Shown: in pieces, positions 1 to 64,000 of the stretch | Layout of the letters: the number at the start of each line of letters is the position of its first letter | Numbering within the stretch: position 1 is the first letter of the stretch | Source: an uncultured virus (IMG/VR IMGVR_UViG_3300021375_000010) | Taxonomy: Duplodnaviria; Heunggongvirae; Uroviricota; Caudoviricetes | Length of the DNA: 64,000 nt | Strand: one strand, 5' to 3' | Virus record (IMG/VR): IMGVR_UViG_3300021375_000010 | Made by a program: the position numbers and the translations under genes | Notes under the pieces: model-generated | The model's input: the letters and a program-made list of their open reading frames with translations, nothing else | The model's database searches: none | What the model was told of the DNA's origin: nothing

Positions 1-2
1 TA

Positions 3-122
3 GATTACCTAACAACACCTTATGCAGAAGGTGGTCTTGGTGTTCATGACACTAGTCCAACTTACTATGCTTACTATAGTATAGTTAGAGATTGGAGAGA
101 CAACTTAGAGTATGGAGACTAA
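3..122 (+). CDS. Hypothetical protein, C-terminal fragment (runs off the left edge)
   Basis: Open frame DYLTTPYAEGG...LEYGD* ending at TAA 120-122, just before the next gene. Confidence 0.45.
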   Translation, partial: DYLTTPYAEGGLGVHDTSPTYYAYYSIVRDWRDNLEYGD

Positions 123-123
123 A

Positions 124-579
124 ATGCAAATTGAAGTAGGAAAAGAATATACGATTTATCCCAAGTATAAAAAATCGTATACAGAACGTGAAGTGTTCAA
201 GGACAATGATAGTGAAGATAGAGTTGTCATTGAAGCACTTTGGAGAAGTGGTGCATATATCATCAAGGTAACTAACGAAGAAGAGAAGGAAACCTTAGAA
301 GCATATATGTCAGAAGGTGCAACTGGTGATATGGAACCATGTGAATTCGAAGAGAATGAATTTGTGGAGTCTTTTGATGAGTGTGGACGTGATGTTTATG
401 TTCACCTTGCAGAAGGTAGTAAAGCAGATGAAGATTCAATTCTAGAAGCAGTCGAAGAAGAAGGACATGATTGGTTTTGGGATAATAACTATGATTCATG
501 GGATGCAGAACACTTCTTTGGTTTACCATTACAGGTAGATGAGGTTGACCCCGATAACAGATATAACTTGAGGTTCTGA
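124..579 (+). CDS. Acidic hypothetical phage protein
   Basis: ORF track gives 112..579; GGAG SD before ATG 124 favours that start; stop overlaps the gp33 start. Confidence 0.7.
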   Translation: MQIEVGKEYTIYPKYKKSYTEREVFKDNDSEDRVVIEALWRSGAYIIKVTNEEEKETLEAYMSEGATGDMEPCEFEENEFVESFDECGRDVYVHLAEGSKADEDSILEAVEEEGHDWFWDNNYDSWDAEHFFGLPLQVDEVDPDNRYNLRF

Positions 580-818
580 TGATTACTAAGAAAAATTTTA
601 CAGAACAAGTTGAAAAACTAATTGTACGTGGAAGAGGTTGTGATGTAATGTCAGCAATCATTAAAGTGTGCGAAACAAACAGTCTTGAACCCGAAAGTGC
701 TAAGAGACTATTATCAAATCCGCTAAAAGAAAAACTTGAAGCAGAGGCTCAAAAATTAAACCTAATCAATCGTGGCCAAGTGAGTCAGGCAAATATCACG
801 AAATTTTATGAGGACTAA
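579..818 (+). CDS. gp33: Late transcription coactivator gp33
   Basis: 79 aa with LEPESAKRLLSNPLKEKLEAEA..LNL motif; T4-like synteny 33-59-32. Confidence 0.85.
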   Translation: MITKKNFTEQVEKLIVRGRGCDVMSAIIKVCETNSLEPESAKRLLSNPLKEKLEAEAQKLNLINRGQVSQANITKFYED

Positions 819-819
819 A

Positions 820-1122
820 ATGAAAGAATTAATTAATGAGGTAATAACAATTGTTACTGCCACAGGTGAGTACGTTGGTAAACTGGATACACTCCAGCAA
901 GACGACACTTCAGTTGTACTATCTAACCCTAGGATGATTATCCAAAACCAAGAAGGTCAAATGGGATTCGCTAGGGGAGTTGCTGTAACAGGTGAAGAGA
1001 ACCCTAAGACAATGGTTGTGAAAGACTACATCTTTATGTGTGCAACCAATGACAAAGTCACAGAAGCATATAACACTGCTACTGGTGAAATCCATATCCC
1101 CGAGAAAAAGATTATTACTTAA
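820..1122 (+). CDS. Conserved hypothetical protein, possible Sm-like beta fold
   Basis: TIVTATGEYVGKL...VVLSNPR pattern; GAGG SD before ATG 820 (track start 808). Confidence 0.6.
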   Translation: MKELINEVITIVTATGEYVGKLDTLQQDDTSVVLSNPRMIIQNQEGQMGFARGVAVTGEENPKTMVVKDYIFMCATNDKVTEAYNTATGEIHIPEKKIIT

Positions 1123-1712
1123 TGACATCTAGGGATGGATATGATGCATATACGTTGTACCTTGGAATTAAGTTACACTTCAATTCTAAGGATTATGACT
1201 TCATTAAATACAACGGAAAAGTACGAAGTGATATCAACTCTTTCCTAAAGCGGAAAGATAAGTTTCACTTTGGAAAACTTCACAAAATTTATAAAGATAA
1301 CCTACAAGACTTCTATATCGCCAATCTATCTCAGAAAGATAGTTGGGCGGGAGACTTGTTAAACGAAGAAGCAGAACGTGTCTACGCCGATTGGAGAAAA
1401 CGTCAACAGAAGTTGTCGTATATGTTTCAATCAGAAGTGTCAGATGTGTTACGTAAAAGAACAATACAAAAAGTTCTAGAAGTAAAGAACGGTCAGCATC
1501 CTTGGTTATTACGAGACTATCTAGCAAAGAATGTCTCACTCGAAACTCTTTGTATCATGGATGAGATAATCGGGTTCACTACAGATTGGGAGAGACTAAT
1601 CTCTGAGAAGGTAGTGTACCCCGATGTCCATACTAAGATACGAAAGTACAAGACGTTTATAAGTGTAGACCATAAGAAATTTAAAAAGATTCTTTTGGAT
1701 GTATGTTCATAA
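1122..1712 (+). CDS. gp59: Helicase loader gp59
   Basis: YLGIKLHF..KDYDFIKYNGK..SFLKRKDK motif; directly upstream of gp32. Confidence 0.9.
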   Translation: MTSRDGYDAYTLYLGIKLHFNSKDYDFIKYNGKVRSDINSFLKRKDKFHFGKLHKIYKDNLQDFYIANLSQKDSWAGDLLNEEAERVYADWRKRQQKLSYMFQSEVSDVLRKRTIQKVLEVKNGQHPWLLRDYLAKNVSLETLCIMDEIIGFTTDWERLISEKVVYPDVHTKIRKYKTFISVDHKKFKKILLDVCS

Positions 1713-1747
1713 ACGCCTAAATAAAATCGTCTATTATAAAAACCCTC

Positions 1748-1776
1748 TTGTATTATTGCAAGTGATGACGTATAAT
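1748..1776 (+). promoter_or_regulatory. Sigma70-like promoter for gp32
   Basis: TTGTAT-N17-TATAAT in the intergenic region. Confidence 0.7.
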
Positions 1777-1781
1777 AGATT

Positions 1782-1824
1782 AATACAATGCAAATACAAT
1801 GTTAATACAATAGGAGAATACAAT
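1782..1824 (+). repeat. Four AATACAAT copies in the gp32 leader, candidate autoregulatory operator
   Basis: AATACAAT at 1782, 1793, 1804 and 1817; the last copy overlaps the ATG. Confidence 0.6.
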
Positions 1825-2719
1825 GTCAGCATCATTAGATAAACTAAGAGCAGCTATGGAAACTGCTTCACCTACAGAAGGTGCAAAAAAATCCTACACA
1901 GACGACACGATGTGGAAACCCGAACTTGATAAAACAGGTAACGGTTTTGCGGTAGTTCGTTTTCTACCCACACCCGAGGGAGAAGAGATGCCATGGGTAT
2001 CATACTTTGACCACGGTTTCCAAGGCCCAGGCGGTTGGTATATTGAGAAGTCTTTGACTACACTTAATAAACAAGACCCTGTGTCAGAATACAATACTCA
2101 GTTATGGAATACTGGGATTGAAGCAAACAAAGAAACTGCTAGAAAGCAGAAGAGACGTTTACACTATGTGTCAAATGTTTATGTTGTTTCAGACCCAAAA
2201 AATCCATCTAACGAAGGTAAAGTATACAAATACAGATATGGTAAGAAAATCTTTGAACAACTCAAAGAGGCTATCTCACCAGCATTTGAAGACGAACAAG
2301 CAATTAATCCTTTCGACCTAAGAGAAGGTGCGAACTTTAAGATTAAGATTAGAAAAGTAGACGGTTACTGGAACTATGACAAATCAGAGTTTGATACACC
2401 TGCCGCTTTGTTCGAAGATGAAGCACAGTTGAATACTATATATTCATCTGCTCATTCATTATCAGGCATAATTGCGCCAGAAGAGTTCAAGTCTTACGAT
2501 GAACTCAAAGAGAAACTCGATAGAGTTCTCGGTCTAACTGGTTCAGTGAGTAATTCAACTGCAGAGTCAGTTGCGGAAGATATGGACGAAGTGCCATGGT
2601 CTAACGTTAACAAAGAGACGGTTGCAGATGAACCTGTAATCTCATCAGCGGAAATGTCTTCTAGTAGTTCAGAAGAGAATGATGCGATGGATTACTTTAA
2701 GAAGTTGGCTAACGATTAA
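1823..2719 (+). CDS. gp32: Single-stranded DNA-binding protein gp32
   Basis: WKPELDKTGNGFAVVRFLP, HGFQGPGGWYIE, GANFKIKIRKVDGYWNYDKSEF motifs and acidic tail. Confidence 0.96.
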   Translation: MSASLDKLRAAMETASPTEGAKKSYTDDTMWKPELDKTGNGFAVVRFLPTPEGEEMPWVSYFDHGFQGPGGWYIEKSLTTLNKQDPVSEYNTQLWNTGIEANKETARKQKRRLHYVSNVYVVSDPKNPSNEGKVYKYRYGKKIFEQLKEAISPAFEDEQAINPFDLREGANFKIKIRKVDGYWNYDKSEFDTPAALFEDEAQLNTIYSSAHSLSGIIAPEEFKSYDELKEKLDRVLGLTGSVSNSTAESVAEDMDEVPWSNVNKETVADEPVISSAEMSSSSSEENDAMDYFKKLAND

Positions 2720-2743
2720 TTAGTTAGTTAACTACTTATAAAT

Positions 2744-2905
2744 GGGAGTCTACACATCTATATCATGTGTCCATGCGAAGTGTAGACTAACTGAGACCGT
2801 AGGAATGGGGGTACTCAGTAAGGGAAAGGTAGTCGGGGTCAAAGCGGGACTATCGGTACAGAGCGGGATGCTGTAAAGTTGATTGGGGCGACTGTACATC
2901 TTTTT
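2744..2905 (+). ncRNA. Putative multi-hairpin structured RNA upstream of bS21
   Basis: Stems 2747-2755/2780-2788, 2790-2795/2814-2819, 2828-2834/2848-2854, 2856-2861/2892-2897; TATAAAT at 2737; T-run at 2901. Confidence 0.55.
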
Positions 2906-2925
2906 AAATAACGAACGGAAATTTT

Positions 2926-3162
2926 ATGCCAAGTGTAACACCAAGAACAGATAAACGAAAGTCTAACGAAGAACCATTTGATAAGATGTTGAGACGTTGG
3001 AAGAAATCATGCGAACGTGCTGGTATCGTTCAAGAGGTTAGAGACAGGCAACACTTTGAAAAACCTAGTTCTATTAAGAATGAGCAAAAACAGGCAATCA
3101 AGCGTAGGAAAAAAATCAACGCAAAGAGGGCTGCTCAAAAAGGTTTTCGATTAGGGAGATAG
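2926..3162 (+). CDS. rpsU: Phage-encoded 30S ribosomal protein bS21
   Basis: EEPFDKMLRRWKKSCERAGIVQEVRDRQHFEKPS matches the S21 signature. Confidence 0.92.
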   Translation: MPSVTPRTDKRKSNEEPFDKMLRRWKKSCERAGIVQEVRDRQHFEKPSSIKNEQKQAIKRRKKINAKRAAQKGFRLGR

Positions 3163-3164
3163 AT

Positions 3165-3392
3165 ATGGTAGGGCCGAAAGGAGAAACAACTTACAACCTT
3201 CATAATGGTTCATGGGAAGGTGGTAAAGGTTCCCACACTAGAGGGAAGGATAAGAAATCATACGATGCTTATGCTGCTGGTTGGGACGCAATTTTTACTA
3301 AAAAGAAAGTAGAGAAGAAAGTAGAGAAGAAAGATGAAACAATTGAGGAGACCACAACGTCCAAAGACGAGGTACCACAAAGTTCTGTTTGA
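3165..3392 (+). CDS. Small conserved phage hypothetical protein (GGKGS...WDAIF type)
   Basis: GGGAG SD; GGKGS..R...YAAGWDAIF motif. Confidence 0.6.
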   Translation: MVGPKGETTYNLHNGSWEGGKGSHTRGKDKKSYDAYAAGWDAIFTKKKVEKKVEKKDETIEETTTSKDEVPQSSV

Positions 3393-3492
3393 GAAGGATT
3401 CACCCTTCCGAGCTCAAACCATTCCTAATAAGAAAAAACGTATTCCACGTAAATCAAAATATCCTAGATTAGAACGCAACAGCGTATCCTAA
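3334..3492 (+). CDS. 52-aa basic protein, ArfA-like
   Basis: Hand-translated MKQLRRPQRPKTRYHKVLFEKDSPFRAQTIPNKKKRIPRKSKYPRLERNSVS; below the ORF-track size cutoff. Confidence 0.5.
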   Translation: MKQLRRPQRPKTRYHKVLFEKDSPFRAQTIPNKKKRIPRKSKYPRLERNSVS

Positions 3493-5952
3493 TTTCGCAG
3501 ACGAATCATTATCATTAACAACAGGCATACTAGATATTGCATTATTAGTAACATTAGTTTGATTGTTATTCTGTTGTGTTACTGCAGTATTGATTGGTGC
3601 CTTTTCCGATTCAGTCTTTGATTCTAATTCCATTTCTCGAGCAGTCTTAACTCTGTCACCAGTCTCTTCATATTCCATATCACCAAAGAAGTCTTCTTCA
3701 CCAGTCGCTACCATATTACTCTTAGCATAGTCTTTTCTTTGGTCTAGGGTACCTTGAATGTCTGTTACTTCTTGTTCAGCACTGAACTTAGTCTTTTCAA
3801 TCTCTGCAGATGTCATACCTTCAAAACCAGTCTTGACACTGCTTGTATCCATATAGTCTAGTCCGCCGGAATCAGCCTTATTTTCTAGGTATTCTCTTTT
3901 CTCATCACCTTCGAGAGTTTCTCCATTTACGGTAACATTACCTTTCATACCTTGAGCAATATTTCTTTCTCTTCGTCTCAACTGCATATCAGCATTGTAT
4001 GCTTGGTCTTCTTGGGCCTTTCTTTCATTGATGAGTTCTTGGGTATTAGTATCTTCCAATCCAGTCGCCATCGCTGTTGCCGCTGGTGACATTTCACCAG
4101 TAGAGTCAACAGATTCAGCCTGTTCATCTGTAATTGGTGCCTCAGCCTCGTTTCCGAAAATCTTTTTGACCAACCAATTGGGTAATATCTTTGAAGCAAA
4201 ATCTCTTAACATCTTACCGATGTCTATGTCGAATACATTCTTAAAGAAGTCACCGATTGCTTTAAACGGTGCCATGAGTAAATCCCATAGACCACCAAAC
4301 ATACCAGTAAGACCTTCCATGACTCTATCAAAGTCACCTGTAAATAGTCCCACAACCAAATCAAACATACCAGCAAAGATATCAAAGATTGCTTGACCTA
4401 TGTTCATGAGGTATGATATTCCAGTGTCTATGATACCTTTAAACCATCCAACATTCTCATACATTGCCATAAACGCATTGTAGAGTATCACACCAGCTGC
4501 AAGTATAGCAACACCGATTGCAATGAACGGTAGTGCAGTCAATAACATACTACCAGCAGTCAAAAGTAAACCACCAATAAATGCAAGACCAGCTGCAATA
4601 AATGGTATGACAGAGGCAAGCATTCCAGCAGCTGCTGTGGCCATTGCTCTGCCCGCATTTAGTATTGCCATTCCCATTGCACTTGCACCAGCCATTAGGA
4701 ATACCATGCCTGATTTGATTGATGCAGCTGCAGCTGTAACCATCGACTTACCAGCAAGTATTAATGACATCCCCATTTGTTTAACGCCGCCCAATATGCC
4801 AGAAAGACCTTTAGCAATTACGCCTTTTGCAGTATCAAACCCAGCGGAAAGAGTAGATGATATAGAACTAACACCTTTTGAAATTATTGCAGAGGGCGAA
4901 CCTAGTAACGAATCAAGTCCTTTCAATCCGTTCTTCAACCCATCACCGATACTGGTAAAGAATCCCGTAGTACTCATTACCAAGTTTTGGAATAGGTCTT
5001 CTGTAGCGAATATCTTACCAACAGCATCAATGTTTTTAACTACATCATCCGCAAGTCCGACAAGGTCAAACCCTGTGAGTGTTTTGAGACCATCAGAGAA
5101 TTGACCAAGACGACCCGAATCCGTTGAAATTTCTGCCATCTTGTCGCCAATTAAAGTTTCTTCTACATCTTTAACTGCTTGTTGTTTATCAAGTATCTTT
5201 TGGTTCTTTTGTTTCAACTCATCTAATTTAGTGCCTTGTAACTCTAGAGTTTCTTTCTCTTTAGCAAATCTTAAATCCAAAGACTCCATAGTTCTTTTCT
5301 TAACTTCTTCTGCTTTCTTATCGAGTTCATCTCTTCTTTTGTTTGCTTCACCTAATTCTTTGGCAGTTTGAGCTGCACCTGTTAGTGCATACTCTTTAGC
5401 AAGTTTTTCAGCATCTTGTCTTGCTGTTTCAGTTTCGTTAAGAAGTGTTTGATATTGTTCTGTCTTACCAAGGATTGTTTCTGTTTGTTGTTCTTGTCTA
5501 TCTTGAAGTGCTTGTTTCTTACCATTCAACATCTGTTCACGGAATGCAAGGTTCTCATTCTCTTCCGCTGCTTCCATGAATTTTTTATGTGAGTTGACGT
5601 ACTTCGTCAAATCCACTTCAGGAAAGGAGTCCTCTAACTTTTTAAATTCTTCAGATGACTTATCGAGAGTTCCTTCCATAACACCAGCAAGGGATGATTG
5701 CAAACCTAAAAGTTTGTTTCCCTGTAAAGCGCCTGAGTAGGTGGACTTTTGAGTATTGATAGAATCGAGTGATATCTTAGATAGTGCTTGGTTAGTAGTT
5801 TTAAGTTTTTCGATAGAAGCACCAAACCGTTTGTTAACGCTCTTCATGCCCTTATCGATATCTCTACCACCTTGTTGTAACGTCTTTTCTATGTCAGTCG
5901 TTACACTGGTGATTCTATCGTTAATCTTCTTTATGTCCTTGTCATCTGCCAT
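3469..5952 (-). CDS. Tape-measure-like / baseplate hub (gp29-like) protein
   Basis: 827 aa; coiled-coil N-half, Gly/Ala-rich hydrophobic centre; lies downstream of gp26/gp51-like genes. Confidence 0.65.
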   Translation of the reverse strand: MADDKDIKKINDRITSVTTDIEKTLQQGGRDIDKGMKSVNKRFGASIEKLKTTNQALSKISLDSINTQKSTYSGALQGNKLLGLQSSLAGVMEGTLDKSSEEFKKLEDSFPEVDLTKYVNSHKKFMEAAEENENLAFREQMLNGKKQALQDRQEQQTETILGKTEQYQTLLNETETARQDAEKLAKEYALTGAAQTAKELGEANKRRDELDKKAEEVKKRTMESLDLRFAKEKETLELQGTKLDELKQKNQKILDKQQAVKDVEETLIGDKMAEISTDSGRLGQFSDGLKTLTGFDLVGLADDVVKNIDAVGKIFATEDLFQNLVMSTTGFFTSIGDGLKNGLKGLDSLLGSPSAIISKGVSSISSTLSAGFDTAKGVIAKGLSGILGGVKQMGMSLILAGKSMVTAAAASIKSGMVFLMAGASAMGMAILNAGRAMATAAAGMLASVIPFIAAGLAFIGGLLLTAGSMLLTALPFIAIGVAILAAGVILYNAFMAMYENVGWFKGIIDTGISYLMNIGQAIFDIFAGMFDLVVGLFTGDFDRVMEGLTGMFGGLWDLLMAPFKAIGDFFKNVFDIDIGKMLRDFASKILPNWLVKKIFGNEAEAPITDEQAESVDSTGEMSPAATAMATGLEDTNTQELINERKAQEDQAYNADMQLRRRERNIAQGMKGNVTVNGETLEGDEKREYLENKADSGGLDYMDTSSVKTGFEGMTSAEIEKTKFSAEQEVTDIQGTLDQRKDYAKSNMVATGEEDFFGDMEYEETGDRVKTAREMELESKTESEKAPINTAVTQQNNNQTNVTNNAISSMPVVNDNDSSAKLGYAVAF

Positions 5953-5956
5953 TTAA

Positions 5957-6343
5957 TTATTTTCCGAATGCTTTTCCTGCTTCTGATATTCCAAACGCAC
6001 CTAACGTTACTACAACAAATGAAGTGTAGATAGTGTCAGATACTTTTAAGTCCATATCCCAAAATGCAGTAATTAAATCTGCCATTCCGAATACGACCAT
6101 TAAAAAGAATGAGGCAAATCCTATGATTGCTTTTTCATTGATGTCATTTTCATCTCTGAACAATGCACCAATAGAGAACCTTTCTTTTGGTTTTGCTGCT
6201 GCTGTTGCAACTTGCAATTCCTTAGATAACTTCTCCATCTCTTTGATTTTGTCCTGTGCTTCGTCTAACTTCAAGACCATCTCTGTATACTTAGCAACAT
6301 CTATCTCGACATTACCTTGACTAATTTTTTTGTCGTCACTCAT
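5957..6343 (-). CDS. Membrane protein with two TM helices and an N-terminal coiled coil
   Basis: IIGFASFFLMVVFGMADL and TSFVVVTLGAFGI hydrophobic segments; GAGG SD. Confidence 0.7.
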   Translation of the reverse strand: MSDDKKISQGNVEIDVAKYTEMVLKLDEAQDKIKEMEKLSKELQVATAAAKPKERFSIGALFRDENDINEKAIIGFASFFLMVVFGMADLITAFWDMDLKVSDTIYTSFVVVTLGAFGISEAGKAFGK

Positions 6344-6388
6344 AATTTGTGTCCTCTATTATTATGAATCACTTACACATAACGAATA

Positions 6389-6520
6389 TTAATTATTTTT
6401 TCGTTGTTCGTTCTTTAGCCTTTCCTCTTCTAAGTGTTGAAGTAATAGGTTGATGTATACCTCTCGTTCCCATGGTATCATCTCATCTAGTTCAGTTAAT
6501 GAATACTTGTGGTGTTGCAT
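6389..6520 (-). CDS. gp51: gp51-like baseplate hub assembly protein (short ORF, probably also made as a frameshift fusion with gp26)
   Basis: Hand-translated MQHHKYSLTELDEMIPWEREVYINLLLQHLEEE...; frame stays open upstream to the gp26 stop region. Confidence 0.75.
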   Translation of the reverse strand: MQHHKYSLTELDEMIPWEREVYINLLLQHLEEERLKNEQRKNN

Positions 6521-6573
6521 TAACTGAAAGTTGGTGTTATAAAAATTCAACACCGACTCGTGGGAAAGGCCTA

Positions 6574-7278
6574 TTAAAAAAAACTTTGGATGCCTTCCAG
6601 TACTCTAGTGTTCTCTTTGGAACATATTTCGCACGAGTAACTTACTTCATGTCTTAGTTTTGGTAAACTATCAAAGAACTGCCCGAGTTTGTCTAGTTGA
6701 GTAAACGTCAAACTATCAAAAAACTCATCCAACTCTTTTTGAGATACATCTTCCATAGGATACACTTCATCGGCATCAAATACAGAAGTGATACATCTCT
6801 TCACAATCTCCATACTCTGTTGTGTTTCGTCCATCTTTGTCAATCCATCGATGTCTCTAACACTAGGAACTTTCAATTTAACACCCAAGTCATCTGTTAA
6901 CATGACTGTGTCGTCTTCAGGCATTTCACTTGTGGGTTCAATGTCTTCCAAATTTAAATCTACTTTTGCATTTCCTCTACATCCTTCGTCTGTACAACCA
7001 AGTACTAACTTAGATGTTTCACCAACTGAAACAGAACGGACTTTAATAAACAACCATTCCATATCCATCATAGCAATATTTGGTATCTTTAACTTACCAA
7101 ATGTACATGCATCAAGCATCTTAATGATTGATTGCATAACTTGTTCTTGGTCATTGCTTTCTTTTGCCATGACTAGAACTTTTTGTTCCTTTACTAGGAA
7201 TGGTCTATATTCTACTTCTTGACCATTACTAGGTAGCACTGTTTTATAAGTCGGTGCCGACTGAATCGGTAATGCCAT
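6574..7278 (-). CDS. gp26: Baseplate hub subunit gp26
   Basis: MALP..PTY..LPS..VEYRPFLVKEQKVL; IKVRSVSVGE; C-terminal CxxC..LEGIQSFF. Confidence 0.88.
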   Translation of the reverse strand: MALPIQSAPTYKTVLPSNGQEVEYRPFLVKEQKVLVMAKESNDQEQVMQSIIKMLDACTFGKLKIPNIAMMDMEWLFIKVRSVSVGETSKLVLGCTDEGCRGNAKVDLNLEDIEPTSEMPEDDTVMLTDDLGVKLKVPSVRDIDGLTKMDETQQSMEIVKRCITSVFDADEVYPMEDVSQKELDEFFDSLTFTQLDKLGQFFDSLPKLRHEVSYSCEICSKENTRVLEGIQSFF

Positions 7279-7297
7279 AATTACTCCATATTATATT

Positions 7298-8134
7298 TTA
7301 TTGAGTTCCAAAAAGGTCTCTCACATTCTTGTAACTGTTATCAATCCTCGATTTTGCAGTAGTAAGTCCTGAGACTTTATTCTGTAACCTTCCAGCAGCA
7401 CTAGAAAATCTAGAACCGACCGCTAAGGCCTCTTGCAAGTTATCGATTTGACTCCTACCACTATTTAGTCCGTTCGGAGTCGTCCCTTCACCATTATAAA
7501 CAGGGTGAGGAGTTTTCTGTGGATTTTTACTCTCCACATATTCTGTAGTAAAATATCTGTATGCAAATTGTACACTTACACTTAACATTTCACCTTGTGC
7601 CATATCCAATACCAGTTCATCGATTGATGTTGGATATGCATCATGTAATCTTGTTATTAGACTTGCACCTTGTTGCCCATCAGAAGCAAAGGTAGGATTA
7701 TACCCATCCTTTCTAAGGTGTTTAATTTCTACTTCACCAATATAGTCTTTATAGAATGCAAAGATAGGTTGTGTGTTTGGGTCTGAACCTTCTCCTTGTT
7801 CAGGAGCTGCAGTGTCACCACCATAGATTGAGTCTAACCATAATTGCATGATTCTTCTATCTAAGAAATCAATGTCACAATAGAATGTGAATGTTGCAGT
7901 TCCACCGTCATCAATTTTACCTGTTGGAAGAAACTTAGATTTACCTTGTGTGTTCTTTTCAGTAACTTCTATTTTTCTACTTGGAATAGTTGCAGTCTTA
8001 CATCTAACTGCATTAAGTGTTAACCCTTGAGGGCCAAAAAACGCAACCTCAAATTGGTTTGCCATTGCTGGAGCTTTAATTGCACCGATGATAGTGTCTA
8101 TCGAGTCGTGTCTATTTCTTGGTTTATCTTCCAT
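7298..8134 (-). CDS. gp54: Baseplate tail-tube initiator (gp54 / tube-fold family)
   Basis: NQFEV..CKTATIP..TFYCD..W..AYPTSI..SVQFAYRYF tube-fold pattern. Confidence 0.7.
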   Translation of the reverse strand: MEDKPRNRHDSIDTIIGAIKAPAMANQFEVAFFGPQGLTLNAVRCKTATIPSRKIEVTEKNTQGKSKFLPTGKIDDGGTATFTFYCDIDFLDRRIMQLWLDSIYGGDTAAPEQGEGSDPNTQPIFAFYKDYIGEVEIKHLRKDGYNPTFASDGQQGASLITRLHDAYPTSIDELVLDMAQGEMLSVSVQFAYRYFTTEYVESKNPQKTPHPVYNGEGTTPNGLNSGRSQIDNLQEALAVGSRFSSAAGRLQNKVSGLTTAKSRIDNSYKNVRDLFGTQ

Positions 8135-8143
8135 TATACTTCC

Positions 8144-8248
8144 TTAAATAAATAACAATGCCAATACAAATCCAACATTAAACCCTAGTGAGCATACTAG
8201 AATGAAATCTTTTCTAAATGATGTATTTACTGCATAGTAAGTTTTCAT
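8144..8248 (-). CDS. 34-aa hydrophobic peptide
   Basis: MKTYYAVNTSFRKDFILVCSLGFNVGFVLALLFI; TAATG overlap with the gp2 stop; fills the gap between genes. Confidence 0.5.
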   Translation of the reverse strand: MKTYYAVNTSFRKDFILVCSLGFNVGFVLALLFI

Positions 8249-8844
8249 TACACTACCCTTTTGAGTGATTCAGCGTATACTGTGTTTGCATTGAATGCTG
8301 AACCTTGGTTGTCTACAAATTTCTGAGATGGTAACATTGCAACCACGTCCCAGTAATCATATGGTATCTCTCTTATTTGACCTTTAATATGTGTTGTGAG
8401 ATACTCTTTCACACACGGTCTTGCCCATTTTAACTTTGATATGGACTTAACCATATCGTATGTAAGTTTTAGTCTAGTGTTCTCATCATCCCCCATATCG
8501 GGGTCTACTGCTAACTGGTCAAACACTTCCAACAATTCTAATCTCTTTCTTGGTGGGAGATAGTGTAAATTTAAACCTAAGAATCCTTTACTTCTAGGTT
8601 CTATTGGTATCACTACAGGGTATTTATCCCAATAAGGCAATGTAGCATACCCCTTTGCACCATAATTAAACAACACTAGAGTACCTAAAAATGGTTTTCT
8701 TATTGGTGTTCCTTCTACTAGTAACTTATTACGATTGACCTTTATAGTTCTAAGATTGTCCTTAAACCATTCTCTAGCTTCTAAGGACTTTTCTTCAATC
8801 TCAGACGGAAGTAAATTGTCATAGTTCTTAAGAATAGATGCCAT
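8248..8844 (-). CDS. gp2: DNA end protector protein gp2
   Basis: LPYWDKYP..GFLGLNLHYLPP..R..PCVKEYL motifs. Confidence 0.9.
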   Translation of the reverse strand: MASILKNYDNLLPSEIEEKSLEAREWFKDNLRTIKVNRNKLLVEGTPIRKPFLGTLVLFNYGAKGYATLPYWDKYPVVIPIEPRSKGFLGLNLHYLPPRKRLELLEVFDQLAVDPDMGDDENTRLKLTYDMVKSISKLKWARPCVKEYLTTHIKGQIREIPYDYWDVVAMLPSQKFVDNQGSAFNANTVYAESLKRVV

Positions 8845-8849
8845 ACATC

Positions 8850-8857
8850 TATTTATA
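8850..8857 (-). promoter_or_regulatory. T4-type late promoter TATAAATA
   Basis: TATTTATA on the + strand immediately upstream of gp2. Confidence 0.65.
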
Positions 8858-9289
8858 CTAAGTTAGATGGTCTTCAGTTAATATTCTAAATTTATATTTA
8901 CGGTCTTTGCAGTATTCGTTAGCTGCTTTGAACTTTGCTTGATTGACAAGGTATGTTGCAACCTCGTTGATATACCTTTTGGTTTTTCGTTTGGGTTCTT
9001 TGGGTGGTTTGGTTTGCTTCTTGGGTTTAACTTCGATGATTTCATATAACACTTCACCCTTAGTGTTACGATATTTTATGTAGAAATCGGGGAAGTATCT
9101 ATGAACCTTGTTGTCCACAGGAGAAATGTATGGTATAATGATTTCTTCACTACCCCATTCCAGTATGTTAGTGTTATCATCACAATATTGCATGAATCTT
9201 CGCTCCCACAGCGAACGATAGACAATCTTTGTGGGGTCGCCTGTATATTTTTTGTAATTCTTCGGTTTAAACCGTCCGCTATATGACAT
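8858..9289 (-). CDS. gp4: Head completion nuclease gp4
   Basis: YSGRFKPKNYKKY.GDP..YRSLWE..YFPDF..IEVKP motifs; start at MSYSG. Confidence 0.92.
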   Translation of the reverse strand: MSYSGRFKPKNYKKYTGDPTKIVYRSLWERRFMQYCDDNTNILEWGSEEIIIPYISPVDNKVHRYFPDFYIKYRNTKGEVLYEIIEVKPKKQTKPPKEPKRKTKRYINEVATYLVNQAKFKAANEYCKDRKYKFRILTEDHLT

Positions 9290-9319
9290 AAATAGATGTA
9301 ACAATAATGAAACTCTAGG

Positions 9320-9327
9320 TATTTATA
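9320..9327 (-). promoter_or_regulatory. T4-type late promoter TATAAATA (for gp4)
   Basis: TATTTATA on the + strand in the divergent gp4/gp48 gap. Confidence 0.6.
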
Positions 9328-9328
9328 C

Positions 9329-10417
9329 ATGGCATCACTAAACAAAATTCTATCGAAAGTCAACTCTGCTTCATCAGCATTGAAATCAGTAAAAGGACTG
9401 AAGTCTAAAATCTCAAATACAGACTACAAGAAAACAATCGCAGACCTATCAAACTATGATGCTCTTAAAGAACTAGCAGATAAAGAAAGAGAGATATTAG
9501 AAGGACGAAGAAGTCGACTCAATCAAGATGAGGATGCTGCTAACAAAATGAAATCCATTAAGGCTGCTAAGAGACCACCCGCTGGACAAACAAAAGAACT
9601 ACAGTATCCTTTAGAACAACTCAACAACTATCTAGAAATAAAAATTAGACCAAGAAAACAACAGAACAGTGGTGCTAATGCTAAAAACTTAATGAACGAC
9701 ACAGACACATACATTTATATGTACGTTCCTACTGGTCAAGTAAGTGAGGCAAAGGTTTCATATAAAGAAGGTGAGGTCGGTGTAGCTGCAAGGGGTGTTA
9801 TGGATATCATGGGGGCAGAAGGTTTCGTTGATACAAGTGTGGCAATTGGTGATGCATTGAATGCTGCTATATCATCAGGTCTAAATAAGATGGCTAATAT
9901 GGCAACAGGTGATGTTGTTAACTTTGCACAGGGACAAGCAGTCAACCCAATGAAAGAACAGATGTTAGAGGGTGTTGGGTTCCGTTCATTCAATATGGAA
10001 TTTACAATGAGACCAGTATCACAAGAAGAAGCAGATGTATGTAAAGAAATTATATACACTTTAAGAACTGCCATGTTGCCCGACACTTTTGGTTCGGATG
10101 AGACAAATCAGATTGAGAATTATTTTAACTATCCGAACATTATCGATTTAAGATGGGAAGGGCCTATTCAATATACTATGGACGGATTCTTACCAGCAGT
10201 AATTACAGATGCATCTGTAACATATGGTGGTGGTAGTACACTAGAGACTTTTTCCGATGGCACACCACTAGAGATGAAGTTGAATTTATCATTTACTGAG
10301 ATTAAAGTTCTTACACAGGAAACGTATCAGATGATATCACCACACCCAAAAGCAGACACTAGTATAGGTGGTGGTACACGAAGTATACTCGACACTAGAG
10401 ATACAACCAACGGATAA
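9329..10417 (+). CDS. gp48: Baseplate tail-tube cap gp48
   Basis: NPMKEQMLEGVGFRSFNMEFTMRP.S.EEA; LNLSFTE. Confidence 0.85.
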   Translation: MASLNKILSKVNSASSALKSVKGLKSKISNTDYKKTIADLSNYDALKELADKEREILEGRRSRLNQDEDAANKMKSIKAAKRPPAGQTKELQYPLEQLNNYLEIKIRPRKQQNSGANAKNLMNDTDTYIYMYVPTGQVSEAKVSYKEGEVGVAARGVMDIMGAEGFVDTSVAIGDALNAAISSGLNKMANMATGDVVNFAQGQAVNPMKEQMLEGVGFRSFNMEFTMRPVSQEEADVCKEIIYTLRTAMLPDTFGSDETNQIENYFNYPNIIDLRWEGPIQYTMDGFLPAVITDASVTYGGGSTLETFSDGTPLEMKLNLSFTEIKVLTQETYQMISPHPKADTSIGGGTRSILDTRDTTNG

Positions 10418-10422
10418 CAATT

Positions 10423-11160
10423 ATGGCATCACAATTATTTAAAAACTTTCCAACGATACAGTATAAACTTAATGATGGCAGAATTATCCACATCAAAGAT
10501 TTCTTCCGTAAGGGTAAGATTGAATTACAAAAAGTTAATACACTGATTGATTATGAATTTTATCAATTAGATGAAGGTGAAAGACCCGATATAGTTGCTT
10601 CCAAACTATACGGAGATAGTGATTTACACTGGGTACTATTCCTAGTGAATGAGATAGATAATTACTATGATTGGTATATGGACAACTCCACTTTTAATAA
10701 TTATCTAGATAGAAAATATGAAGGTGTATATCTAACCGCATCATCTTCAACAGATATTGTTGGCCCACACAACACAGATGGTCAGGGCAATATCACATCC
10801 GATAATAAATTTTTATTGGGTGAACTAGTCACACAAGGTACAACAACAGGACACGTATTACAGGTCGACCCATCAAACAATCGACTTAGAGTTACTGCTG
10901 GAGATTGGGTTGCAGACCAAACTATAACAGGCTCTCTCAAGAGTTCTACAGTACAAGGTGTAGTGCAACCAAGAGATTCCATATCACACTACATTAATAG
11001 TAAGGGTATAAAATCCACAACACCTCAGGCTGGATTTCAAAGTGTAAGTATATGGGAAATGGAAAATGCACTTAATGAAGATAAGAGAAAAATTAAAGTA
11101 ATCAAACCACAGTATATAAAAACTGTGGTAACCCAATACGAATCACTTTTGCAAGTTTAA
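10423..11160 (+). CDS. gp53: Baseplate wedge subunit gp53
   Basis: FKNFPTIQY..GERPDIVASKLYGD..LHWV..E..LNE.KRKIKVIKP. Confidence 0.9.
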   Translation: MASQLFKNFPTIQYKLNDGRIIHIKDFFRKGKIELQKVNTLIDYEFYQLDEGERPDIVASKLYGDSDLHWVLFLVNEIDNYYDWYMDNSTFNNYLDRKYEGVYLTASSSTDIVGPHNTDGQGNITSDNKFLLGELVTQGTTTGHVLQVDPSNNRLRVTAGDWVADQTITGSLKSSTVQGVVQPRDSISHYINSKGIKSTTPQAGFQSVSIWEMENALNEDKRKIKVIKPQYIKTVVTQYESLLQV

Positions 11161-11163
11161 TAT

Positions 11164-12627
11164 ATGACAACAGATAACCGTAAGGGTGGTGAGTTTTTTA
11201 TAAACTCAATAACACTCTCCAATCAATTTAAAGAATCCGTTGAGATAACCAAACTCATAACTGGATTTCGCTTGTACGAATCTATCTATAAAAAGTACAC
11301 TACTGGAGAAGTACACTTCATTGATGGTCTTAATCTAATTAAAAATTTCAGGTTTACTGGTCAGGAGTTCATACGTGTTTCTATATCTATGAAACAGGGA
11401 ACTGGAGAAAAGGCGGCTAAAGAAGATAGTATCGATAGAGACTTTCGTGTATATAAGGCATCAAATATAAACCGTGTCAATGATACTACACAGACGTATG
11501 TATTGAGACTATGTGACCCACGAATGTTTGCGTGTGAACGTGTACGTGTAAGTAAGGCGATGCGTGGTTCGTATGATAAGATGTTACAAAATATCTTAGT
11601 AGAAGACGTTAAGATGAAACCCGAAGAGTTCGACTCATGGGAAACGACCATGCCCGACAACAATCAGATGATATGGCCCAACTGGAAAGTCTCTAAAATA
11701 ATAGACTGGATAACACAAAACTCATCTATAGGAAACAAGACATCATTTAAAAATGGTATGTTCTTTTTCCAAACATTAAATGGTAAGTATAAGTTCAAAT
11801 CCATTGACACTATGATGGAACAAGAATACCCACTGTCATTTTCTTTCAGACCAAGAACAGAAAACTTAGATACTGGAGAAACCGACATCAATGCCCCAAG
11901 TGGTTTGAACACACAAATTATAAGTTACACTAAACCACAAGCATTCGATACGCTTAGAGGTACTATCGCTGGAGCGTATGCTAGTTCCATGAAAGTGTAT
12001 GACCCCGTCAGGAAAATTGAAGAGGATATTGTATTTGACTTGGAAGAAAGTTTTAAAAAGGGCAATCATGTTTCTGGCAAAAATCCAATAATATTAACAG
12101 ATGGTGGTGAATCTTTTACTGAGATGACACTTACTACAGAAGATATTGTTGACAAATTTGTATCTCCCAATGTAACTGAGGTGGATGCAAATTTAGCACC
12201 CAACAAAGCATTTGATAGTGTTGTGGTCTATGATTACACTACTACACATGTATTTGACCAATCAACATCTCTTACTGAAAATGAGGTGTTTCAAGGTCAG
12301 AAGAATAAAGACAACGCAAAATTAGAAAGACAATCGATGATGGAGATACTACAACAACATACTATGGTAGTGTCTATTCCATTTAGAACAGATATTAGTT
12401 GCGGAACTATTATCAAGTTAGAATTGCCCGAACCGCAACTAGCATCTAATGCAGAAAGTAAAGATAAACTGAATGACGGTAGATATTTAATTACTGATAT
12501 ATGTTTCCAAGGAAATGTATTAGAGAATGGTGGTCTATGTAATATAGAGTGTGTTAAGGAGAGTTTTGCTAAATCAATAACATCCATCAACCCACAAGAC
12601 ACTATGGAAGCACCCGAGGACGATTAA
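11164..12627 (+). CDS. Probable baseplate hub protein (gp27/gpD-like)
   Basis: LYESI..G.EFI..FFFQT..GRYLITDI pattern; lies between gp53 and gp5. Confidence 0.6.
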   Translation: MTTDNRKGGEFFINSITLSNQFKESVEITKLITGFRLYESIYKKYTTGEVHFIDGLNLIKNFRFTGQEFIRVSISMKQGTGEKAAKEDSIDRDFRVYKASNINRVNDTTQTYVLRLCDPRMFACERVRVSKAMRGSYDKMLQNILVEDVKMKPEEFDSWETTMPDNNQMIWPNWKVSKIIDWITQNSSIGNKTSFKNGMFFFQTLNGKYKFKSIDTMMEQEYPLSFSFRPRTENLDTGETDINAPSGLNTQIISYTKPQAFDTLRGTIAGAYASSMKVYDPVRKIEEDIVFDLEESFKKGNHVSGKNPIILTDGGESFTEMTLTTEDIVDKFVSPNVTEVDANLAPNKAFDSVVVYDYTTTHVFDQSTSLTENEVFQGQKNKDNAKLERQSMMEILQQHTMVVSIPFRTDISCGTIIKLELPEPQLASNAESKDKLNDGRYLITDICFQGNVLENGGLCNIECVKESFAKSITSINPQDTMEAPEDD

Positions 12628-13946
12628 TGAAAATGTTTTATGGTATAGTAGAAGACCGTAACGACCCATTGAAGATTGGTCGTGTTAGAGTTCGTGTACA
12701 TGGTTTACATACAGATGATAAACAGATGATTGCAACCCCCGATTTGTCATGGTCTCAAGTTATTCTACCAACAACTTCTGCTGGACTATCGGGATTCGGA
12801 ACACAACACGGACTCGTTGAGGGGTCTACTGTTATTGGTTACTTTAGAGATGAAAATGTCCAACAAGATTTTGTAGTAACAGGGTCTGTTGCTGGGATTC
12901 CTGCTCAAGGATATAAAGAATCTATAACCGATGAGTTAATAAAGAGAGAGGTCATCAAAGGATTTAATGACCCACGTAGATTAACATCAGCAGACTATGC
13001 TGACACCCCCGATGGCGCTTCGCCTGCACAATCTCCAAATCGTACATTTGGTTTAGAGAAAGGTTTAGATGAGTTCCCCAAGAAACCTAAAGAGATTGAG
13101 ATAAATCTCGTAGATGGTACAGGGTCTACAATAACAGAATTAGAACTTACAGAGACGGATTTGCCTTACTATCCTTTGTATTATGATAAGACAGATGTAT
13201 CTCAATCCGCAACAGGAGATAAAGATTACACTAGTAGAGATATAAGTGCAGTTAACTCCAAACCCGATACACCGATGGGTATGATACCTTCAGTAGCGGC
13301 ACCAATATATCCTTTTAACAAAACAATAGAAACTGAATCGGGTCACTTGATAGAAATTGATGACACTCCTACACTAGAAAGACTAGCGATTGAACATCGT
13401 TCAGGAACGTTTCAGGAAATCCATCCCGATGGTAGTGTGGTGCAACGTATAGTAAATGATAACTATCAAGTAATTGCAAAGGACGACAAACTTTATATAG
13501 CAGGTAATGCTGATATAACTGTAGAAAAAGGTAATGTCACTATCAATGTGAATACAGGTAATGTATCTACAACAGTACTCAAGGGTAATGTTGACACTAA
13601 GGTTATGGAAGGAAACGTTGACTTATATGTTAAGGGTAATGTATCCGAGGTCATTGATGGTAATGTAGATGCACAGATAGGTGGAACATTAAATGCAGAT
13701 GTAGTGGGTAACACAACATTCACTTCACCAACTACAAAAATGACTACAAATTTAACAGTTGACGGTACGGTTCATATCACTGGTGCTCAGACAAATGACT
13801 CCACAATTGATGCAGTTGGTGATATATCAACTGATGCTGGAAATGGCCCAACACTTGCAACCCATAAACACAAAGCAACTTCACAAGATACTGGTTCAGG
13901 TTCAAATGCTGGTAAGAAGAAAAATACAAGTGTTCCCGATGCATAA
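12627..13946 (+). CDS. gp5: Baseplate central spike gp5 (OB fold plus beta helix, no lysozyme domain)
   Basis: GIVEDRNDPLKIGRVRVRVHG; ESGHLIEIDDTP; V.GN repeats; THKH apex. Confidence 0.9.
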   Translation: MKMFYGIVEDRNDPLKIGRVRVRVHGLHTDDKQMIATPDLSWSQVILPTTSAGLSGFGTQHGLVEGSTVIGYFRDENVQQDFVVTGSVAGIPAQGYKESITDELIKREVIKGFNDPRRLTSADYADTPDGASPAQSPNRTFGLEKGLDEFPKKPKEIEINLVDGTGSTITELELTETDLPYYPLYYDKTDVSQSATGDKDYTSRDISAVNSKPDTPMGMIPSVAAPIYPFNKTIETESGHLIEIDDTPTLERLAIEHRSGTFQEIHPDGSVVQRIVNDNYQVIAKDDKLYIAGNADITVEKGNVTINVNTGNVSTTVLKGNVDTKVMEGNVDLYVKGNVSEVIDGNVDAQIGGTLNADVVGNTTFTSPTTKMTTNLTVDGTVHITGAQTNDSTIDAVGDISTDAGNGPTLATHKHKATSQDTGSGSNAGKKKNTSVPDA

Positions 13947-13960
13947 GCGCTGTAAGAACG

Positions 13961-13968
13961 TATAAATA
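13961..13968 (+). promoter_or_regulatory. Late promoter TATAAATA
   Basis: Exact consensus upstream of gp25. Confidence 0.7.
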
Positions 13969-13973
13969 GAACT

Positions 13974-14396
13974 ATGAAAGATGTAAAAAACAATGCTTCA
14001 ACCGTAGCAACTTCAAATTTATATTCTGATTTGGATTTATTGTTTCAACCACATCCAGTTACTGGCGATGTGACTAGGAAAACAGATGTTGCATCTATTA
14101 AAAGGGCAGTAAGAAATATTGTTCTAACAAATGCATATGAAAGACCATTCAAACCAGGCTTTGGTGGCAATCTAACAAGTAAACTATTTGAATTAAATAC
14201 AGATAGAGGAATCCGAAGAGTTGGGGAATCGTTATCTAAAACTATAACAACCTTTGAACCAAGAGTTGAGAATGTAACAATTCGTATAGATGAAGATAAA
14301 TTCGATACCAACACACTAGATGTATCAGTATCATATAGTATTAAAAATGGAGTAAAAGACCAATCCGTAAAAATCGCAGTAACGAGGGTAAGATAA
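13974..14396 (+). CDS. gp25: Baseplate wedge subunit gp25
   Basis: YSDLDL.F..HP..D..SIKRAVRNIVLT..ERPF.P.FG; FEPRV. Confidence 0.93.
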   Translation: MKDVKNNASTVATSNLYSDLDLLFQPHPVTGDVTRKTDVASIKRAVRNIVLTNAYERPFKPGFGGNLTSKLFELNTDRGIRRVGESLSKTITTFEPRVENVTIRIDEDKFDTNTLDVSVSYSIKNGVKDQSVKIAVTRVR

Positions 14397-14397
14397 A

Positions 14398-16272
14398 ATG
14401 GCAAAAGTAAACAGTTCACAATTAAACATTACGGAATTAGACTTTGATAATATTGCTCTGAATCTAAAAGACTTTTTAAAGGGACAAGACCAACTAAAAG
14501 ATTATAACTTCGAAGGGTCAACTATGTCAGTATTGATTGACCTTCTTGCATACTCTTCTCATATCAGTGCAGTTAACACTAACATTGCTGGTAGTGAATT
14601 GTTTCTTGATTCCGCACAGATAAGAAAGAATGTAGTATCTCGTGCTAAAGATTTAGGATTTGTTCCCTCTTCAGAAACTGGTGCAACAGCACTTGTTGAT
14701 TTGACTGTTTCAAGTGTTAGAAATGGCGATGGTAGTATACCAACTTCTGGCGACATGACACTCAACAGGGGTTCAATCTATCAAACTGTATATGATGGAA
14801 GTACTTATGATTTTGTTGTTACAGAGAGTGTGAAACCATCTCAGAACGGAAATGAATTTAGATATTCAAACGTAGGACTCACACAAGGCACTTATGCAAA
14901 TGATACCTTTGTATTTGATACACAAATGTCAAATCCAAAGTTTGTCCTTAGTAATGCCAGAGTAGATAAACAACACATCCAAATAAGTGTGAATTCAGGT
15001 GGGACTTCTTCTACTTACACACTGTCAACTGGTATCTCAAATATCACAACTACATCTAAAGTATTCTATGAACAAGAAAACGAAGATGGGTATAGAGAAA
15101 TATATTTTGGGGATGGTGTACTAGGTGCAGCTCTTAAAGATGGTGACATCATTACAGTAACTTATATCGTAGTCGATGACTATCATGCAAATGGTGCTCA
15201 GACATTCACACCTGTAAATGGTATTAATGGTTTCAGTAATATTTCTGTATTGACTAGTAGCAAGGCCGCTGGTGGTTCTGAAAAAGAATCTATCGACTCA
15301 ATCAAATTTAAAGCAACAAAGTTTTACACTTCACAAAACAGACTGGTAACGTTGAATGACTATAAAGCAAAGGTCAGTGAGTATTATCCAAACGCAGATG
15401 CAGTTGCAGTATGGGGTGGTGAAGACAACAATCCACCCGAATATGGTAAAGTGTTTATTGCACTTAAACCTAAGAACGCAGACTACCTATCAGAAGTAGA
15501 ACAGAAACAAGTTGTCCAAAAACTGAATGCATTAAACATGTTAACAGTTAGACCAACTATTGTCAACCCCGAGATTATTAAGATATTAATTTCTACTACA
15601 TTCAAATATAACCCTGCTGGAACCACACTAAGTAAAGGTGAACTTGAGAGTATTATAACCAATGCTATTAACACATTTGATGCATCTAATTTAAGTAACT
15701 TCGATTCTATATTCAGACATTCTAATTTAGTGAAATCTATAGACGAAGCAAATGATTCTATACTTTCTAACATCACAAACCTAAGATTACGTAAATCACA
15801 GAAAGTGAGTACAGACCAATCCAAAGGTGTTACAGTAGACTTTGGTAATGGGTTCTACAACCCTGTAGCAGGTTATGCAACAGAAATAGGTGGTATCATA
15901 GTTACCACTGGTTTCAAAGTGTCAGGGGACACAGTAAACACACAATATTTTGACGATGATGGAAAAGGAAATCTAAGAAGATTCTATCTATCAGGCGCAA
16001 CAAGAATTTATCTAGATAATTCAGCTGGAACAGTTGAGTATTCTACTGGTAAAATTTCAATTAATAATATCTTCTTCACTTCAACAGAGAAGACAGATAG
16101 TACGATTGACTTCACCATTATACCAGCATCATTTGATGTTGTTGCTTCTAGAGGTAATCTAGTTGACATCGACCAACAAATGATTTCGGTTAAAGGTGAG
16201 ATAGACACCATCGCAAGTGGTGAAAGTAGTGCTGGTGTTGGGTATAACTCAACATCTAGTACATCATATTAG
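14398..16272 (+). CDS. gp6: Baseplate wedge subunit gp6
   Basis: ELDFDNI..NL..DYNFEGS; FLDSA; QNRLVT..DY; WGGE..PPEYGKVFI. Confidence 0.93.
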   Translation: MAKVNSSQLNITELDFDNIALNLKDFLKGQDQLKDYNFEGSTMSVLIDLLAYSSHISAVNTNIAGSELFLDSAQIRKNVVSRAKDLGFVPSSETGATALVDLTVSSVRNGDGSIPTSGDMTLNRGSIYQTVYDGSTYDFVVTESVKPSQNGNEFRYSNVGLTQGTYANDTFVFDTQMSNPKFVLSNARVDKQHIQISVNSGGTSSTYTLSTGISNITTTSKVFYEQENEDGYREIYFGDGVLGAALKDGDIITVTYIVVDDYHANGAQTFTPVNGINGFSNISVLTSSKAAGGSEKESIDSIKFKATKFYTSQNRLVTLNDYKAKVSEYYPNADAVAVWGGEDNNPPEYGKVFIALKPKNADYLSEVEQKQVVQKLNALNMLTVRPTIVNPEIIKILISTTFKYNPAGTTLSKGELESIITNAINTFDASNLSNFDSIFRHSNLVKSIDEANDSILSNITNLRLRKSQKVSTDQSKGVTVDFGNGFYNPVAGYATEIGGIIVTTGFKVSGDTVNTQYFDDDGKGNLRRFYLSGATRIYLDNSAGTVEYSTGKISINNIFFTSTEKTDSTIDFTIIPASFDVVASRGNLVDIDQQMISVKGEIDTIASGESSAGVGYNSTSSTSY

Positions 16273-16353
16273 TATGCATAAAGTGGTCTAGGACACATGG
16301 TGTGTGCCTAGAGTAGCATTCCATTAACTTGGTTTTTATAGGAGAAAAACAAA

Positions 16354-16833
16354 ATGGCAGATAAAAAAATTAGCGCATTAACAGCGGTTGCTGACGCAGC
16401 AATTGGTGGAGATGATTTACTACATATCGTAGACAACCCAGGCGGTACACCTGTTAATAAAAAGATGACTATTGCTCAACTTTTTAAAAACATCCCTACA
16501 TTCTTGGCGAGTGACGATATCACAACTTTAACAGCAAGTGCAACAGACCTTGCATCTTCATTCGTTACTATTATTAATGGTAATGGTTGGGGTGCTCATA
16601 CCAACTTTACGTTGGATGATGGTACTGCAGTTGGTCAGTTAAAAATTATTATCGCAGGCACAGAACCAGCATCTTCATACGAAGGTAGAGTTACAGTTAC
16701 TAATTGGCAGAAGTCAACTACAGCTGCTCCACAAATCGTATTGGATTCACAAGGTGAAGCTGTTGTATTGATTTGGACTGGTACTGCATGGAACCTAGTC
16801 GCAAACACTGGCGCAACAGTAAGTTTTGCTTAA
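16354..16833 (+). CDS. Virion structural protein (hypothetical)
   Basis: MADKKISALT start typical of phage structural proteins; strong AGGAG SD. Confidence 0.7.
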   Translation: MADKKISALTAVADAAIGGDDLLHIVDNPGGTPVNKKMTIAQLFKNIPTFLASDDITTLTASATDLASSFVTIINGNGWGAHTNFTLDDGTAVGQLKIIIAGTEPASSYEGRVTVTNWQKSTTAAPQIVLDSQGEAVVLIWTGTAWNLVANTGATVSFA

Positions 16834-16843
16834 GTAGATATAT

Positions 16844-19800
16844 ATGCAAGAGTACCAAACAGATAGTTTGAGTTCGAGACTTCCTTCTTTACTTCCCGAG
16901 TATTTGAAGGAAGAATCTCCAGCGCTTGAAAGCTTTCTAAAGGCGTACTTTGAATTTTTAGAAGCAGAGATTATTACTCTCTCTTCACAATCTACTTTAG
17001 ATAACTTGAGTTTAGAAGACGGTGTCGGGGACTTAATATTAGAAGACGGCACCGTCTCTAACAGGTTTAGTGATGAGTCAAGAAACATAGTCACAGAACA
17101 AAGTATTACTAACACAGAAAAGACTGCTTCCCCGTTTATTAAGGGTGAGTATGTTGTTGGTAGTAAAAGTAAGTCAGTTGGTAAGATAACATTAGTTACA
17201 ACTGATAAACTATATGTACAGACAATTGAAGGACATGGTTTTCAAAAAGAAGAAACTATTACTGGTAGAGAGTCTTTACAAACAGCAGTTGTAGAAAGTT
17301 TCAAACAGAATACAGTTCTTGCAACAAATAAGTTGTTAGACTATTCAGATGTAGACAGAACAACAGAAGAATTCCTTCAGTATTTCCAAAATGATTTAAT
17401 CCCATCTTTAGATATTGGTAATACTGTTAATCGTAGACTTACGATTAAAAACATAAAAGATTTATATCAATCAAAAGGTACTGCTGAATCAGTCAAGTTC
17501 CTTATGAGATTGTTGTACGGTGAGGATGCAACAATTAGATATCCCGATAATGAAACACAGTATATATCTGAATCGGGTTATAACGAAATTAGAAGATTAC
17601 GTGTTGTAGTAGATACAGGACTACCATCTGCAACAGATAGAATTATTCAATACACCCCCAACAGCAAATTTGTAGAAGCAGAAGCTATTATCGAAAATGT
17701 GTTCGTAGATAACTTCGATGCAAAAGAGTATGCCTTAGAGATTACTATAAATCACTCAGGCACATTCACTCAAGGTAGTGTAGTAACTTTCATTGACAGA
17801 GATGGTATAACAGAATATACTGGTACTGTATTAGGTATCATCAATCAAGTTAGTAGAGAATCCTCTTCAACTTATGTATCGCATGACGATAACGGTGTCA
17901 TCTTACTAGAAGGTGAAGATGAAGGTGGACTATTATTCGAACAACAAGGTTTAGGTTCATTATACACTAAGAATGATATTATAGAATTCACTGGAAGTAA
18001 AAGTAATCACACAGCACTAAACGCTAGAGGTGCTGTTGATGGTTTGACTAGAGGTGGTATCACTAAAATCTACATCGATGCAGAAGGTACTGGTTATGAG
18101 GGTGAGGACTTAATTGTATTTGATAATGTTGGAACTTCAGGTGGTGGTGCAGAAGCAGTAATTGGTTCTGTAGGTGACGAAGTCATGCTCGAAGGTGGTA
18201 CAGCATATGGTCACTTTACTATTACTGCAACTCAAGGGCAAACACTATTTGGTGGTGCTGGAGTTACAGATGACAATGGTATGGCAATATTCTTCAATGA
18301 TGCAGACCTTGTAGTTTTTAAAAATGATATAAGACAAACACCAAACACTACTTACACTACACACGATTATACACATAGAAACGATAGAGTTGTATTCACT
18401 GCAGGTTTGAATGCTGGCGATAGAGTCGACTTATATACCGAATTTAACAGACTAACATATGAAGATAATACAAACAATGGAGATACCATTGTACTAGAAA
18501 CTACCATAGGAAATGTTAGAAGTGTACGAATTAAATCAGGTGGTAGTGGATACGAACAAGTCCCTGCTTGTTGGCCTGGTGGTTACATTTACTTTAATGA
18601 CCTTAGTGGATTTGAAGTTGGTGAAACAGTTACAGGTGGCACAACTGGTGCAACATCTACTATCTTGCGTATAGAAGAAGATAGAAACCGACTAGTGGTC
18701 AAACGATTGCCGACAGACACTGGTGGATACCAAAATGGGGAAACAATTATTGGTGGTACAACATCCACTAGTAGAGTGAATGTCGAAACACAGGTTACTA
18801 GAGGTGAGGGTGCTAGATTATTTGCATACTCAGATGATATCGGTGGTATCACATCTATAAATCTCATCGAACAGGGTAGTCATTTCTATTCAGATGGTAT
18901 TTTATCAGATACTAGTTTCTTCCCAATGTTAATTAGTAGTCCATCAGCAGTACCACAACAAAATGTAGTCATTGAAGGACAAGTTTCAGGAAGTACTGCA
19001 ACCATTGTTAAGTATGATGCAACAAGACACATACTAGTGTATAAAAACTTAAGTGGCTGTTTCGCTGATAATGAGACTGTTGCATTTAACAATGTCGACA
19101 CATTTAAGATTTTAAAAACAAATCCATATAATGGTATTGGTAAGTTTGCTGGTGAAGGTAACATGCAAGAACAGTTTGTCACAGACAAAGGACAACTCAA
19201 TACTTCCGCTAACCACTTACAAGATAGTTTGTATTATCAAACACACTCATATGTAATTAAAGTTGCAGAGTCTATTAACAAATACAGGTCAGTAGTAAAG
19301 GACTTGTTACATCCTGCTGGACATATATTCTTTGGTGAGGTTGGACTAGAAAAGTCAGTAACAGGTATTTCACCTACATCTAAATTTGTACCAACAATTA
19401 TCTTGGTTATGAAACCTGTTTTGTATGTACCCGATGCATTCTCAAACTCATTGAGAACATATTTACTCCATGCAGACATGTCTTCAACAGGCCCCGAAGG
19501 TGGTGTTGGACTATTAACGCTTGACGAAGCAGGACAACCTGTATCTAATACAGACCCTAGAACTGGTGGTGGAATAACAGAACCAAGAACAGAATATGGT
19601 GATTCTTCACATAGAAGTCGACATATGAACATCCTTAAGATTGTTAATAAATCAGTTCCTTCAGTTAGAGTAGATAATGTAAGAGGTGTTGTTAGGTCTG
19701 TAGGTTCAGTCAATTTAATGGACAATCAAATAACACTTGATTATCATAATAGAAAGTTCGTTGCAGCTGACCAAGGTAAGATACAAAGTTTACATGTACA

Positions 19801-20383
19801 TAGTGAAGAAAAACTCATTATGGAAGACGGTTGTTATATAGAATTCGAAGAAGATGCATGTTTAATGAGAGCAGAAGAACAACTGGGTGCTATCGTTAAA
19901 GGTGAGTTTGGTTCCACCTTCATATCAGAGGATGGTGAGTTCAATATAAGATTAGAAAGTGCTACAACAGACGAAGAAAAAACATTCTTTGTCTCAGAAG
20001 CTACAATTGATTATGATGATAAATATACATTGACAGAAGACGGTTTAAGATTGGTGATGGAAGATGGTTCACCGATAACAGACGAAGAAGCTTCTGAAAA
20101 TAGTATTACAACATATATCCCATTTGGCCCAACATTTAAAACCATAAATACAATGAGCGGTCAGCAGACATATCGCATCTCCTATTATATTAAAGATGAA
20201 GAAGATGATGGTATATTGATGGAGGACGGATATGGAACCATGTTAAATGAAGATTCCATACCCGAAGGACTTAGAATTTCAGATTTGGATTTTGTTTATC
20301 CGAAGATGTTTATGCCTAAGTTTAAGACTAACGAAAGAAAACGCATAGATTTATCATATTCTGCCTACGTAAAGTCGGCATAA
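16844..20383 (+). CDS. gp7: Baseplate wedge initiator gp7-like
   Basis: LPEYL..FLKAYFEFLE; IKDLYQSKGT..S.KFL; QDSLYYQTHSYV..LLHPAG. Confidence 0.8.
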   Translation: MQEYQTDSLSSRLPSLLPEYLKEESPALESFLKAYFEFLEAEIITLSSQSTLDNLSLEDGVGDLILEDGTVSNRFSDESRNIVTEQSITNTEKTASPFIKGEYVVGSKSKSVGKITLVTTDKLYVQTIEGHGFQKEETITGRESLQTAVVESFKQNTVLATNKLLDYSDVDRTTEEFLQYFQNDLIPSLDIGNTVNRRLTIKNIKDLYQSKGTAESVKFLMRLLYGEDATIRYPDNETQYISESGYNEIRRLRVVVDTGLPSATDRIIQYTPNSKFVEAEAIIENVFVDNFDAKEYALEITINHSGTFTQGSVVTFIDRDGITEYTGTVLGIINQVSRESSSTYVSHDDNGVILLEGEDEGGLLFEQQGLGSLYTKNDIIEFTGSKSNHTALNARGAVDGLTRGGITKIYIDAEGTGYEGEDLIVFDNVGTSGGGAEAVIGSVGDEVMLEGGTAYGHFTITATQGQTLFGGAGVTDDNGMAIFFNDADLVVFKNDIRQTPNTTYTTHDYTHRNDRVVFTAGLNAGDRVDLYTEFNRLTYEDNTNNGDTIVLETTIGNVRSVRIKSGGSGYEQVPACWPGGYIYFNDLSGFEVGETVTGGTTGATSTILRIEEDRNRLVVKRLPTDTGGYQNGETIIGGTTSTSRVNVETQVTRGEGARLFAYSDDIGGITSINLIEQGSHFYSDGILSDTSFFPMLISSPSAVPQQNVVIEGQVSGSTATIVKYDATRHILVYKNLSGCFADNETVAFNNVDTFKILKTNPYNGIGKFAGEGNMQEQFVTDKGQLNTSANHLQDSLYYQTHSYVIKVAESINKYRSVVKDLLHPAGHIFFGEVGLEKSVTGISPTSKFVPTIILVMKPVLYVPDAFSNSLRTYLLHADMSSTGPEGGVGLLTLDEAGQPVSNTDPRTGGGITEPRTEYGDSSHRSRHMNILKIVNKSVPSVRVDNVRGVVRSVGSVNLMDNQITLDYHNRKFVAADQGKIQSLHVHSEEKLIMEDGCYIEFEEDACLMRAEEQLGAIVKGEFGSTFISEDGEFNIRLESATTDEEKTFFVSEATIDYDDKYTLTEDGLRLVMEDGSPITDEEASENSITTYIPFGPTFKTINTMSGQQTYRISYYIKDEEDDGILMEDGYGTMLNEDSIPEGLRISDLDFVYPKMFMPKFKTNERKRIDLSYSAYVKSA

Positions 20384-20386
20384 CTG

Positions 20387-20394
20387 TATAAATA
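20387..20394 (+). promoter_or_regulatory. Late promoter TATAAATA
   Basis: Exact consensus upstream of gp8. Confidence 0.7.
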
Positions 20395-20426
20395 GTATAA
20401 TAAATATCTGTAGGAGATAACTAAAA

Positions 20427-21908
20427 ATGGCAGCAATTATAACAGAAAAGTTTCGTACCCATAATGCGAAACAGTTCAAAGAGGACTTTGGTGAATCAGC
20501 TTCATCAACGTATATTTTCATAGGAAGGTCACACGCATGGCCAACTGATACTTCACCCCCTGTTCCAGTAAACGGAACCAGCGAAGAGATGGATTCATTT
20601 GATGACATGCTTTCAATGAAGAAAGTGGGTAGTGGTGATGTATCACATTGTTTACCAAGATACGATTGGACTCTAAACACAATTTACGATGAGTACGCAC
20701 ACGATTACAGTACAGCAAACACTACACCAAATAATGGTAGTAATCTATGGGGTGGTAAATTCTATGTAATGACAGATGACTACAATGTATACAAATGTAT
20801 TAGAACTGCAAGAAACAGTGCAGGCGCTGTAGTTGGTTCAAACGTTAAACCTACAGGAACATCCGCAACATCTTTAATTTACACTTCAGATGTTGATGGT
20901 TCAAACAACGCTTATCCACAAGGATATATTTGGAAATATATGTATACAGTTACTGCCGCTGATACAATCAAATATGTTACTTCAGATTTCATCCCAGTTA
21001 AAACTCTTGGTGCTGTAGCAGCTGTTGCTGGTACTGGTACTAATGGTACATTGGGTTCTACTGCAACAGACGATTCTTCATCATTGTGGGATGTTGAGAA
21101 TAGTGCAGTTAATGGTGCTATATATCACGTAAGAGTTGATAACGGTGGTGCAAGTTACACTGCTGGAACATATACTGGAGTTCCAATTGCTGGTGACGGT
21201 ACAGGTGCTACATGTTCAATTGTTGTTGGTAGTGATGGCGCTATCGATGCAGTTAACTTAACCACAACCGCATATGGTTCGGGTTACAAACGTGCTTCAA
21301 TCGAACTTGCTGAATCAGGTCAATCAGGACTTGTTGCTGGTTCGGGTGCGGTATTAACACCAATAATTTCACCTATGAACGGACATGGTGCAGACCCAGT
21401 TGAAGAACTTGGTGGTAACCATATCATTGTAAACTCAAGATTTGAGTTTGCTGAAGGTTCAGGGGACTTCCCAACAGATAATGACTTTAGAAGAATCGGT
21501 CTTCTACAAGACCCATTTGCTAAGGGTACTACATCTGTGTTTACAGATACAACTGCAAATGTATGTTCAAAAATGACACTTGCAAACGCTAGTTCTTTAG
21601 AGGTTGATGACTTAATTGCTTCTGCTGGTACAGAAGTGGCTGGAACTGCAAAATCAAGAGTGATTTCAGTTAGTGGTAACGTTGTTACTCACCAACCGAT
21701 TGCCAATGCTAAAGGTCAATATGTCGCCTTTACAGCTTCTGATACAGTATTCAGAGGTTCAAGTAGTATTAGTGATGTTTCTTCAGTAGATGCTGCATTC
21801 CCCGAAGTAGAAAGATTCAGTGGTAATTTATTATATGTTGAAAACAGAGGTGCGGTAACACGTGCTGCTGACCAAATCGAAGATATTAAACTTATCATCG
21901 AAATGTAA
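20427..21908 (+). CDS. gp8: Baseplate wedge subunit gp8
   Basis: AIITEKFR..YIFIGR..W; YNVYKC; YIWKYMY; SGNLLYVENR..R..DQIEDIKLIIE. Confidence 0.9.
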   Translation: MAAIITEKFRTHNAKQFKEDFGESASSTYIFIGRSHAWPTDTSPPVPVNGTSEEMDSFDDMLSMKKVGSGDVSHCLPRYDWTLNTIYDEYAHDYSTANTTPNNGSNLWGGKFYVMTDDYNVYKCIRTARNSAGAVVGSNVKPTGTSATSLIYTSDVDGSNNAYPQGYIWKYMYTVTAADTIKYVTSDFIPVKTLGAVAAVAGTGTNGTLGSTATDDSSSLWDVENSAVNGAIYHVRVDNGGASYTAGTYTGVPIAGDGTGATCSIVVGSDGAIDAVNLTTTAYGSGYKRASIELAESGQSGLVAGSGAVLTPIISPMNGHGADPVEELGGNHIIVNSRFEFAEGSGDFPTDNDFRRIGLLQDPFAKGTTSVFTDTTANVCSKMTLANASSLEVDDLIASAGTEVAGTAKSRVISVSGNVVTHQPIANAKGQYVAFTASDTVFRGSSSISDVSSVDAAFPEVERFSGNLLYVENRGAVTRAADQIEDIKLIIEM

Positions 21909-21911
21909 TTC

Positions 21912-21930
21912 GTGGGGACTTGTTCCCCAC
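21912..21930 (+). terminator. GC-rich hairpin after gp8 (terminator or processing signal)
   Basis: GTGGGGA-CTTGT-TCCCCAC; no strong U tract. Confidence 0.45.
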
Positions 21931-21952
21931 ATTAAAATAAAAGAGTGGAATT

Positions 21953-24900
21953 ATGCCAGAAAAGACAGATTTAAATATATCTCCGTATTATGACGATTAT
22001 TCAGAAGATAAAAAGTATAGTAAAATACTTTATCGAGCTGGGCGTCCTCTACAAGCAAGAGAACTAACACAATCCCAATCCATTCTTCAAGGACAGATTG
22101 AGAGATTTGGTTCTCATATCTTTGAAGAAGGTTCATTAGTAACAGGTGCGGAATCTGATATTGACATGGATGTCTTTTATGTGAAGGTCAAGTCTGCTAA
22201 TCCTAATGCTAGCGGTCAAACATCGGTTGAAACGTACAGAACTGCATTTCATGGTAAATATGTTCAAGGTAAAAGTTCAGGTGTTGTTGCAAAGGTAACA
22301 AACTCTACAGCAGAAACTACAGACGACCCTGTAACACTATTCCTTCATTTCCATTCACAGGGTACAGATGTTTATAACTCACCAGTATTCTATCAAAATG
22401 AGGTACTACAAGAAGTATCGATTTCTGAAGATGGTACGATTAACGTTGTTGGTGGTAATAATAATGAGTTTACAATTAAAGCAACTACAGACGACCCGAT
22501 AGGTAGGGCATCTCTTGCTAGTATTTCAGAAGGTATTGTTTTTATTAGAGGATTCTTCTGTTTAGTAGATAAACAACAAATTGTTCTAGAGAAATATTCT
22601 GCTGCTCCAAGTTATAGAATAGGTCTAAACGTAACAGAAACAATTATAGATAGTGCAACAGACACTACACTATTGGACAACTCACAAGGTACATCAAACG
22701 AGAATGCTGCTGGAGCAGACAGACTTAAGATGGAACTTGTCCTCTCTAAATTTAAATTAGACACAACAGATGACGCTGACTTTATTGAACTTGCAAGAGT
22801 TAATGGTGGTATCATCGAAAGTAAAATCAGTAGACCGCAGTATGGTCAGATTGAACAAACATTAGCACGAAGAACATTTGATGCTAACGGTGATTTTGTT
22901 GTTAATCAATTTACACATAGTCTTAGAGAACATCTAAACAACACAACAAATAATGGTTTTTATACTGAACAATATGGTGGTGATGCAGACAGATTTGTTA
23001 TGCAAATATCGCCAGGTAAAGCGTATGTTAAAGGTTTTGAGATTGATAAAATTGGTACAACATCTCTAAACTTTGCAAAAGCGAGGTCAACAGTCACACT
23101 CGCTGGTTCTAATACACCAGTCAGATTAGGTAATATTTTAAGAGTCACAAATGCACATGGATTGCCAGAATTTGGTAATGAAGGCACAAATGCAAGTCAA
23201 GAAAGATATGGTGATATGGACTTGTATGATACTGTACAGAATTCAACAAACGTTAATGCTGGGTCGCCAAGTTTTGCTGGAAAGCATATTGGTAAAGCAC
23301 GTATTAGAAATGTAGACTTACATAGTGGTGCTTCGGATTCAAGTGGTGAATATAACCAAACTACTTCTATTTGGAACATATATCTATTTGATATCAAAAT
23401 GTATACTGAAGTTAAAGCAAATACATTTACTGGTACATTTACTGAAGGCGACCAAATAGTATCTACAAACTCAGCAGGTCAAATAGTTGGTACAGGTATT
23501 GTCGCATACAACACAAGTAACACAACTGTATATATTCACGATGTTACTGGTGGTTTCTATACTGGTGATACTATATCCACTAAAGGTAAGACAAGTGCAA
23601 CAGGAACAATTACAGAGACAAGAACCTATAACGTAGACCGTACTCGTGGGGTTACACAAGCTTCAAAAGATACTACTTTACAAACATTCGTTGGTGATGC
23701 TGTTGCAGATGCCGACAATACTTTATCAGGTTCTATTTCATTAACGGCACAAGGCGCACTAACAGGATTTGGTTCAAGATTCGCATCCGAACTTAAAGAA
23801 GGTGACATCATCATTGATGGTACTGGCAACGAAAGAGTTATTCAAACTGTTACAGATTCTAGTAATGCTCAGTGTACCGACAACACTGGCGTATCTCCAA
23901 TCTCAAATGGTAATGTAACAAGACGTAGAGTTAGAATTCATAAACAAGACCAAACTGCAGCTATCTACGCATGGCCTAGAGATTGGGTTGCTGAACATAC
24001 TGGTAAGAATGTTAAAGTAAGAAGACAACACATAGTAACAATAAACAGTGGTGCATTCACTATTAGTGCTGGTTCTCAAGCAACCTTCGAAGCTAGAAAT
24101 ACAGATAACTTCTCAATCGCAGTGGTAAAAGCATCTACAGATAGTGGCGCATTCGATGCTGGGGATTTACTAGACATCGAAGACCTAAGTCCCAATGTGA
24201 CTGGTAATCAATTAACATGTACACTAGCAAACAATAGTGGTGCGGTTCTTAAAGTTACATCTACAGTATTGTTGACTTCTCCAACATCTCGTTCTAAAAC
24301 ACTAAACAAATCAAGATTGCTTAAAGTCACTCAACCTAGAAGTGCTAATGGTTATTATGGAACTGCATATGATGATAAAGAAATTACACTAGGTGTTGCT
24401 GACGTTCATAAGATTCATGCAATATACGAAGGTGGAACTGCACCAGTTATGCCGAATGCAAGTTTTGGTACAGTTACTGGAACATTTACACAATACGAAA
24501 CTTTGGTTGGTCAGACATCAAATGCACGTGCAATATTGGTATACTATGCTGGTAGTGGTGCTATATCTCATTATAGAATGGTTAGTGGTTCATTTGTTGA
24601 GAATGAGGTAATTGTTGGCGCATCATCAAGTGCATCTGTTACTATATCAAACGTACATCAAGGTTCAGAAGATATTAAGAGTAGATACTTCTTTGATAAT
24701 GGTCAAAGAGATGGTTACTATGACCTTGGAAAACTAACAAGAAAAACTGGAGAACCTGCTCCTAACGGCCCACTACTTATTTGTTTCGATTATTTTTCTG
24801 CTGCTGCTGGAGAATATTTTGATGTTGAATCATATAAGTCAATCGACTATGATGACATACCAGTATATTCCCCCAATAGAATAGACTTGGGTGGTTTAGA

Positions 24901-27900
24901 ACCCGATGGAACATTTGAACTTTCAGATTGTATTGACTTTAGACCAGTTGCTGGACAGATTCTTGGAACTTCTAATTTTAAAATAGACAATTCAAAAACT
25001 CCAACCAACGCAATTGATTTATCAAATAATACAACTGGTGCTGTATTTGCTCCGTTTGGTTATGATACAGGTAGAAACTTTAGTGACTCAAGAGTTGGCA
25101 TTACACAAACACATGCAATCACAAATGATTCCCCAGTTCCAGGCTCAAGTGTAACTGGTGATATAAAATTCTATGTAGGTAGAACCGATAAAGTATATCT
25201 ACACAAATCAGGTACATTCCAAACTGCAGTAGGGATACCTTCACTATCACCAACTAAACCAAAAGGTATAGATGATGCTATTGAGTTATTTGAACTACAG
25301 GTTCCTGCTTATACTTCTAGTATAAAAAATGTTAAAGTAAGGTCACATGACCATCGTAGATTTACGATGAAAGATATCGGTAGGATTAATAACCGTGTGA
25401 CTAACTTAGAAAGAATTACATCTCTTTCTCTATTAGAAAAAGACACACAAACAAAACAAATACTAGATGCAGATGGATTCGATAGATTCAAGTCAGGTTT
25501 CTTAGTTGATAACTTTAAAGGACACAGAGTTGGAGATGTTAACCATCCCGACTATAACGTTGCTATTGACACTGAACTTGGTGCTATGAGACCTAAGAAC
25601 TTCTCACAGTTCTTTGATATATCTTTAAACACTGCTCTTTCTTCTGATTATCAGAAGACAGGGGATTTAATTACCTTACCATATACAACTATTAATTTAG
25701 CACAAAATGATAAGGCCTCTAGACATATCAATGTCAACCCATATCACGTATTCAGTTTCTTTGGTAATGTTAAGTTAACACCCGAAACAGATATTTGGCA
25801 AGACAGAGACCAATTGCCAGAAGTAAGAATTAATAGAGAAGGTAACTTCGATGCACTTGTGTCTGAAAATAAAAATGCTATGGGAACCGTTTGGAACGAA
25901 TGGCAGACTACATGGGCGGGTAAACCCGAAATGGTTGCTACTGAAGTACAAGCAACTTCAAATGGTTCTTGGAATGGAGACCCAACACAACATGGTCAAT
26001 GGACTTCAGGATTTCAGGTAACAAGAGAGATTACAGAGACTGTAGAAACACAAACAAGAACTGGTGTATCAACAAGTGTTGTTGAAGACTTTGTAGAAAC
26101 AAGAAATGACAGAGTTGTAAGTGTAACACTTATACCATTCATGCGTGCTAGAACTATTGCGATACATTGTACAAACTTAAAACCAAATACATTCCATTAT
26201 TTCTTCTTTGATAACGAAAGAATAGATGATTTCATCGCACCTACTAGTTCTACATACTCACATAATGGTGGAACAACCGTCCTATCAATTTCAAAGACAG
26301 ACAAAAATGGTGAACTGAAGGCGAACTTCTTTTTGCCAGGCGGAAAATTCCCTACTGGTCAAAGAGAATTAAGAGTTACTTCAAGTTACAGTAATATATC
26401 ATCACCTAATTCACATGGTAGTGGTATGTATCAGGCTCAGGGTCATTTAACATCAACTCAAACTGAAGTTACATCTACAAGAAATGGTAGAGTTATTCGT
26501 GAAAGAACAAGTGGCGAAAGACAGATTACAAAACCTGGCGAAAGGACGAATATCTTGCCTTGGGATACTGTTGCACCACCAGTGCCTATTCCCGAAATAC
26601 CACCTATTAGAGAAGTTTACATTGAACTTCCACCACAGATTTTAATAGAAGAAGTTATTATTGAAAGAATCGTGGAGGTTGAAGTTCCTGTTATATCAGT
26701 AATTCAATCACCGCCTGTTTTCATTCCAATACCAAATGATACAACTCCGCCACCTGTTTTTGTTCCGCCCGTTCCAGTGTCACCGCCAGAACCTGTAGTC
26801 ATAAATGAACCCATAGACACTTGGCGAGATTTCACGGGTCGAAATATATCACCTCAATTCCCCGAGATGGAAAGAGGATGGGGTGACCCACTTGCTCAAT
26901 CATTCCTAGTGGAACAATCAGGTGGTACCTTTGCAACTGGAATTGATGTATTCTTCCAGTCTAAAGATACACATATCCCAGTTTCTGTTGAAATTAGAAA
27001 CATGGTTAATGGATATCCTGGCCAAATAGTAATGCCTTTCTCAGTGGTAACATTGAACCCATCTGCTGTCAACATATCACAAGATGGAAGCAAGGCGACA
27101 ACATTTACTTTTGAATCACCAGTATACCTTCAACAAGATGTTGAGTATTGTTTTGTAGTTTACTCTAACTCAAATGAGTATGAGGCTTTCATATCTAGAA
27201 TGGGTGAAAAAGATATTGCAACAGGTCAGACAATTGCTGGACAACCATATGCTGGTTCATTGTTCTTATCACAGAACGCATCAACATGGACTGCTACACA
27301 GGAAGATGACCTCAAGTTTACAATCAAAAGGGCTGTATTTAACCAATCAAAAACACCAAAATTGGTATTTGAAAATGATGCATTACCAACTACAAAACTG
27401 CAATCGAACCCGATTGAAACATACATTGGTAAAAACTATGTGAAGGTATATAACTACTCACATGGTATGTATAAGTCAGATTCAAATGTTATTCTAAGTG
27501 GCATAACAGGTAATGCATTAAATGGTGTATTACGAATTGCAACACCTAGTGTATCGGGAACACCAAGTGCTGGTACATATACTGTACAACAAACAAGTAC
27601 AACTGGTAGTGGTACTGGTTGTTCTGTAGAAATTGTAGTTGTAAACAATAACATCACTAGTTCTACTATTACGAACCCTGGCGAAGGACATGCTGTTGGT
27701 AACACTTTAACATTCACAGACTTTGATGGTGGAACAGCGGATTGTACAATAGTTATCGATAAGGTTGGTGATACTCTAGGTGGGTTCCCAATCGAAGAGT
27801 TGAATAGAACTCTTGGATATAGTACTATTAGTAATATAGAAATCGATGCATTCACAATAGTACCCGACCTATCATCATATGATTTAAAATCAAGTTATGG

Positions 27901-28726
27901 TGCCTTGGAATCTACAGTAGGTGGTGGTTCGAATTCTTTTGCAACAAGAAACTACTACTACGATTCTATACACACAATGATTCCGAATGTTATTCCGCCA
28001 TTGACAAGAGTTTTGGCTGCAGTAACTAGAACACCTATGGATTCGCCTGAAGGTTATAACCAAGGTGGGAACGCATATGATAAGAACTCAACACAAGATT
28101 TCATTACACTAAATGACAACGCATACTTTGGAACATCAAGTGTTGTTGCATCGCCAATCAATGAACAAAATGAAATGGCAAGTACGAAATCCTTTACGTG
28201 TACGTTGCAACTACAATCAGCAACACCTAATATATCACCAGTCATAGACGTGGGTACAGTTGGTGCTATTGCGATATTGAATAGAATTAACAACATTGAT
28301 ACTTCTGCAGACGTGCCTGGAGAGCCAGGAAGTCCTGTTACTAATTATATCCCGTCAACAGACCCCGATGGTGATAACAATGCAATGGTTTATATCACTA
28401 GAAAAGTCAATCTAAAAACTCCTGCTACATCTCTAAGAGTTGTTGCAGATGTATTTAAACCCGAAACTACAGGTGTTGAAGTACTATATAAAGTGCTGAA
28501 GAATGATGACTCAACACCGTTTGATGATTTAGGGTGGTCATACTTTAATGGTGATGGTTCGCCAGACACTGCAGTAGAGTCGGATGCTAGAAACTTTAAA
28601 GAAAACGAATGGTCAGTCGAAGACTTGCCAGAGTTTAGTGCTTTCTCAGTTAAGATTGTAGGTAAAGCAACAAACACTTCAGTAATTCCTATGGTATCTG
28701 CTCTTAGATGTTTAGGACTTGCATAA
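21953..28726 (+). CDS. Very large virion structural protein (VrlC/DUF4815-like), 2257 aa
   Basis: LNISPYYDDY..GRPLQARELTQ.Q; RFKSGFLVDNF; DPLAQSF motifs. Confidence 0.8.
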   Translation: MPEKTDLNISPYYDDYSEDKKYSKILYRAGRPLQARELTQSQSILQGQIERFGSHIFEEGSLVTGAESDIDMDVFYVKVKSANPNASGQTSVETYRTAFHGKYVQGKSSGVVAKVTNSTAETTDDPVTLFLHFHSQGTDVYNSPVFYQNEVLQEVSISEDGTINVVGGNNNEFTIKATTDDPIGRASLASISEGIVFIRGFFCLVDKQQIVLEKYSAAPSYRIGLNVTETIIDSATDTTLLDNSQGTSNENAAGADRLKMELVLSKFKLDTTDDADFIELARVNGGIIESKISRPQYGQIEQTLARRTFDANGDFVVNQFTHSLREHLNNTTNNGFYTEQYGGDADRFVMQISPGKAYVKGFEIDKIGTTSLNFAKARSTVTLAGSNTPVRLGNILRVTNAHGLPEFGNEGTNASQERYGDMDLYDTVQNSTNVNAGSPSFAGKHIGKARIRNVDLHSGASDSSGEYNQTTSIWNIYLFDIKMYTEVKANTFTGTFTEGDQIVSTNSAGQIVGTGIVAYNTSNTTVYIHDVTGGFYTGDTISTKGKTSATGTITETRTYNVDRTRGVTQASKDTTLQTFVGDAVADADNTLSGSISLTAQGALTGFGSRFASELKEGDIIIDGTGNERVIQTVTDSSNAQCTDNTGVSPISNGNVTRRRVRIHKQDQTAAIYAWPRDWVAEHTGKNVKVRRQHIVTINSGAFTISAGSQATFEARNTDNFSIAVVKASTDSGAFDAGDLLDIEDLSPNVTGNQLTCTLANNSGAVLKVTSTVLLTSPTSRSKTLNKSRLLKVTQPRSANGYYGTAYDDKEITLGVADVHKIHAIYEGGTAPVMPNASFGTVTGTFTQYETLVGQTSNARAILVYYAGSGAISHYRMVSGSFVENEVIVGASSSASVTISNVHQGSEDIKSRYFFDNGQRDGYYDLGKLTRKTGEPAPNGPLLICFDYFSAAAGEYFDVESYKSIDYDDIPVYSPNRIDLGGLEPDGTFELSDCIDFRPVAGQILGTSNFKIDNSKTPTNAIDLSNNTTGAVFAPFGYDTGRNFSDSRVGITQTHAITNDSPVPGSSVTGDIKFYVGRTDKVYLHKSGTFQTAVGIPSLSPTKPKGIDDAIELFELQVPAYTSSIKNVKVRSHDHRRFTMKDIGRINNRVTNLERITSLSLLEKDTQTKQILDADGFDRFKSGFLVDNFKGHRVGDVNHPDYNVAIDTELGAMRPKNFSQFFDISLNTALSSDYQKTGDLITLPYTTINLAQNDKASRHINVNPYHVFSFFGNVKLTPETDIWQDRDQLPEVRINREGNFDALVSENKNAMGTVWNEWQTTWAGKPEMVATEVQATSNGSWNGDPTQHGQWTSGFQVTREITETVETQTRTGVSTSVVEDFVETRNDRVVSVTLIPFMRARTIAIHCTNLKPNTFHYFFFDNERIDDFIAPTSSTYSHNGGTTVLSISKTDKNGELKANFFLPGGKFPTGQRELRVTSSYSNISSPNSHGSGMYQAQGHLTSTQTEVTSTRNGRVIRERTSGERQITKPGERTNILPWDTVAPPVPIPEIPPIREVYIELPPQILIEEVIIERIVEVEVPVISVIQSPPVFIPIPNDTTPPPVFVPPVPVSPPEPVVINEPIDTWRDFTGRNISPQFPEMERGWGDPLAQSFLVEQSGGTFATGIDVFFQSKDTHIPVSVEIRNMVNGYPGQIVMPFSVVTLNPSAVNISQDGSKATTFTFESPVYLQQDVEYCFVVYSNSNEYEAFISRMGEKDIATGQTIAGQPYAGSLFLSQNASTWTATQEDDLKFTIKRAVFNQSKTPKLVFENDALPTTKLQSNPIETYIGKNYVKVYNYSHGMYKSDSNVILSGITGNALNGVLRIATPSVSGTPSAGTYTVQQTSTTGSGTGCSVEIVVVNNNITSSTITNPGEGHAVGNTLTFTDFDGGTADCTIVIDKVGDTLGGFPIEELNRTLGYSTISNIEIDAFTIVPDLSSYDLKSSYGALESTVGGGSNSFATRNYYYDSIHTMIPNVIPPLTRVLAAVTRTPMDSPEGYNQGGNAYDKNSTQDFITLNDNAYFGTSSVVASPINEQNEMASTKSFTCTLQLQSATPNISPVIDVGTVGAIAILNRINNIDTSADVPGEPGSPVTNYIPSTDPDGDNNAMVYITRKVNLKTPATSLRVVADVFKPETTGVEVLYKVLKNDDSTPFDDLGWSYFNGDGSPDTAVESDARNFKENEWSVEDLPEFSAFSVKIVGKATNTSVIPMVSALRCLGLA

Positions 28727-28938
28727 TGTCTGAATATTGGAAAGTAGATGGTCATTCATCATTAGCAAGAGATTCAGAATCTACTGCTGTGGTGAATACT
28801 GATATTAATGCTTATAGGGCGCAAAAACTTAGGAAAGAAAGCTTCAAAAGACAAGTAGAAGAGATAAATAATTTAAAGAAAGATGTTTCAGATATTAAAA
28901 CATTATTAACACAACTGGTAGATAAAATTCATGGCTAA
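28726..28938 (+). CDS. Small conserved coiled-coil protein
   Basis: KVDGHSSLARD..S.AVVNTD..EINNLKKDVSDIK; TAATG overlap with the upstream stop. Confidence 0.75.
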   Translation: MSEYWKVDGHSSLARDSESTAVVNTDINAYRAQKLRKESFKRQVEEINNLKKDVSDIKTLLTQLVDKIHG

Positions 28939-31426
28939 ACAAGTAGACCAATACAGTACTATAGAAACATTCAGACAAGTCTTCAATGAAGTATCTTCGG
29001 ATATGGGAGACACAAGTGGTCTGAGAACAGAGAGTCAAGAAACTCTTGTCGATGCAGTTAATAGTATTGAAGATAAAGCATTCTTTTTCCAAGAATATCG
29101 CTTCGTTGCAACAGCAGGTCAAACCACGTTTAGTGGTAATGATGTTGCAAATCACGAGTTAGAATTTAAAGCTAATAGAGTTCAAGTGTATGTCAATGGT
29201 ATACAAAAGAACTTTTCTAGTGAATATTCTATCGGTGGATTTGGTATACTTAACGCAACTACTTACAATTCAATCCAGTTACAGTCTGCTGCTTCAGTCG
29301 GCGATGAAGTAACCGTTTTCTCATTCACAGGTTCATACTTAGGAACAGATGCCGCTGGTTCAACAACAGGTTTTTGGTCTACCACTGCTACAGGTGATAT
29401 CTATAATAATAACTCAAAAGGTGTTATCATTAACGGTGAGGTTGACCCTAGGGTAACCTCTCGTGAAAGTTCTGATATCAAAATTCAGTTAGAAGGTAAG
29501 ACAAAAATCAATGGTGATGTAACCGTCCATACTGGAGGTACATTAACATCTCCAACACTTACAGATGGTAGTGGTGCTACAATTACTGGTGGTGATTACG
29601 CTGGTATTGATGCAACACTTACTGGAGACTTGAGTGTCGGCGATGCTGGTACGTTTGGTGGTACACTTGGTGTCACAGGTAATACAACAGTTGGAGGCAC
29701 ATTTGGTGTTCAAGGTGCTTCAACATTATCTAGTTCATTAGATGTAACTGGTATAACAAATTTAAACAACACGACAGAATCTTCAAGTATTTCAACAGGT
29801 GCTTTGATTGTTGATGGTGGTGTTGGAATCAAAAAGAAATTATTTGTCGGTGGGAATGCCGACTTTGCTGCAAATCTACAAGTAGATGGTAACTCAGTAT
29901 TAAGTGGAAGTGTTAACATTGATGGTGCTACAGATATCGATTCGACACTAGACGTTCTTAATAACACAACATTACGAGCAGATTTAAGTGTTGCTGGTAA
30001 TACATCAATGACAGGAACGCTGGATGTTGATGGTGCTACAACACTAGACGGTACTACAATCGATGGTGATTTAGACCTTAACGGTAGTGCAAACATCTCT
30101 ACTAACGCATTAATAGGCGGAACTTTAGGAGTTACAGGCGCTACAACATTATCAAGTACATTAGGAGTTACAGGCGCTGCAACATTATCAAGTACATTGG
30201 GTGTTACAGGAAACACAACTGTAGGTGGAACTCTAGGAGTTACAGGAAACACAACTGTAGGTGGAACTCTAGGAGTTACAGGAGATACATCTTTAAGTAA
30301 TGCATCCTTGAGCGGTACACTTGGTGTTACAGGTGCTACAACATTATCAAACATACTAGACGTAACTGGTGTAACAAATTTAAACAACACTACACAATCT
30401 TCATCTTTGTCAAGTGGTGCTTTGATTGTTGATGGTGGTGTTGCAATCGCAAAGAATTTAAATGTTGGTGGTAACATTACTGCTACTGGAAGTATTACTG
30501 CAAACGGTGACATAACACTAGGTGATGCAGACACAGACAATATTGTTTTTGGTGCTGATGTTGATTCAGATATCATGCCAGATGATAATAATACATATGA
30601 TTTAGGTTCAGATACTAAGAAGTGGGCGAAAGTCTACTCAACAAATTTCTATGGTGAATTGAACGGAAACGCTTCAACAGCGACAACTTTAGCAACTGCA
30701 AGAACTCTTGGTGGTGTATCTTTTGATGGTAGTGCAAATATCAATTTGCCTGGCGTAAACGCTCAAGGTAATCAAGACACTACTGGTAACGCAGCTACTG
30801 CTACAGCATTGGAAACTGCAAGAAATATTGGTGGAGTGTCATTCGATGGTACACAAGCTATTAACCTTCCTGGCGTAAACACTACAGGTAATCAAGATAC
30901 AAGCGGTAATGCAGCCACAGCAACTACACTTGCTACTGCAAGAAGTATTTCAGGTCAATCATTCGATGGTAGTGCAAATATTACACTTAAAACTTCAGGG
31001 ATAACAGAAGAAACCAATCTGTACTTTACAAACGCAAGAGCAGATGCCAGAGCAGACGGAAGAATTGGTGCTGCTAGTATAGAAGACCTAAGTAATGTTT
31101 CTGCTGGTGCAGGCAATGGTCAGGTACTAGTGTGGAGTGGTTCTTCTTGGGTGCCAGGCGACCAAAGTACAACTACAAGTTCTGTACAAGAGACCAGCGA
31201 CTTTGTATATTTCACAGACAATAGAGTTGCAGACACATTAAAGGTCTCAAACGGAACACCTACATATAATAATGGTATTAAATTATCATATAACGATAAC
31301 GCTGATGGTGGTGACAATACCACTACCGATGGGAGAATAGATTTGGCATTAGATTATGAAATAACAAGTAGCGCACCTACAGCAGTCGGAAGTACTAGTA
31401 GTGGTCATCTATGGTTTGTGATATGA
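28931..31426 (+). CDS. Tail fibre / appendage protein with beta-repeat shaft
   Basis: TLGVTG 12-aa repeats; NA.TAT.L.TAR.I.G.SFDG repeats; C-terminal SSAPT...GHLWFV. Confidence 0.75.
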   Translation: MAKQVDQYSTIETFRQVFNEVSSDMGDTSGLRTESQETLVDAVNSIEDKAFFFQEYRFVATAGQTTFSGNDVANHELEFKANRVQVYVNGIQKNFSSEYSIGGFGILNATTYNSIQLQSAASVGDEVTVFSFTGSYLGTDAAGSTTGFWSTTATGDIYNNNSKGVIINGEVDPRVTSRESSDIKIQLEGKTKINGDVTVHTGGTLTSPTLTDGSGATITGGDYAGIDATLTGDLSVGDAGTFGGTLGVTGNTTVGGTFGVQGASTLSSSLDVTGITNLNNTTESSSISTGALIVDGGVGIKKKLFVGGNADFAANLQVDGNSVLSGSVNIDGATDIDSTLDVLNNTTLRADLSVAGNTSMTGTLDVDGATTLDGTTIDGDLDLNGSANISTNALIGGTLGVTGATTLSSTLGVTGAATLSSTLGVTGNTTVGGTLGVTGNTTVGGTLGVTGDTSLSNASLSGTLGVTGATTLSNILDVTGVTNLNNTTQSSSLSSGALIVDGGVAIAKNLNVGGNITATGSITANGDITLGDADTDNIVFGADVDSDIMPDDNNTYDLGSDTKKWAKVYSTNFYGELNGNASTATTLATARTLGGVSFDGSANINLPGVNAQGNQDTTGNAATATALETARNIGGVSFDGTQAINLPGVNTTGNQDTSGNAATATTLATARSISGQSFDGSANITLKTSGITEETNLYFTNARADARADGRIGAASIEDLSNVSAGAGNGQVLVWSGSSWVPGDQSTTTSSVQETSDFVYFTDNRVADTLKVSNGTPTYNNGIKLSYNDNADGGDNTTTDGRIDLALDYEITSSAPTAVGSTSSGHLWFVI
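30122..30345 (+). repeat. 36-nt-period coding repeats (TLGVTGxTTxxx)
   Basis: Successive GGAGTTACAGG/GGTGTTACAGG copies mostly 36 nt apart. Confidence 0.75.
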
Positions 31427-31427
31427 T

Positions 31428-33038
31428 ATGGCAGATGAAATTTATATAAACATTGGCTCTACGATACAACAACCGTATCAAGGACAAGCTATTGCAACTG
31501 GTACAGCACCAATCATAAGACAACGTATAGCTCGTCAGCCTGCCAATCAACAAGTACCCTTTACATATTCTAATAGAAGTCCATTCACCTATGCTAGACA
31601 GGGTCGAACGCCAGCACCATATAATCATCAAGTTCCTGCTACATATGTTGGACAAGGTAGACAACCCTCTACTTATGTAAATCAACAACCTAGTACGTAT
31701 AGAAATCCAGTGAATGGTCAACAACCATATATCGCTAGCGCTAGACAACCGAGTACGTATCAAAATCAGATTCAAACACCTTATATTGCTAATGCAAGGC
31801 AACCTAGTATCTATAACCTACAGGGTAATATTCCGTATCAGAATCCTGTTATTGCACAACAACCTTATCAAAACCAAGTTAATAAACAGATACCGTTTAC
31901 GTATACCAATCAAACAACGTATCAGTATACTGCTAATGCCCAGCAACCGTATCCGTACATTGCTAATGGACAATATGTAGCACAAACACAACAACCTTAT
32001 ACATATCCGTACATTGCAAATAGACAAAACACTGCTCAACAACCAGCGTCTTACAGACATCCTGTAATTGCAAATAGACAAACTACGATTGATAATGCTA
32101 ATCCTTCAATTGCAAGTAGACAAACAGCGGTGAATGCTACATATCAAGTTATTGCACAACAACCAGCAATACAAGAATACACATATCAAGCAAACGCCCA
32201 GGCGAGTGTGCAAGCTCAATCACCTTATATTGCTCAGGTGCAAGCTAATTATGGGTTTAGACAACCAGCATCATATCAGTTCACTACACAAGCAATTGCT
32301 CAAAGACCAGTGATATATACAGCGACTGGTAATTACCAAGCAAGTTATCAAACCCAATTACAACAACCTTACATATATCAACAACCAAATCAGGTTCCTG
32401 CTTCAGGACAAAACCAATTAGCAGTCTCATATAATTATCCCGACCCTATAATTGGAGAATATTTCCATGGTACAGGAAATTTCCAAAGTTATTCGTATGG
32501 GGGACTAGTCGGAACAGACCTATATGCCGCTATGGGTGCCCCACTTGGGACATACTATGCTCCAGCAGGTGTTGATGGTAATACTAACAGTGGTTCCCCT
32601 CAAAATGGCGCAACAGGTGCTTACTTACCGCCGACCGTTGGCGTACCCGCTCAGGCGCTAGCGGGTCAAGCGACACCAGGCGTATCACCAACTTGGAAGA
32701 CAACTCAAAGAATGGGTGGAACAATGCCTTGGACTGGATTGTACTCACATGACCCATCTGTGAATAATCATATACAATTAAAACCAAGTCAACCTATGAG
32801 ATTAAATGCTACTGGTCAGTGGAATAGGATAGAATATGCTTACTGGAGTTATAGCTCCAATACATGGAATCATATCGGTGGAATACCAGTAATATATATG
32901 CAAGCAGTCAATGTCCAAGGCCCAACTCAAGGAATATATGATATTCAAGGGGTGAATTGGATTGTTGGTGGAGGACTACCATCATCTGTTCAAGGTTACA
33001 CAGTATTGAATGCCCCTAAACGATTGAGGTTCTATTAA
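31428..33038 (+). CDS. Q/P/Y repeat protein A1 with C-terminal globular domain
   Basis: About 330 aa of degenerate QQPY/RQPSTY/PFTY units, then about 190 aa non-repetitive. Confidence 0.8.
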   Translation: MADEIYINIGSTIQQPYQGQAIATGTAPIIRQRIARQPANQQVPFTYSNRSPFTYARQGRTPAPYNHQVPATYVGQGRQPSTYVNQQPSTYRNPVNGQQPYIASARQPSTYQNQIQTPYIANARQPSIYNLQGNIPYQNPVIAQQPYQNQVNKQIPFTYTNQTTYQYTANAQQPYPYIANGQYVAQTQQPYTYPYIANRQNTAQQPASYRHPVIANRQTTIDNANPSIASRQTAVNATYQVIAQQPAIQEYTYQANAQASVQAQSPYIAQVQANYGFRQPASYQFTTQAIAQRPVIYTATGNYQASYQTQLQQPYIYQQPNQVPASGQNQLAVSYNYPDPIIGEYFHGTGNFQSYSYGGLVGTDLYAAMGAPLGTYYAPAGVDGNTNSGSPQNGATGAYLPPTVGVPAQALAGQATPGVSPTWKTTQRMGGTMPWTGLYSHDPSVNNHIQLKPSQPMRLNATGQWNRIEYAYWSYSSNTWNHIGGIPVIYMQAVNVQGPTQGIYDIQGVNWIVGGGLPSSVQGYTVLNAPKRLRFY

Positions 33039-33039
33039 G

Positions 33040-34158
33040 ATGGCTATAGGATTTACACAACAAAATAACCCTTTCACATTCCAACAAACGTTGAATGTGG
33101 AAACTGAAGGGCAAAGACCTGTACCTGCTATAGCACAACAACCAGCTACGTATTCATATCCTGCTATCGGACAGCAAGATTATCAGGTTACGTATCAACA
33201 CCCTGCTAGTTATAGGACACCTGTTATCGGTACTTACCCATATACTACAAATGCTCAAGCACAGACGACTTATCAGAGTCCATTTACATATTCTAGAACT
33301 GCACAAAAAGAAATACAGGTATCTATACAACAAAATGCTCCGTATATAAACCAACAACCTTCTACGTATCAGCTTCAGAGTCCGACTACTTCACAGCAAC
33401 CGTCTACTTATCAACATAGACAACCTGCTATATATCAAGTTGCATATCAACACCCGACAACGTATTCTAGACAAGGTGTTGCACAAACACAGGTGTCTTA
33501 TAGACATCCATTCACATATGCACGACAAGGACAAACCCCGTTTACATATACTAGAGAAGCTAGACAACCTTATATTGCTAATGCTAGACAACCTACTACA
33601 TACCCTGTAATATCAGATAGGAATTATAATCATCAACAACCAGCGATACAAACGTATCCATTTACTGCTGATGCACAGACACCGTTCACCTATCAACATA
33701 GACAACCTAGTACTGCAGTTGCTAATGCACAAACACCGTTTACGTATCAGAATAGGAGTCCATTTACATATAGGAATCCTGTAAATGCACAGACACCTTA
33801 CATTGCTAATGCACAGACACCTTACATTTTACAGAGGGCATATAACACCCCTGTTATTAGGATAACACAACAACCTTATCCGTATATTGCGAATGCACAA
33901 CAACCTTATATTGCTAATGCTAGACAACCCACTACATACCAAGTTACATATCAAGTTGCATACCAAGTACAGCAACCTTACATATACCAACAAGATTATA
34001 GTACAACTAGAAGTATTGGGCCGATCGCTAAAGTTAAAGGGATATATGTAAATGATGGAAACCAAATAAAGAAACTAGATAAAGTGTATGTCAATGATAG
34101 TGGCACTGTAGAGAAGATTCACCAATCTGTTCCAACTGCACAGTTTAGTAAAACATAA
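33040..34158 (+). CDS. Q/P/Y repeat protein B1 (mirror partner of A1)
   Basis: Same repeat units; C-terminal KVKGIYVNDG..LDKVYVNDSG motif. Confidence 0.8.
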   Translation: MAIGFTQQNNPFTFQQTLNVETEGQRPVPAIAQQPATYSYPAIGQQDYQVTYQHPASYRTPVIGTYPYTTNAQAQTTYQSPFTYSRTAQKEIQVSIQQNAPYINQQPSTYQLQSPTTSQQPSTYQHRQPAIYQVAYQHPTTYSRQGVAQTQVSYRHPFTYARQGQTPFTYTREARQPYIANARQPTTYPVISDRNYNHQQPAIQTYPFTADAQTPFTYQHRQPSTAVANAQTPFTYQNRSPFTYRNPVNAQTPYIANAQTPYILQRAYNTPVIRITQQPYPYIANAQQPYIANARQPTTYQVTYQVAYQVQQPYIYQQDYSTTRSIGPIAKVKGIYVNDGNQIKKLDKVYVNDSGTVEKIHQSVPTAQFSKT

Positions 34159-34163
34159 AAAGG

Positions 34164-34171
34164 TATAAATA
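34164..34171 (+). promoter_or_regulatory. Late promoter TATAAATA
   Basis: Exact consensus. Confidence 0.7.
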
Positions 34172-34176
34172 GTTAA

Positions 34177-34509
34177 ATGGCCATAATTGCAAATATATTC
34201 ATAGACCAAGGCGCTGACTTTCAGATTACTGTTGACGTTACAGATGTTAACGGTGCAGTTTTGAATATGTCAGGGTATACTGCAACAGGACAAATTCGAA
34301 AAACTTATGAATCTAGTACAGTAGCAGCAACATTTACTTGTACTGTAACAGAGGCCTCAGGACAGGTCACTATGTCACTCACCGACGCTGTAACAGCAGC
34401 TATGAGTCCAGGCAGGTATGTTTATGACTTGGTCACAACTGATGGTAGTGGTCTCAAGACACGTGTTGTTGAGGGACAAGCTATAATTACGCCGGGAGTT
34501 ACAAGATGA
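34177..34509 (+). CDS. Virion structural/adaptor protein (Ig-like, BppU-like)
   Basis: NIFIDQGADF..GYTATGQIRK..GRYVYD..RVVEG...PGVT. Confidence 0.7.
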   Translation: MAIIANIFIDQGADFQITVDVTDVNGAVLNMSGYTATGQIRKTYESSTVAATFTCTVTEASGQVTMSLTDAVTAAMSPGRYVYDLVTTDGSGLKTRVVEGQAIITPGVTR

Positions 34510-34760
34510 GCAATATTAAAGGAACATTAAGCAGAGTCGCAACAATAGGTGGCAGAGTACAAGGTGGAAGTAACTTACGTGCGAAACAAGTCGCAGTAGG
34601 TAACGCAGCTTCTGTAGCAGGTGGTTCAGACATCACTGCAAAATCTATCAATGAACTTGCAGACGTAGATGCAACAGAAACTGATAACGGATTGTTATCA
34701 TATGATGCAGCTTCAGACAAGTGGACTACAACTACCATCCTCGATGGTGGAACATTCTAA
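34506..34760 (+). CDS. Short fibre-associated protein ending LDGGTF
   Basis: INELADVD...GLLSYD...KW fibre motif; ATGA overlap with the upstream gene. Confidence 0.7.
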   Translation: MSNIKGTLSRVATIGGRVQGGSNLRAKQVAVGNAASVAGGSDITAKSINELADVDATETDNGLLSYDAASDKWTTTTILDGGTF

Positions 34761-34908
34761 TTGTCTAAATAAAAGACAAATCAAGGTTGTCGACAGTGAG
34801 ACAGCGACCCACATAGTGAGTGGACAGACTACATAATGATTCATATTCTAGACAACTAGAATTAACATAATTTTATTAAAAAATAACTAATTTTTTCAGG
34901 AGAAAAAA

Positions 34909-36543
34909 ATGGCAACAGTAATTCAAATTAAAAGAAGTACAGGTGTTGCGGCTCCATCTACGAGTGATTTATCAGTAGGTGAGTTGGCATATGTACAAGA
35001 TAGAGCGAATTCAGGTGCTGGTGCGAAACTATATATCGAATCAGTAGACTCAGATAACTCTACTCCACTTATTCAAGCAATTGGTGGTAAATATTATACG
35101 GATATACTAGGTGGTTCAGCTGCAACGCCTGCTAACTTTAAAGTTGGTAATGGTGCAACTGCTGGTGCAAGTGTTCAGTTAATGGAAGACAGTGATAATG
35201 GAACGAACTTCGTTGCATTAAAAGCTGCTGACACATTGGGTGCTTCGACAACCTTTACTCTACCTACAGCAGACGGTTCTGCAAACCAAGTAATTGGTAC
35301 AGATGGTAGTGGAAACTTATCATTCTTATCAACAACATCAACACTAGCAGGTGCAACGGATTCAGATATTTCATCTCCAACAGGCGGACAAATGCTTGTT
35401 CATGATGGAAGTAATTCATTCGATAACGTATCAATGAGTGGTGATGCAACTATGGCATCTAGTGGTGCAGTAACAATCGGAAACGATAAAGTTACAACTG
35501 CTAAGATTCTAAACGCTAATGTAACAGTAGATAAGATTAACTTCTTAGTTGACGAAGATGACATGTCATCTGATTCAGCAGTCAAAGTTCCTTCTCAGCA
35601 ATCTGTTAAAGCATATGTAGATTCAAACATCACAGCACAGGACTTAGACCTTGCTGGTGACAGTGGAAGTGGTTCAGTCGACTTAGACTCTCAGTCAATC
35701 ACATTTACTGGTGGAACTGGTGTAACAACTTCTGTTTCAGGTCAAGCAGCGACTTTCGCTATTGGTCAGGCAGTTGCAACAACATCTAACGTAACTTTCA
35801 ACAACGTAGACGTTGATGGAACACTTACATCGGATGACATCACATCTACAAACATCGCTGCTTCAGGTAACCTAACAGTTTCAGGCAACTTGACAGTAAA
35901 CGGTACTACAACAACAGTTAACTCTACAACAGTAGAAATTGATGACCCTGTATTTGAAATCGGTGAAGGAACTTCAGACGATAACTTAGACAGAGGTATT
36001 AAATTTAACTGGCACAATGGTTCAGCTGCTAAGATTGGTTTCTTTGGTATGGACGATTCAGACGGTAAGTTTAAGTTCATCCAAGATGCAACAGATACAT
36101 CTTCAGTCTTCTCAGGAAGTGTTGGTGATGCAGAATTTGGTGCATTAACAGTTGGTAGTCTTTCAACAGGTGGTAACCTTTCAGGTGCTGGTCTTGCATT
36201 AAGTGGTTCAATCACTTCTGTAGACGGTGCGGCTCCTGCTGCTGGTGAGTTATTGGTTGGTAATGGTTCTAATGGAGACATGGAACTTGCAACTCTAACT
36301 GCTGGTGAAGGTATCGATGTAACTAATGCTGACGGTGCAATAACAATCGCTGCTGAAGATGCTACAACATCTAATAAAGGTATCGCAAGCTTTGCTTCTG
36401 CTATCTTTGATGTTTCAAGTGGTGCTGTATCTATTAAAGATGCAACAGCTTCAGTAAAAGGTATTGCTTCTTTTGCTTCAAGTAACTTTACAGTATCAAG
36501 TGGTGCGGTAACAGTTACTGCTATTGACGGCGGAACATTTTAA
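34909..36543 (+). CDS. Fibre protein (IQIKRS N-terminus, IDGGTF C-terminus)
   Basis: IQIKRS..P..L.VGELAY; GNLTVNGTTTTVNST; strong SD. Confidence 0.75.
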   Translation: MATVIQIKRSTGVAAPSTSDLSVGELAYVQDRANSGAGAKLYIESVDSDNSTPLIQAIGGKYYTDILGGSAATPANFKVGNGATAGASVQLMEDSDNGTNFVALKAADTLGASTTFTLPTADGSANQVIGTDGSGNLSFLSTTSTLAGATDSDISSPTGGQMLVHDGSNSFDNVSMSGDATMASSGAVTIGNDKVTTAKILNANVTVDKINFLVDEDDMSSDSAVKVPSQQSVKAYVDSNITAQDLDLAGDSGSGSVDLDSQSITFTGGTGVTTSVSGQAATFAIGQAVATTSNVTFNNVDVDGTLTSDDITSTNIAASGNLTVSGNLTVNGTTTTVNSTTVEIDDPVFEIGEGTSDDNLDRGIKFNWHNGSAAKIGFFGMDDSDGKFKFIQDATDTSSVFSGSVGDAEFGALTVGSLSTGGNLSGAGLALSGSITSVDGAAPAAGELLVGNGSNGDMELATLTAGEGIDVTNADGAITIAAEDATTSNKGIASFASAIFDVSSGAVSIKDATASVKGIASFASSNFTVSSGAVTVTAIDGGTF

Positions 36544-36581
36544 TTAATAATCCAAATTAACCGATTCAATAGGAGAAGAAA

Positions 36582-37406
36582 ATGGCAACAGTAATCCAAT
36601 TTAAAAGAAGTTCTACTCAGAACGCATTACCAGGCGTAAGTGACCTTGCACTTGGTGAATTAGCGGTAAACACTTACCACGGTAGGTTTTACACTGAGAA
36701 GAATGATGGTTCTGCTGCTGTTGTAGAAGTTGGGTCTAACCCGACTTCTCTTACTATCAATGATGCTTTAACATTCCCAACTGCAGACGGTACAAGTGGT
36801 CAGTTATTATCAACAAATGGAAGTGGAACTTTAGGTTTCGTAAATGCACCAAGCACTGGTGTTGTAACTTTCAAATATGATATAACTGGTAACACAACCG
36901 TAATTTCAGGTTCAGATGATAATGGTGTAACACTTGCTTACACTGTTGGACTAGAACAAGTCTATCTGAATGGTGTTAAATTAGTGAGTGGTGATGACTA
37001 TGCTACAACTAGTACTTCAGTTATCACATTACAGGCGAACGCTGTGGCGGGAGATGTATTACAAGTAGTTGCACAGACTTCAATATCAAACCTTGTACAA
37101 GGTTTCTTCACGACAGTTGCTTTAACAGCAACGACTGCTGACCAAGTATTGACTTCTAACGCAAAAGCAGTAATTGCAATTAAACATGTAATTGTTGCAA
37201 CACATGCTACTGGTGGTACTCACGCTGCTGAGGTTCTTTTAATCAATGACGGTACGAATGTATACTTCGTTCAGTATGGTGATGCATACTCAGGTTCATC
37301 TCTATTCACACTTTCTAGTGATATGAATAGTAACAACATGAGATTGCTGGTAACACCTGCTAATACGAATACTACATTCAAAACGTTCCAAATTAGAATG
37401 CAATAG
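36582..37406 (+). CDS. Fibre/structural protein
   Basis: IQFKRSS..L.LGELAVN; VYLNGVKL..DY; C-terminal HDG..QYG-like domain. Confidence 0.72.
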   Translation: MATVIQFKRSSTQNALPGVSDLALGELAVNTYHGRFYTEKNDGSAAVVEVGSNPTSLTINDALTFPTADGTSGQLLSTNGSGTLGFVNAPSTGVVTFKYDITGNTTVISGSDDNGVTLAYTVGLEQVYLNGVKLVSGDDYATTSTSVITLQANAVAGDVLQVVAQTSISNLVQGFFTTVALTATTADQVLTSNAKAVIAIKHVIVATHATGGTHAAEVLLINDGTNVYFVQYGDAYSGSSLFTLSSDMNSNNMRLLVTPANTNTTFKTFQIRMQ

Positions 37407-37419
37407 GGAGGCATAAGAA

Positions 37420-37830
37420 ATGGCTAAAACAAGAGGTTTCGAACTTGCCGAGTTAATCCGTGGTATACAGTTTGATGTCAGTAATGATGTTATTACTACT
37501 ACAAAGGATATTCGTTCTAATGGACATACACAGGGTGGTTCTACCACTACTGCAGTAACAGAGGTTGCACTCGATACATTTGCTCACGCAACGTATAGAG
37601 CTGCAAGATATGTTGTTGCTATGTCCCAAGGGTCAGAGTTTCACTCTACTGAAATTGTCGTAGTACATGACGGTTCAGCAGTGACTCTAACTCAATATGG
37701 AACATTGAAATCATCTAACCTTGCATCGTTTGATGCTGACATTAGTGGTTCAGATGTAAGATTAAAAGTAACTCCAGCAAGTGGTTCATCTACAGTTATC
37801 AAATTTGATAGGACAACGGTAGACGCTTAA
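37420..37830 (+). CDS. Structural protein (YRAARY..HSTEI.VVHDG..QYG domain)
   Basis: Paralogous to the C-termini of the 36582 and 37903 proteins. Confidence 0.72.
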   Translation: MAKTRGFELAELIRGIQFDVSNDVITTTKDIRSNGHTQGGSTTTAVTEVALDTFAHATYRAARYVVAMSQGSEFHSTEIVVVHDGSAVTLTQYGTLKSSNLASFDADISGSDVRLKVTPASGSSTVIKFDRTTVDA

Positions 37831-37850
37831 TTATTAAAAAAACTATTTTT

Positions 37851-37876
37851 AGGGGACTTTTCAGTCCCCTTTTTTT
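37851..37876 (+). terminator. Rho-independent terminator
   Basis: AGGGGACT-TTTC-AGTCCCCT followed by a T run. Confidence 0.8.
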
Positions 37877-37889
37877 AACTCTCATAATG

Positions 37890-37897
37890 TATAAATA
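37890..37897 (+). promoter_or_regulatory. Late promoter TATAAATA
   Basis: Exact consensus just after the terminator. Confidence 0.7.
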
Positions 37898-37902
37898 GTA
37901 TC

Positions 37903-38646
37903 ATGGCAACGAAATCAAAGTTCTACACAGACCTAGGGATAGCATCCCAAGATAACTCGACAGTAGATGGTGACTTAACAGTCACTGGCAATCTAACTGT
38001 TTCGGGTACTAGTTTTACAATTGATTCAACAACAGTTTCTGTTACAGATTCTATGTTTGAACTTGCAAGTGGAAACACTTCAAGTGACTTAATCGATATT
38101 GGTCTCTATGGAAACTATGATGATGGATTGTCAGATGGCGCAACTGAATATACTGGTTTATTCAGAGATGCTTCCGACTCAACATGGAAGTTGTTTGACG
38201 GATTAGAATTAGAACCAGGCAATACTGTTGACGCTACTGGTTCAGGATTTGCATTTGCAGATTTTAAAGCTGGTGATATAGAGGCGACAGGTCAGCTGAC
38301 AGCAGTTGGGCCACTGAGTTTAGGCAATCTAAGAGTAGATGCTAATGATTCAGTCACTACAACTTCAACAACTGAAGCTACATTAGATACGTTTTCACTA
38401 CTAGCATATAGAAGTGGTAAGTACCATGTACAAGCATCTAGTGGTAGTAATTATCATGCTACAGAAGTGATGGTAATCCATGATGGAACCAATGCTTACT
38501 TCTCACAGTATGGTGATATAACAACAGGAAGTTCCCTTTTCACACTTTCTGTTGACACTTCATCGGGTAGTGTTAGACTTAGAGTCACCCCCGCTTCAGC
38601 GACTTCAACAGTATTTAAATTTAGTAGAAATATTTTAAAAGTTTAA
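37903..38646 (+). CDS. Fibre/structural protein
   Basis: GDLTVTGNLTVSGT; YTGLFRDASD; YRSGKY..HATEVMVIHDG..QYG. Confidence 0.72.
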   Translation: MATKSKFYTDLGIASQDNSTVDGDLTVTGNLTVSGTSFTIDSTTVSVTDSMFELASGNTSSDLIDIGLYGNYDDGLSDGATEYTGLFRDASDSTWKLFDGLELEPGNTVDATGSGFAFADFKAGDIEATGQLTAVGPLSLGNLRVDANDSVTTTSTTEATLDTFSLLAYRSGKYHVQASSGSNYHATEVMVIHDGTNAYFSQYGDITTGSSLFTLSVDTSSGSVRLRVTPASATSTVFKFSRNILKV

Positions 38647-38729
38647 CCCGATTCCCCCTGTTATGAACACTCCAATGTTCTAAATACAGTAGTAAGAAAT
38701 CACATTTAACGTACAGGACACACGCAAAA

Positions 38730-38960
38730 ATGGCAACACAAAATAAATTTGTAGTAGAGTACGGAGTCAGTGTTGGAACCACCGAAGTAATTAATTCATC
38801 AGGAAAAATCGTTGCAGCTGCAATTTCAGATTTAACAACTGATAATCTTTCCGAAGGTTCCGCTAAGTACTACGCAAACTCTTTAGTAGACACACACATG
38901 TCGGATGCATCGACATCTAAGACACTGAATAATGTTCAGATTGACGGAGGAACTATCTAA
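38730..38960 (+). CDS. Short fibre-associated protein ending IDGGTI
   Basis: N-terminus paralogous to the 38960 protein; TTDNLSEG motif. Confidence 0.7.
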   Translation: MATQNKFVVEYGVSVGTTEVINSSGKIVAAAISDLTTDNLSEGSAKYYANSLVDTHMSDASTSKTLNNVQIDGGTI

Positions 38961-41518
38961 TGGCTGGTGAAAAGAATTTTAATATTAAGAATGGGTTAAA
39001 CGTCAATGGTGTTGAGGTAATTGACTCAAGTGGTCAAATTACTGGTGCTGCTATTGGTACTGAAACAATTGACGATAGAGTCGCTTCGTTACTAACAGCA
39101 GGAACAGGTGTGTCATTGACATATGACGATGCTGCTAATACACTAACAATTAACGGACAACAAGGTGATATCACTGGAGTTAATGCTGGTGCTGGTTTAA
39201 CTGGTACTGCAAGTTCGGGTGATGCAACATTAAACATCGGTGCTGGTACAGGTATCACTGTAAACGCAGATGATATCGCAGTTAATATGTCTGCATTCGA
39301 TACGGGTGACTTATCAGAAGGGTCAAACCTTTACTTTACAAATGAAAGAGTTGACGACAGAGTTAATTCTTTAATTGTTGCTGGAACAGGACTTACATCT
39401 ACATATGATGACAGTGCTGGAACACTTACACTTAACGGACAAGTTGGTGATATTACAGGTGTTACTGCTGGTGATGGTCTTACAGGTGGCGGTACAAGTG
39501 GTGATGTATCACTTGCTGTCCAAGTAGACGATAGTTCAATTGAAACAGATTCAGACACACTAAGAGTCAAAGCGGGTGGTATTACTAATGCCATGTTGGC
39601 GGGTTCTGTTGATAATAATAAACTATCCAATTCAAGTGTAACAATAAATTCTAATGCACTATCATTGGGTGGGACATTAAATTTAGACACTGGTGATTTT
39701 GCAGAAAACGGAAATCTATTCTTCACAAACGAAAGAGTTGACGATAGAGTAAACGGTTTATTATCTGCAGGTGTCAATGTCGCATTGACTTATGATGATG
39801 CGAATGGCGATTTAGAGATTAGAGTACCTTACGAGAATATACAAGATACAGTTGGTACTCAGTTTGCAACCAACGGTTCACACACTGGTCTTACAGCAAC
39901 TTACGATGATGCTGGTGACGGTGCAATCGACCTTGCAGTATCAACATCACATGTTAGGGGTTTAATATCAGCAAGTGGAGATTTATCATACGATAACTCA
40001 ACTGGTGTAATTAGTTTCACAAACGATGCTGGTGATATCGAAAGTGTCACTGCTGGAGACGGTTTATCAGGTGGTGGAACTACAGGTGCATTATCACTTG
40101 CAGTAAATGTTGACGATAGTTCAATCGAAACAAGTTCAGACACATTACAAGTAAAAGCACTTGGTATTACAGACGCTATGTTGGCGGGTTCTATATCAAA
40201 CGCAAAACTTGCTAATAGTTCAATCACAGTTAACGGAAGTGCAACTGCCTTAGGTAGTGCAGTCACACTAGACACTGGTGATGTATCAGAAAATGGAAAC
40301 CTTTATCATACAACAGAAAGAGTTCAAGATGTTGTTGGTGGTATGGCGACTGCTGGAACAAACATAACACTTGCATACGATGACTCTGCTGGAACACTTA
40401 CAATTAACTCTTCAGGAAAAACTGAAGAAGAAATCGAAGATATCGTAAATGGTTTGATAGTTGGTGGAACAAACATCACATCAACATATGACGATACTGC
40501 TGGAACACTTACACTTGCTGGTTTGTCAGATGCAAATATCAGAGGATTAGTATCTGCTGGTGGTGATTTATCATACAACAGTGGAACTGGTGCATTCTCA
40601 TTCACAGAGAGAACAGATGCTGAAGTAAGAGGATTAATTTCTGTTACTGATAATGCTGGAGACGGTTCATTATCATACAACTCTTCAACTGGTGCGATTA
40701 CATACTCAGGTATTAGTGATTCACAAGTAAGAGGTAAAATCTCAGTCACAGATGGTGGTGGAGATGGTTCACTTGCATACAATAGTGGTACTGGTGTAAT
40801 AACATATACAGGCCCAAGTTCTTCAGAAGTAAGGGCGCATTTAAGTGCTGGAACTGGTGTATCATATTCAGGCGGTGCATTTAGTATCGGTCAGGCAGTT
40901 GCAACTACAAGTGATGTATCATTTGCAGACCTTACGCTTTCTGGCAACTTGACAGTAAATGGAACTACAACAACTGTTAACACTGCAACGCTTAATGTGT
41001 CTGATAATATCATTACACTTAACAATGATGTTACTGGGACACCTTCACAGGATTCAGGTATTGAAGTTGAAAGAGGAACTTCTGCTAATGTTTCATTAAC
41101 ATGGGACGAGTCGGAAGACGAGTGGACATTTGGTTCATATAATGTTAAGGCATCTTCTTTTGAAGGTTCATTAACAGGAAACGCTTCAACTGCATCTAGT
41201 GCTGCTAAGTTAACTACTGCAAGAACAATTGCATTGGGTGGAGATTTATCAGGGTCTGCATCATTTGATGGAACTGGTAATATTACAATTTCAGCTGCAG
41301 TTGCAGATGATTCACATAATCATACGATTGCAAATGTTGACGGATTACAGACTGCTTTGAACACTAAATACGAGAGTGGTTCAAACGCAACACTAGGAAC
41401 AATTACTACAACTAACGCTAGTAATTCAGGTGGATATGTGAGAAACATATATCAAAACACATCAGCACCCCAAAGTTCTGATGGCGCAGTTGGTGATATG
41501 TGGATTTTATACTCTTAA
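38960..41518 (+). CDS. Long tail fibre / appendage protein
   Basis: Repeated NLYFTNERVDDRV and TYDD..GTLT units; C-terminal TSAP..DGAVGDMW. Confidence 0.78.
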   Translation: MAGEKNFNIKNGLNVNGVEVIDSSGQITGAAIGTETIDDRVASLLTAGTGVSLTYDDAANTLTINGQQGDITGVNAGAGLTGTASSGDATLNIGAGTGITVNADDIAVNMSAFDTGDLSEGSNLYFTNERVDDRVNSLIVAGTGLTSTYDDSAGTLTLNGQVGDITGVTAGDGLTGGGTSGDVSLAVQVDDSSIETDSDTLRVKAGGITNAMLAGSVDNNKLSNSSVTINSNALSLGGTLNLDTGDFAENGNLFFTNERVDDRVNGLLSAGVNVALTYDDANGDLEIRVPYENIQDTVGTQFATNGSHTGLTATYDDAGDGAIDLAVSTSHVRGLISASGDLSYDNSTGVISFTNDAGDIESVTAGDGLSGGGTTGALSLAVNVDDSSIETSSDTLQVKALGITDAMLAGSISNAKLANSSITVNGSATALGSAVTLDTGDVSENGNLYHTTERVQDVVGGMATAGTNITLAYDDSAGTLTINSSGKTEEEIEDIVNGLIVGGTNITSTYDDTAGTLTLAGLSDANIRGLVSAGGDLSYNSGTGAFSFTERTDAEVRGLISVTDNAGDGSLSYNSSTGAITYSGISDSQVRGKISVTDGGGDGSLAYNSGTGVITYTGPSSSEVRAHLSAGTGVSYSGGAFSIGQAVATTSDVSFADLTLSGNLTVNGTTTTVNTATLNVSDNIITLNNDVTGTPSQDSGIEVERGTSANVSLTWDESEDEWTFGSYNVKASSFEGSLTGNASTASSAAKLTTARTIALGGDLSGSASFDGTGNITISAAVADDSHNHTIANVDGLQTALNTKYESGSNATLGTITTTNASNSGGYVRNIYQNTSAPQSSDGAVGDMWILYS

Positions 41519-41555
41519 TAGAGTATATTTTTTTAATTTTTAAGGTATAATATAA

Positions 41556-43763
41556 ATGGCATCAGGTTCACAGAAGGTAAAAACACCGCAGGGCTGGAAT
41601 TCTACCCAAGGTGCTTGGGTTAAAACAGGTTCATCCACATGGAAAGCGGTAGACCAAATTTATGTTAAGACACCTACAGGGTGGAATAATGCATCGGGTC
41701 AACAGTCTGTACAACAACCTTACCCATACATTGCTAATAGTCAGACCCCATATATTGCGAATGCACAGCAACCGTATCCTTACATTGCTAATGCACAGAC
41801 GCCTTATATCGCTAACGCTCAGCAACCGTATCCGTACATTGCCAATAATCAGACACCTTACATTGCAAATGCACAACAACCGTATCCTTATATAGCGGAT
41901 AGTCAAACCCCATTTACGTATCAGAATAGGAGTCCATTTACATATAGGAATCCTGTAAATGCACAGACACCATTTACGTATCAGAACAGGACACCATTTA
42001 CATATAGGAACCCAGTTAACGCTCAAACGCCTTATATCGCTAACGCTCAGCAACCGTATCCTTACATTGCTAATAGTCAGACCCCATATATTGCGGATGC
42101 TCAACAACCGTATCCTTACATTGCTAATAGTCAAACACCATATATTGCGAATGCACAGCAACCGTATCCGTACATTGCTAATGCTCAATCGCCTTATATT
42201 GCTAACGCTAGACAACCTGCTATTTATCAGAATCCATCAAGTTCACAGACACCTTACATTGCTCAGGCAAGACAACCTGCTGGATATAGAAACCCTGTTT
42301 CTGCACAACAACCATATATCGCTAACGCTAGACAACCATTTACATATAGAAACCCTGTAAATGCTCAATCGCCTTATATTGCGAATGCACAGCAACCGTA
42401 TCCTTACATTGCTAATAGTCAAACGCCTTATATTGCGAATGCACAGCAACCGTATCCATATATTGCTAACAGTCAGACTCCATACATTGCGAATGCTAGA
42501 CAACCTAGTACGTATAGAAACCCAGTAAATGCACAGACACCTTACATTGCGAATGCTCAACAACCATATCCGTATATAGCAAATAGTCAAAGTCCTTATA
42601 TTGCAAATGCTCAGCAACCGTATCCATATATTGCTAATGCTCAAACGCCTTATATTGCTAACGCTAGACAACCAAACACATACGCCCGACAAGGTAGAAC
42701 ACCGTTTACGTATCAAAACAGGTCTCCATTTACATATAGGAGTCCAGTAAACGGACAACAACCATTTACGTACCAAAACAGGTCTCCATTTACATACAGA
42801 AATCCTGTAGGATACCAAGTACCGTTTACGTATCAAAATAGGTCACCGTTTACTTACAGAAACCCTGTAGGTTATCGAGTACCGTTTACATACCAAAACA
42901 GACAACCAAGTACGTATAGAAACCCAGTGAATGGACAGCAACCTTACATTGCTAATGCAAGGCAACCTGCTGGATATAGAAATCCAGTATCAGCACAGCA
43001 ACCATATATTGCTAACGCTAGATACCCTGCTAACGCTCAGAGTCCTAGTAACGCTCAGTCGCCGTTTACTTACAACGCAAGATACCCTGCTAACGCTCAG
43101 AGTCCTAGTAACGCTCAGTCGCCGTTTACTTACAATGCTAGGTATCCTGCTAATGCTCAGTCACCAAGTAACTCACAAACACCGTTTACTTACAACGCAA
43201 GATACCCTGCTAGCGCTCAGTCACCAAGTAACTCTCAAACACCGTTTACTTACAATGCTAGGTATCCAGCGATTTATACTGCTAATGCTAGAGCATCTGT
43301 GAGTTCAAGAACTCCTGGCACCTATCCATACAGGGCACCTGTTGGTTATTGGGAATCTAGTACTAATTATGTTCAAAGTTATCAGATGGGATATGCTGAG
43401 GGAGTGGGTAAATATTCAGCCTTCGGTGCCGCCTTGGGAACTTATCAGTCATCACTTGGTTCTTTACAGCAGTTTGGTATTGTTACTGGTTCTCAATCGC
43501 CATTTTACTCTGTCATTGCATACCAAAATTCTTCTAGCGCACCTACAACGTTTTTCATTGGTGGTACAAATTCACTACCAATTGGGCCGCTTAGTCAAAT
43601 TGTGACTCAGTGGACTAGAGGTTATTATCCATCACCTTTCTCTCTGCCATTCCAGTACATGCAGTTCTCACAAGGTAGATGGTATATACAAGGTAGAAAT
43701 ATGATAAGAGAAAACAGTCCTGCCGGTGTTTACGGGGCTCTTAGAATAAGTGTAACAAAATAG
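41556..43763 (+). CDS. Q/P/Y repeat protein A2: N-terminal W/YVK motif, 526-aa repeat tract, C-terminal globular domain
   Basis: 28 long (10/12 aa) and 27 short (8 aa) alternating units, aa 53-578. Confidence 0.85.
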   Translation: MASGSQKVKTPQGWNSTQGAWVKTGSSTWKAVDQIYVKTPTGWNNASGQQSVQQPYPYIANSQTPYIANAQQPYPYIANAQTPYIANAQQPYPYIANNQTPYIANAQQPYPYIADSQTPFTYQNRSPFTYRNPVNAQTPFTYQNRTPFTYRNPVNAQTPYIANAQQPYPYIANSQTPYIADAQQPYPYIANSQTPYIANAQQPYPYIANAQSPYIANARQPAIYQNPSSSQTPYIAQARQPAGYRNPVSAQQPYIANARQPFTYRNPVNAQSPYIANAQQPYPYIANSQTPYIANAQQPYPYIANSQTPYIANARQPSTYRNPVNAQTPYIANAQQPYPYIANSQSPYIANAQQPYPYIANAQTPYIANARQPNTYARQGRTPFTYQNRSPFTYRSPVNGQQPFTYQNRSPFTYRNPVGYQVPFTYQNRSPFTYRNPVGYRVPFTYQNRQPSTYRNPVNGQQPYIANARQPAGYRNPVSAQQPYIANARYPANAQSPSNAQSPFTYNARYPANAQSPSNAQSPFTYNARYPANAQSPSNSQTPFTYNARYPASAQSPSNSQTPFTYNARYPAIYTANARASVSSRTPGTYPYRAPVGYWESSTNYVQSYQMGYAEGVGKYSAFGAALGTYQSSLGSLQQFGIVTGSQSPFYSVIAYQNSSSAPTTFFIGGTNSLPIGPLSQIVTQWTRGYYPSPFSLPFQYMQFSQGRWYIQGRNMIRENSPAGVYGALRISVTK
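41712..43289 (+). repeat. Coding repeat tract of A2 (24/30/36-nt units)
   Basis: Parsed from the translation; many near-identical DNA units. Confidence 0.9.
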
Positions 43764-43774
43764 GAATTAGAAAT

Positions 43775-44035
43775 ATGGCATTATATGAAACAACAATAAC
43801 AAACCCCGATGGAAGTACTGAAATTGCTTTAAATAAAGATTTCGTATTCTCTGATATTGGTGGAGATGTAACTTGTACACAAACAGGATTTAAAGCAGCA
43901 TACACAGTAGGAGACAATACGGACTTAGTACAAGCTGAGGCGGATATCGATTCTTGTATTGCAAACAACTTGGAAGTTTGGGCTTGGCAGAAGTATTACC
44001 AAAACCCTCTGAATCCAAGTGAACTAAGAGAATAA
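43775..44035 (+). CDS. 86-aa hypothetical protein between the paired repeat genes
   Basis: AGGA SD; tightly packed in the operon. Confidence 0.7.
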   Translation: MALYETTITNPDGSTEIALNKDFVFSDIGGDVTCTQTGFKAAYTVGDNTDLVQAEADIDSCIANNLEVWAWQKYYQNPLNPSELRE

Positions 44036-44047
44036 TAGGAAAAAGAC

Positions 44048-45727
44048 ATGGCACAAGGCAGTTATCAGGTTCCGTCCATTGCACAACAACCGTTCACGTA
44101 CAGCGCATCGTATCGTGTGCCATACATTGCTAACGCAAGACAGCCTGGCACCTATAGGAACCCATTTACGTATCGTGTGCCTTATATTGCTAACGCAAGA
44201 CAGCCTGGCACCTATAGGAACCCATTTACGTATCGTGTGCCTTATATTGCGAATGCTAGACAACCTAGTACATATCGTAACCCATTCACGTATCGTGTGC
44301 CTTATATTGCGAATGCTAGACAACCTAGTACATATCGTAACCCATTCACATATAGGGTTCCGTTCACATACCAAAACAGGTCTCCATTTACATATAGGAA
44401 CCCTGTAAGTTATCGTGTGCCATTTACTTATAATAATAGACAACCATTTACATATAGAAACCCTGTAAATGCTCAATCGCCTTATATTGCTAACGCTAGA
44501 CAACCTGCTGGTTACAGAAACCCTGTTTCAGGACAACAACCATATATCGCTAACGCTAGACAACCTGCTGGTTACAGAAATCCAGTATCAGCACAGCAAC
44601 CATATATTGCTAACGCAAGAAACCCATTCACATATAGGAACCCTGTAAACGGTCAACAACCGTACATTGCAAGTGCTCAACAACCGTATCCATATATTGC
44701 GAACAGTCAAACACCGTTCACGTATCAAAATAGGCAACCTAGTACATATGCTAGACAGGGTAGAACACCGTTCACATACCAAAATAGACAGCCTGGTACA
44801 TATGCTAGACAAGGTCAAACACCATTTACATACAGTAATAGACAACCTAGTACGTATAGAAACCCAGTAAATGCTCAAACACCATTTACATACAGTAATA
44901 GACAACCTGGCACATATGCTAGACAAGGTCAAACGCCATTTACGTATCAGAACAGACAGCCTGGCACATATGCACGACAAGGACAAACTCCTTTCACGTA
45001 CCAAAATAGACAACCGAGTACGTATAGAAACCCAGTGAATGGTCAATCGCCATTTACGTATCAGAACAGGTCTCCGTTTACATATAGAAACCCTGTAGGT
45101 TATCAAGTACCATTTACATACAGTAATAGACAACCTGCTATCTATGGAAACCCTGTAAGTTATCAGATACCATTTACGTATCAGAACAGACAACCTAGTA
45201 CATATGCTAGACAAGGTCAAACGCCATTTACGTACCAAAATAGACAACCTGGCACGTATGCTAGACAAGGTCAGACACCATTTACATACAGTAATAGACA
45301 ACCTGGCACATATGCTAGACAAGGTCAAACGCCATTTACGTACCAAAATAGACAACCTAGTACGTATAGAAACCCAGTGAATGGACAACAACCATATATC
45401 GCTAACGCTAGACAACCTAGTACGTATAGAAACCCAGTGAATGGTCAACAACCATATATCGCTAACGCTAGACAACCTGGCACATATGCTAGACAGGGTA
45501 GAACACCGTTCACTTATCAAAATAGACAACCTGGCACATATGCACGACAAGGACAAACTCCTTTCACGTATCAACACAGACAACCTTCAACATATAGTAG
45601 ACAAGGTAGAACACCGTTCACTTATCAGAACAGACAACCTTCAACATATGCTAGACAAGGTAGAACACCTGTTATACGTTGGGATGGTAACTTGTCACAA
45701 CAGTGGCCTGCTGCTGATATAAGTTAA
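44048..45727 (+). CDS. Q/P/Y repeat protein B2 (mirror partner of A2)
   Basis: 12 aa + 526-aa repeat tract + 21 aa = 559 aa. Confidence 0.85.
   Translation: MAQGSYQVPSIAQQPFTYSASYRVPYIANARQPGTYRNPFTYRVPYIANARQPGTYRNPFTYRVPYIANARQPSTYRNPFTYRVPYIANARQPSTYRNPFTYRVPFTYQNRSPFTYRNPVSYRVPFTYNNRQPFTYRNPVNAQSPYIANARQPAGYRNPVSGQQPYIANARQPAGYRNPVSAQQPYIANARNPFTYRNPVNGQQPYIASAQQPYPYIANSQTPFTYQNRQPSTYARQGRTPFTYQNRQPGTYARQGQTPFTYSNRQPSTYRNPVNAQTPFTYSNRQPGTYARQGQTPFTYQNRQPGTYARQGQTPFTYQNRQPSTYRNPVNGQSPFTYQNRSPFTYRNPVGYQVPFTYSNRQPAIYGNPVSYQIPFTYQNRQPSTYARQGQTPFTYQNRQPGTYARQGQTPFTYSNRQPGTYARQGQTPFTYQNRQPSTYRNPVNGQQPYIANARQPSTYRNPVNGQQPYIANARQPGTYARQGRTPFTYQNRQPGTYARQGQTPFTYQHRQPSTYSRQGRTPFTYQNRQPSTYARQGRTPVIRWDGNLSQQWPAADIS
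44084..45661 (+). repeat. Coding repeat tract of B2
   Basis: 28 long and 27 short units in reverse length order relative to A2. Confidence 0.9.
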
Positions 45728-45778
45728 TTTTTTTCATCGACTAAATACTGGTAGAAGCAATTTACTGGAATTTAGTTT

Positions 45779-47374
45779 ATGGAAAAAATAACAACACTTG
45801 ATGCACTACTTCTAAAATTAGAAGAAACCCCTATACCAACTGAAGAACTCAAAACCTATGGTCATGCTCAGAGACATCTATTACCCCAATATCATTTAGG
45901 GTCTACTAATATTGATGAGATTGATAAAGACAGCGAGTTCTATAAAGTCTTATCATACTTTTTTGATAATGTTATGCCTCCCCTACGACTTCTTAAGTGG
46001 TCAGACCTTGATACACTGAGAAGAAAGAAAGAGATTACGACCTTTAATGGATTACAATTTCAGTGTAATGCATATCACAAATTCATGCCAGATATTTACA
46101 CTTCAGGAATCCAACCCGAAGGTGAAACAAACATAACAACAAAATTCCAAGTTGCCACTGTTGATGATGAAGTGCAAAAAATTCAAGACTACTGTGGTGA
46201 AGCAACCGACCCACGTGACTTTTATTCAGAAGATTTTGACATGTCTATGAATTCAATGTATTATCATAGTGCGAAAGCTCATTGGATTACACAAAGTATT
46301 AGAGAGGAGGGATTGTGGGCTCCTATTCAAGGATATACTCAATCTCCTAACGGTACTAATTTCACACAACTTATGATACATCCAGGCAGTGTACGTTCAG
46401 GTGTATTTGAAGAGATGGAAGACCCAACACATGAACTTTTGATATGGGATTTCCAAGATACATTCCCCGACATTCCAGCAATGTCCATAGACGATTCTTT
46501 GAATTACTGGAAAGAAACCATCCTCAATGGTAATACAAAATGCAATCATAAAAACTTGAGTGTTATATTTACTAATGGTACACTTGAATATCAATCCGAC
46601 CATTCCAATATAGAATTTAGAAGAGAAGTTTGGAAACATAGTAAGAAGTTTACAGAACTTTCTGCTGGAAAACCTCTAACAATTTATATTGGTTATGACC
46701 CTAGACACAATAATCTAGAGTTGTACTCCAAGCAATCTATATTAGATGCAGTGAAGAGAAGTGTTGGTGGTGGGAGATTTGTTGATTACACTAGGTTTAC
46801 GCCAGAAATTAAAATACTTGACATTTCAAAGATACCCGAGTACACTAGAGAGTATGCAAATCAATCTACTGAATTTACATACAGTAGATTCTTAATACCG
46901 TATCTTGAGAACTATGAAGGGTTTAGTATGTTTGTAGATGATGACTTCATCTTTAATAAAAACCCTATGCCTATGTTCTATTACCTAGGTCAAGATGATG
47001 CAGTAGCATGTATCAAGTATCCACAAATTAAACATGATGAAACCAAGTTTGATGGAGAAGTTAATATAGATTATCCATGTAAACTATGGTCATCTATGAT
47101 GTTCTTCAATAACAGTCATCCCGACTGTAAGAAGTTGACACCCGAAGTGGTTAACACTTGGACAGGTGCCCAATTACATCAATTCGAATGGACTGATAAG
47201 ATTGCTCCCATCCCCGAGAAGTATGTGTTCGTTGAGGGATATGATGACCCCGAGGTTAAGTGGGATTTCTCTGCTGTTCACTATACAAGAGGTGGGCCAT
47301 GGATAAATGGGATGGATACAGGACACATAAATAATTTAGAACACTACAACAAAGTTAAAAACAGCTTGTTGTGA
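45779..47374 (+). CDS. Glycosyltransferase (GT-A fold, GT8/CDI-like) with an extra N-terminal domain
   Basis: IYIGYDPR; STEFTYSRFLIPYL; FVDDDF (DxD); WSSMMFFN; HYTRGGPW. Confidence 0.85.
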   Translation: MEKITTLDALLLKLEETPIPTEELKTYGHAQRHLLPQYHLGSTNIDEIDKDSEFYKVLSYFFDNVMPPLRLLKWSDLDTLRRKKEITTFNGLQFQCNAYHKFMPDIYTSGIQPEGETNITTKFQVATVDDEVQKIQDYCGEATDPRDFYSEDFDMSMNSMYYHSAKAHWITQSIREEGLWAPIQGYTQSPNGTNFTQLMIHPGSVRSGVFEEMEDPTHELLIWDFQDTFPDIPAMSIDDSLNYWKETILNGNTKCNHKNLSVIFTNGTLEYQSDHSNIEFRREVWKHSKKFTELSAGKPLTIYIGYDPRHNNLELYSKQSILDAVKRSVGGGRFVDYTRFTPEIKILDISKIPEYTREYANQSTEFTYSRFLIPYLENYEGFSMFVDDDFIFNKNPMPMFYYLGQDDAVACIKYPQIKHDETKFDGEVNIDYPCKLWSSMMFFNNSHPDCKKLTPEVVNTWTGAQLHQFEWTDKIAPIPEKYVFVEGYDDPEVKWDFSAVHYTRGGPWINGMDTGHINNLEHYNKVKNSLL

Positions 47375-47394
47375 TAACAATCTTATGATATAAT
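47366..47394 (+). promoter_or_regulatory. Sigma70-like (extended -10) promoter
   Basis: TTGTTG-N17-TATAAT with TGn before the -10 box, then a GGAG/AAGGA SD. Confidence 0.55.
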
Positions 47395-47412
47395 GGAGAA
47401 AAAGGATATATT

Positions 47413-48003
47413 ATGAATGCACTAATTTACACAGAAAACAATGAACTTATGATTACTAAACCTAATGGTTTGCATTATAAGTTTGATAATGTCGACAAAC
47501 CCGAATTGGGATTTGATTATGATGTTCTAGTCTACGCTGAAGAAGAACTTAAGATTCTAAACTGGGATGTCCAAAAAGAATTCCCAGACCAAGAACAAAT
47601 TCCTTTAAGTGCGGATGAAAAGGACGCTGTCGAAACTTACATTAAAAATTCAGAACCACCTATGGGTGTCACCTTAAATGGTCAATACATTGAACAACTA
47701 GCTTATATGTGTAATAAGAATGTTGAAGCATGTGCTGGCGGATTTAATTTTTCTGATATAGCAGAGGTTGTCTATGTTGGCAGAGAAGGTTCCAACCATC
47801 CTTACAGGTCTAATGCTAGACGTGTTATGGAGTATGCTGATGCATTATGGCACATCTTTGACCAAGTCATGAATGAGATTGTAGGAACTAGAGAAGATAC
47901 TCTTAGAGATTTTGCTAGTTATGTGGAACAACTACCACAACCACAATCAATTCCCGAAACAGATAATCACCAATTTCAAAAGGATACAAAAATTGGCGGT
48001 TAA
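47413..48003 (+). CDS. Hypothetical protein
   Basis: 196-aa ORF with SD; no family recognised. Confidence 0.7.
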   Translation: MNALIYTENNELMITKPNGLHYKFDNVDKPELGFDYDVLVYAEEELKILNWDVQKEFPDQEQIPLSADEKDAVETYIKNSEPPMGVTLNGQYIEQLAYMCNKNVEACAGGFNFSDIAEVVYVGREGSNHPYRSNARRVMEYADALWHIFDQVMNEIVGTREDTLRDFASYVEQLPQPQSIPETDNHQFQKDTKIGG

Positions 48004-48772
48004 TTTAAATCCAAAGGTTGTTCATATTGATAAACCTTTTAAGATTCAAGACCTACCTTTACAAGATATCTATGTATTAGATGATTGGCTCAGTGTTGAT
48101 TTATTTCATCACTATGCAAATGTCCATCTAAGGACTTATAGTGAATGGTCTAAAACAAATGAAGTTCAGAGCGATAGTGCTACTGGATTCCCCCATCATA
48201 GTTTTTGGGGTGCAACTTACTTTAGAGGAGCATTTCAAGAGGATGGCAGACTAGGTAAAGGTAATTTGGTTCTTGAGAGAGGGTCAGACCCATTGAATGC
48301 CGTGTTTGCTAGATATATAGATAGCAGACTGAGAACTGAATTTGGATTTAAATGGGAGAAATTTCAATACATGGGATTGAACTCTCAAACACAAGGACTA
48401 GATGGGACAACACATTCTGATTGCGCTCAAGATGAAGATTGGAATATATCGTTCTTATATTATTGTAGCCCTGTATGGTATCCATCATGGGGTGGAGATT
48501 TGAGAATTTATGATACTATGCAATTTGGACTTGATGGGAGAGAAGACCACGTCAAGAATCACCAAGTTGCTTCTGTAGAATATAAACCAAATAGATTATT
48601 AATGTTTGATGGAAGAATACCACATGGTGCGGATGCACCTACATCAAAAGCACGATACATGGACAGACGTTCCATAGTATTAAGAGGTGATGAAGTATCA
48701 CTTACACATGAAGGAGAAGAATATCATGCCAATGATAGAATTTCACAGTTACAGCTCAGAGACCCTCGCTGA
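47993..48772 (+). CDS. 2OG-Fe(II) oxygenase (prolyl-hydroxylase-like)
   Basis: HSD motif, W..SWGGDL, YKPNRLLMFDG.IPH, R.SIV; probable TTG start after AAGGA (track start 47912). Confidence 0.82.
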   Translation: MAVNLNPKVVHIDKPFKIQDLPLQDIYVLDDWLSVDLFHHYANVHLRTYSEWSKTNEVQSDSATGFPHHSFWGATYFRGAFQEDGRLGKGNLVLERGSDPLNAVFARYIDSRLRTEFGFKWEKFQYMGLNSQTQGLDGTTHSDCAQDEDWNISFLYYCSPVWYPSWGGDLRIYDTMQFGLDGREDHVKNHQVASVEYKPNRLLMFDGRIPHGADAPTSKARYMDRRSIVLRGDEVSLTHEGEEYHANDRISQLQLRDPR

Positions 48773-49637
48773 TTTTAAACCAGTATTAGCAAAGAGTATT
48801 TTACCCGAGTGGTGGAAGAAAACTAAGGTAGCGGAGTTTACTCAAGCCAGAACACAACAAACTATTCGTGCTTGTCCAGCAATGGATGATTGGTTAAAGA
48901 GCGGATGGATTATTGTTGCTAATAGAGACATTCATGTTATAAATGGTGATAGTATCACAGATAGTGGTACCAATAAAGTATTTACTTGGGATGGTAAAGA
49001 TGCTGGAACCCATTCAATGTCTCATCCTAAAGAACAAGTTAGAGAATCTTTTGAATACTATGGTAGCGGTGACGGTAAAGCTCCTATAAAAGATGCATTT
49101 AAATTTAGAAATCCGTGGAACATAAAAACTCCGCCAGGCTATTCATGCTTCTACTTAGACCCATTCTTATTTCAGAATAAATACTTTGCATGTTGGCAGG
49201 GTATTATTGATACTGATACATTTAATGTTGGTCTAGACAATGCACAGATAATTTTTTATCCTAAAGTCGACCATTCATTTGTTATACCAAAAGGAACCCC
49301 TCTTTGTCAGATTATACCGTTTAAGAGAGAAGAGTGGCATGCTTCATTTGAAATAAAATCACATGAACACTGGCAAGAAACTAAAGGAAGAGGGTATAAG
49401 ATAGACCCACATGACAGTTCTACTGAGACGGTTTTATCAATGCAAGAATGGGGTCATAAAGCGCCATTTGAAGGGAAGGATGGCATTAGAGATTTGGGCC
49501 CGTATAGAAATAAAGGTTATTGGGTGCCTAAAGCTAGACTATTTAAAAATGATAATCCCCCACCCGAATGCCCTATGCACATAAGTGAAGAACAAGAACC
49601 TACTGAGGTTCAACTGGAGTTAGACTTTAATGATTAG
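48726..49637 (+). CDS. Conserved phage protein (ACPAM...PW.IKTPPGYS family, possibly dUTPase-like fold)
   Basis: TIRACPAMDD..GW; FKFRNPWNIKTPPGYSC; GIIDTD; KGTPLCQIIPFKRE. Confidence 0.7.
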   Translation: MPMIEFHSYSSETLADFKPVLAKSILPEWWKKTKVAEFTQARTQQTIRACPAMDDWLKSGWIIVANRDIHVINGDSITDSGTNKVFTWDGKDAGTHSMSHPKEQVRESFEYYGSGDGKAPIKDAFKFRNPWNIKTPPGYSCFYLDPFLFQNKYFACWQGIIDTDTFNVGLDNAQIIFYPKVDHSFVIPKGTPLCQIIPFKREEWHASFEIKSHEHWQETKGRGYKIDPHDSSTETVLSMQEWGHKAPFEGKDGIRDLGPYRNKGYWVPKARLFKNDNPPPECPMHISEEQEPTEVQLELDFND

Positions 49638-50373
49638 ATATTTATTCCCAACCGTTATCTTTCAAAGAAACATGACATGTCCGACACAGATGGGGGATGA
49701 CCTCGTTCTAGATGATGAATACATGAAGATGCTGAAAGATGAGATGGATGCTATGCGTAGACGTGATGGTGTTGGTAGACAAGTTTCAAATGCTTATACT
49801 GGATGGCAGTCTAACGATGGTGTAGACAATAATCCAACGTTCCAAAAATTGATGAATCGAATTAGTACAGTATTCTACCAAGAGGTTTGGAATTACTTTG
49901 GGATTGACCCAACAAAAACAGCATTTCAAATGGGTAACTGTTGGGCAAATATAAATGATAAAACTGCATGGAACAGACCACACTTACATAATGGTTGTTG
50001 GTATAGTGGCGTCTTCTATATCCATGCTGATGGTGACGAAGGAGATTTTGTTGCTATTAATACAGACCCTAAAGTTGTTTCTGATATGCCAAACTCCAAT
50101 AGACACCAAGAGTCATGGGACTTCAAACCAAGAACAGGGGAATTGATTTTATTCCCTAGTGGTATGATGCATATGGTAGCACCAAACTTGACAGACAAAG
50201 ACAGATATTCAATATCATTCAACTCAGCATTTCAAATTAAAGACTATGATGCTTATAGAAATAATTTCGCTACAGGTTGGCATCCCGATGAGAATACATT
50301 CGGTTTAGATGAAAATGGTATGTTACAAAAGTATCAATATGAACCTATTGACTGGGAAAAAGAGCAGGGTTGA
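49630..50373 (+). CDS. Putative 2OG-Fe(II) oxygenase (TIGR02466-like)
   Basis: LFPT; WANIN..N.PHLH..SGVFYI; GELILFPS..HMV.PN....RYSISFN. Confidence 0.85.
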   Translation: MIRYLFPTVIFQRNMTCPTQMGDDLVLDDEYMKMLKDEMDAMRRRDGVGRQVSNAYTGWQSNDGVDNNPTFQKLMNRISTVFYQEVWNYFGIDPTKTAFQMGNCWANINDKTAWNRPHLHNGCWYSGVFYIHADGDEGDFVAINTDPKVVSDMPNSNRHQESWDFKPRTGELILFPSGMMHMVAPNLTDKDRYSISFNSAFQIKDYDAYRNNFATGWHPDENTFGLDENGMLQKYQYEPIDWEKEQG

Positions 50374-50398
50374 CAGGCATACTTTCCTAAATAACTGT

Positions 50399-50659
50399 AT
50401 GGAAATTGCTATCTCGCCAGGCGTACTTTGGAATATATTTCTAACACTTTTTGTCCTACCTATGGGATTTCTTGTTAGAACACTCTTATCCGAACAAAAA
50501 CGTATAGACATTTTGGTTAATAAAACTAGGGAAGAAATAGCCCGTGAATATGTCACAAGAGACCAAATAGAAACAGAGTTTCAGAGAATTATCGACAAGA
50601 TGGATAAACTAGATTCTAAACTAGATAGAGTAGTTTCTAAAACTTACTTCCAAGAATAG
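50399..50659 (+). CDS. Small membrane-anchored coiled-coil protein
   Basis: LWNIFLTLFVLPMGFLV TM segment; TREEIAREYVT; CTAAATA promoter-like box upstream. Confidence 0.7.
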   Translation: MEIAISPGVLWNIFLTLFVLPMGFLVRTLLSEQKRIDILVNKTREEIAREYVTRDQIETEFQRIIDKMDKLDSKLDRVVSKTYFQE

Positions 50660-50671
50660 GTTCTCAACTGT

Positions 50672-50679
50672 TATAAATA
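50672..50679 (+). promoter_or_regulatory. Late promoter TATAAATA
   Basis: Exact consensus upstream of gp13. Confidence 0.7.
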
Positions 50680-50710
50680 GTAGTAGACACAAATACTACG
50701 GATTTAAAAC

Positions 50711-51526
50711 ATGGCAGAACCAAATTCAAAAGCATCTTTAAAAGAGTATATAAAAAGAAAACTCGGAGCTCCTGTACTAGAGGTTAACGTTGATGATGAC
50801 CAATTCGATGATAGAATCGATGAGGGTCTTCAGTATTTCAGAGAGTACCATTACGATGGTGCAGTTAAAACATATCTAAAACACCAACTAACCCAATCAG
50901 ATATTGACTCATTTAAAACGAATGCAACACATAACGCAGCTACAACTGGTACACAAGCTGTATCAAATCAGACGTACTTAGAGAGTAATAGTTACATCAC
51001 ACTACCCGAACATGTGTTAAGTGTAATACAAGTATTTCCATTCAGTTCAGGCACAACATCGAGTATGTTTGATATCCAGTATCAGTTAAGACTCAATGAT
51101 TTATGGGATTTAACATCAACTAGTGTTTTATACTATGCTCAAGTACAGTCGCATCTATCTATGATGAATGATATTCTAGTTGGACAAGTTCCAATCAGAT
51201 ACAAGTCACACTCAAATAGATTGTATCTAGACTACAGTGTTGAGAAATTTAACGTAGGTGAGTACATTATCATCGAGTGTTATAGAAAGTTAGACCCAAC
51301 AGATATGACTGATATCTATAACGATATGTGGTTGAAAAAGTATTGTACCGCTTTAGTTAAGTATCAGTGGGGTGAAAATTTATCTAAGTTCTCAGGTATT
51401 CAACTTCCAGGCGGAGTCACACTAGACGCTACTCAGATGAAAACTGAAGCGCAAGAAGAAATTACAAGATTAGAAGAAGAGTCGAGACTGAATTTTGAAA
51501 TGCCAGTTCTCGATATGATGGGATAA
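50711..51526 (+). CDS. gp13: Neck protein gp13
   Basis: LKEYI.RKLGAPVLEVNV; WLKKY..ALVKYQWG.NLSKF.G.QLPGG. Confidence 0.93.
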   Translation: MAEPNSKASLKEYIKRKLGAPVLEVNVDDDQFDDRIDEGLQYFREYHYDGAVKTYLKHQLTQSDIDSFKTNATHNAATTGTQAVSNQTYLESNSYITLPEHVLSVIQVFPFSSGTTSSMFDIQYQLRLNDLWDLTSTSVLYYAQVQSHLSMMNDILVGQVPIRYKSHSNRLYLDYSVEKFNVGEYIIIECYRKLDPTDMTDIYNDMWLKKYCTALVKYQWGENLSKFSGIQLPGGVTLDATQMKTEAQEEITRLEEESRLNFEMPVLDMMG

Positions 51527-51529
51527 TAT

Positions 51530-52384
51530 ATGCCAACAAACGTATTTTTTAACCATGCAGTACAGACTGAACAACACCTATACGAAGATTTGGTTGTTGA
51601 GTCATTACGTATGTATGGTAATGAGACGTACTATCTACCAAGAGAAATTGTAGAGGAAGACGCTATACTTGGTGAAGATGTACAGTCTAAATTTGGAGAT
51701 GCATATTCTGTAGAAATGTATTTAGAAAATACAGAAGGATATGAGGGAGAAGGAGACCTTATGTCCAAGTTTGGTATACAAGTAAGAGACCAAGCAACCT
51801 TTGTTCTTTCTTTAAGAACGTGGGAAAGATTTATATCACTAGACTCTAACCTTGCAACATCATTAAGACCAAACGAAGGAGACTTGATTTACTTCCCACT
51901 TAGTGGTTCTATGTTTGAAATCAAATTTGTAGAACACGAAAATCCTTTCTATCAAGTTGGAAAACTATTTGTATTTAAATTACAATGTGAACTCTTTGAA
52001 TACAGTGGAGAAGATTTTGATGTTGGTGGTGCTGTCGACTTAATTGAAACTGAAAACGCCTACACAATAGATATGATTCTACAAGCAGATGGTACTGGAA
52101 ACTACACACGTGGTGAGAATGTTACCCTTGGTGGTGCAGTTGTGGGTGAAGTTGTTGGTTGGGTTCCTACCACTAGAGAACTGAATATCAAAGATAACAC
52201 TACAGCGATTGCTGTTGGTAATACACTCATAGGTGTAGACTCAGGAGCAGAATATATTGTTTATAGTATTGAAGATGTTTTAAACTTCTCTTATGATAAG
52301 TCTGCACAAAACAAAGACTTTGAAACAAAAGCAGATGGATACTTAGACTTCTCAGAGACAAACCCATTCGGTGAGGTTACATAA
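51530..52384 (+). CDS. gp14: Neck protein gp14
   Basis: EQ.LYEDLVVES; RPNEGDLIYFP..FEIKFVEHE.PFYQ.GK; NPFGE. Confidence 0.93.
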   Translation: MPTNVFFNHAVQTEQHLYEDLVVESLRMYGNETYYLPREIVEEDAILGEDVQSKFGDAYSVEMYLENTEGYEGEGDLMSKFGIQVRDQATFVLSLRTWERFISLDSNLATSLRPNEGDLIYFPLSGSMFEIKFVEHENPFYQVGKLFVFKLQCELFEYSGEDFDVGGAVDLIETENAYTIDMILQADGTGNYTRGENVTLGGAVVGEVVGWVPTTRELNIKDNTTAIAVGNTLIGVDSGAEYIVYSIEDVLNFSYDKSAQNKDFETKADGYLDFSETNPFGEVT

Positions 52385-53442
52385 TGTTTGGAACATTTTT
52401 TTATAATGAGACAATGAAGCGAGCGGTGTCAATCTTTGGTACCGTATTTAATAACATAACAGTCAAGAAAATAAAAGAAGACGGAACTGTATTACATGAA
52501 CAGAAGGTTCCAATTTCATATGGGCCAAAACAAAAGTTCCTCGCCAGACTACAACAAGAAGCAGACTTAAGTGATAACAATAGAAGTGCGATATCTTTAC
52601 CAAGACTTGCATTCGAACTTACAGGGTTTGAGTATGATGCTACTAGACAACAAAATAAACTATTACGTCACAGTAAATCGCAACTAGAAACTAGTGATGG
52701 TAATAAGAGAGGATATCAATACCAACCAGCTCCGTACAACTTGAACTTTACTTTGAATGTTCTTGCAAAGAATATGAATGATGCTCTACAGATTGTAGAA
52801 CAAATCTTACCATACTTTCAACCCGAGTATACAGTTACAATGAAGATGGTAGATTCTATGTCAGACATTAGAGACGTACCAATTCAATTAACTAGTGTTA
52901 ATATGGAAGACACATACGAAGGTGATTTCACTGAAAGACGTGTCATATCTTATGCACTAGAATTCACTATGAAGTTATACTTCTTTGGGCCTGTGTATAC
53001 TGGAGATGTTATTAAGAGTGTTGTCGAAAGAGATTATATAAATCAAACAAGTGGTACATTTACTACAACACAAATTGATGGTGCTGGTCTTGTTAAAGAG
53101 GTCAAGCACTATGAACCAGCATTCGCTGAGATTGTTAGTGCTGCAAATGATGGCACTTCGACAACATATACCTTTGCGAATGCAATAAATAGTAAGATAA
53201 GTGTTGGGGATGAAGTATTTGGTTTCAGAGGCGCATTTGGAAATGTGGTTGTGGCCACAATTTCTGATGACAGACGTACAATAACTACTAACGAAGCAAA
53301 TGCTATTTCGGAAGGAGAAACACTAAAGTTTGTTGGGTCGGTACAACCAAATGATACATTTGTTGTTGCTGAAAATGTTACATTTTATGATGACGGAACA
53401 ATCAGTACATTTGCTGATGATAAGGTTACCGATGCGAGTTAA
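52384..53442 (+). CDS. gp15: Tail terminator / sheath stabiliser gp15
   Basis: FGTVFNNI..KVPISYGPKQKFLARL; LPRLAFE; QIVEQILPYFQP. Confidence 0.93.
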   Translation: MFGTFFYNETMKRAVSIFGTVFNNITVKKIKEDGTVLHEQKVPISYGPKQKFLARLQQEADLSDNNRSAISLPRLAFELTGFEYDATRQQNKLLRHSKSQLETSDGNKRGYQYQPAPYNLNFTLNVLAKNMNDALQIVEQILPYFQPEYTVTMKMVDSMSDIRDVPIQLTSVNMEDTYEGDFTERRVISYALEFTMKLYFFGPVYTGDVIKSVVERDYINQTSGTFTTTQIDGAGLVKEVKHYEPAFAEIVSAANDGTSTTYTFANAINSKISVGDEVFGFRGAFGNVVVATISDDRRTITTNEANAISEGETLKFVGSVQPNDTFVVAENVTFYDDGTISTFADDKVTDAS

Positions 53443-53444
53443 TT

Positions 53445-53864
53445 ATGGCAAAAGATATAGATTCTAAATTAGACGAAGTTCTAGATATAACTTCGGATAT
53501 TCAAATACAGACTGGAGAGATTGTCAAATCTGTTCCAACAGATGACAAACGTTCTAAAAATATAGAAACCGATTACAAATACACTAGAGAGAATCTCTAT
53601 GGTCTCGTTGAGCGAGGACAGGATGCAATTGACGGCATCTTAGATGTATGTAAGGAGACAGAAAACCCACGTGCATATGAAGTTGCTGGTCAGTTAATTA
53701 AAACTGTAGGAGAAACCGCTGAGAAATTACTAGATGTTCAAACCAAATTAAAGAAGTTAGAGGGCGAAGACCAACAGAGAATAGGGAAACAAGAGAATCA
53801 TTTATATGTTGGTTCTACTTCCGAACTACAGAAGTTTCTGAAGAAAAATAAGAATGACAGTTAA
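53445..53864 (+). CDS. gp16: Terminase small subunit gp16
   Basis: DYKYTRENL; PRAYEVAGQLIK; YVGSTSELQK. Confidence 0.93.
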   Translation: MAKDIDSKLDEVLDITSDIQIQTGEIVKSVPTDDKRSKNIETDYKYTRENLYGLVERGQDAIDGILDVCKETENPRAYEVAGQLIKTVGETAEKLLDVQTKLKKLEGEDQQRIGKQENHLYVGSTSELQKFLKKNKNDS

Positions 53865-55452
53865 TAAGAATGAAGGTTACTTAGGTAACAGCATGATTAA
53901 ACGTGCTGGTATCGAACACCAGTACACTACAGATGAAATGGCTGAATATTTAAAGTGTTCTGAGAACCCATGTCATTTCATTGAAAACTACACACAGATT
54001 ATATCACTAGATGAAGGTATGGTACCCTTTAAACTTCGTGGTTATCAAGATAAACTTATTGAACACTATGATGCAAATCGTTTCAATGTAGTCCTTGCAT
54101 CACGTCAGAGTGGTAAATCAATTACTTCGTGTGCATACTTGTTGTGGTTTCTGTTATTTAAACCCGAAGTAACAGTAGCGGTTCTTGCTAACAAAGGTGC
54201 AATTTCTAGAGAGATGATTGCACGTATTGTAACCATGTTAGAGTCTGTTCCGTTCTTCTTGCAGCCTGGTGTAAAGATTCTCAACAAAGGTTCAATAGAG
54301 TTTGCAAACGATAGTAAGATTGTAGCAGCTGCAACGTCATCATCATCCATTCGTGGATTGTCAATTAACCTACTATACCTAGATGAGTTTGCATTCGTAG
54401 ACGATGCAGAGACATTCTATACTGCAACATATCCCGTTGTGACCTCGGGTAAGGATTCAAAGGTTATTATCACATCTACTGCAAATGGTGTGGGTAATAT
54501 GTTCCACAAGATATACGAATCTGCAATACATGAACAATCTGAGTATAAATCATTCACAATCAACTGGTATGATGTGCCAGGCAGAGACGAAGAATGGAAG
54601 AAAGAAACTATTGCAAACACTTCAGAAGCACAATTCGAACAAGAGTACGGTAACAGTTTCTTAGGAACAGGTAATACACTTATCAATTCTAATACACTAC
54701 TAGGTCTAAAAGCATGGGATGCTGAGTGGTACAAGGATGGTTTTAGTGTGTATCAAAAACCTGTTGAAGACCACACCTATATATGTACAGTAGATGTTGC
54801 AAAAGGCAGAGGAATGGATTTCTCTACCATGACTATATTTGATGTGAGTACAGACCCATTCACACAAGTTGCAACGTATCGGGATAGTATGATATCACCT
54901 ATGTTATTTCCCGATATTATAAATAAGTATGCAACAGCATACAACACTGCATTAGTTATAATAGAAAACAATGCAGAAGGGTCTATGGTAGCAAGTCAGT
55001 TACACTATGATATAGAATACGACAATGTATTCACACAGGGGATGACTAAAGCTGAAGATATTGGTGTTACCATGACCAAAAAAATTAAAAGAATCGGATG
55101 TTCTACACTAAAAGAGATATTAGAGGAGAACCGATTAAATTTGATTGACAGAAGCACGATTACCGAGCTTATGACTTTCATAAATAAAGGGATGTCTTTT
55201 GAAGCAGATAGAGGATATCACGATGATATGGTTATGAATTGCGTATTATTTTCTTGGTTTATTACAACTGATTATTTTACTCACCTCACAAACCATCAAG
55301 TTAAAAATCTCTTATACTCAGAGCAACAAAGAGTCATTGAAGATGATATGTTACCAGCTGGAATATTTGGGGGTGACCCATATACAGAGGGCAGTTTTGT
55401 AGATGAGGGTGGAGATAGATGGTTCTTTGAAGCCGAAAGGAACAATCCTTAA
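53854..55452 (+). CDS. gp17: Terminase large subunit gp17
   Basis: SRQSGKS Walker A; LYLDEFAF Walker B; VDVAKGRG.D; HDDMVM. Confidence 0.97.
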   Translation: MTVNKNEGYLGNSMIKRAGIEHQYTTDEMAEYLKCSENPCHFIENYTQIISLDEGMVPFKLRGYQDKLIEHYDANRFNVVLASRQSGKSITSCAYLLWFLLFKPEVTVAVLANKGAISREMIARIVTMLESVPFFLQPGVKILNKGSIEFANDSKIVAAATSSSSIRGLSINLLYLDEFAFVDDAETFYTATYPVVTSGKDSKVIITSTANGVGNMFHKIYESAIHEQSEYKSFTINWYDVPGRDEEWKKETIANTSEAQFEQEYGNSFLGTGNTLINSNTLLGLKAWDAEWYKDGFSVYQKPVEDHTYICTVDVAKGRGMDFSTMTIFDVSTDPFTQVATYRDSMISPMLFPDIINKYATAYNTALVIIENNAEGSMVASQLHYDIEYDNVFTQGMTKAEDIGVTMTKKIKRIGCSTLKEILEENRLNLIDRSTITELMTFINKGMSFEADRGYHDDMVMNCVLFSWFITTDYFTHLTNHQVKNLLYSEQQRVIEDDMLPAGIFGGDPYTEGSFVDEGGDRWFFEAERNNP

Positions 55453-55474
55453 GAATTCTTAGAATCTTTAAAGT

Positions 55475-55482
55475 TATAAATA
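55475..55482 (+). promoter_or_regulatory. Late promoter TATAAATA
   Basis: Exact consensus upstream of gp18. Confidence 0.7.
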
Positions 55483-55524
55483 TATCAAGTAAAACAAAAC
55501 TTTTTACATTAACAGGAGAAAAGT

Positions 55525-57498
55525 ATGGCATTTCAAGTATCACCAGGCGTACAGGTCAAGGAAGTTGACCTTACAAATGTTGTGCCCGCAGTATCATCTA
55601 CAGTAGGTGCATACGCTGGTTCATTTCAATGGGGCCCTGTTGATGAAGTAGTAACAGTTTCAGACTCAAACGGTTTAATAGAATCTTTCTTCACACCTGC
55701 TAACACAGATGCTGGTGCAGAAGATTTCTATACTGCTGAGTCATTTCTGAAATATGGTTCATCACTAAGAGTAGTTAGGATTAATACCACAGGTATGTCT
55801 AACGCAAACGCTGCCAATACGGCAAGTAAACTTCTGAAAGGTTCAGAAGACTATGCATCAACATATGAAGGTGGTGCAGGCGGTGTTGGTTCATTTATTG
55901 CTAGGTGCCCAGGCGCTTTAGGTAATAATATAGACGTACACGTATGTGCAACAAGTGATGCATATTTCAAAGGTTCTGCATCTCTCGTAGATAATGTCAG
56001 TGGTTACGCCGCCGGCGCTACTGTGGTTGCTGTAGACGCTGGAGCTAATTTCCTAGTCAGAGACATTATTACTTTCTCAGGTCACTCAACACAATACAGA
56101 ATTACCGCAATCAACACTAACGCTTTAACTATCGAATCAATCGGACAACCAGTTAAAGGTGGTCTAACAACTGCAATTGCAGATAACATTGCAGTCGATA
56201 GATATTGGGAACACTACGCTTTATTTGATAAAGCACCAGGCTCATCAGCTGCTGCCGTTAACGGTGGTATTGCGAATGATGAGATGCACGTAGTTGTTGT
56301 CGACAGAACAGGCGTAATCACAGGAACACCACAGACAGTATTAGAAACATACGGTTTCGTGTCTAAGTGTTCAGATGCTAAAGATTCAGGCGGTCAATTA
56401 AACTATTACAGAAACGTAATCGCACAAAAATCAGATTGGATTTGGTGGTCAGGTCACGGAACTTCACACGCAGCTGCAAGTACACACTACACTATTGCAG
56501 ATATTGCTGGTGGTTCTGCTTTCCCAACACCTGCTTTACCAGTAAAATCAGTTCTTTCAAACGGAAACGATGGTAGTTTACCTACTGCTGGACAAAAGAG
56601 TGCTGCTTACACTGATAACTTCAGTGATGCAGATTCAATAGATGTTTCATTCATGATAGTAGGTTCAACAAGAACACAAGGTTCAGATTCAGTTACAGAC
56701 CATAATACAATCGTCAATCAGTTAATTCTTGATTGTGAATTGAGAAAAGATTGTATGGTCATTGCATCACCTAGAAGAACTTCAGTAGTTAACGTTTCTT
56801 CAGAATCATTACAAACAACTAACGTTCTTGCTGATTTCGCTTCAGTAACATCTTCATCATATGCTTCATTCGACAGTGGATGGGTATACCAGTATGATAG
56901 ATTCAACGACAGATATGTATGGGTGCCAGGCAACGGACATACAACAGGTATTATGGTAAGGTCAGACTTACTAAGAGACCCATGGTTCTCACCTGCTGGA
57001 TTCTCAAGAGGTCAATACTTAGGTATTACTAAACTTGCTTACAACCCTAAAAAGGCATCTAGAGATGACCTTTATAGACAAAGAGTTAACCCGATTGTAA
57101 CTTTTGCTGGACAAGGAACCGTATTATTCGGTGACAAGACTGCTTTAAGTTCGCCTTCTGCATTCGATAGAATCAACGTAAGAAGATTGTTTATCATATT
57201 AGAAAAGGCAATCGCAATTGCTGCTAAGTCTCAGTTGTTCGAATTCAACGATGCATTTACACGTGCTCAGTTTAGGGCTGCGGTAGAACCATTCTTAAGA
57301 GACGTTAAAAATAGACGTGGTCTAACAGACTTCTCAGTAGTTTGTGACGAATCAAATAACACAGACACAGTAATTGACAGAAATGAATTTGTATGTTCTA
57401 TATTTGTCAAACCTGCTAGGTCGATTAACTTTATTACTCTCAACTTTGTTGCTGCCAGAAGTGGTGTCGACTTTGAAGAGATTTACAGTGCAGTTTAA
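55525..57498 (+). CDS. gp18: Tail sheath protein gp18
   Basis: SPGVQVKEVDLT; PWFSPAG..RG; FDRINVRRLF. Confidence 0.97.
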   Translation: MAFQVSPGVQVKEVDLTNVVPAVSSTVGAYAGSFQWGPVDEVVTVSDSNGLIESFFTPANTDAGAEDFYTAESFLKYGSSLRVVRINTTGMSNANAANTASKLLKGSEDYASTYEGGAGGVGSFIARCPGALGNNIDVHVCATSDAYFKGSASLVDNVSGYAAGATVVAVDAGANFLVRDIITFSGHSTQYRITAINTNALTIESIGQPVKGGLTTAIADNIAVDRYWEHYALFDKAPGSSAAAVNGGIANDEMHVVVVDRTGVITGTPQTVLETYGFVSKCSDAKDSGGQLNYYRNVIAQKSDWIWWSGHGTSHAAASTHYTIADIAGGSAFPTPALPVKSVLSNGNDGSLPTAGQKSAAYTDNFSDADSIDVSFMIVGSTRTQGSDSVTDHNTIVNQLILDCELRKDCMVIASPRRTSVVNVSSESLQTTNVLADFASVTSSSYASFDSGWVYQYDRFNDRYVWVPGNGHTTGIMVRSDLLRDPWFSPAGFSRGQYLGITKLAYNPKKASRDDLYRQRVNPIVTFAGQGTVLFGDKTALSSPSAFDRINVRRLFIILEKAIAIAAKSQLFEFNDAFTRAQFRAAVEPFLRDVKNRRGLTDFSVVCDESNNTDTVIDRNEFVCSIFVKPARSINFITLNFVAARSGVDFEEIYSAV

Positions 57499-57511
57499 TA
57501 GGAGTATATAA

Positions 57512-58009
57512 ATGGCAACAATAGACCAATTTAAAGCAAACCTAATCGGCGGTGGCCCAAGAGCTAACCGATTTAGAGTGTTTGTACCTCGTGCTGGTCA
57601 GAGATTAGAATTCTTGTGTACCGCAACTAAAATACCTGAGAGTACAATTAATACTATTAGTGTACCTTTCAGAGGTCAAAATTTGAAACTTGCTGGTGAT
57701 AGAACATTCGCTGACTGGTCAATTACGGTTATCAATGACCTAGACTTTTCAACAAGAACTGCTCTCGAAGCATGGTCAAATGACATTGCATCTTTATCAA
57801 CAACAGAAGCTGCAACTGATACAGACTACTTGCTATCACGTGCATTTGTAGAACAATTACACAAAGATGACTCCGTCCTTGCGAGATATGAATTCTTCAA
57901 CATGTTCCCAACATCAATCGGTGAAATTGCACTATCAAGTGCAGAAGCATCTGAAGTTGAGACATTTGAGGTAGGATTCACTTATTCTCACTGGGAAAGA
58001 GTTCTTTAA
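57512..58009 (+). CDS. gp19: Tail tube protein gp19
   Basis: GGPRANRF; PFRG..LKLAGDRTFADWSITV.ND. Confidence 0.93.
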   Translation: MATIDQFKANLIGGGPRANRFRVFVPRAGQRLEFLCTATKIPESTINTISVPFRGQNLKLAGDRTFADWSITVINDLDFSTRTALEAWSNDIASLSTTEAATDTDYLLSRAFVEQLHKDDSVLARYEFFNMFPTSIGEIALSSAEASEVETFEVGFTYSHWERVL

Positions 58010-58041
58010 TAAAACAGTGAAAAACTACCACATATTGGTGG

Positions 58042-58049
58042 TATAAATA
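58042..58049 (+). promoter_or_regulatory. Late promoter TATAAATA
   Basis: Exact consensus upstream of gp20. Confidence 0.65.
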
Positions 58050-58054
58050 TTAGT

Positions 58055-59590
58055 ATGGATATATTTGGGTTTGAAATTACTCGTAAGAAAGACGAGTTAA
58101 GAGTCAAAGAGGCACCAAACGCTAAGTCGTTTGTACCTTCTCTAGAGGATGACGGTACCCCCGTCATTCAACAACAGAGTGGGTTCATTACAGGCGGAGC
58201 TTATGGTGCTTATGTTGACATGGAAGGCGGCATTAAGAATGAGGCAGAACTCATTCGAAGATATCGTGAAACATCTTTGGTGCCAGAATGTGATTCTGCA
58301 ATCGAAGATATTATTAATGAGTGTATCACGTCTGATAGTTCAGATAGAATCGTGACGCTCGACCTCAGAGATGTAAAACTCTCTGAAAGCATCAAGAAAA
58401 AGGTGCAAGACGAGTTTAGTCACATCTTATCTCTAATGAAGTTCAATCAGAACTCTCATGAATTATTCAGAAAATGGTACGTAGATGGAAGAATATACTT
58501 CCATAAAGTCGTTGATGGCAAGAGACCCAAACTTGGTATTGTTGACGTAAGAAATGTTGACCCTCTTAAAATTAAGAAGGTTAGAAACGTAGAAAAAGAA
58601 AAGGACAAGAAGACAGGAATAGACCAAATCAAGAAGATTGAGGAGTTCTATGTCTTCAATGATAAGGGTTTTGATAAATCCTCATCACAAGAAGGACATG
58701 TTGTAAAGATTGCACCTGAAGCAGTGACATACACTACTTCGGGATTATTAGATTACACTAAGAATGTTGTAATCGGTTATTTGCATAAAGCATTGAAGAC
58801 TGCAAATCAGTTATCAATGATGGAGGATGCACTTGTTATATACCGTATATCAAGGGCTCCCGAGAGAAGAATATTCTACATTGACGTAGGTAACCTTCCT
58901 AAAGCAAAAGCAGAACAGTACCTTGCAGAGGTAATGAACAAGTATAAAAATAAACTTGTTTACAATGCAGACACTGGTGAAATCAAAGATGACAGAAAAC
59001 ATATGAGTATGTTGGAAGATTTTTGGTTACCAAGAAGAGAGGGCGGAAGAGGAACAGAAATTAGTACACTTCCTGGCGGTCAGAACCTTGCTGACATAGA
59101 TGATATAGAATACTTCAAGAAGAAACTATATCAGTCACTAAACGTACCGTCAACTAGAATGGAAGCAGATAATGGATTCAATATGGGTCGTGCTTCAGAA
59201 ATTTCTAGAGATGAACTTAAGTTTAATAAGTTTACAAACAGATTGCAGAAGAAATTTGCTAGGGTGTTTGTAGATATGTTGAGAACACAATTAGTTCTCA
59301 AAGAAATAATGACAGTGGAAGAGTTCGATAAGAACAAAGACTTTCTACAATTTGATTTTGCAACGGACAACCACTTTACAGAGTTGAAAGATGCAGAGAT
59401 TATAAGAGAAAGACTTGATACACTAAGTCAGGCTTCAGAGTATGTTGGTAAGTATTACTCAGACGAATATGTCAGAAAGTATATACTAAGACAAACTGAA
59501 GAAGAAATAAAGGTCATTGATGCTCAAATCAAATCCGAAGGTGGAAGTGATGACGGCGAAGATGACGAAGATAATTTTGGAGGCTTTTAA
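58055..59590 (+). CDS. gp20: Portal protein gp20
   Basis: RAPERRIFYIDVGNLPK.KAEQY; LEDFWLPRREGGRGTEI. Confidence 0.97.
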   Translation: MDIFGFEITRKKDELRVKEAPNAKSFVPSLEDDGTPVIQQQSGFITGGAYGAYVDMEGGIKNEAELIRRYRETSLVPECDSAIEDIINECITSDSSDRIVTLDLRDVKLSESIKKKVQDEFSHILSLMKFNQNSHELFRKWYVDGRIYFHKVVDGKRPKLGIVDVRNVDPLKIKKVRNVEKEKDKKTGIDQIKKIEEFYVFNDKGFDKSSSQEGHVVKIAPEAVTYTTSGLLDYTKNVVIGYLHKALKTANQLSMMEDALVIYRISRAPERRIFYIDVGNLPKAKAEQYLAEVMNKYKNKLVYNADTGEIKDDRKHMSMLEDFWLPRREGGRGTEISTLPGGQNLADIDDIEYFKKKLYQSLNVPSTRMEADNGFNMGRASEISRDELKFNKFTNRLQKKFARVFVDMLRTQLVLKEIMTVEEFDKNKDFLQFDFATDNHFTELKDAEIIRERLDTLSQASEYVGKYYSDEYVRKYILRQTEEEIKVIDAQIKSEGGSDDGEDDEDNFGGF

Positions 59591-59593
59591 TAA

Positions 59594-59758
59594 ATGAGCG
59601 AAATAGCGAAAACAATCGTAGACCAAATACAAGATGGTCAGTTACAGGATGCAAAGGATTCTATCAATGATGGAATCAAACAAAAAGCTGCAGAAGTTGT
59701 GGACATGAAACGTGTAGAGATGCAAGTTGATTGGATGTCACAACCACAGGAAGGTTAG
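59594..59758 (+). CDS. Small prohead core protein (gp67 position)
   Basis: Hand-translated 54 aa MSEIAKTIVDQIQDGQLQDAKDSI...; synteny between gp20 and gp21. Confidence 0.6.
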   Translation: MSEIAKTIVDQIQDGQLQDAKDSINDGIKQKAAEVVDMKRVEMQVDWMSQPQEG

Positions 59759-59759
59759 T

Positions 59760-60059
59760 ATGAAAACCTTTTCATCAATCTCTAACGAGTTGAGGGAAGC
59801 GAAGTACACCATTCCTGCTGGATTCTTTCCTATGAGAAGGAATACATTGAGATTTTGTGGAGAGTCAGTTGATGTGGCATTTGTTGTCAGAAAAGGACTC
59901 ACACATATAGTTTTAAACGGCAACGTCTTAGAGGAGTCCTACGAAGACCTCAAGGTGGCTGAGAGAGAATTTAAACTTATCCGACATATGATGGAAGAGA
60001 TGGTGAAAGAGGATATACCTTTTGGAGAAATTATAAATGAAATTAATATCAGAGTTTAA
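59760..60059 (+). CDS. Prohead core protein (gp68 position)
   Basis: MKTFSSI..LREA start; synteny. Confidence 0.5.
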   Translation: MKTFSSISNELREAKYTIPAGFFPMRRNTLRFCGESVDVAFVVRKGLTHIVLNGNVLEESYEDLKVAEREFKLIRHMMEEMVKEDIPFGEIINEINIRV

Positions 60060-60690
60060 TGATTACAGTGTAACCCCTGTTATTATAGAACAGAACGAAA
60101 AGGGTGAGAAAGAATACTTTATTGAAGGTATTTTTATGCAATCTGAAATCAAAAACAGAAATGGTAGAGTATATCCTAAAGAAGTAATGCAAAAAGAAGT
60201 TAACCGTTACGTTAAGGAATTTGTTGCCAAGGATAGGGCATTCGGTGAGTTAGGACATCCCGAAGGGCCAACAATTAATTTAGACAAAGTGTCACACATG
60301 ATTACATCTTTAGAAGAAGATGGAAATAATTACGTGGGACGTGCAAAGATTTTAAGTACACCAAACGGTCAGATAGTAAGAAGTCTTATCAGTGACGGTG
60401 CTAAGTTGGGTGTTTCATCAAGAGGTTTGGGTTCGCTCGAACAGAAGGGTGGCGCTCAATACGTAAAAGACGATTTCCAACTTGCAACGGCAGGTGATAT
60501 CGTTGCAGACCCATCCGCTCCCGAAGCTTTCGTTGAAGGTATTTATGAAGGGGTAGAATGGGTAATGGAGAATGGTATATTGAAGGCAGTAGATATGGAA
60601 AGGATGCAAAATGAGTTAAAGACTGCATCACTAAATAATCTTGAAGAAACCAAACTTAATCTATGGAAAAAGTTTGTTAAAAACCTATAA
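60037..60690 (+). CDS. gp21: Prohead protease gp21
   Basis: NRNGRVYP; GELGHP; GVSSRGLGS; D.VADPSAPEA. Confidence 0.96.
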   Translation: MKLISEFNDYSVTPVIIEQNEKGEKEYFIEGIFMQSEIKNRNGRVYPKEVMQKEVNRYVKEFVAKDRAFGELGHPEGPTINLDKVSHMITSLEEDGNNYVGRAKILSTPNGQIVRSLISDGAKLGVSSRGLGSLEQKGGAQYVKDDFQLATAGDIVADPSAPEAFVEGIYEGVEWVMENGILKAVDMERMQNELKTASLNNLEETKLNLWKKFVKNL

Positions 60691-60692
60691 TA

Positions 60693-60700
60693 TATAAATA
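60693..60700 (+). promoter_or_regulatory. Late promoter TATAAATA
   Basis: Exact consensus upstream of gp22. Confidence 0.7.
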
Positions 60701-60728
60701 AAAAAGTAAACTCAAACAGGAGATAAAC

Positions 60729-62063
60729 ATGGCAGAGTTAGAAAATAACCTAGAAACAGTCTTAGAGGCAGGTCAGCCTGACGCTAAAGCTGAGAAGGGA
60801 GATTCAAAACCAGTCAAACAAGGTTCATCTGATGCCGAATCAATCGAGGCAGGCAAAGTTGAAGTCGTTAAACCTGAAGAAAATCCTGTTGACAAAGCAG
60901 TTGACTCAGTAAAGAAGGCGGAAAATGTTAAGGCAGTCAGTGGTGACGCCCCACAAAAGAATGCTAGTAAAGCTGATAGTCAACCTAAATTGCAAAAAGT
61001 TAAAGAAGAAGAAGAGTCAGAAGAGTCTACTCCTTCTAAAATGGAATCAATAAAAGCTATCGTCAACACTATGAAGGAAATGACAAAGGAAGAACTTCAA
61101 ACAGTCTGTAGTGGATTGACAGAAGAAGAAGTTGACGAAAGTTTGACAAAAGCAGAACAAGCTAGAAAGATTGTTGATACTTTAAAAGGTATGGACGAAG
61201 AGTCGGTCGCTGAAGTTTATGGCAAGATGAAGAAGAAAGAAGAAGTAGAAGAAGAAGTCGCTGAAACAGAAGTTGAAGTTGACGAAGAAGTTTCTGCTGA
61301 ACTAGAGTCTTCACTCGTTGAAATTGAAATAGATGACGACCTATCCGCAATTTCAGAAGCGCTAGAACTTTCTGAAGAAAATGCTGAGAAGGCAAAGACT
61401 ATCTTTAAGGCTGCTGTAACTTCAAAAGTTGCAGAAATTAAAGAATCACTTGAGTCACAGTACTCAGAAGAATTACAAACCACAGTAGAAAAAGTTAAAG
61501 GTGACCTTGCGGAATCCGTAGACAAGTATCTAACATATGTTGCAGAAGAGTGGACGAAAGAAAATGAACTTGCAATTGAACGTGGTTTGAGGTCGGAAAT
61601 GACTGAAAACTTTATTGAAGGTATGAAAACATTGTTCGTAGAACATTATGTTGACGTTCCTGAAGATAAGTATGATGTTATTGATGAACTCGCAAATCGT
61701 CTCGATGAGATGGAACAAAAACTTGACGGTGAAGTAAATAGAAATATGGATGTCACTGAAGAGTTGGATACACTCAAAAGAGCAAACGTGATAAGAGAGG
61801 CCTGCGAAGACCTATCCGAATCACAAAAAGAGAAACTAGTTTCACTTGCAGAAGGAGTAGACTTTAAGACTGAAGAAGATTTCGCTGAGAAAGTTTCAGA
61901 AGTTAAGAATGCATACTTCCCTGTAGATGGTGAAAAACTAGTTGAAGATACTGTTGTTGAAGAAGGTACTGGTGTTATCTCTGAGGAATCAGACGAACCA
62001 AGACTTGCACCTGAAATCGCAACATATGCTAACGCATTATCTAAACTAAAACCATTAGGTTAA
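60729..62063 (+). CDS. gp22: Prohead scaffold protein gp22
   Basis: Acidic; KAKTIFKAAV; VDKYL.YVAEEW..ENELAIE.GL; LFVEHY. Confidence 0.92.
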   Translation: MAELENNLETVLEAGQPDAKAEKGDSKPVKQGSSDAESIEAGKVEVVKPEENPVDKAVDSVKKAENVKAVSGDAPQKNASKADSQPKLQKVKEEEESEESTPSKMESIKAIVNTMKEMTKEELQTVCSGLTEEEVDESLTKAEQARKIVDTLKGMDEESVAEVYGKMKKKEEVEEEVAETEVEVDEEVSAELESSLVEIEIDDDLSAISEALELSEENAEKAKTIFKAAVTSKVAEIKESLESQYSEELQTTVEKVKGDLAESVDKYLTYVAEEWTKENELAIERGLRSEMTENFIEGMKTLFVEHYVDVPEDKYDVIDELANRLDEMEQKLDGEVNRNMDVTEELDTLKRANVIREACEDLSESQKEKLVSLAEGVDFKTEEDFAEKVSEVKNAYFPVDGEKLVEDTVVEEGTGVISEESDEPRLAPEIATYANALSKLKPLG

Positions 62064-62080
62064 TTTAAAGGAAAATAAAA

Positions 62081-63385
62081 ATGTTTCAATCAGAAAACTT
62101 ACAAGAAAAGTGGGCGCCAATTCTAGAGCACTCCGATTTACCAAAAATCGAAGACAACTACAAGAAAGCGGTTACTGCAGTAATTCTTGAAAACCAAGAA
62201 AAGGCTCTTAAAGAAGATAGAGCAACTCTTGAAGAAGCTGCACCTTTAAATGCTACTGGGGCACCTATTTCTAACTGGGATCCGATTTTGATTTCATTAG
62301 TAAGACGTGCTATGCCAAATCTCGTTGCTTACGACATTTGTGGCGTTCAACCAATGACTGGCCCAACTGGTCTGATTTTTGCTATGAAAGCAAGATATCA
62401 TGACGATGTAGACGCTGTTAGAACTGCAGAATCAGAAGCGCTTCACAACGAAGCAAGAACTGGTTACTCAGCAGCAGCACAAACTGCATCCACTTCAGTT
62501 GGTACAGACCATTCAGGCGACCCTTTCAACGGTTCATATGCTTCACAAACCTCTACTGGTATGTCAACAGCAAGTGCAGAAGCACTTGGTGATGCTGCTG
62601 GTAATCAGTTTGCTGAAATGTCATTCACTATTGAGAAGGCTACTGTAACTGCCAAATCCAGAGCATTAAAAGCTGAATATACACTAGAACTTGCACAAGA
62701 CCTTAAAGCAATTCACGGTCTTGACGCTGAGTCAGAACTCGCTAACATCCTATCATCTGAAATCCTTGCTGAAATCAACAGGGAAGTAATCAGAAGCGTA
62801 AACAACCAAGCAAAAACTGGTGCTCAAGGCACTGCTTCTGCTGGTACTTTCAACTTAGATGTTGACGCTAACGGTAGATGGTCAGTTGAAAAGTTCAAAG
62901 GTCTATTGTTCCAAATCGAAAGAGAATCAAACTTCATCGCTAAAGATACAAGAAGAGGAAAAGGTAACTTTATCCTTTGTTCATCTGATGTTGCTTCTGC
63001 TCTTTCAATGGCAGGTGTATTAGATTACACTCCTGCTTTATCAACAAACTTGTCTGTAGACGATACTGGTAATACTTTTGCTGGTGTTCTAAACGGAAGA
63101 GTTAAAGTCTATATCGACCCTTATGCAAGTGCCGATTACATGACTGTTGGTTACAGAGGTTCAAATCCTTATGACGCTGGTATGTTCTATTGCCCATACG
63201 TTCCATTACAAATGGTACGTGCTGTTGGTGAGAACACATTCCAACCAAAAATCGGATTTAAGACAAGATACGGTATGGTTTCAAACCCATTCGTTGACAC
63301 AGGTAACGTACAAGACAGAGATGGTCTTGCAACTGCTGGTCTTAACCAATACTACAGAAAAATGGCTGTTTCTAACATCCTATAA
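62081..63385 (+). CDS. gp23: Major capsid protein gp23
   Basis: GVQPMTGPTGLIFAM; KSRALKAEY; FYCPYVPL; FQPKIGFKTRYG. Confidence 0.98.
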   Translation: MFQSENLQEKWAPILEHSDLPKIEDNYKKAVTAVILENQEKALKEDRATLEEAAPLNATGAPISNWDPILISLVRRAMPNLVAYDICGVQPMTGPTGLIFAMKARYHDDVDAVRTAESEALHNEARTGYSAAAQTASTSVGTDHSGDPFNGSYASQTSTGMSTASAEALGDAAGNQFAEMSFTIEKATVTAKSRALKAEYTLELAQDLKAIHGLDAESELANILSSEILAEINREVIRSVNNQAKTGAQGTASAGTFNLDVDANGRWSVEKFKGLLFQIERESNFIAKDTRRGKGNFILCSSDVASALSMAGVLDYTPALSTNLSVDDTGNTFAGVLNGRVKVYIDPYASADYMTVGYRGSNPYDAGMFYCPYVPLQMVRAVGENTFQPKIGFKTRYGMVSNPFVDTGNVQDRDGLATAGLNQYYRKMAVSNIL

Positions 63386-63404
63386 ATCTGAAGTAATTGA
63401 TTTT

Positions 63405-63433
63405 AAAAGGTCTCTTCGGAGACCTTTTTTTTT
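63405..63433 (+). terminator. Rho-independent terminator with UUCG tetraloop
   Basis: AAAAGGTCTC-TTCG-GAGACCTTTTTTTTT. Confidence 0.92.
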
Positions 63434-63447
63434 ACCTAAATATAAGT

Positions 63448-63675
63448 ATGGAAAATAAATATTATAAAGATGTGAAGGTTTTGGAAGGCCCATGGGAAAG
63501 AGGAATCTTTGAAGACGGTGTTGAAAAAACACATCAAATACTCGCTAGACGAGTCGTGACGACATTCATAGCAGATGGATATCTGTGTGAAGAAGAAAAG
63601 ACTAGAACCTACAGAAATGATGGTGATTACCATGATACTACTGTTAACAAGAGGGTGATGAAGATAGATGACTGA
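63448..63675 (+). CDS. Hypothetical protein
   Basis: MENKYYKDVKVLEGPWE...; start after the terminator and a CTAAATA box. Confidence 0.6.
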   Translation: MENKYYKDVKVLEGPWERGIFEDGVEKTHQILARRVVTTFIADGYLCEEEKTRTYRNDGDYHDTTVNKRVMKIDD

Positions 63676-64000
63676 TATTAACAAATCAATATTAAACAAA
63701 AATAATTTTAGATTACTAATAGAGAAAGTTCCCACTGTTGAATACTATGTTCAGAGTGTTAGCATTCCTAGTTTATCGTTTGTTGAAGTAAGTGTACCAA
63801 CAAGGATTGGTGTTAATGCTTTCTTCCCAGGCGATAAAGTTGAGTTTGGTAATCTAAGTGTATCATTTATTGTAGACGAAGATGTGTCTAACTATAAAGA
63901 GATATATGATTGGATGGACAGTATCATTCCTATATCAGATACAGTAGACTTCAGTACTCTAACTGGTACTGAAAGAACTAATCTAGGACAATTGGCAGAT
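63668..64000 (+). CDS. gp3: Tail completion / tube terminator gp3 (truncated by the window end)
   Basis: Hand-translated MTDINKSILNKNNFRLLIEKVPTVEYYVQSVSIP..GDKVEFGNLSVSFIVDED..NYKEIYDWM. Confidence 0.85.
   Translation, partial: MTDINKSILNKNNFRLLIEKVPTVEYYVQSVSIPSLSFVEVSVPTRIGVNAFFPGDKVEFGNLSVSFIVDEDVSNYKEIYDWMDSIIPISDTVDFSTLTGTERTNLGQLAD

Follow-up and report, generated by a model that had tools for sequence, protein, structure and literature searches.

The RNA described here lies in a window of 64,000 nucleotides, the whole stretch of DNA analysed, from the record of a T4-like phage (120,692 bases, 67% complete). The locus runs from gp33 and gp59 through gp32, the RNA and bS21 into convergent tail genes. 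On the + strand, the gp32 gene (1823..2719; PHROG 224, E 1e-104) is followed by a structured RNA of about 155 nt (2744..2898, + strand; covariance model R1, 147 bits) and then by the bS21 gene (2926..3162, + strand; PF01165, E 1.4e-13), which is the neighbour of the RNA here and holds no fixed position relative to it. The G-rich stretch singled out in the initial annotation is borne out by composition, the element being the only 154-nt window with seven G-tracts in the 120-kb genome (step 20), with a maximum of six elsewhere. By model R1, whose training set includes the window itself, the element is single-copy in the source phage record. Beyond bS21, the small basic ORF 3165-3392 contains a GGKGS motif and matches neither Pfam nor PHROG.

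Viral loci were gathered with bS21 and three gp32 proteins as queries, and the 103 non-redundant RNAs fall into subfamilies A (68, including that of the window), B (15), C (18) and D (2). From the gp32 stop to the first GGG there are 8-12 nt in 50 of the 68 subfamily-A sequences. ORFs similar to the one at 3165-3392 follow bS21 or the RNA at A and B loci. In a gp32 tree of 73 non-redundant full-length rows, made by a quick method and rooted at the midpoint, a single branch (SH-aLRT 94) separates the 34 carriers from all other rows, and in 34/34 of these rows, all of one marine T4-like clade, the RNA lies directly after gp32. Because all carriers form one clade, the conservation reflects one origin. 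Metagenome matches found by RNA pattern alone likewise have gp32 upstream in 48/48 cases. Model R1, built on A, scores subfamily B weakly (21 bits for L435, 17 bits for L401) and gives no match at the remaining B, C and D loci submitted to it; since it barely crosses subfamilies, homology between them rests on position, motif order and the tree.

Searches elsewhere were negative. A blastn search against 50,697 phage records gave no match, and the gp32 regions of the isolates Melnitz, HTVC008M and Mosig gave no R1 match, so that no cultured carrier was found among these. In cellular genomes, a short pattern matched at chance level (one contig, L300/L554, was examined further), the C pattern had no match, and the specific A pattern had two, of which L555 has no model match and L554 is a phage contig. 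A loose B/C pattern was mostly unspecific in viral sequences, and its matches were excluded from the results. The L554 contig (JAAXIF010000105.1, 121 kb), from a Sphingobacteriales bin, has the order gp33-gp59-gp32-RNA-methylase-bS21 and, as a phage, gives at most a weak hint of a host; a search for the host through relatives of bS21 returned no informative cellular neighbour.

Helices and unpaired G-tracts

Folded by itself, the sequence of the element is not above chance (z = -0.68, with a fold at least as good in 48 of 200 shuffles). Rfam 15 gave no match at E<=5 over window positions 1-10000, leaving intact the novelty that a known family would have removed, and in 14 + 12 further loci, including the carriers L435 and L437, nothing was found over the element at E<=1. 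With the single-sequence fold at chance and no Rfam match, the evidence for structure had to come from relatives. Four consecutive stems had been predicted, and all four are found in place, P2 extending 3 bp further beyond a bulged A. On the + strand, P1 (2747..2788) pairs 2747-2755 with 2780-2788 over 9 bp and has a loop with AUG, often with GUGUCC. P2 (2790..2819) pairs 2790-2798 with 2810-2819 around the bulged A, with compensatory changes in 6 of its 9 pairs, and P3 (2828..2854) pairs 2828-2834 with 2848-2854, including one G-U, with compensatory changes in 6 of 7. P4 (2856..2897; 7 of 8 pairs compensatory) consists of an outer stem of 6 bp (2856-2861/2892-2897) and an inner stem of 2 bp (2863-2864/2888-2889). 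Two small hairpins had been drawn inside P4; the alignment gives instead the inner 2-bp stem (G-C in 44 sequences, A-U in 19), which closes a GGG-loop-GGG.

Covariation, proposed as a check with the initial annotation, was measured on P2-P4 in 63 subfamily-A homologues, where 19 of 24 pairs show compensatory changes and 97% of cells are paired. The covariation score is 0.59, whereas shuffles give 0.18 and slid controls no more than 0.08; the consensus structure, being derived from the same 63-sequence alignment, is favoured over the slid control. P1, which was not aligned by MAFFT, appears as a stem of 7-15 bp at the matching place in 67/67 parsed A sequences, a count without a chance control. 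Subfamily C shows compensatory changes in 21 of 39 pairs (17 of the 18 sequences). The automatic consensus of subfamily B has only 3 pairs (14 of the 15 sequences, in a poorly registered alignment), and a P3 of 6-7 bp is present in 15/15 B sequences. Helix covariation thus supports a conserved structured non-coding RNA, and because stem cells hold 67 G-U against 10 A-C combinations, it is the + strand that folds, as a single strand.

This tolerance of G-U bears on a DNA-level or R-loop element, either a G-loop origin or a primer-forming terminator, placed beside the replication genes. The non-template strand does carry the G-clusters, gp59 and gp32 are close by, and T4 origins are described as using R-loops (PMC3016281). 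However, a folded single strand, as implied by the G-U-tolerant helices, would oppose the hybrid, and the promoter is of the late type; we consider an R-loop element scarcely probable at all.

Several smaller features were noted in the same alignments. Candidate pseudoknots (P2-loop CCGU/RCGG and L3/UGCUG) and a tRNA-CCA pairing were rejected by eye in alignment A1, where the partners are paired elsewhere or unconserved. A mini-ORF in the P1 loop of subfamily A (AUG...UGA) was also rejected, the stop distance in frame 0 being no better than in frames 1 and 2. Variants at 2776 and 2849 in the RNA contigs X7 and X20 match locus L003, and with 2849 A>G one P3 pair changes from A-U to G-U. One locus (L098:2900-3030) lacks P1, T1 and T3 and keeps T4-T7, either by natural deletion or by assembly error, and the P1 loop is short in L128 and L229.

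While the stem sequences vary, the unpaired Gs stay fixed in seven tracts of the form G(N0-2)GG, T1-T7. In the window, all on the + strand, T1 (2744..2746) stands 5′ of P1, at the start of which a run of at least three Gs is found in 66 of 67 A sequences; T2 (2799-2803, G-UA-GG; GUGG in 58/67) and T3 (2807-2809, GGG) share the P2 loop, with the exception of subfamily C, where T2 precedes P2. T4 and its NAA linker (2822..2827) join P2 to P3, the tract being GGG in A and G-A-GG, G-U-GG or G-C-GG in B-D, and T5 (2844-2847, GCGG) ends the P3 loop. Atop P4 and enclosed by it, T6 (GGG, 2865-2867), UGCUGUAA (2869-2876) and T7 (GGG, 2885-2887) form invariant alignment columns. GGG and G-N-GG replace one another at T3, T4 and T6, and T2 tolerates bulges of 1-2 nt; T6 reads G-A-GG in two A sequences, and at T3 the GGG of A gives way to G-A-GG in most of B. 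Spacers range from 4 to 29 nt between T6 and T7 and from 3 to 30 nt between T2 and T3, with inserted hairpins tolerated. Subfamily D, the minimal form at 81 nt, keeps T4-T7 and one upstream G-run. A GC(A/U)G element is mobile, lying in the P4 loop in 66/68 A and in the P3 loop in 35/35 B-D sequences. G-motifs had been described in loops and linkers, and they are present there, but stem P3 takes in the GA of the first CGGGA, and conservation is lacking for the GGGG at 2835-2838.

The filter that defined the 103 RNAs required T5-T7, which makes their invariance at those tracts circular; the fair tests are searches by protein only or by partial pattern. Among 185 distinct gp32 3′ flanks picked by protein alone, the four-tract core occurs in 73/73 at gp32 identities of at least 70%, in 48/61 at 57-70% and in 1/51 below 57%, compared with 1/9250 in shuffles. 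A pattern limited to T4-P3-T5 gave 68 metagenome matches (53 distinct); T6/T7 are present in all 52 that have enough 3′ flank, and gp32, TATAAATA and at least three upstream tracts in all 48 that have enough 5′ flank. The converse pattern, T6-T7 only, gave 76 distinct viral matches, 74 of them with T4/T5, while the other two (L186, L249) look like chance. Invariant unpaired columns in alignment A1 are mostly G, with a single unpaired C, and CCC occurs in 8/103 sequences; with no conserved C-run, the tracts have no internal pairing partner. A C that may pair with the third G of T2 is present in 17/17 subfamily-C sequences, which makes any count of quadruplex tiers tentative.

Instead of forming a quadruplex, the tracts might present a multimeric protein that binds G, and is not CsrA, with repeated single-stranded sites. 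Protein-titrating sRNAs display several similar motifs in loops, a layout that the seven similar loop motifs resemble, and the NAA flank after T4 and the GC(A/U)G element are conserved as well. Against such sites, the bases beside most tracts vary freely, the spacing from G to GG shifts by 0-2 nt, and two tracts in one loop can be as close as 4 nt. We regard this arrangement as quite improbable.

The GGA, SD and bS21 readings

The G-rich loops had initially suggested an sRNA that titrates CsrA/RsmA, and GGA is indeed frequent at some tracts. It is found at T2/P2 loop in 63 of 67 A sequences, at T4 in 47/68 A and 18/18 C, and at T6 in 33/68 A and 16/18 C, with 4-8 GGA per sequence in subfamily C. 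However, T3, T5 and T7 keep the G and not the following A, the A after GG thus being dispensable there: at T5, it is present in 27/68 A, 0/15 B, 0/18 C and 0/2 D, and at T7 in 0/103. The motif A(N)GGA is wholly absent from 18/68 A sequences. The high-affinity CsrA site is given as an ANGGAX hexaloop (PMC4005645), and the RNA has no such hexaloop on a stem. Nor was csrA (PF02599) found in the source phage record, which is 67% complete. A CsrA/RsmA sponge is therefore a weak reading, and we rate it as very improbable.

The second early suggestion, a leader or SD mimic linked to bS21, did not hold in that form. Only in 52 of the 103 RNAs is bS21 the adjacent downstream gene; in 10 it lies behind another gene, in 28 upstream of gp32 and in 13 outside the locus, while the RNA stays after gp32. 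In many relatives, an inserted methylase separates bS21 from the RNA, or bS21 is found 2.5 kb before gp32. In 9/68 A loci, a promoter-like motif stands between the RNA and the gene that follows it, counted by a pattern set after inspection and without a control. Since the position of bS21 varies and such motifs intervene, the RNA is not an rpsU leader. As for SD mimicry, CCUCC, the anti-SD mimic, is found in 0/103 and GGAGG in 1/103. At L083:3088-3975 and nine similar A loci, the RNA and bS21 are separated by a gene for a product of about 295 aa, an N6/N4 DNA methylase in the case of L083.

A trans partnership is a separate matter, in which the RNA would be a partner of phage bS21 or of the 30S subunit, its tracts pairing with the anti-SD tail or binding bS21 so as to modulate late translation. 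In a search of the tree rows with this clade's own bS21 proteins and flanks of 1.5-3 kb, bS21 lies within the locus of 29/34 RNA-bearing rows (the other 5 have short flanks) and of 0/36 other rows; because the RNA and a nearby bS21 mark the same clade, a trans link between them can still be entertained. A precedent is at hand in OLE, another non-coding RNA, where bS21 is reported to bind an SD-duplex mimic (PMC12054373). Yet one clade is one event and offers no independent support, bS21 does not keep its position, the RNA contains no mimic of an SD:anti-SD duplex, and GCGG fits CCUC poorly. In addition, HTVC008M is reported to encode bS21, yet its gp32 region has no model match. We consider a bS21/30S partnership decidedly unlikely. 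Judged by its conservation, the RNA is tied to gp32 by position and is neither GGA-based nor SD-based.

Promoters, transcript and 3′ end

A T4-like late promoter motif is given as TATAAATA (PMC9004378), with the late-promoter box about one turn upstream of the start (PMC2988020). The TATAAAT at 2737..2743 (+ strand), which abuts T1 and had been noted as late-promoter-like, is found at that place in 1/68 A sequences, and the full TATAAATA in 0/68; it would start transcription inside P1 and is probably not the promoter of the RNA in subfamily A. The other subfamilies differ: TATAAATA, which occurs 19 times in the source phage genome, stands 6-32 nt after the gp32 stop in 35/35 B-D loci. The next ORF is convergent in 14/14 scorable C loci (4 loci were too short), in 3/13 B and in 0/2 D, and because of the convergent ORF in all 14, the promoter of subfamily C serves only the RNA. 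At several B and D loci (L131:2865-2935, L437:2192-2235 and others), a hairpin encloses the late promoter; since the promoter lies inside it, this hairpin could form only in gp32 read-through transcripts. The upstream G-run of subfamily D would be sequestered in it, which may provide a timing switch. By eye, B and D loci also have an AUG near the predicted start; a stop often follows in frame after 2-4 codons at most, so that the two may mark a leaderless mini-ORF.

In subfamily A, where a late motif lies within the last 300 nt of gp32 in 6/68 sequences, release from the gp32 transcript is probably the simplest route to the RNA. For T4, the gene 32 mRNA is described as having a conserved RNase E cut near its stop (PMC3014915), which suggests this route for subfamily A by analogy. 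The region of the window is present in 20 of the 21 sequencing runs listed, 19 of them on record as RNA and from 13 studies; in 3 of 4 runs, a contig of this phage spans gp32 sequence and the element, although such contigs give no ends, strand or level and may reflect DNA carry-over. RNA contigs continue through gp32, the RNA and bS21, and the end of one X14 contig at 2708 carries no weight as evidence. A T run had been noted after the stems. The run itself is there, as an A followed by a U-rich tail (2898..2905, + strand), a possible 3′ end, with at least four Ts in 9 nt in 66/68 A, 13/15 B, 11/18 C and 0/2 D; a terminator scan lists no terminator at the site.

These observations weigh on whether the element acts in cis at the 3′ end of the gp32 mRNA, where it would replace a terminator, block 3′-5′ exonucleases or stop transcription, possibly via a G-tract fold. 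It always follows the gp32 stop directly, many phages outside the clade have (by eye) a hairpin and U-run at that place, the tail is U-rich in A and B, and gp32 and the element are joined on RNA contigs. Against this, a dedicated late promoter separates gp32 from the RNA in every B-D locus, nothing else is there to transcribe in the 14 C loci, the U-tail is weak in C and D, and a terminator needs far fewer than seven tracts and four helices. A cis role seems to us unlikely, if well short of implausible, and a stand-alone transcript is the likely product.

A candidate quadruplex core and its relation to known RNAs

Fixed unpaired Gs, bulges, variable spacers and the absence of a C partner are the pattern that a quadruplex with bulged tracts and helical loops would leave. 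From this tract pattern, and guided by solved aptamers, we infer a G-quadruplex core with somewhat better than even confidence. Building on the observed helices, tract conservation, B-D promoter, gene context and one-clade distribution, the proposal is of a phage non-coding RNA of about 80-200 nt in which the Watson-Crick helices P1-P4 would position the unpaired G(N0-2)GG tracts so that they stack into an intramolecular G-quadruplex. The minimal core would be T4-T7, with P3 and P4 serving as helical loops, and T1-T3 could supply a second stack or a dimer surface. Synthesis would be late, from the RNA's own TATAAATA promoter in subfamilies B-D, and in subfamily A, that of the window, the RNA would probably be cut out of the gp32 transcript. 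A compact fold may resist decay, letting the RNA accumulate and work in trans as a protein decoy or scaffold; as partners, the first to consider would be host RNA-decay factors or helicases, along with phage bS21/30S, which is co-inherited. The decoy role and its protein partner are offered as a weak suggestion, and the whole chain, from helix-scaffolded quadruplex core through late synthesis and decay resistance to trans decoy or scaffold, we place a little below an even chance.

The canonical (G3 N1-7)x4 motif is absent, helices occupying the spacers between tracts, and ViennaRNA with its G4 option, which cannot model bulges or helical loops, predicts a quadruplex in 0/4 sequences. By the looser standard drawn from aptamers, at least four conserved unpaired G-tracts with tolerance of bulges and loops are present. 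Counting against a quadruplex, seven tracts are not a multiple of four. One could also imagine a natural phage-encoded aptamer, in which the seven tracts and GC(A/U)G would form two stacked, helix-linked quadruplexes with an incomplete tetrad face as the binding site of a guanine nucleotide that acts as a signal (GTP, ppGpp or an immune messenger of the cyclic-nucleotide type), making an RNA-only sponge or sensor of late infection; we hold such an aptamer to be distinctly improbable.

The Mango, Spinach, Corn and sc1 aptamers are laboratory RNAs of some 30-100 nt with solved structures. Like the RNA described here, they have bulged, non-contiguous G-tracts joined to A-form helices, and bulged tracts and G4-duplex junctions are described as the syntax of such solved aptamer quadruplexes (PMC7962482). 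Unlike them, the present RNA is a natural phage family with seven tracts, four helices and a quadruplex that we infer. CsrB, RsmY and RsmZ likewise have several short hairpins with G-rich loops and linkers; in contrast to their A(N)GGA, the conserved unit here is G(N0-2)GG, with tracts at stem-loop junctions and often two per loop. OLE RNA P6 is similar as part of a non-coding RNA with a possible tie to bS21, but the phage RNA has neither CCUCC nor an SD duplex mimic and no Rfam sequence match. Structured RNA beside gp32 in T4-like phages is also known from the T4 gene 32 operator pseudoknot and 12 candidates upstream of gp32 (Fremin et al., 2023, PMC10690425); those are reported 5′ of gp32, within 25 nt, whereas this RNA lies 3′ of the stop and has its own promoter in three subfamilies. 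RNA quadruplexes of bacterial cells have been reported in mRNAs (PMC6974567), and what is described there is not the conserved core of a covarying non-coding RNA class.

How rare RNA quadruplexes are in bacteria is contested, since they are reported as widespread (PMC6974567) and, by the title of Guo and Bartel as cited there, as depleted. Complex helix-joined quadruplexes are known chiefly from aptamers selected in the laboratory and, according to a review, appear to be commoner there than in natural RNAs (PMC7962482). With more than 100 diverse sequences, a clear covariation map and an 81-nt minimal form, this natural family would allow a direct test of whether a bacterial or phage RNA can retain such a fold at its core through evolution. 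An RNA is also added to a bS21-bearing clade of marine phages that metatranscriptomes from 13 studies contain. Literature searches, covering titles and the openings of abstracts, returned no description of this RNA. In Fremin et al. (2023, PMC10690425), its motif strings are absent from the searchable text of the supplement, although a partial model may be among the 10,006 candidates, and the accessible table of candidates within 25 nt has no entry containing "Ribosom". A term search of the main texts of three 2026 language-model preprints and of Weinberg 2017 found nothing relevant. Phage bS21 is covered in PMC6375957 and PMC9723584, and the words "noncoding" and "gp32" are absent from the accessible text of the latter. 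The RNA class of this one marine phage clade is real and, as far as Rfam and the literature searches reach, undescribed.

Structured RNAs seem to gather at the position 3′ of gp32. In Methylophilales phage Melnitz-3 (L551:2374-2480) and at L143, L145-L148 and L159, gp32 is followed by another, distinct RNA-like element that is conserved; six aligned sequences show AAGG/CCUU and GUG/CAC stems and an apparent pseudoknot, followed by a terminator, and Rfam has no match over it. Melnitz is a cultured phage, which makes its element testable. In L499-L502, the first 90 nt after gp32 show complementarity, both nested and crossing, that suggests a third structured element, with no Rfam match in L499 or L502. 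Upstream of gp32, outside the clade, lie tmRNA pieces and two tRNAs (L502:1-327; L543:1-55; L503:806-960).

What the first reader, a model, noticed from the sequence alone, without database searches (positions are those of the whole stretch)
31428..34158. A second, more diverged mirror pair obeys the same pairing code
Reading A1 forward against B1 backward gives: QVPFTYSN/QQPYIANA, RSPFTYARQG/QQPYPYIANA, RTPAPYNH/NTPVIRIT, QVPATYVGQG/QTPYILQRAY, RQPSTYVN/QTPYIANA, QQPSTYRNPVNG/RSPFTYRNPVNA, QQPYIASA/QTPFTYQN, RQPSTYQNQI/RQPSTAVANA, QTPYIANA/QTPFTYQH; further on, QIPFTYTN/RQPYIANA, QTTYQYTANA/QTPFTYTREA, QQPYPYIANG/RHPFTYARQG. Unit lengths match and the same complementary classes recur in a different order from pair 2. 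This independently supports the zipper model. The different order could stop A1 pairing with B2, acting as an address code, and would give a shorter stalk with a different tip domain. The distal part is too degenerate for me to parse confidently.
Basis: partly seen in the sequence, partly recalled or inferred. Interest (0 to 1): 0.88.

Follow-up and report, generated by a model that had tools for sequence, protein, structure and literature searches.

The report
Mirror-coded two-chain phage fibre pair
Two neighbouring genes of an uncultured marine T4-like phage encode repeat proteins that fit each other residue by residue when one is read backwards, which points to a long two-chain fibre stalk of a design not described in the papers I searched.

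Summary
A1 (31428-33038, 536 aa) and B1 (33040-34158, 372 aa) share one ungapped antiparallel register, a+b=336. It runs over the whole 335-residue arm of A1, and all 12 quoted unit pairs lie on it.

Parse-free tests:
- Proline ladder: 19 coincidences against a unit-shuffle null of 12.4±1.1 (0/2000). The parallel reading is at chance.
- Aromatic-against-Ala/Gly/Ser facing: 62 at a+b=339 (next 36; 0/2000). The "degenerate" distal half alone peaks at the same register.
- Parity: every proline lies on one parity and 86 of 87 aromatics on the other.

Four more split pairs with arms of about 160 to 540 residues keep the rule. So do natural single-chain forms that carry A1's N-terminus and B1's C-terminus and mirror onto themselves.

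Best reading: a two-chain antiparallel beta-type stalk in the host-recognition cluster, with conserved proximal ends and A1's orphan 201-aa domain at the tip. Binding is inferred only, because structure predictors gave nothing usable.

The address-code idea is only partly supported in silico. Earlier notes of this scan describe the same family on other DNA. My paper searches found no description.

The parts
31428..33038 (+). Gene A1 (536 aa), the chain that carries the tip domain
   Evidence: ORF. No Pfam or PHROG family. 367 relatives at E<=1e-3, all unnamed or 'hypothetical'.
31428..31466 (+). A1 residues 1-13, conserved N-terminal cap MADEIYINIGSTI
   Evidence: It faces B1 323-335 at a+b=336. 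The same cap faces the same TRxxGPxAKVKG motif in L006, L007, L008, L010 and L012 and in the fused L034 and L039. In the fused L014 the motif is diverged and shifted.
31467..32432 (+). A1 arm, residues 14-335: proline-punctuated units of even length
   Evidence: 33 of 33 Pro lie at even positions and 40 of 40 F/Y/W at odd positions. The mirror register with B1 is shown.
32433..33035 (+). A1 residues 336-536, non-repeat C-terminal domain (proposed distal tip)
   Evidence: It starts where B1 residue 1 faces A1 335. It is an orphan: 2 proteins at E<=1e-3 among 1.84 billion representatives, none in the PDB and none in phage records. The AF2 model is unusable (pLDDT 31.9).
33040..34158 (+). Gene B1 (372 aa), the return chain
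   Evidence: ORF. No Pfam or PHROG family. Orthologues at 95% and 70% identity align without a single gap over 372 columns.
33040..34005 (+). B1 arm, residues 1-322
   Evidence: 35 of 35 Pro lie at odd positions and 46 of 47 F/Y/W at even positions. It faces A1 14-335.
34006..34044 (+). B1 residues 323-335, conserved TRSIGPIAKVKGI, facing the A1 cap
   Evidence: In 20 of the 44 fused forms that have this motif (47 fused forms in all), the best aromatic-small self-register lies 5 residues past the motif's end, as in B1.
34045..34155 (+). B1 residues 336-372, C-terminal tail overhanging the duplex: two VYVNDxG..K repeats, then EKIHQSVPTAQFSKT
   Evidence: It is conserved at the C-terminus of all B chains of this type and of the fused forms. 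Its role as a proximal attachment is inferred.
28931..31426 (+). Upstream neighbour (831 aa), a tail-fibre-like protein. Syntenic with the A gene in L001-L008.
   Evidence: PHROG tail fiber families, e.g. phrog_6722 at E 1.4e-48. Synteny.
34177..34509 (+). Downstream neighbour (110 aa), LtfC-like beta-sandwich. Also conserved after the B gene in L007.
   Evidence: Pfam PF23926 at E 2e-7. phrog_3304 'L-shaped tail fiber protein assembly' at E 1.7e-22. Orthologue at L007 6646-6978.
41556..43763 (+). Gene A2 (735 aa), chain A of the cleaner pair 2, used here as the reference for the code
44048..45727 (+). Gene B2 (559 aa), chain B of pair 2
   Evidence: 71 Pro coincidences with A2 at one anti-diagonal (B2 has 74 Pro). 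Null 31.4±2.2, 0/2000.

Best explanation
A1 and B1 are the two chains of one fibre stalk of an uncultured marine T4-like myophage.

Shown by the sequence:
- The first 335 residues of each chain are built from short, even-length, proline-punctuated units rich in Q, Y, A, T and N.
- The two arms fit in a single ungapped antiparallel register. A1 residue a lies opposite B1 residue 336-a by unit boundaries.
- Prolines stand opposite prolines at a+b=341.
- Aromatic residues stand opposite Ala/Gly/Ser at a+b=339.

Inferred:
- The arms are extended beta strands that pair along their whole length. The strict period of two puts prolines and polar residues on one face and a big-against-small aromatic ladder on the other.
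- The conserved ends form the virion-proximal end. These are the A1 cap MADEIYINIGSTI, the B1 motif TRSIGPIAKVKGI and B1's 37-residue tail.
- A1's orphan 201-residue C-terminal domain sits at the far tip as the likely host-binding part.
- B1 is the return strand that stiffens the stalk and sets its length.

In related phages the same stalk is a single polypeptide folded back on itself. The two-gene form is therefore a hairpin split at its tip.

Not known: whether the duplex associates further (for example three duplexes around an axis), how long it really is, and where it attaches.
For: 1. Mirror register in the pair itself.
- Proline ladder 19 against a null of 12.4±1.1 (0/2000). The parallel reading is at chance.
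- The pair-2-trained score picks a+b=336 among all diagonals.
- Aromatic against small: 62 at 339 (0/2000), and the distal half alone gives the same register.
- At that register there are 0 aromatic-aromatic and 0 Pro-Pro contacts in all five split pairs tested.

2. The register ties both chain ends to domain borders. B1 Met1 faces A1 335, and the non-repeat domain of A1 starts at 336.

3. Strict period two over the whole arms. A1 has 33/33 Pro even and 40/40 aromatics odd. B1 has 35/35 Pro odd and 46/47 aromatics even. A2 and B2 behave likewise.

4. Independent pairs.
- Of 31 loci found with the A-cap DNA pattern, 16 carry a split A gene. All 16 are followed within 256 nt by a B gene with a mirror peak. 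Twelve are fused and 3 are unrelated.
- The registers are a+b=180, 196, 229 and 336 in these loci, plus 591 in pair 2, each with the same end geometry.

5. Fused single-chain forms carry A1's N-terminus and B1's C-terminus and mirror onto themselves.
- Example: L034, 17 Pro pairs against a next peak of 11.
- In 16 of 47, none of 200 shuffles reaches the observed peak.
- In 20 of the 44 with the anchor motif, the aromatic-small register sits at the same offset from the AKVKG motif as in B1.

6. Unit complementarity over 10 pairs or hairpins.
- 8-mers: 61 F-type against I-type, 0 F-F, 0 I-I.
- 10-mers: 31 F-I, 1 F-F.

7. Length constraint and covariation.
- The 70%-identical orthologous pair has no indel in either arm.
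- Its substitutions co-occur best at a+b=339 out of 542 registers tried (OR 2.88, p 2e-5). Register 336 is third.

8. No inverted DNA repeat, so the mirror is not a DNA palindrome.

9. Context. The genes lie between a VrlC-like DUF4815 protein and the neck gene, next to fibre genes. This is the 'host recognition cluster' of pelagimyophages (PMC7029224, passages read).
Against: - No experiment and no usable structure model shows that the chains touch.
- AF2 on a fused form gave pLDDT 32.0.
- The mirror in pair 1 is partial at the unit level. Only 10 of 28 A1 units have an exactly coincident B1 unit, and 19 of 37 B1 prolines are matched.
- Forward BLASTP also aligns A1 with B1 (E 4e-19), so the shared vocabulary inflates any alignment.
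- The orthologue covariation is broad: odds ratios of 1.4 to 2.9 from 335 to 344. It rests on one diverged pair.
- Many fused forms give weak or misplaced self-peaks. In 31 of 47 at least one shuffle reaches the peak, and 21 of the 44 with the anchor motif do not place the aromatic-small register at an offset of 5 or 13 from the motif.
- Which small offset (336, 339 or 341) is the physical contact register cannot be told from sequence.
- No homologue was found in cultured phage records, so virion presence is unverified.
Confidence: 0.8

Rival explanations
1. A1 and B1 are merely tandem paralogues built from the same repeat vocabulary. On this view the mirror is a by-product of a quasi-palindromic 8-10-8-10 pattern and the chains do not pair.
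For: - Forward BLASTP gives a collinear alignment (34% identity, E 4e-19). Both arms end in QQPYIYQQ.
- The unit-length series 8,10,8,10,8,12,8,10,8 is nearly its own mirror image.
Against: - The parallel proline register is at chance (13; 888/2000 shuffles reach it), while the antiparallel one is not (0/2000).
- Like never faces like among 8-mers, whereas paralogy would put like with like.
- The aromatic-small statistic has a single outlying register (62 against 36). The best parallel value is 42.
- The same rule holds in pairs of other lengths and inside fused chains.
Confidence: 0.03
2. The two proteins fold separately, for example each as a repeat solenoid or its own homo-oligomeric fibre. 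They then lie side by side in opposite directions, so only repeat-level order needs to match and not residue-level order.
For: - It would also give mirrored unit order and co-located ends.
- Phage fibres are usually homotrimers (general knowledge).
- The predictors did not build a two-chain ribbon.
Against: - Side-by-side packing of folded repeats does not require equal residue counts. Yet unit lengths match one for one (6 with 6, 8 with 8, 10 with 10). One ungapped register holds over 335 residues, about 540 in pair 2.
- There are no indels in either arm at 70% identity.
- A residue-level big-against-small rule with zero aromatic-aromatic contacts holds in five pairs.
Confidence: 0.08
3. B1 pairs with A1 only during assembly, as a dedicated template or chaperone that sets the fold and length of the A1 arm. 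It is absent from the finished fibre.
For: - Phage fibres often need dedicated assembly proteins encoded next to them (general knowledge).
- An LtfC-like 'tail fiber protein assembly' gene follows B1.
- A small ORF sits between A and B in pair 2 and in L007.
Against: - Fused forms keep both arms in one polypeptide with no sign of a cleavage module, so there the return arm cannot leave.
- B1 carries its own conserved C-terminal tail, which looks like a structural module.
Confidence: 0.07

Closest known systems
Needle domain of the T4 long-tail-fibre tip, gp37
   Same: It is an elongated antiparallel beta structure in a myophage fibre in which chains run out to the tip and back. [quoted passage not shown] The out-and-back topology is recalled, not read.
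   Different: - In gp37 the two antiparallel strands belong to one chain of a homotrimer and are held by iron bound to histidines (PMC6957217, passage read).
- Here the return strand is a separate gene product, or the second half of a hairpin.
- The arms are hundreds of residues long and have no HxH motif (read directly from the sequences).
- No sequence similarity to any PDB chain was found.
Streptococcal antigen I/II stalk
   Same: A long thin stalk made by two repeat regions of opposite direction pairing with each other, with a globular domain held at the far tip. It works like the fused hairpin forms.
   Different: There an alanine-rich alpha helix pairs with a polyproline helix within one chain (recalled). 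Here both arms have the same proline/aromatic period-two pattern that suggests beta strands, and the arms can be two proteins. No Pfam match.
Heterodimeric coiled-coil zippers and register-coded collagen heterotrimers (general knowledge)
   Same: Sequence-readable pairing rules that set partner choice and register in a long fibrous protein.
   Different: Those are alpha-helical heptads or Gly-X-Y triplets. Here the period is two, units are 6, 8 or 10 residues, glycine is rare, and the chains run antiparallel.
Two-protein chain-like fibres of Pseudomonas podophage A1002 (PMC13730344, passages read)
   Same: A phage fibre built from more than one gene product.
   Different: That fibre is a string of globular dimers docked on a rope protein. 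It is not two chains paired residue by residue.

Membership tests
Mirror-coded A/B fibre pairs of marine T4-like phages (unpublished; defined here and in earlier notes of this scan) | Adjacent same-strand genes whose repeat arms share one ungapped antiparallel register | tested here: met
   a+b=336 over A1 1-335.
Mirror-coded A/B fibre pairs of marine T4-like phages (unpublished; defined here and in earlier notes of this scan) | Strict period two: all prolines on one parity, aromatics on the other | tested here: met
   A1 33/33 and 40/40. B1 35/35 and 46/47.
Mirror-coded A/B fibre pairs of marine T4-like phages (unpublished; defined here and in earlier notes of this scan) | Complementary unit classes: PYIANA or PNIR type against PxTY type, never like with like | tested here: met
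   Pair 1: 5 of 5 coincident 8-mers are F-I. The three coincident 10-mers are 1 F-I and 2 F-other. Only 10 of 28 units are cleanly coincident.
Mirror-coded A/B fibre pairs of marine T4-like phages (unpublished; defined here and in earlier notes of this scan) | The two chains physically bind | not testable with these tools
T4 gp37-type needle | Sequence or profile similarity to gp37 tip structures | tested here: not met
   No PDB chain at E<=1 other than chance-level hits.
T4 gp37-type needle | Repeated His-x-His metal sites along the needle | tested here: not met
   The A1 arm has 2 His and the B1 arm 6 His. None is in an HxH motif in the sequences.
Known tail-fibre families in Pfam and PHROGs | Match to a curated family | tested here: not met
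   0 families for A1 and B1 in Pfam and in PHROGs.
Collagen-like phage fibres | Gly-X-Y triplet repeats | tested here: not met
   Glycine is not among the ten commonest residues of the A1 or B1 arm, and unit lengths are 6, 8 or 10, not multiples of 3 throughout.
Curli-type amyloid subunits (curli genes are reported in pelagimyophages, PMC7029224 abstract) | Match to curlin repeat families | tested here: not met
   No Pfam family for A1 or B1. There is a proline in every unit.

The most novel reading that the evidence does not exclude
These proteins embody a readable protein-protein pairing code. Two extended chains zip antiparallel over hundreds of residues, with partner, register and length set by a ladder of prolines and a big-against-small aromatic rule. 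One phage could then assemble two orthogonal stalks (335 and about 540 residues) side by side. Evolution could also split, fuse, lengthen or re-tip the stalk at will. It would be a beta-strand counterpart of the coiled-coil zipper.
Probability: 0.5. Interest if true: 0.92.

Novelty: categorically new. Interest (0 to 1): 0.86.

Why it matters
If the two chains really zip together, this is a fibre architecture without a described precedent. It would be a heteromeric, antiparallel, sequence-coded beta duplex up to several hundred residues long. It would sit in the host-recognition region of abundant marine phages whose nearest cultured relatives by capsid protein infect OM43 methylotrophs and SAR11.

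It would explain four of the unannotated repeat genes in that region. It would give a rule for reading stalk length and partner from sequence alone. It would show how a hairpin stalk can be split to carry a new receptor-binding tip. The rule is simple enough to test directly and could serve protein design.

The paper searches behind 'not described' were:
- 'PYIANA' anywhere in the text: 0 papers.
- 'pelagimyophage' with 'tail fiber': 8 papers. I read passages of two and only the listing of the rest.
- 'tail fiber / antiparallel / heterodimer / myophage': 68 papers, 12 listed, none on such a pair judging by title and abstract start.

Tried and rejected
- Complex prediction of A1 1-171 with B1 165-372, using shallow alignments of 6 and 3 rows. 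Result: 'no answer', score 0.00 in both runs, controls not run. This counts neither for nor against binding.
- AF2 on the fused form P0011 with 36 aligned fused forms: mean pLDDT 32.0, unusable. Its two longest strands, 13-36 and 418-441, sum to 454. That is the aromatic-small register of this protein. I could not check that the strands pair, so I give it no weight.
- AF2 on the A1 tip domain (3 rows): pLDDT 31.9, so no fold search was made.
- The protein atlas gave no usable hit for the tip domain.
- tblastn against 50,697 phage records found nothing relevant. The queries were the A1 tip, A2 and the B1 tail. BLAST's low-complexity filter may hide the arms.
- My first log-odds matrix was too harsh and gave only negative scores. 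I replaced it with a regularised one.
- DNA palindrome idea: rejected, 0 inverted repeats.
- Antisense-strand ORFs inside the repeats (for example 31395-31802 on the minus strand) are by-products of the repeat composition.
- The small ORFs between A and B in pair 2 and in L007 are not detectably related (E 0.16).
Full report
**What is there**

The window is the structural region of an uncultured T4-like marine myophage.
- It carries baseplate genes (gp53, gp5, gp25, gp6 and gp8 families), a 2257-aa DUF4815 (VrlC-like) protein, and a block of fibre-like genes.
- Further on come the neck, sheath-stabiliser, terminase, sheath, tube, portal and capsid genes.
- The record is a 120,692-base virus contig, rated 67% complete.
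- Its capsid protein is closest to Methylophilales phage Melnitz (68.1%) and Pelagibacter phage HTVC008M (65.3%).
- The finding lies in what Zaragoza-Solas et al. call the host recognition cluster, between VrlC and the neck gene gp14 (PMC7029224, passages read).
- A1 (31428-33038, 536 aa) and B1 (33040-34158, 372 aa) are adjacent + strand ORFs. Neither has a Pfam or PHROG family.
- The upstream gene matches tail-fibre PHROGs. The downstream gene is an LtfC-like 'tail fiber protein assembly' domain.

**Checking the observation**

I tested this without relying on any parsing.
- Counting proline-proline coincidences for every possible sum gives one outlying peak of 19. The next peaks are 13, 11, 11 and the best parallel diagonal is 13.
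- Shuffling the order of B1's 33 units 2000 times gives 12.4±1.1 (maximum 18), so 0 of 2000 reach 19. The parallel value is reached by 888 of 2000.
- A residue-pair log-odds matrix learned only from pair 2 (A2 41556-43763, B2 44048-45727; 532 facing pairs) picks a+b=336 as the best diagonal of either direction (22.9, next -8.8). One of 1000 shuffles reaches it.

So the 'same pairing code' claim holds, although the signal is far weaker than in pair 2. There the ladder gives 71 coincidences (B2 has 74 Pro) against a null of 31.4±2.2.

The register covers the entire arm.
- B1 residue 1 faces A1 residue 335, and A1's non-repeat domain begins at 336.
- A1 residues 1-13 (MADEIYINIGSTI) face B1 323-335 (TRSIGPIAKVKGI). 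B1 then overhangs by 37 residues.

Every one of the 33 prolines of the A1 arm is at an even position and every one of its 40 aromatic residues at an odd one. In B1 the figures are 35 of 35 and 46 of 47 with the parities exchanged. A2 and B2 behave the same way (83/83, 87/87, 72/72, 91/91). A period of exactly two, kept without a slip for hundreds of residues, is what an uninterrupted extended strand would give. This is an inference from standard beta geometry.

I scanned small offsets around the boundary register.
- At a+b=const+3 there are no aromatic-aromatic and no Pro-Pro contacts.
- At that offset the number of aromatic residues facing Ala, Gly or Ser is at its maximum in all five split pairs examined: 62, 114, 48, 48 and 36.
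- Pro-Pro contacts peak at const+5.

For pair 1 the value 62 at a+b=339 compares with a next-best of 36, a best parallel value of 42 and a shuffle null of 33.8±1.9 (maximum 43; 0 of 2000). The distal, 'degenerate' half (A1 172-335) alone gives 33 at the same register (next 21; null maximum 28; 0 of 2000). The distal part therefore obeys the mirror at the residue level, even though its units are hard to name.

**Evidence from elsewhere**

A1 has 367 relatives at E<=1e-3. All are unnamed or 'hypothetical' and come from marine metagenomes.

A scan of viral contigs with a DNA pattern for the A cap returned 31 loci.
- 16 have a split A gene. All 16 are followed within 256 nt by a B-type gene with a mirror peak.
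- 12 have a fused gene.
- 3 are unrelated.

The split pairs fall into four types.

| Type (example locus) | A length (aa) | B length (aa) | Register a+b |
|---|---|---|---|
| L017 | 370 | 214 | 180 |
| L012 | 386 | 238 | 196 |
| L010 | 404-408 | 271 | 229 |
| Window type | 519-536 | 372 | 336 |

Each type has the same cap-to-anchor geometry and a B overhang of 35 to 43 residues. Pair 2 adds a+b=591.

The fused proteins begin like A1 and end like B1. Their N-terminal half mirrors their C-terminal half by the same rule.
- Among 47 fused forms, 16 have a self-mirror proline peak that none of 200 shuffles reaches.
- In 20 of the 44 with the anchor motif, the best aromatic-small self-register lies exactly 5 residues past the AKVKG motif, as in B1.
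- The rest are weak or misplaced, which a single ungapped diagonal would not tolerate if one arm has a bulge.
- Several of these rows are close relatives of each other, so the counts overstate independence.

Over five split pairs and five fused forms (the 70% orthologue left out), coincident units pair as follows.
- 8-mers: 61 F-I, 0 F-F, 0 I-I, 16 with an unclassified partner.
- 10-mers: 31 F-I, 1 F-F, 6 with an unclassified partner.

The orthologous pair in L006 (66-70% identity) has no indel in either arm. Positions substituted in A and in B co-occur best at a+b=339 among 542 antiparallel and parallel registers (OR 2.88, p 2e-5). Register 336 is third (OR 2.01, p 0.004). The enrichment is broad, from 335 to 344.

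There is no inverted DNA repeat in 31428-34158. The mirror therefore exists only at the protein level and must be maintained by selection.

**How it most likely works**

The simplest account is that the two arms pair directly, strand against strand and in opposite directions, along their whole length.
- Equal unit lengths, one register, no indels, and a residue-level big-against-small rule are what direct pairing needs.
- Side-by-side packing of separately folded repeats would not need these features.

The conserved ends of both chains come together at one end and the variable domain of A1 at the other. I therefore read the conserved end as virion-proximal and the A1 domain as the distal, host-binding tip. 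The tip domain is an orphan, with 2 relatives among 1.84 billion representatives.

The fused forms show that the stalk is in essence a hairpin, and that the two-gene form is the same hairpin opened at the tip.

Not shown here: binding itself, the true contact offset (336, 339 or 341), any higher assembly, the attachment site, and presence in the virion. If fully extended, 335 residues would span up to about 110 nm (0.33 nm per residue, textbook value). A twisted ribbon would be shorter.

**The address code**

The proline ladders are specific.

| Combination | z |
|---|---|
| A1 x B1 | 6.4 |
| A1 x B2 | 1.2 |
| A2 x B2 | 12.6 |
| A2 x B1 | 3.2 |

In a 6x6 matrix the cognate cells (z 4.6 to 12.6) and the orthologous cross-cells (7.2 and 8.3) lead. 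Two non-cognate cells reach z 4.2 and 5.0.

Against this, a residue-level score learned on the independent L007 pair gives best local segments of 59.4 for A1/B1. Non-cognate and homotypic combinations involving A1 or B1 score 32.0 to 62.6. Only pair 2 stands clear (348.6).

The two pairs also have unrelated proximal modules, which could supply specificity on their own. The idea is open.

The two tip domains differ in size but share weak similarity at both ends.

**Comparison with what is known**

- No solved structure is related by sequence.
- No cultured phage record matched.
- My paper searches found no description.
[quoted passage not shown] It is held by iron-histidine sites (PMC6957217, passage). 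It differs in being a homotrimer of single chains, short, and metal-dependent.
- The antigen I/II stalk of streptococci (recalled) is similar in logic but is built from a helix and a polyproline helix.

Earlier notes of this scan describe the same kind of pair in other genomes and reached similar readings. They are unchecked AI notes and I do not count them as evidence. One of them used the phrase 'big-against-small', which I then tested on this pair.

**Verdict**

The zipper reading is the best explanation, but it rests on sequence evidence alone. The address-code part is plausible and unproven.

Noticed in passing
window 43775-44035 (+); L007 5729-5980: An 86-aa ORF sits between A2 and B2. 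An 83-aa ORF sits at the same place between the A and B genes of L007. The two are not detectably similar (E 0.16). Pair 1 has no such insert. It could be an assembly factor or a chance ORF.
   Followed up: partly
window 45779-50373 (+): Directly after pair 2 lie a 531-aa protein (phrog_28018, unknown function) and two 2OG-Fe(II) oxygenase genes: 47912-48772 (PF13640/PF13661) and 49630-50373 (PF13759/PF13640). Earlier notes of this scan suggest that such a cassette might modify the proline-rich fibres. Nothing here shows that.
   Followed up: partly
proteins P0014, P0030, P0038, P0085, P0112, P0115, P0189, P0191, P0194, P0196-P0199, P0201, P0211: Some A-type relatives carry precomputed Pfam hits at or near their C-terminal end: PF14890, PF14623, PF05203 and PF08517. 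By recall, the first three are Hint or intein-type domains. This would suggest self-processing tips in some lineages.
   Followed up: no
window 8858-9304 (-): A 148-aa ORF with a TnsA-like endonuclease N-terminal domain (PF08722, E 7.7e-24) lies inside the baseplate gene block, on the opposite strand to the downstream baseplate genes. It may be a mobile or homing-type nuclease.
   Followed up: no
window 34909-38646 (+): Several fibre-like genes start with near-identical N-termini (MATVIQIKRSTG.., MATVIQFKRSS..). Two end with related C-terminal domains (phrog_25346). This suggests a family of alternative fibres sharing one attachment module.
   Followed up: no
window 41556-41711 (A2 residues 1-52) and 34045-34155 (B1 tail): Pair 2 has its two-repeat end module (..W.K..IYVK..GW..) at the N-terminus of the A chain. 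Pair 1 has a two-repeat module (VYVNDxG..K) at the C-terminus of the B chain. The proximal modules of the two pairs are thus on different chains and look different.
   Followed up: no
window 31395-31802 (-), 41631-42215 (-), 44588-45583 (-): Long antisense ORFs (..SNIR.., ..ICKW..) run through the repeat genes. They follow from the codon composition of the repeats and are very unlikely to be genes.
   Followed up: partly

Follow-up and report, generated by a model that had tools for sequence, protein, structure and literature searches.

Introduction

Several described proteins resemble, each in part, the repeat proteins reported here. In the needle domain of T4 gp37 the chain runs from base to tip and back to base, turning at the part that binds the receptor, and single-chain relatives of two of our proteins (A1 and B1) would, judging from their sequences, share this fold-back layout. 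According to the available part of one account, seven iron atoms in the needle are bound by His residues (PMC6957217); in contrast, the tracts of A2 and B2 together hold 1 His in 1,052 residues (in the B2 unit QTPFTYQH) and no HxH motif. T4 gp37 is one polypeptide with a short needle, whereas here the up and down strands would come from two genes, and the paired part would span 144-516 residues per chain with an explicit residue pairing code. The antiparallel complementarity, seen in the sequences, holds between A and B as well as within the single-chain relatives. T4 gp37 or a related fibre family was rejected as a match, as we found no Pfam, PDB or sequence relation.

Antiparallel coiled-coil arms (SMC/Rad50) and heterodimeric leucine zippers likewise pair lengthwise, with partner and register set by sequence; their contacts are knobs-into-holes, and fold-back arms have irregularities at mirrored positions. 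They are built of alpha-helical heptads, whereas the periodicity of A2 and B2 is two residues. A coiled-coil zipper or SMC-type arm was ruled out by the occurrence of a Pro each 4-10 residues across both tracts, which together with the two-residue periodicity excludes helices and indicates extended strands. The triple beta-spiral and beta-helix shafts (adenovirus fibre, reovirus sigma1, T4 gp5C, gp12) are similar in being repetitive, Pro/Gly-punctuated, beta-rich shafts of attachment organelles, and among the structure neighbours of B2 in the Atlas is a cluster of the gp5 C-terminal type, with a TM (0.64/0.79) too low for a family to be named. Such shafts are parallel homotrimers of identical repeats, and they need no second gene in mirrored order, whereas A2 and B2 do. 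We therefore rejected a shaft of this kind, made by one gene with repeats of ~15 aa or 8 aa (VxGxxxxx), because the units are 4-12 aa long, aperiodic and distributed over two mirrored genes; neither protein had a Pfam match to these families. A collagen-like fibre was also rejected, given that the units contain no Gly-X-Y run and that their lengths are all even.

As to genomic position, A2 and B2 lie where the host recognition cluster of pelagimyophages and cyanomyophages is found, and mirrored repeat proteins are not among the contents described in the available part of that report (PMC7029224). In tblastn, the A2 N-terminus had no match in the cultured phages HTVC008M, Melnitz and Mosig. Here we analyze the locus in a 64,000-nt stretch of DNA (the window) from an uncultured virus of the Caudoviricetes (IMG/VR IMGVR_UViG_3300021375_000010).

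Results and Discussion

The Repeat Tracts of A2 and B2 Are Mirrored Unit by Unit

The features of the locus are listed in Table 1. A script parse divided the tract of A2 and that of B2 alike into 526 aa, consisting of 28 long units that alternate with 27 eight-residue units. An earlier note on this DNA had claimed that the two tracts are mirror-image complements, and the parse reproduced each of the correspondences that it described. The lengths of the long units are 10x4, 12x2, 10x3, 12x3, 10x2, 12, 10x3, 12x9, 10 in A2 and follow exactly the reverse order in B2, the length of the final A2 unit being ambiguous and the mirror of the remaining 27 unaffected by it; when the two proteins are read in the same direction, lengths agree in 10/28 only. 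The short units facing one another are of opposite class, YIA versus FTY, in 27/27 cases. Among the long units, QQPYPYIAxx of A2 (n = 11) lies opposite RQPxTY(A/S)RQG of B2, and the sole RQPNTYARQG of A2 opposite the sole QQPYPYIANS of B2. RQPAGYRNPVS(A/G) faces RSPFTYRNPV(G/S)Y in 4/4 cases, each of the four RYPA(N/S)AQSPSNx units lies opposite one of four RQP(G/S)TYRNPFTY units, and the two RQPAIY units face one another.

Table 1. Positions in the window of the A and B genes, their parts and the downstream cassette.
Feature	Position	Strand	Basis
A1, degenerate A-type protein, 536 aa, own C-terminal domain	31428..33038	+	ORF; mirror relation with B1
B1, partner of A1, 372 aa, C-terminal beta-hairpin-like domain	33040..34158	+	boundary coincidences; d=+3 register
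A2	41556..43763	+	735 aa ORF
A2 N-terminal conserved domain, aa 1-52, proposed base end of fibre	41556..41711	+	invariant columns M1..Q49
A2 repeat tract, aa 53-578	41712..43289	+	script parse; TRF arrays
A2 C-terminal globular domain, aa 579-735, and stop codon, proposed distal tip	43290..43763	+	variable among relatives
Small ORF between A2 and B2, 86 aa	43775..44035	+	gap comparison across loci
B2	44048..45727	+	559 aa ORF
B2 N-terminus, aa 1-12, proposed tip end of B	44048..44083	+	conserved M-[AP]-[IQ]-G start motif
B2 repeat tract, aa 13-538, exact mirror complement of A2 tract	44084..45661	+	unit-level mirror; residue-level register
B2 C-terminal conserved tail RTPVIRWDGNLSQQWP... and stop codon, proposed base end	45662..45727	+	invariant columns R..W..D..L..W..P
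Conserved five-gene cassette including two 2OG-Fe(II) oxygenases	45779..50373	+	directly downstream of B2; Pfam

In the permutation test that the earlier note had proposed, 55/55 unit matches were reached in 0/200,000 shuffles (shuffle maximum 43), and in 5/200,000 when run lengths were preserved; the score in parallel orientation was 21/55. The probability of obtaining the mirrored lengths alone by chance is 1/C(28,13) = 2.7e-8, and that of the short-unit class pattern alone 1/C(27,10) = 1.2e-7. The mirror is not an inverted DNA repeat, as had been noted before, because both genes are on the same strand and a blastn comparison of their DNA gave 369 plus/plus HSPs and just two minus-strand matches of 10-11 nt. 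A and B are paralogues with common unit types, with plus-strand similarity reaching 81% over 249 nt.

This shared ancestry would also suit an explanation in which each protein folds alone, as a solenoid or homotrimer, and the mirror is a by-product of repeat origin or recombination. An Atlas model of B2 (pLDDT 0.59) that resembles other long beta-rich repeat proteins (TM 0.5-0.8) may point in the same direction, as a lead only. However, such an origin is difficult to reconcile with the lack of an inverted DNA repeat, no known duplication mechanism gives a reversed order on the same strand with opposite unit classes, the scores in parallel alignment are far lower, and the mirror has been maintained across 40 unit patterns and one compensating indel (see below). 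We consider this explanation extremely improbable.

One Antiparallel Register Accounts for All Unit Types

At the level of residues, a single antiparallel register accounts for every unit type. For A2 and B2 the MI at this register (d=+3) was 1.873 bits, as compared with 1.549 for the runner-up shift and 1.013 for the best of 161 parallel shifts. None of the 526 facing pairs is aromatic-aromatic; in the 175 pairs that contain an aromatic residue the partner is Ala (90), Val (26), Asn (22), Gly (19), Arg (12), Ser (5) or His (1), while Pro lies opposite Arg or Gln in 151 pairs. The same register was obtained when the pairs of the whole family were pooled (MI 1.605 at d=+3, next 1.235), with 1/10,656 pairs aromatic-aromatic and Ala, Gly or Ser as partner in 2467/3586 of those containing an aromatic. 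The MI matrix peaks on k+m = l+4 for 6-mers and 8-mers alike, ten-residue units pair as PYPY-type versus xTY..G-type in 223/223 cases, and unit length is even in 2783/2785 units of the family. Taken together, the sequences suggest a pairing code in which Tyr/Phe would be matched with Ala/Val/Gly/Asn, Pro with Arg/Gln and Asn with Thr. We found no earlier description of a residue pairing code of this kind.

The Mirror Is Conserved and Co-varies Across the Family

From 346 confirmed stretches we kept 77 loci, 72 of which have an adjacent A-B pair. These 72 mirrored pairs comprise 40 distinct unit patterns of 21-70 units, and as the pairs are kin the counts do not represent independent events. 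The median mirrored match was 0.90 for cognate pairs and 0.33 for 1560 non-cognate pairs, and the numbers of units in A and B were strongly correlated (r = 0.96, range 14-71 units). For 35/40 A proteins the top-ranked partner was their own B. Several of the 5/40 for which it was not are pairs cut by contig ends (L041, L056, L057 pair 0); the mirrored match of L043 was only 0.51, and that of L063, whose own B did rank first, only 0.53. A compensating indel, which the earlier note had suggested looking for, was found by comparison with a locus 93% identical to ours (L001): a block [10,8,10] gives way to [12] at two places that are mirror partners, long units 13-14 of A and long units 15-16 of B.

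Searches of databases placed none of these proteins in a characterized family. A2, B2, A1 and B1 matched no Pfam family at cut-off, a sequence search of the PDB gave no match, and the only PHROG match was to phrog_4041 (function unknown), over a 25-residue stretch of B2. No cultured phage carrying A or B proteins was found in sequence searches that included GenBank phages.

A Second Pair and Single-Chain Relatives Follow the Same Rule

The window encodes a second, more degenerate pair, A1 and B1. Here 19 boundary coincidences occur at a single offset, as against a parallel maximum of 11, and 0/5000 shuffles reached 19. At d=+3 the MI was 1.22 bits, aromatic-aromatic pairs numbered 0/322 and Pro faced Arg or Gln in 58 pairs. 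In some relatives an A1-like N-terminus and a B1-like C-terminus are joined in one chain, to which the same register applies. The self-mirror score was reached by at most 5/500 shuffles in 24/41 such proteins, nearly all with a symmetry centre at 0.44-0.46 of their length, and was not significant in the other 17/41. Degenerate single-chain forms follow the unit code loosely, with 24 Ar-Ar versus 45 Ar-Sm pairs in matched units.

An arrangement can be envisaged in which A and B make no mutual contact along their length but are docked with opposite orientations on some third aperiodic template, for example another fibre protein. The available part of one report describes phage fibres with a rope protein that offers docking sites to other fibre proteins (PMC13730344), and several long fibre-like proteins are encoded near A2 and B2. 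Nevertheless, the relation between A and B is one of complementarity and not of likeness: the absence of aromatic residues opposite aromatics and the placement of Pro opposite Arg or Gln, at one register, are as direct contact between the chains predicts. Tract lengths range from ~144 to 516 aa per chain among relatives, the loci showed no third partner that co-varies, and the same rule operates inside the single-chain forms. We therefore consider a third template very unlikely.

The Ends of the Chains Differ in Conservation

The N-terminal domain of A2 is nearly invariant in alignments of the relatives. No Pfam or PDB relative of it was found, and four short strands appear in its AF2 model at low confidence. 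The C-terminal position of A, on the other hand, is occupied in relatives by poly-Gly with a short tail, by a Hint domain, or by one of several unrelated domains of 115-170 aa. For the A2 C-terminal domain, sequence searches gave no relative in GenBank phages or the PDB, nor any among the proteins of 404-1287 aa in a set of 5.8 billion proteins.

Gaps between A and B that exceed 150 nt contain an ORF of 86-100 aa in 12/12 distinct cases. The loci with a gap ORF are those in which A ends in a globular C-domain, while the short and Hint forms have no gap. The 86-aa ORF of our locus, which matched neither Pfam nor PHROGs, is possibly a tip chaperone or cofactor.

Hint-type matches were found in three relatives (L065, PF01079 32.0 bits with a cut-off of 29.7 and Vint 28.5 with a cut-off of 27; L070, Vint 32.5 and Hint 31.4; L021, Hint 31.1). 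This module follows a Gly-Cys junction (GGGC-F start) and ends in His-Asn (VHN). In relatives with the order Gly-Cys-Hint the tip may be processed or even covalently closed onto B. A2 of the window has no Hint domain in Pfam.

A Proposed Model of an Antiparallel Two-Chain Shaft

Judging from these sequence relations, we think it likely that A2 and B2 are antiparallel strands, in one register over 526 residues, of a long shaft that would be hetero-oligomeric and probably a virion fibre. The two chains would lie alongside in opposite directions, with Ala, Val, Gly or Asn, residues that are small or not aromatic, opposite each Tyr or Phe, with Arg or Gln opposite each Pro, and with Thr opposite Asn. 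With even unit lengths throughout, Pro would be confined to one face and the aromatic/Ala pairs to the opposite one. A two-stranded antiparallel beta-ribbon with knob-into-hole pairs would be the simplest structure to fit; the single register and the even unit lengths are consistent with a continuous ribbon of this type. It is doubtful on physical grounds that a bare two-stranded ribbon of ~170 nm could stand alone with its aromatic face exposed, so that higher-order packing must be assumed, and the aromatic face may be buried by bundling several ribbons, for example as A3B3. Structure prediction did not contribute here, since the AF2 models of A2 (mean pLDDT 32.9) and of a single-chain relative, the latter made from an alignment of 44 rows (42.3), were unusable.

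At the base end, the conserved N-terminus of A and the conserved C-terminus of B would lie together and presumably provide attachment, while the distal tip would consist of the variable C-terminal domain of A and the N-terminus of B. Because the order of units is aperiodic, only one register satisfies all pairs, and the sequence would thus set both register and length. The gene order A - tip - B places the distal part on one contiguous DNA stretch, so that distal modules could be exchanged as cassettes. The earlier note had proposed in-register antiparallel pairing with the A2 C-domain at the distal tip and had known of no described precedent; the comparative evidence strongly supports this reading. 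Its estimate of 175 nm, on the other hand, is the arithmetic of a straight ribbon, and the shaft would be shorter if coiled or bundled.

A broader proposal, for and against which we would place equal weight, is that these proteins represent an analogue of nucleic-acid complementarity, in which residue-by-residue antiparallel pairing, with parity and aperiodic order giving a unique register over >500 residues, evolves by compensating unit indels and distal-hairpin DNA swaps and exists in one-chain and two-gene forms. If the chains pair as implied, they would constitute a natural protein duplex of beta type, with a simple code in the sequence from which the choice of partner, the register and the length can be read. 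For viral fibres this would amount to a new principle of design, and it would offer a template for programmable protein filaments of set length. It would also explain how very abundant uncultured marine T4-like phages build and diversify part of their host-recognition apparatus, with a conserved base, a length-variable shaft and an exchangeable tip, and would provide a clean natural data set of inter-protein co-variation, with dozens of pairs and compensating indels. The claim is testable with two small proteins in E. coli.

The Pair Is Located Among Tail Fibre Genes and Precedes a Conserved Cassette

The A2/B2 pair is located between a DUF4815 giant protein (21953-28726) and a T4 neck protein (Pfam T4_neck-protein, 51530-52384, 143 bits), among genes with tail-fibre PHROG matches, and an LtfC-like assembly domain is encoded after B1. 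We take DUF4815 to be a marker of VrlC. With those of Pelagibacter and Methylophilales myophages, the capsid protein shares 65-68% identity. In the available part of its description, the pelagimyophage host recognition cluster is a variable region between a VrlC-type giant gene and the neck gene gp14, containing tail fibres and enzymes (PMC7029224), and the position of our pair among fibre genes agrees, to that extent, with membership in this cluster of pelagimyophage-like T4 phages.

Alternatively, A and B may pair to form something other than a receptor-binding tail fibre, such as a whisker, a decoration of the head or collar, a ruler or scaffold for assembly, or a non-virion protein directed at the host surface. 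Many relatives have no tip domain, just poly-Gly and a short tail, and the cluster, as far as described in the available text, holds non-structural genes too (PMC7029224). The neighbouring tail-fibre matches and the LtfC-like domain argue against such a product and for a fibre. In tail fibre assembly, the fibre gene is followed by that for its chaperone, and by analogy a conserved base, a variable tip and a small ORF after the tip domain would likewise suggest a fibre. We consider a non-fibre product unlikely. A further feature in its favour is the conserved enzyme cassette directly after the pair, which is possibly linked to A and B. The 531-aa protein of the cassette has no Pfam or PDB match, and two of its genes encode the oxygenases (PF13640, 35.7 bits; PF13759, 69.8 bits). 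The five genes occur in the same order in 70/70 loci having at least 5 kb downstream of B.

Mirrored Order of Repeat Units in A2 and B2

The repeat tracts of A2 and B2 are mirror images of each other at the level of their Pro-anchored units. A script parse of both proteins reproduced all the unit statements of the earlier note: each tract comprises 526 aa (residues 53-578 of A2 and 13-538 of B2) in which 28 long units (10 or 12 residues each) alternate with 27 units of 8 residues. Read in reverse, the long-unit lengths of B2 match those of A2 exactly; the parallel order agrees in 10 of 28 positions only. When units are matched in mirrored order, the short units are of opposite class (YIA-type or FTY-type) in 27 of 27 pairs, PYPY-type ten-mers lie opposite xTYARQG ten-mers, the single swapped pair included, all four AGY...SA units are opposite FTY...GY units, the four RYPANAQSPSN units are opposite RQPxTYRNPFTY units, and the two AIY units are opposite each other. 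In the permutation check that the note had proposed, the observed 55 of 55 matches were reached by none of 200,000 shuffles (shuffle maximum 43), and by 5 of 200,000 shuffles that kept the run lengths of B2. The probability of the mirrored length order alone is 2.7e-8, and that of the mirrored short-unit class order alone is 1.2e-7.

The two genes have the same strand and equal skews, and a blastn comparison of A2 with B2 returned 369 plus/plus HSPs, with only two minus matches, both chance matches of 10-11 nt. The relation is thus between proteins and not between DNA strands, as had been claimed. The minus strand of both tracts contains long open frames, which are most likely a by-product of codon-periodic repeats and not genes.

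Coordinates of the features discussed in the window and in related IMG/VR loci
Feature	Locus	Position	Strand	Size or remark
A1	window	31428-33038		degenerate A-type partner
B1	window	33040-34158		degenerate B-type partner
Beta-hairpin-like domain, C-terminus of B1	window	33980-34158		
ORF directly after B1	window	34177-34509		110 aa
Fibre-like protein	window	34909-36543		
Neighbouring fibre-like protein	window	36582-37406		
A2	window	41556-43763	+	735 aa
Beta-hairpin-like domain, N-terminus of A2	window	41556-41711		
Open frames over A2 tract	window	41631-42836	-	
ORF between A2 and B2	window	43775-44035	+	86 aa
Open frames over B2 tract	window	44024-45583	-	e.g. 331 aa at 44588-45583
B2	window	44048-45727	+	559 aa
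Five-gene cassette	window	45779-50373		directly after B2, just before neck genes
Hint-bearing A	L065	1788-3017		
Hint-bearing A	L070	5073-6368		
Hint-bearing A	L021	5095-7020		
Further Hint-form A	L040, L043, L046, L051, L053, L063, L068, L073			
Small ORF in A-B gap	L001, L007, L008, L013, L018, L031, L037, L044, L047, L049, L057			

Conservation of the Mirror Rule Across Related Loci

A scan of IMG/VR yielded 346 confirmed related stretches, from which 77 loci were retained. An adjacent A-then-B pair was found in 72 of them, and in the remaining five contig ends intervene or a single member is present. The loci provide 54 distinct pairs with 40 distinct unit-length patterns and 21 to 70 units, and the unit numbers of A and B are closely correlated (r = 0.96). 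We scored each pair, at a single offset, by the share of units whose mirror partner is equally long. The median mirrored share was 0.90 for cognate pairs as against 0.33 for 1,560 non-cognate combinations (99th percentile 0.71), and parallel-order scores across the family were about 0.3-0.6. For 35 of 40 A proteins the top match was their own B; among the exceptions (L041, L043, L056, L057 pair 0, and L062), L041, L056, and L057 pair 0 are truncated by contig ends and L043 has a score of only 0.51. The earlier note had also asked for compensating indels at mirrored positions, and one is found between the window and L001, a locus 93% identical to it: a [10,8,10] block is replaced by one 12-mer at long units 13-14 of A, and B shows the identical change at its long units 15-16, the exact mirror partners of units 13-14.

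The family is of modest size, with 128 clusters at 50% identity (E <= 1e-3) among 1.84 billion representatives. No members were found by megablast and tblastn among 50,697 GenBank phage records, a set from which entries for this genome or a very close one may be missing, and no natural fusion of the A2 N-terminus to the B2 C-terminus occurred among the 128 representative matches. Near-identical DNA was present in 20 public sequencing runs, which belong to 13 studies sampling sea water and related habitats; 15 of these runs have half or more of the sampled words. RNA libraries also contain it (28 of 30 bins in library X12), as contigs that are possibly DNA-derived. The many joints in run contigs are what repeats and related strains yield in short-read assemblies.

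Pairing Code and Residue Register

The classes of facing units follow a code across the 40 patterns. Among 590 matched pairs of 8-mers, 490 have a small residue (A, G, or S at Pro+3) opposite Tyr or Phe, and in 88 Tyr or Phe is opposite Arg (NIR units) or another residue outside both classes; small-small pairs number eight and aromatic-aromatic pairs zero. Small-aromatic pairs account for 331 of 409 pairs of 6-mers, and PYPY-type units are paired with xTY..G-type units in all 223 pairs of 10-mers. Such a code could in principle be Pro-anchored and operate unit by unit, which would argue against a continuous ribbon, but this alternative is refuted by mutual information (MI) matrices and by a scan of register shifts (d). 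The matrices peak at (4,6), (5,5), and (6,4) for 6-mers and at (4,8), (6,6), and (8,4) for 8-mers, so that both unit sizes obey k+m = unit length + 4, as predicted by one continuous antiparallel register. The pooled family scan has a sharp optimum at d=+3, with an MI of 1.605 bits compared to 1.235 for the next shift. At this shift only one of 10,656 facing pairs is aromatic-aromatic, and A, G, or S is opposite the aromatic residue in 2,467 of the 3,586 pairs that contain one. The window pair reaches an MI of 1.873; the next shift gives 1.549, and none of 161 parallel shifts exceeds 1.013. None of its 526 facing pairs is aromatic-aromatic; the partners of aromatics are Ala (90), Val (26), Asn (22), Gly (19), Arg (12), Ser (5), and His (1), while Pro is opposite Arg or Gln in 151 pairs and Asn is opposite Thr in 55. 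Judging from these sequence patterns, we consider it probable that the two chains pair antiparallel in a single register.

In an antiparallel ladder, facing residues share one face, and facing pairs alternate between hydrogen-bonded and non-bonded sites. Unit lengths are even in 2,783 of 2,785 Pro-anchored tract units, and this would place the Tyr/Phe-Ala pairs all on one face and the Pro-Arg/Gln pairs all on the other, and would confine Pro to a single type of ladder site throughout the tract. This fits a two-stranded beta-ribbon of A and B with knob-into-hole pairs; such a ribbon would be amphipathic, making bundling (e.g., three ribbons, A3B3) or coiling likely. The core of the earlier reading, antiparallel in-register pairing, is thus supported by the mirror code and the single register. 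The two-stranded ribbon that it proposed fits the register and the even unit lengths, and its length of 175 nm would apply to a straight ribbon only. Binding of A to B, conformation, stoichiometry, and location on the virion are all features that we infer.

Structure prediction was of little help. Complex prediction at 1:1 for the whole of a short natural pair, that of locus L074 (251-aa A and 202-aa B, a 10-row alignment for each), gave an ipSAE of 0.00 in both runs, a result that counts neither for nor against pairing. AF2 models were unusable for A2 (14-row alignment, mean pLDDT 32.9) and for the single-chain relative P0132 (44-row alignment, mean pLDDT 42.3), in which the small C-terminal domain alone reached a pLDDT of 65-79. 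Pfam and PHROGs returned nothing useful for A2, B2, A1, B1, or the small ORF. A PDB sequence search gave no solved structure explaining the tracts or the A2 tip domain, and the Atlas had no feature match at 0.9 or above and no cluster explaining either.

A Second Pair and Single-Chain Relatives

The degenerate window pair A1/B1 has 19 boundary coincidences at one offset, compared to at most 11 in parallel order, and none of 5,000 shuffles reached 19. The optimal shift is again d=+3 (MI 1.22 vs. 0.86), where none of 322 facing pairs is aromatic-aromatic and Pro-Arg/Gln pairs number 58, as opposed to at most 28 at other shifts. A beta-hairpin-like "(I/V)YV(K/N)...G" domain is common to the N-terminus of A2 and the C-terminus of B1, so the base domain is on opposite chains in the two window pairs.

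Database searches also revealed single-chain proteins of 445-645 aa (e.g., P0130, P0056, P0131, P0132, P0133, and P0136) having an A1-like start (MADEIYIN...QQPYQG) and a B1-like end (...IGPxAKVKxxxVN...KIH). An internal mirror was detected in 24 of 41 (5 or fewer of 500 shuffles reaching the score), nearly always centred at 0.44-0.46 of the protein length, and was not significant in the other 17; the boundary test for a self-mirror was likewise not significant for P0092, P0129, and P0134. In P0130 the matched units obey the code of the two-gene pairs (FTY with YIA, 10b with 10a, and NIR with xIY), and one of 3,000 shuffles reached its score. When 14 of these proteins were pooled, d=+3 was best, by a small MI margin (0.43 vs. 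0.40), with 429 Pro-Arg/Gln pairs compared to at most 225 at other shifts. The unit code of this subfamily is loose, with 24 aromatic-aromatic and 45 aromatic-small pairs. As A1-like and B1-like parts are joined in proteins with an internal mirror, both a one-chain fold-back hairpin and a two-gene split form appear to exist, and by their sequences the single-chain proteins look like the unsplit form of the A/B pair.

Conserved Termini and a Proposed Variable Tip

Hardly any variation is seen in the first 50 or so residues of A or at the C-terminal end of B (RTPVIRWD..L..WP), and these two termini would share one end of the pair. The C-terminus of A, which varies greatly, takes the form of poly-Gly plus a short tail, of poly-Gly-Cys followed by a Hint module, or of a globular domain of 115-170 aa, of which several unrelated kinds occur. 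Relatives of the A2 C-domain were absent from the 404-1287-aa proteins of a set of 5.8 billion. The Hint-form A proteins of L065, L070, and L021 match Pfam Hint or Vint above cut-off. The module closes with VHN and a few further residues, no nucleophile follows the Asn, and at Hint-form loci B starts 1-16 nt past the A stop codon. These features suggest that the fibre tip processes itself, while any ligation to B is speculative. Each distinct A-B gap longer than 150 nt (12 examined, all at loci with a globular tip domain) contains a small ORF of 86-100 aa with a weak common "TVG..VD" motif, which may encode a putative tip chaperone or cofactor. A conserved base and a variable tip would fit an attachment fibre. 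The gene order A, tip, B places the distal half of the object in one contiguous piece of DNA, which could offer a simple route for swapping tips along with matched shaft segments.

In their way of working, the pairs most resemble leucine zippers and antiparallel coiled-coil arms, yet those are helical. Among known objects, the gp37 needle at the tip of the T4 long tail fibre comes closest; it is described as elongated, six-stranded, and antiparallel (PMC7291167) and as stabilised by seven His-bound iron atoms (PMC6957217). The topology would be common to both, but A2/B2 differ in chemistry, sequence, length, and the two-gene split; of the 1,052 residues in the A2 and B2 tracts, one is His. Phage A1002 has "two-protein chain-like fibres", which were considered as a precedent and rejected, these being, in the extracts of PMC13730344, dimers docked on a rope protein and hence a different thing. 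The tract motif strings did not occur in the literature searched, and word searches of the literature found no fibre of this kind.

Genomic Setting

The window is a structural region of an uncultured T4-like myovirus, whose IMG/VR record has 120,692 bases and is an estimated 67% complete. Compared with the capsid proteins of Methylophilales phage Melnitz and Pelagibacter phage HTVC008M, its own shows 68% and 65% identity, respectively. By PHROG and Pfam matches, baseplate hub and wedge genes are followed by a 2,257-aa DUF4815 protein and a block of fibre-like genes, and then by genes for the T4 neck protein, sheath stabiliser, terminase, sheath, portal, scaffold, and major capsid protein. In pelagimyophages and cyanomyophages, the stretch from a giant VrlC-type gene to the neck gene gp14 is described, in extracts of PMC7029224, as a variable "host recognition cluster." A2, B2, and the ORF between them sit within this cluster.

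The cassette downstream of B2 encodes, in order, a 531-aa protein, a 196-aa protein, a 2OG-Fe(II) oxygenase, a 316-aa protein, and a second 2OG-Fe(II) oxygenase. The 531-aa protein had no match in Pfam or the PDB, and a reading of it as a sugar transferase is unsupported by these searches. Each of the 70 related loci with enough flank has all five genes in this order; since all loci belong to one phage group, this conservation alone does not tie the enzymes to the fibre. The cassette may modify the Pro/Asn/Arg-rich tracts.

The ORF directly after B1 matches an LtfC-like beta-sandwich domain (Pfam PF23926, 32 bits, cut-off 27) as well as a PHROG named L-shaped tail fibre assembly. Two neighbouring fibre-like proteins have a common N-terminal start, MATVIQ(I/F)KRS, as if several fibres docked via a common N-terminal adaptor.
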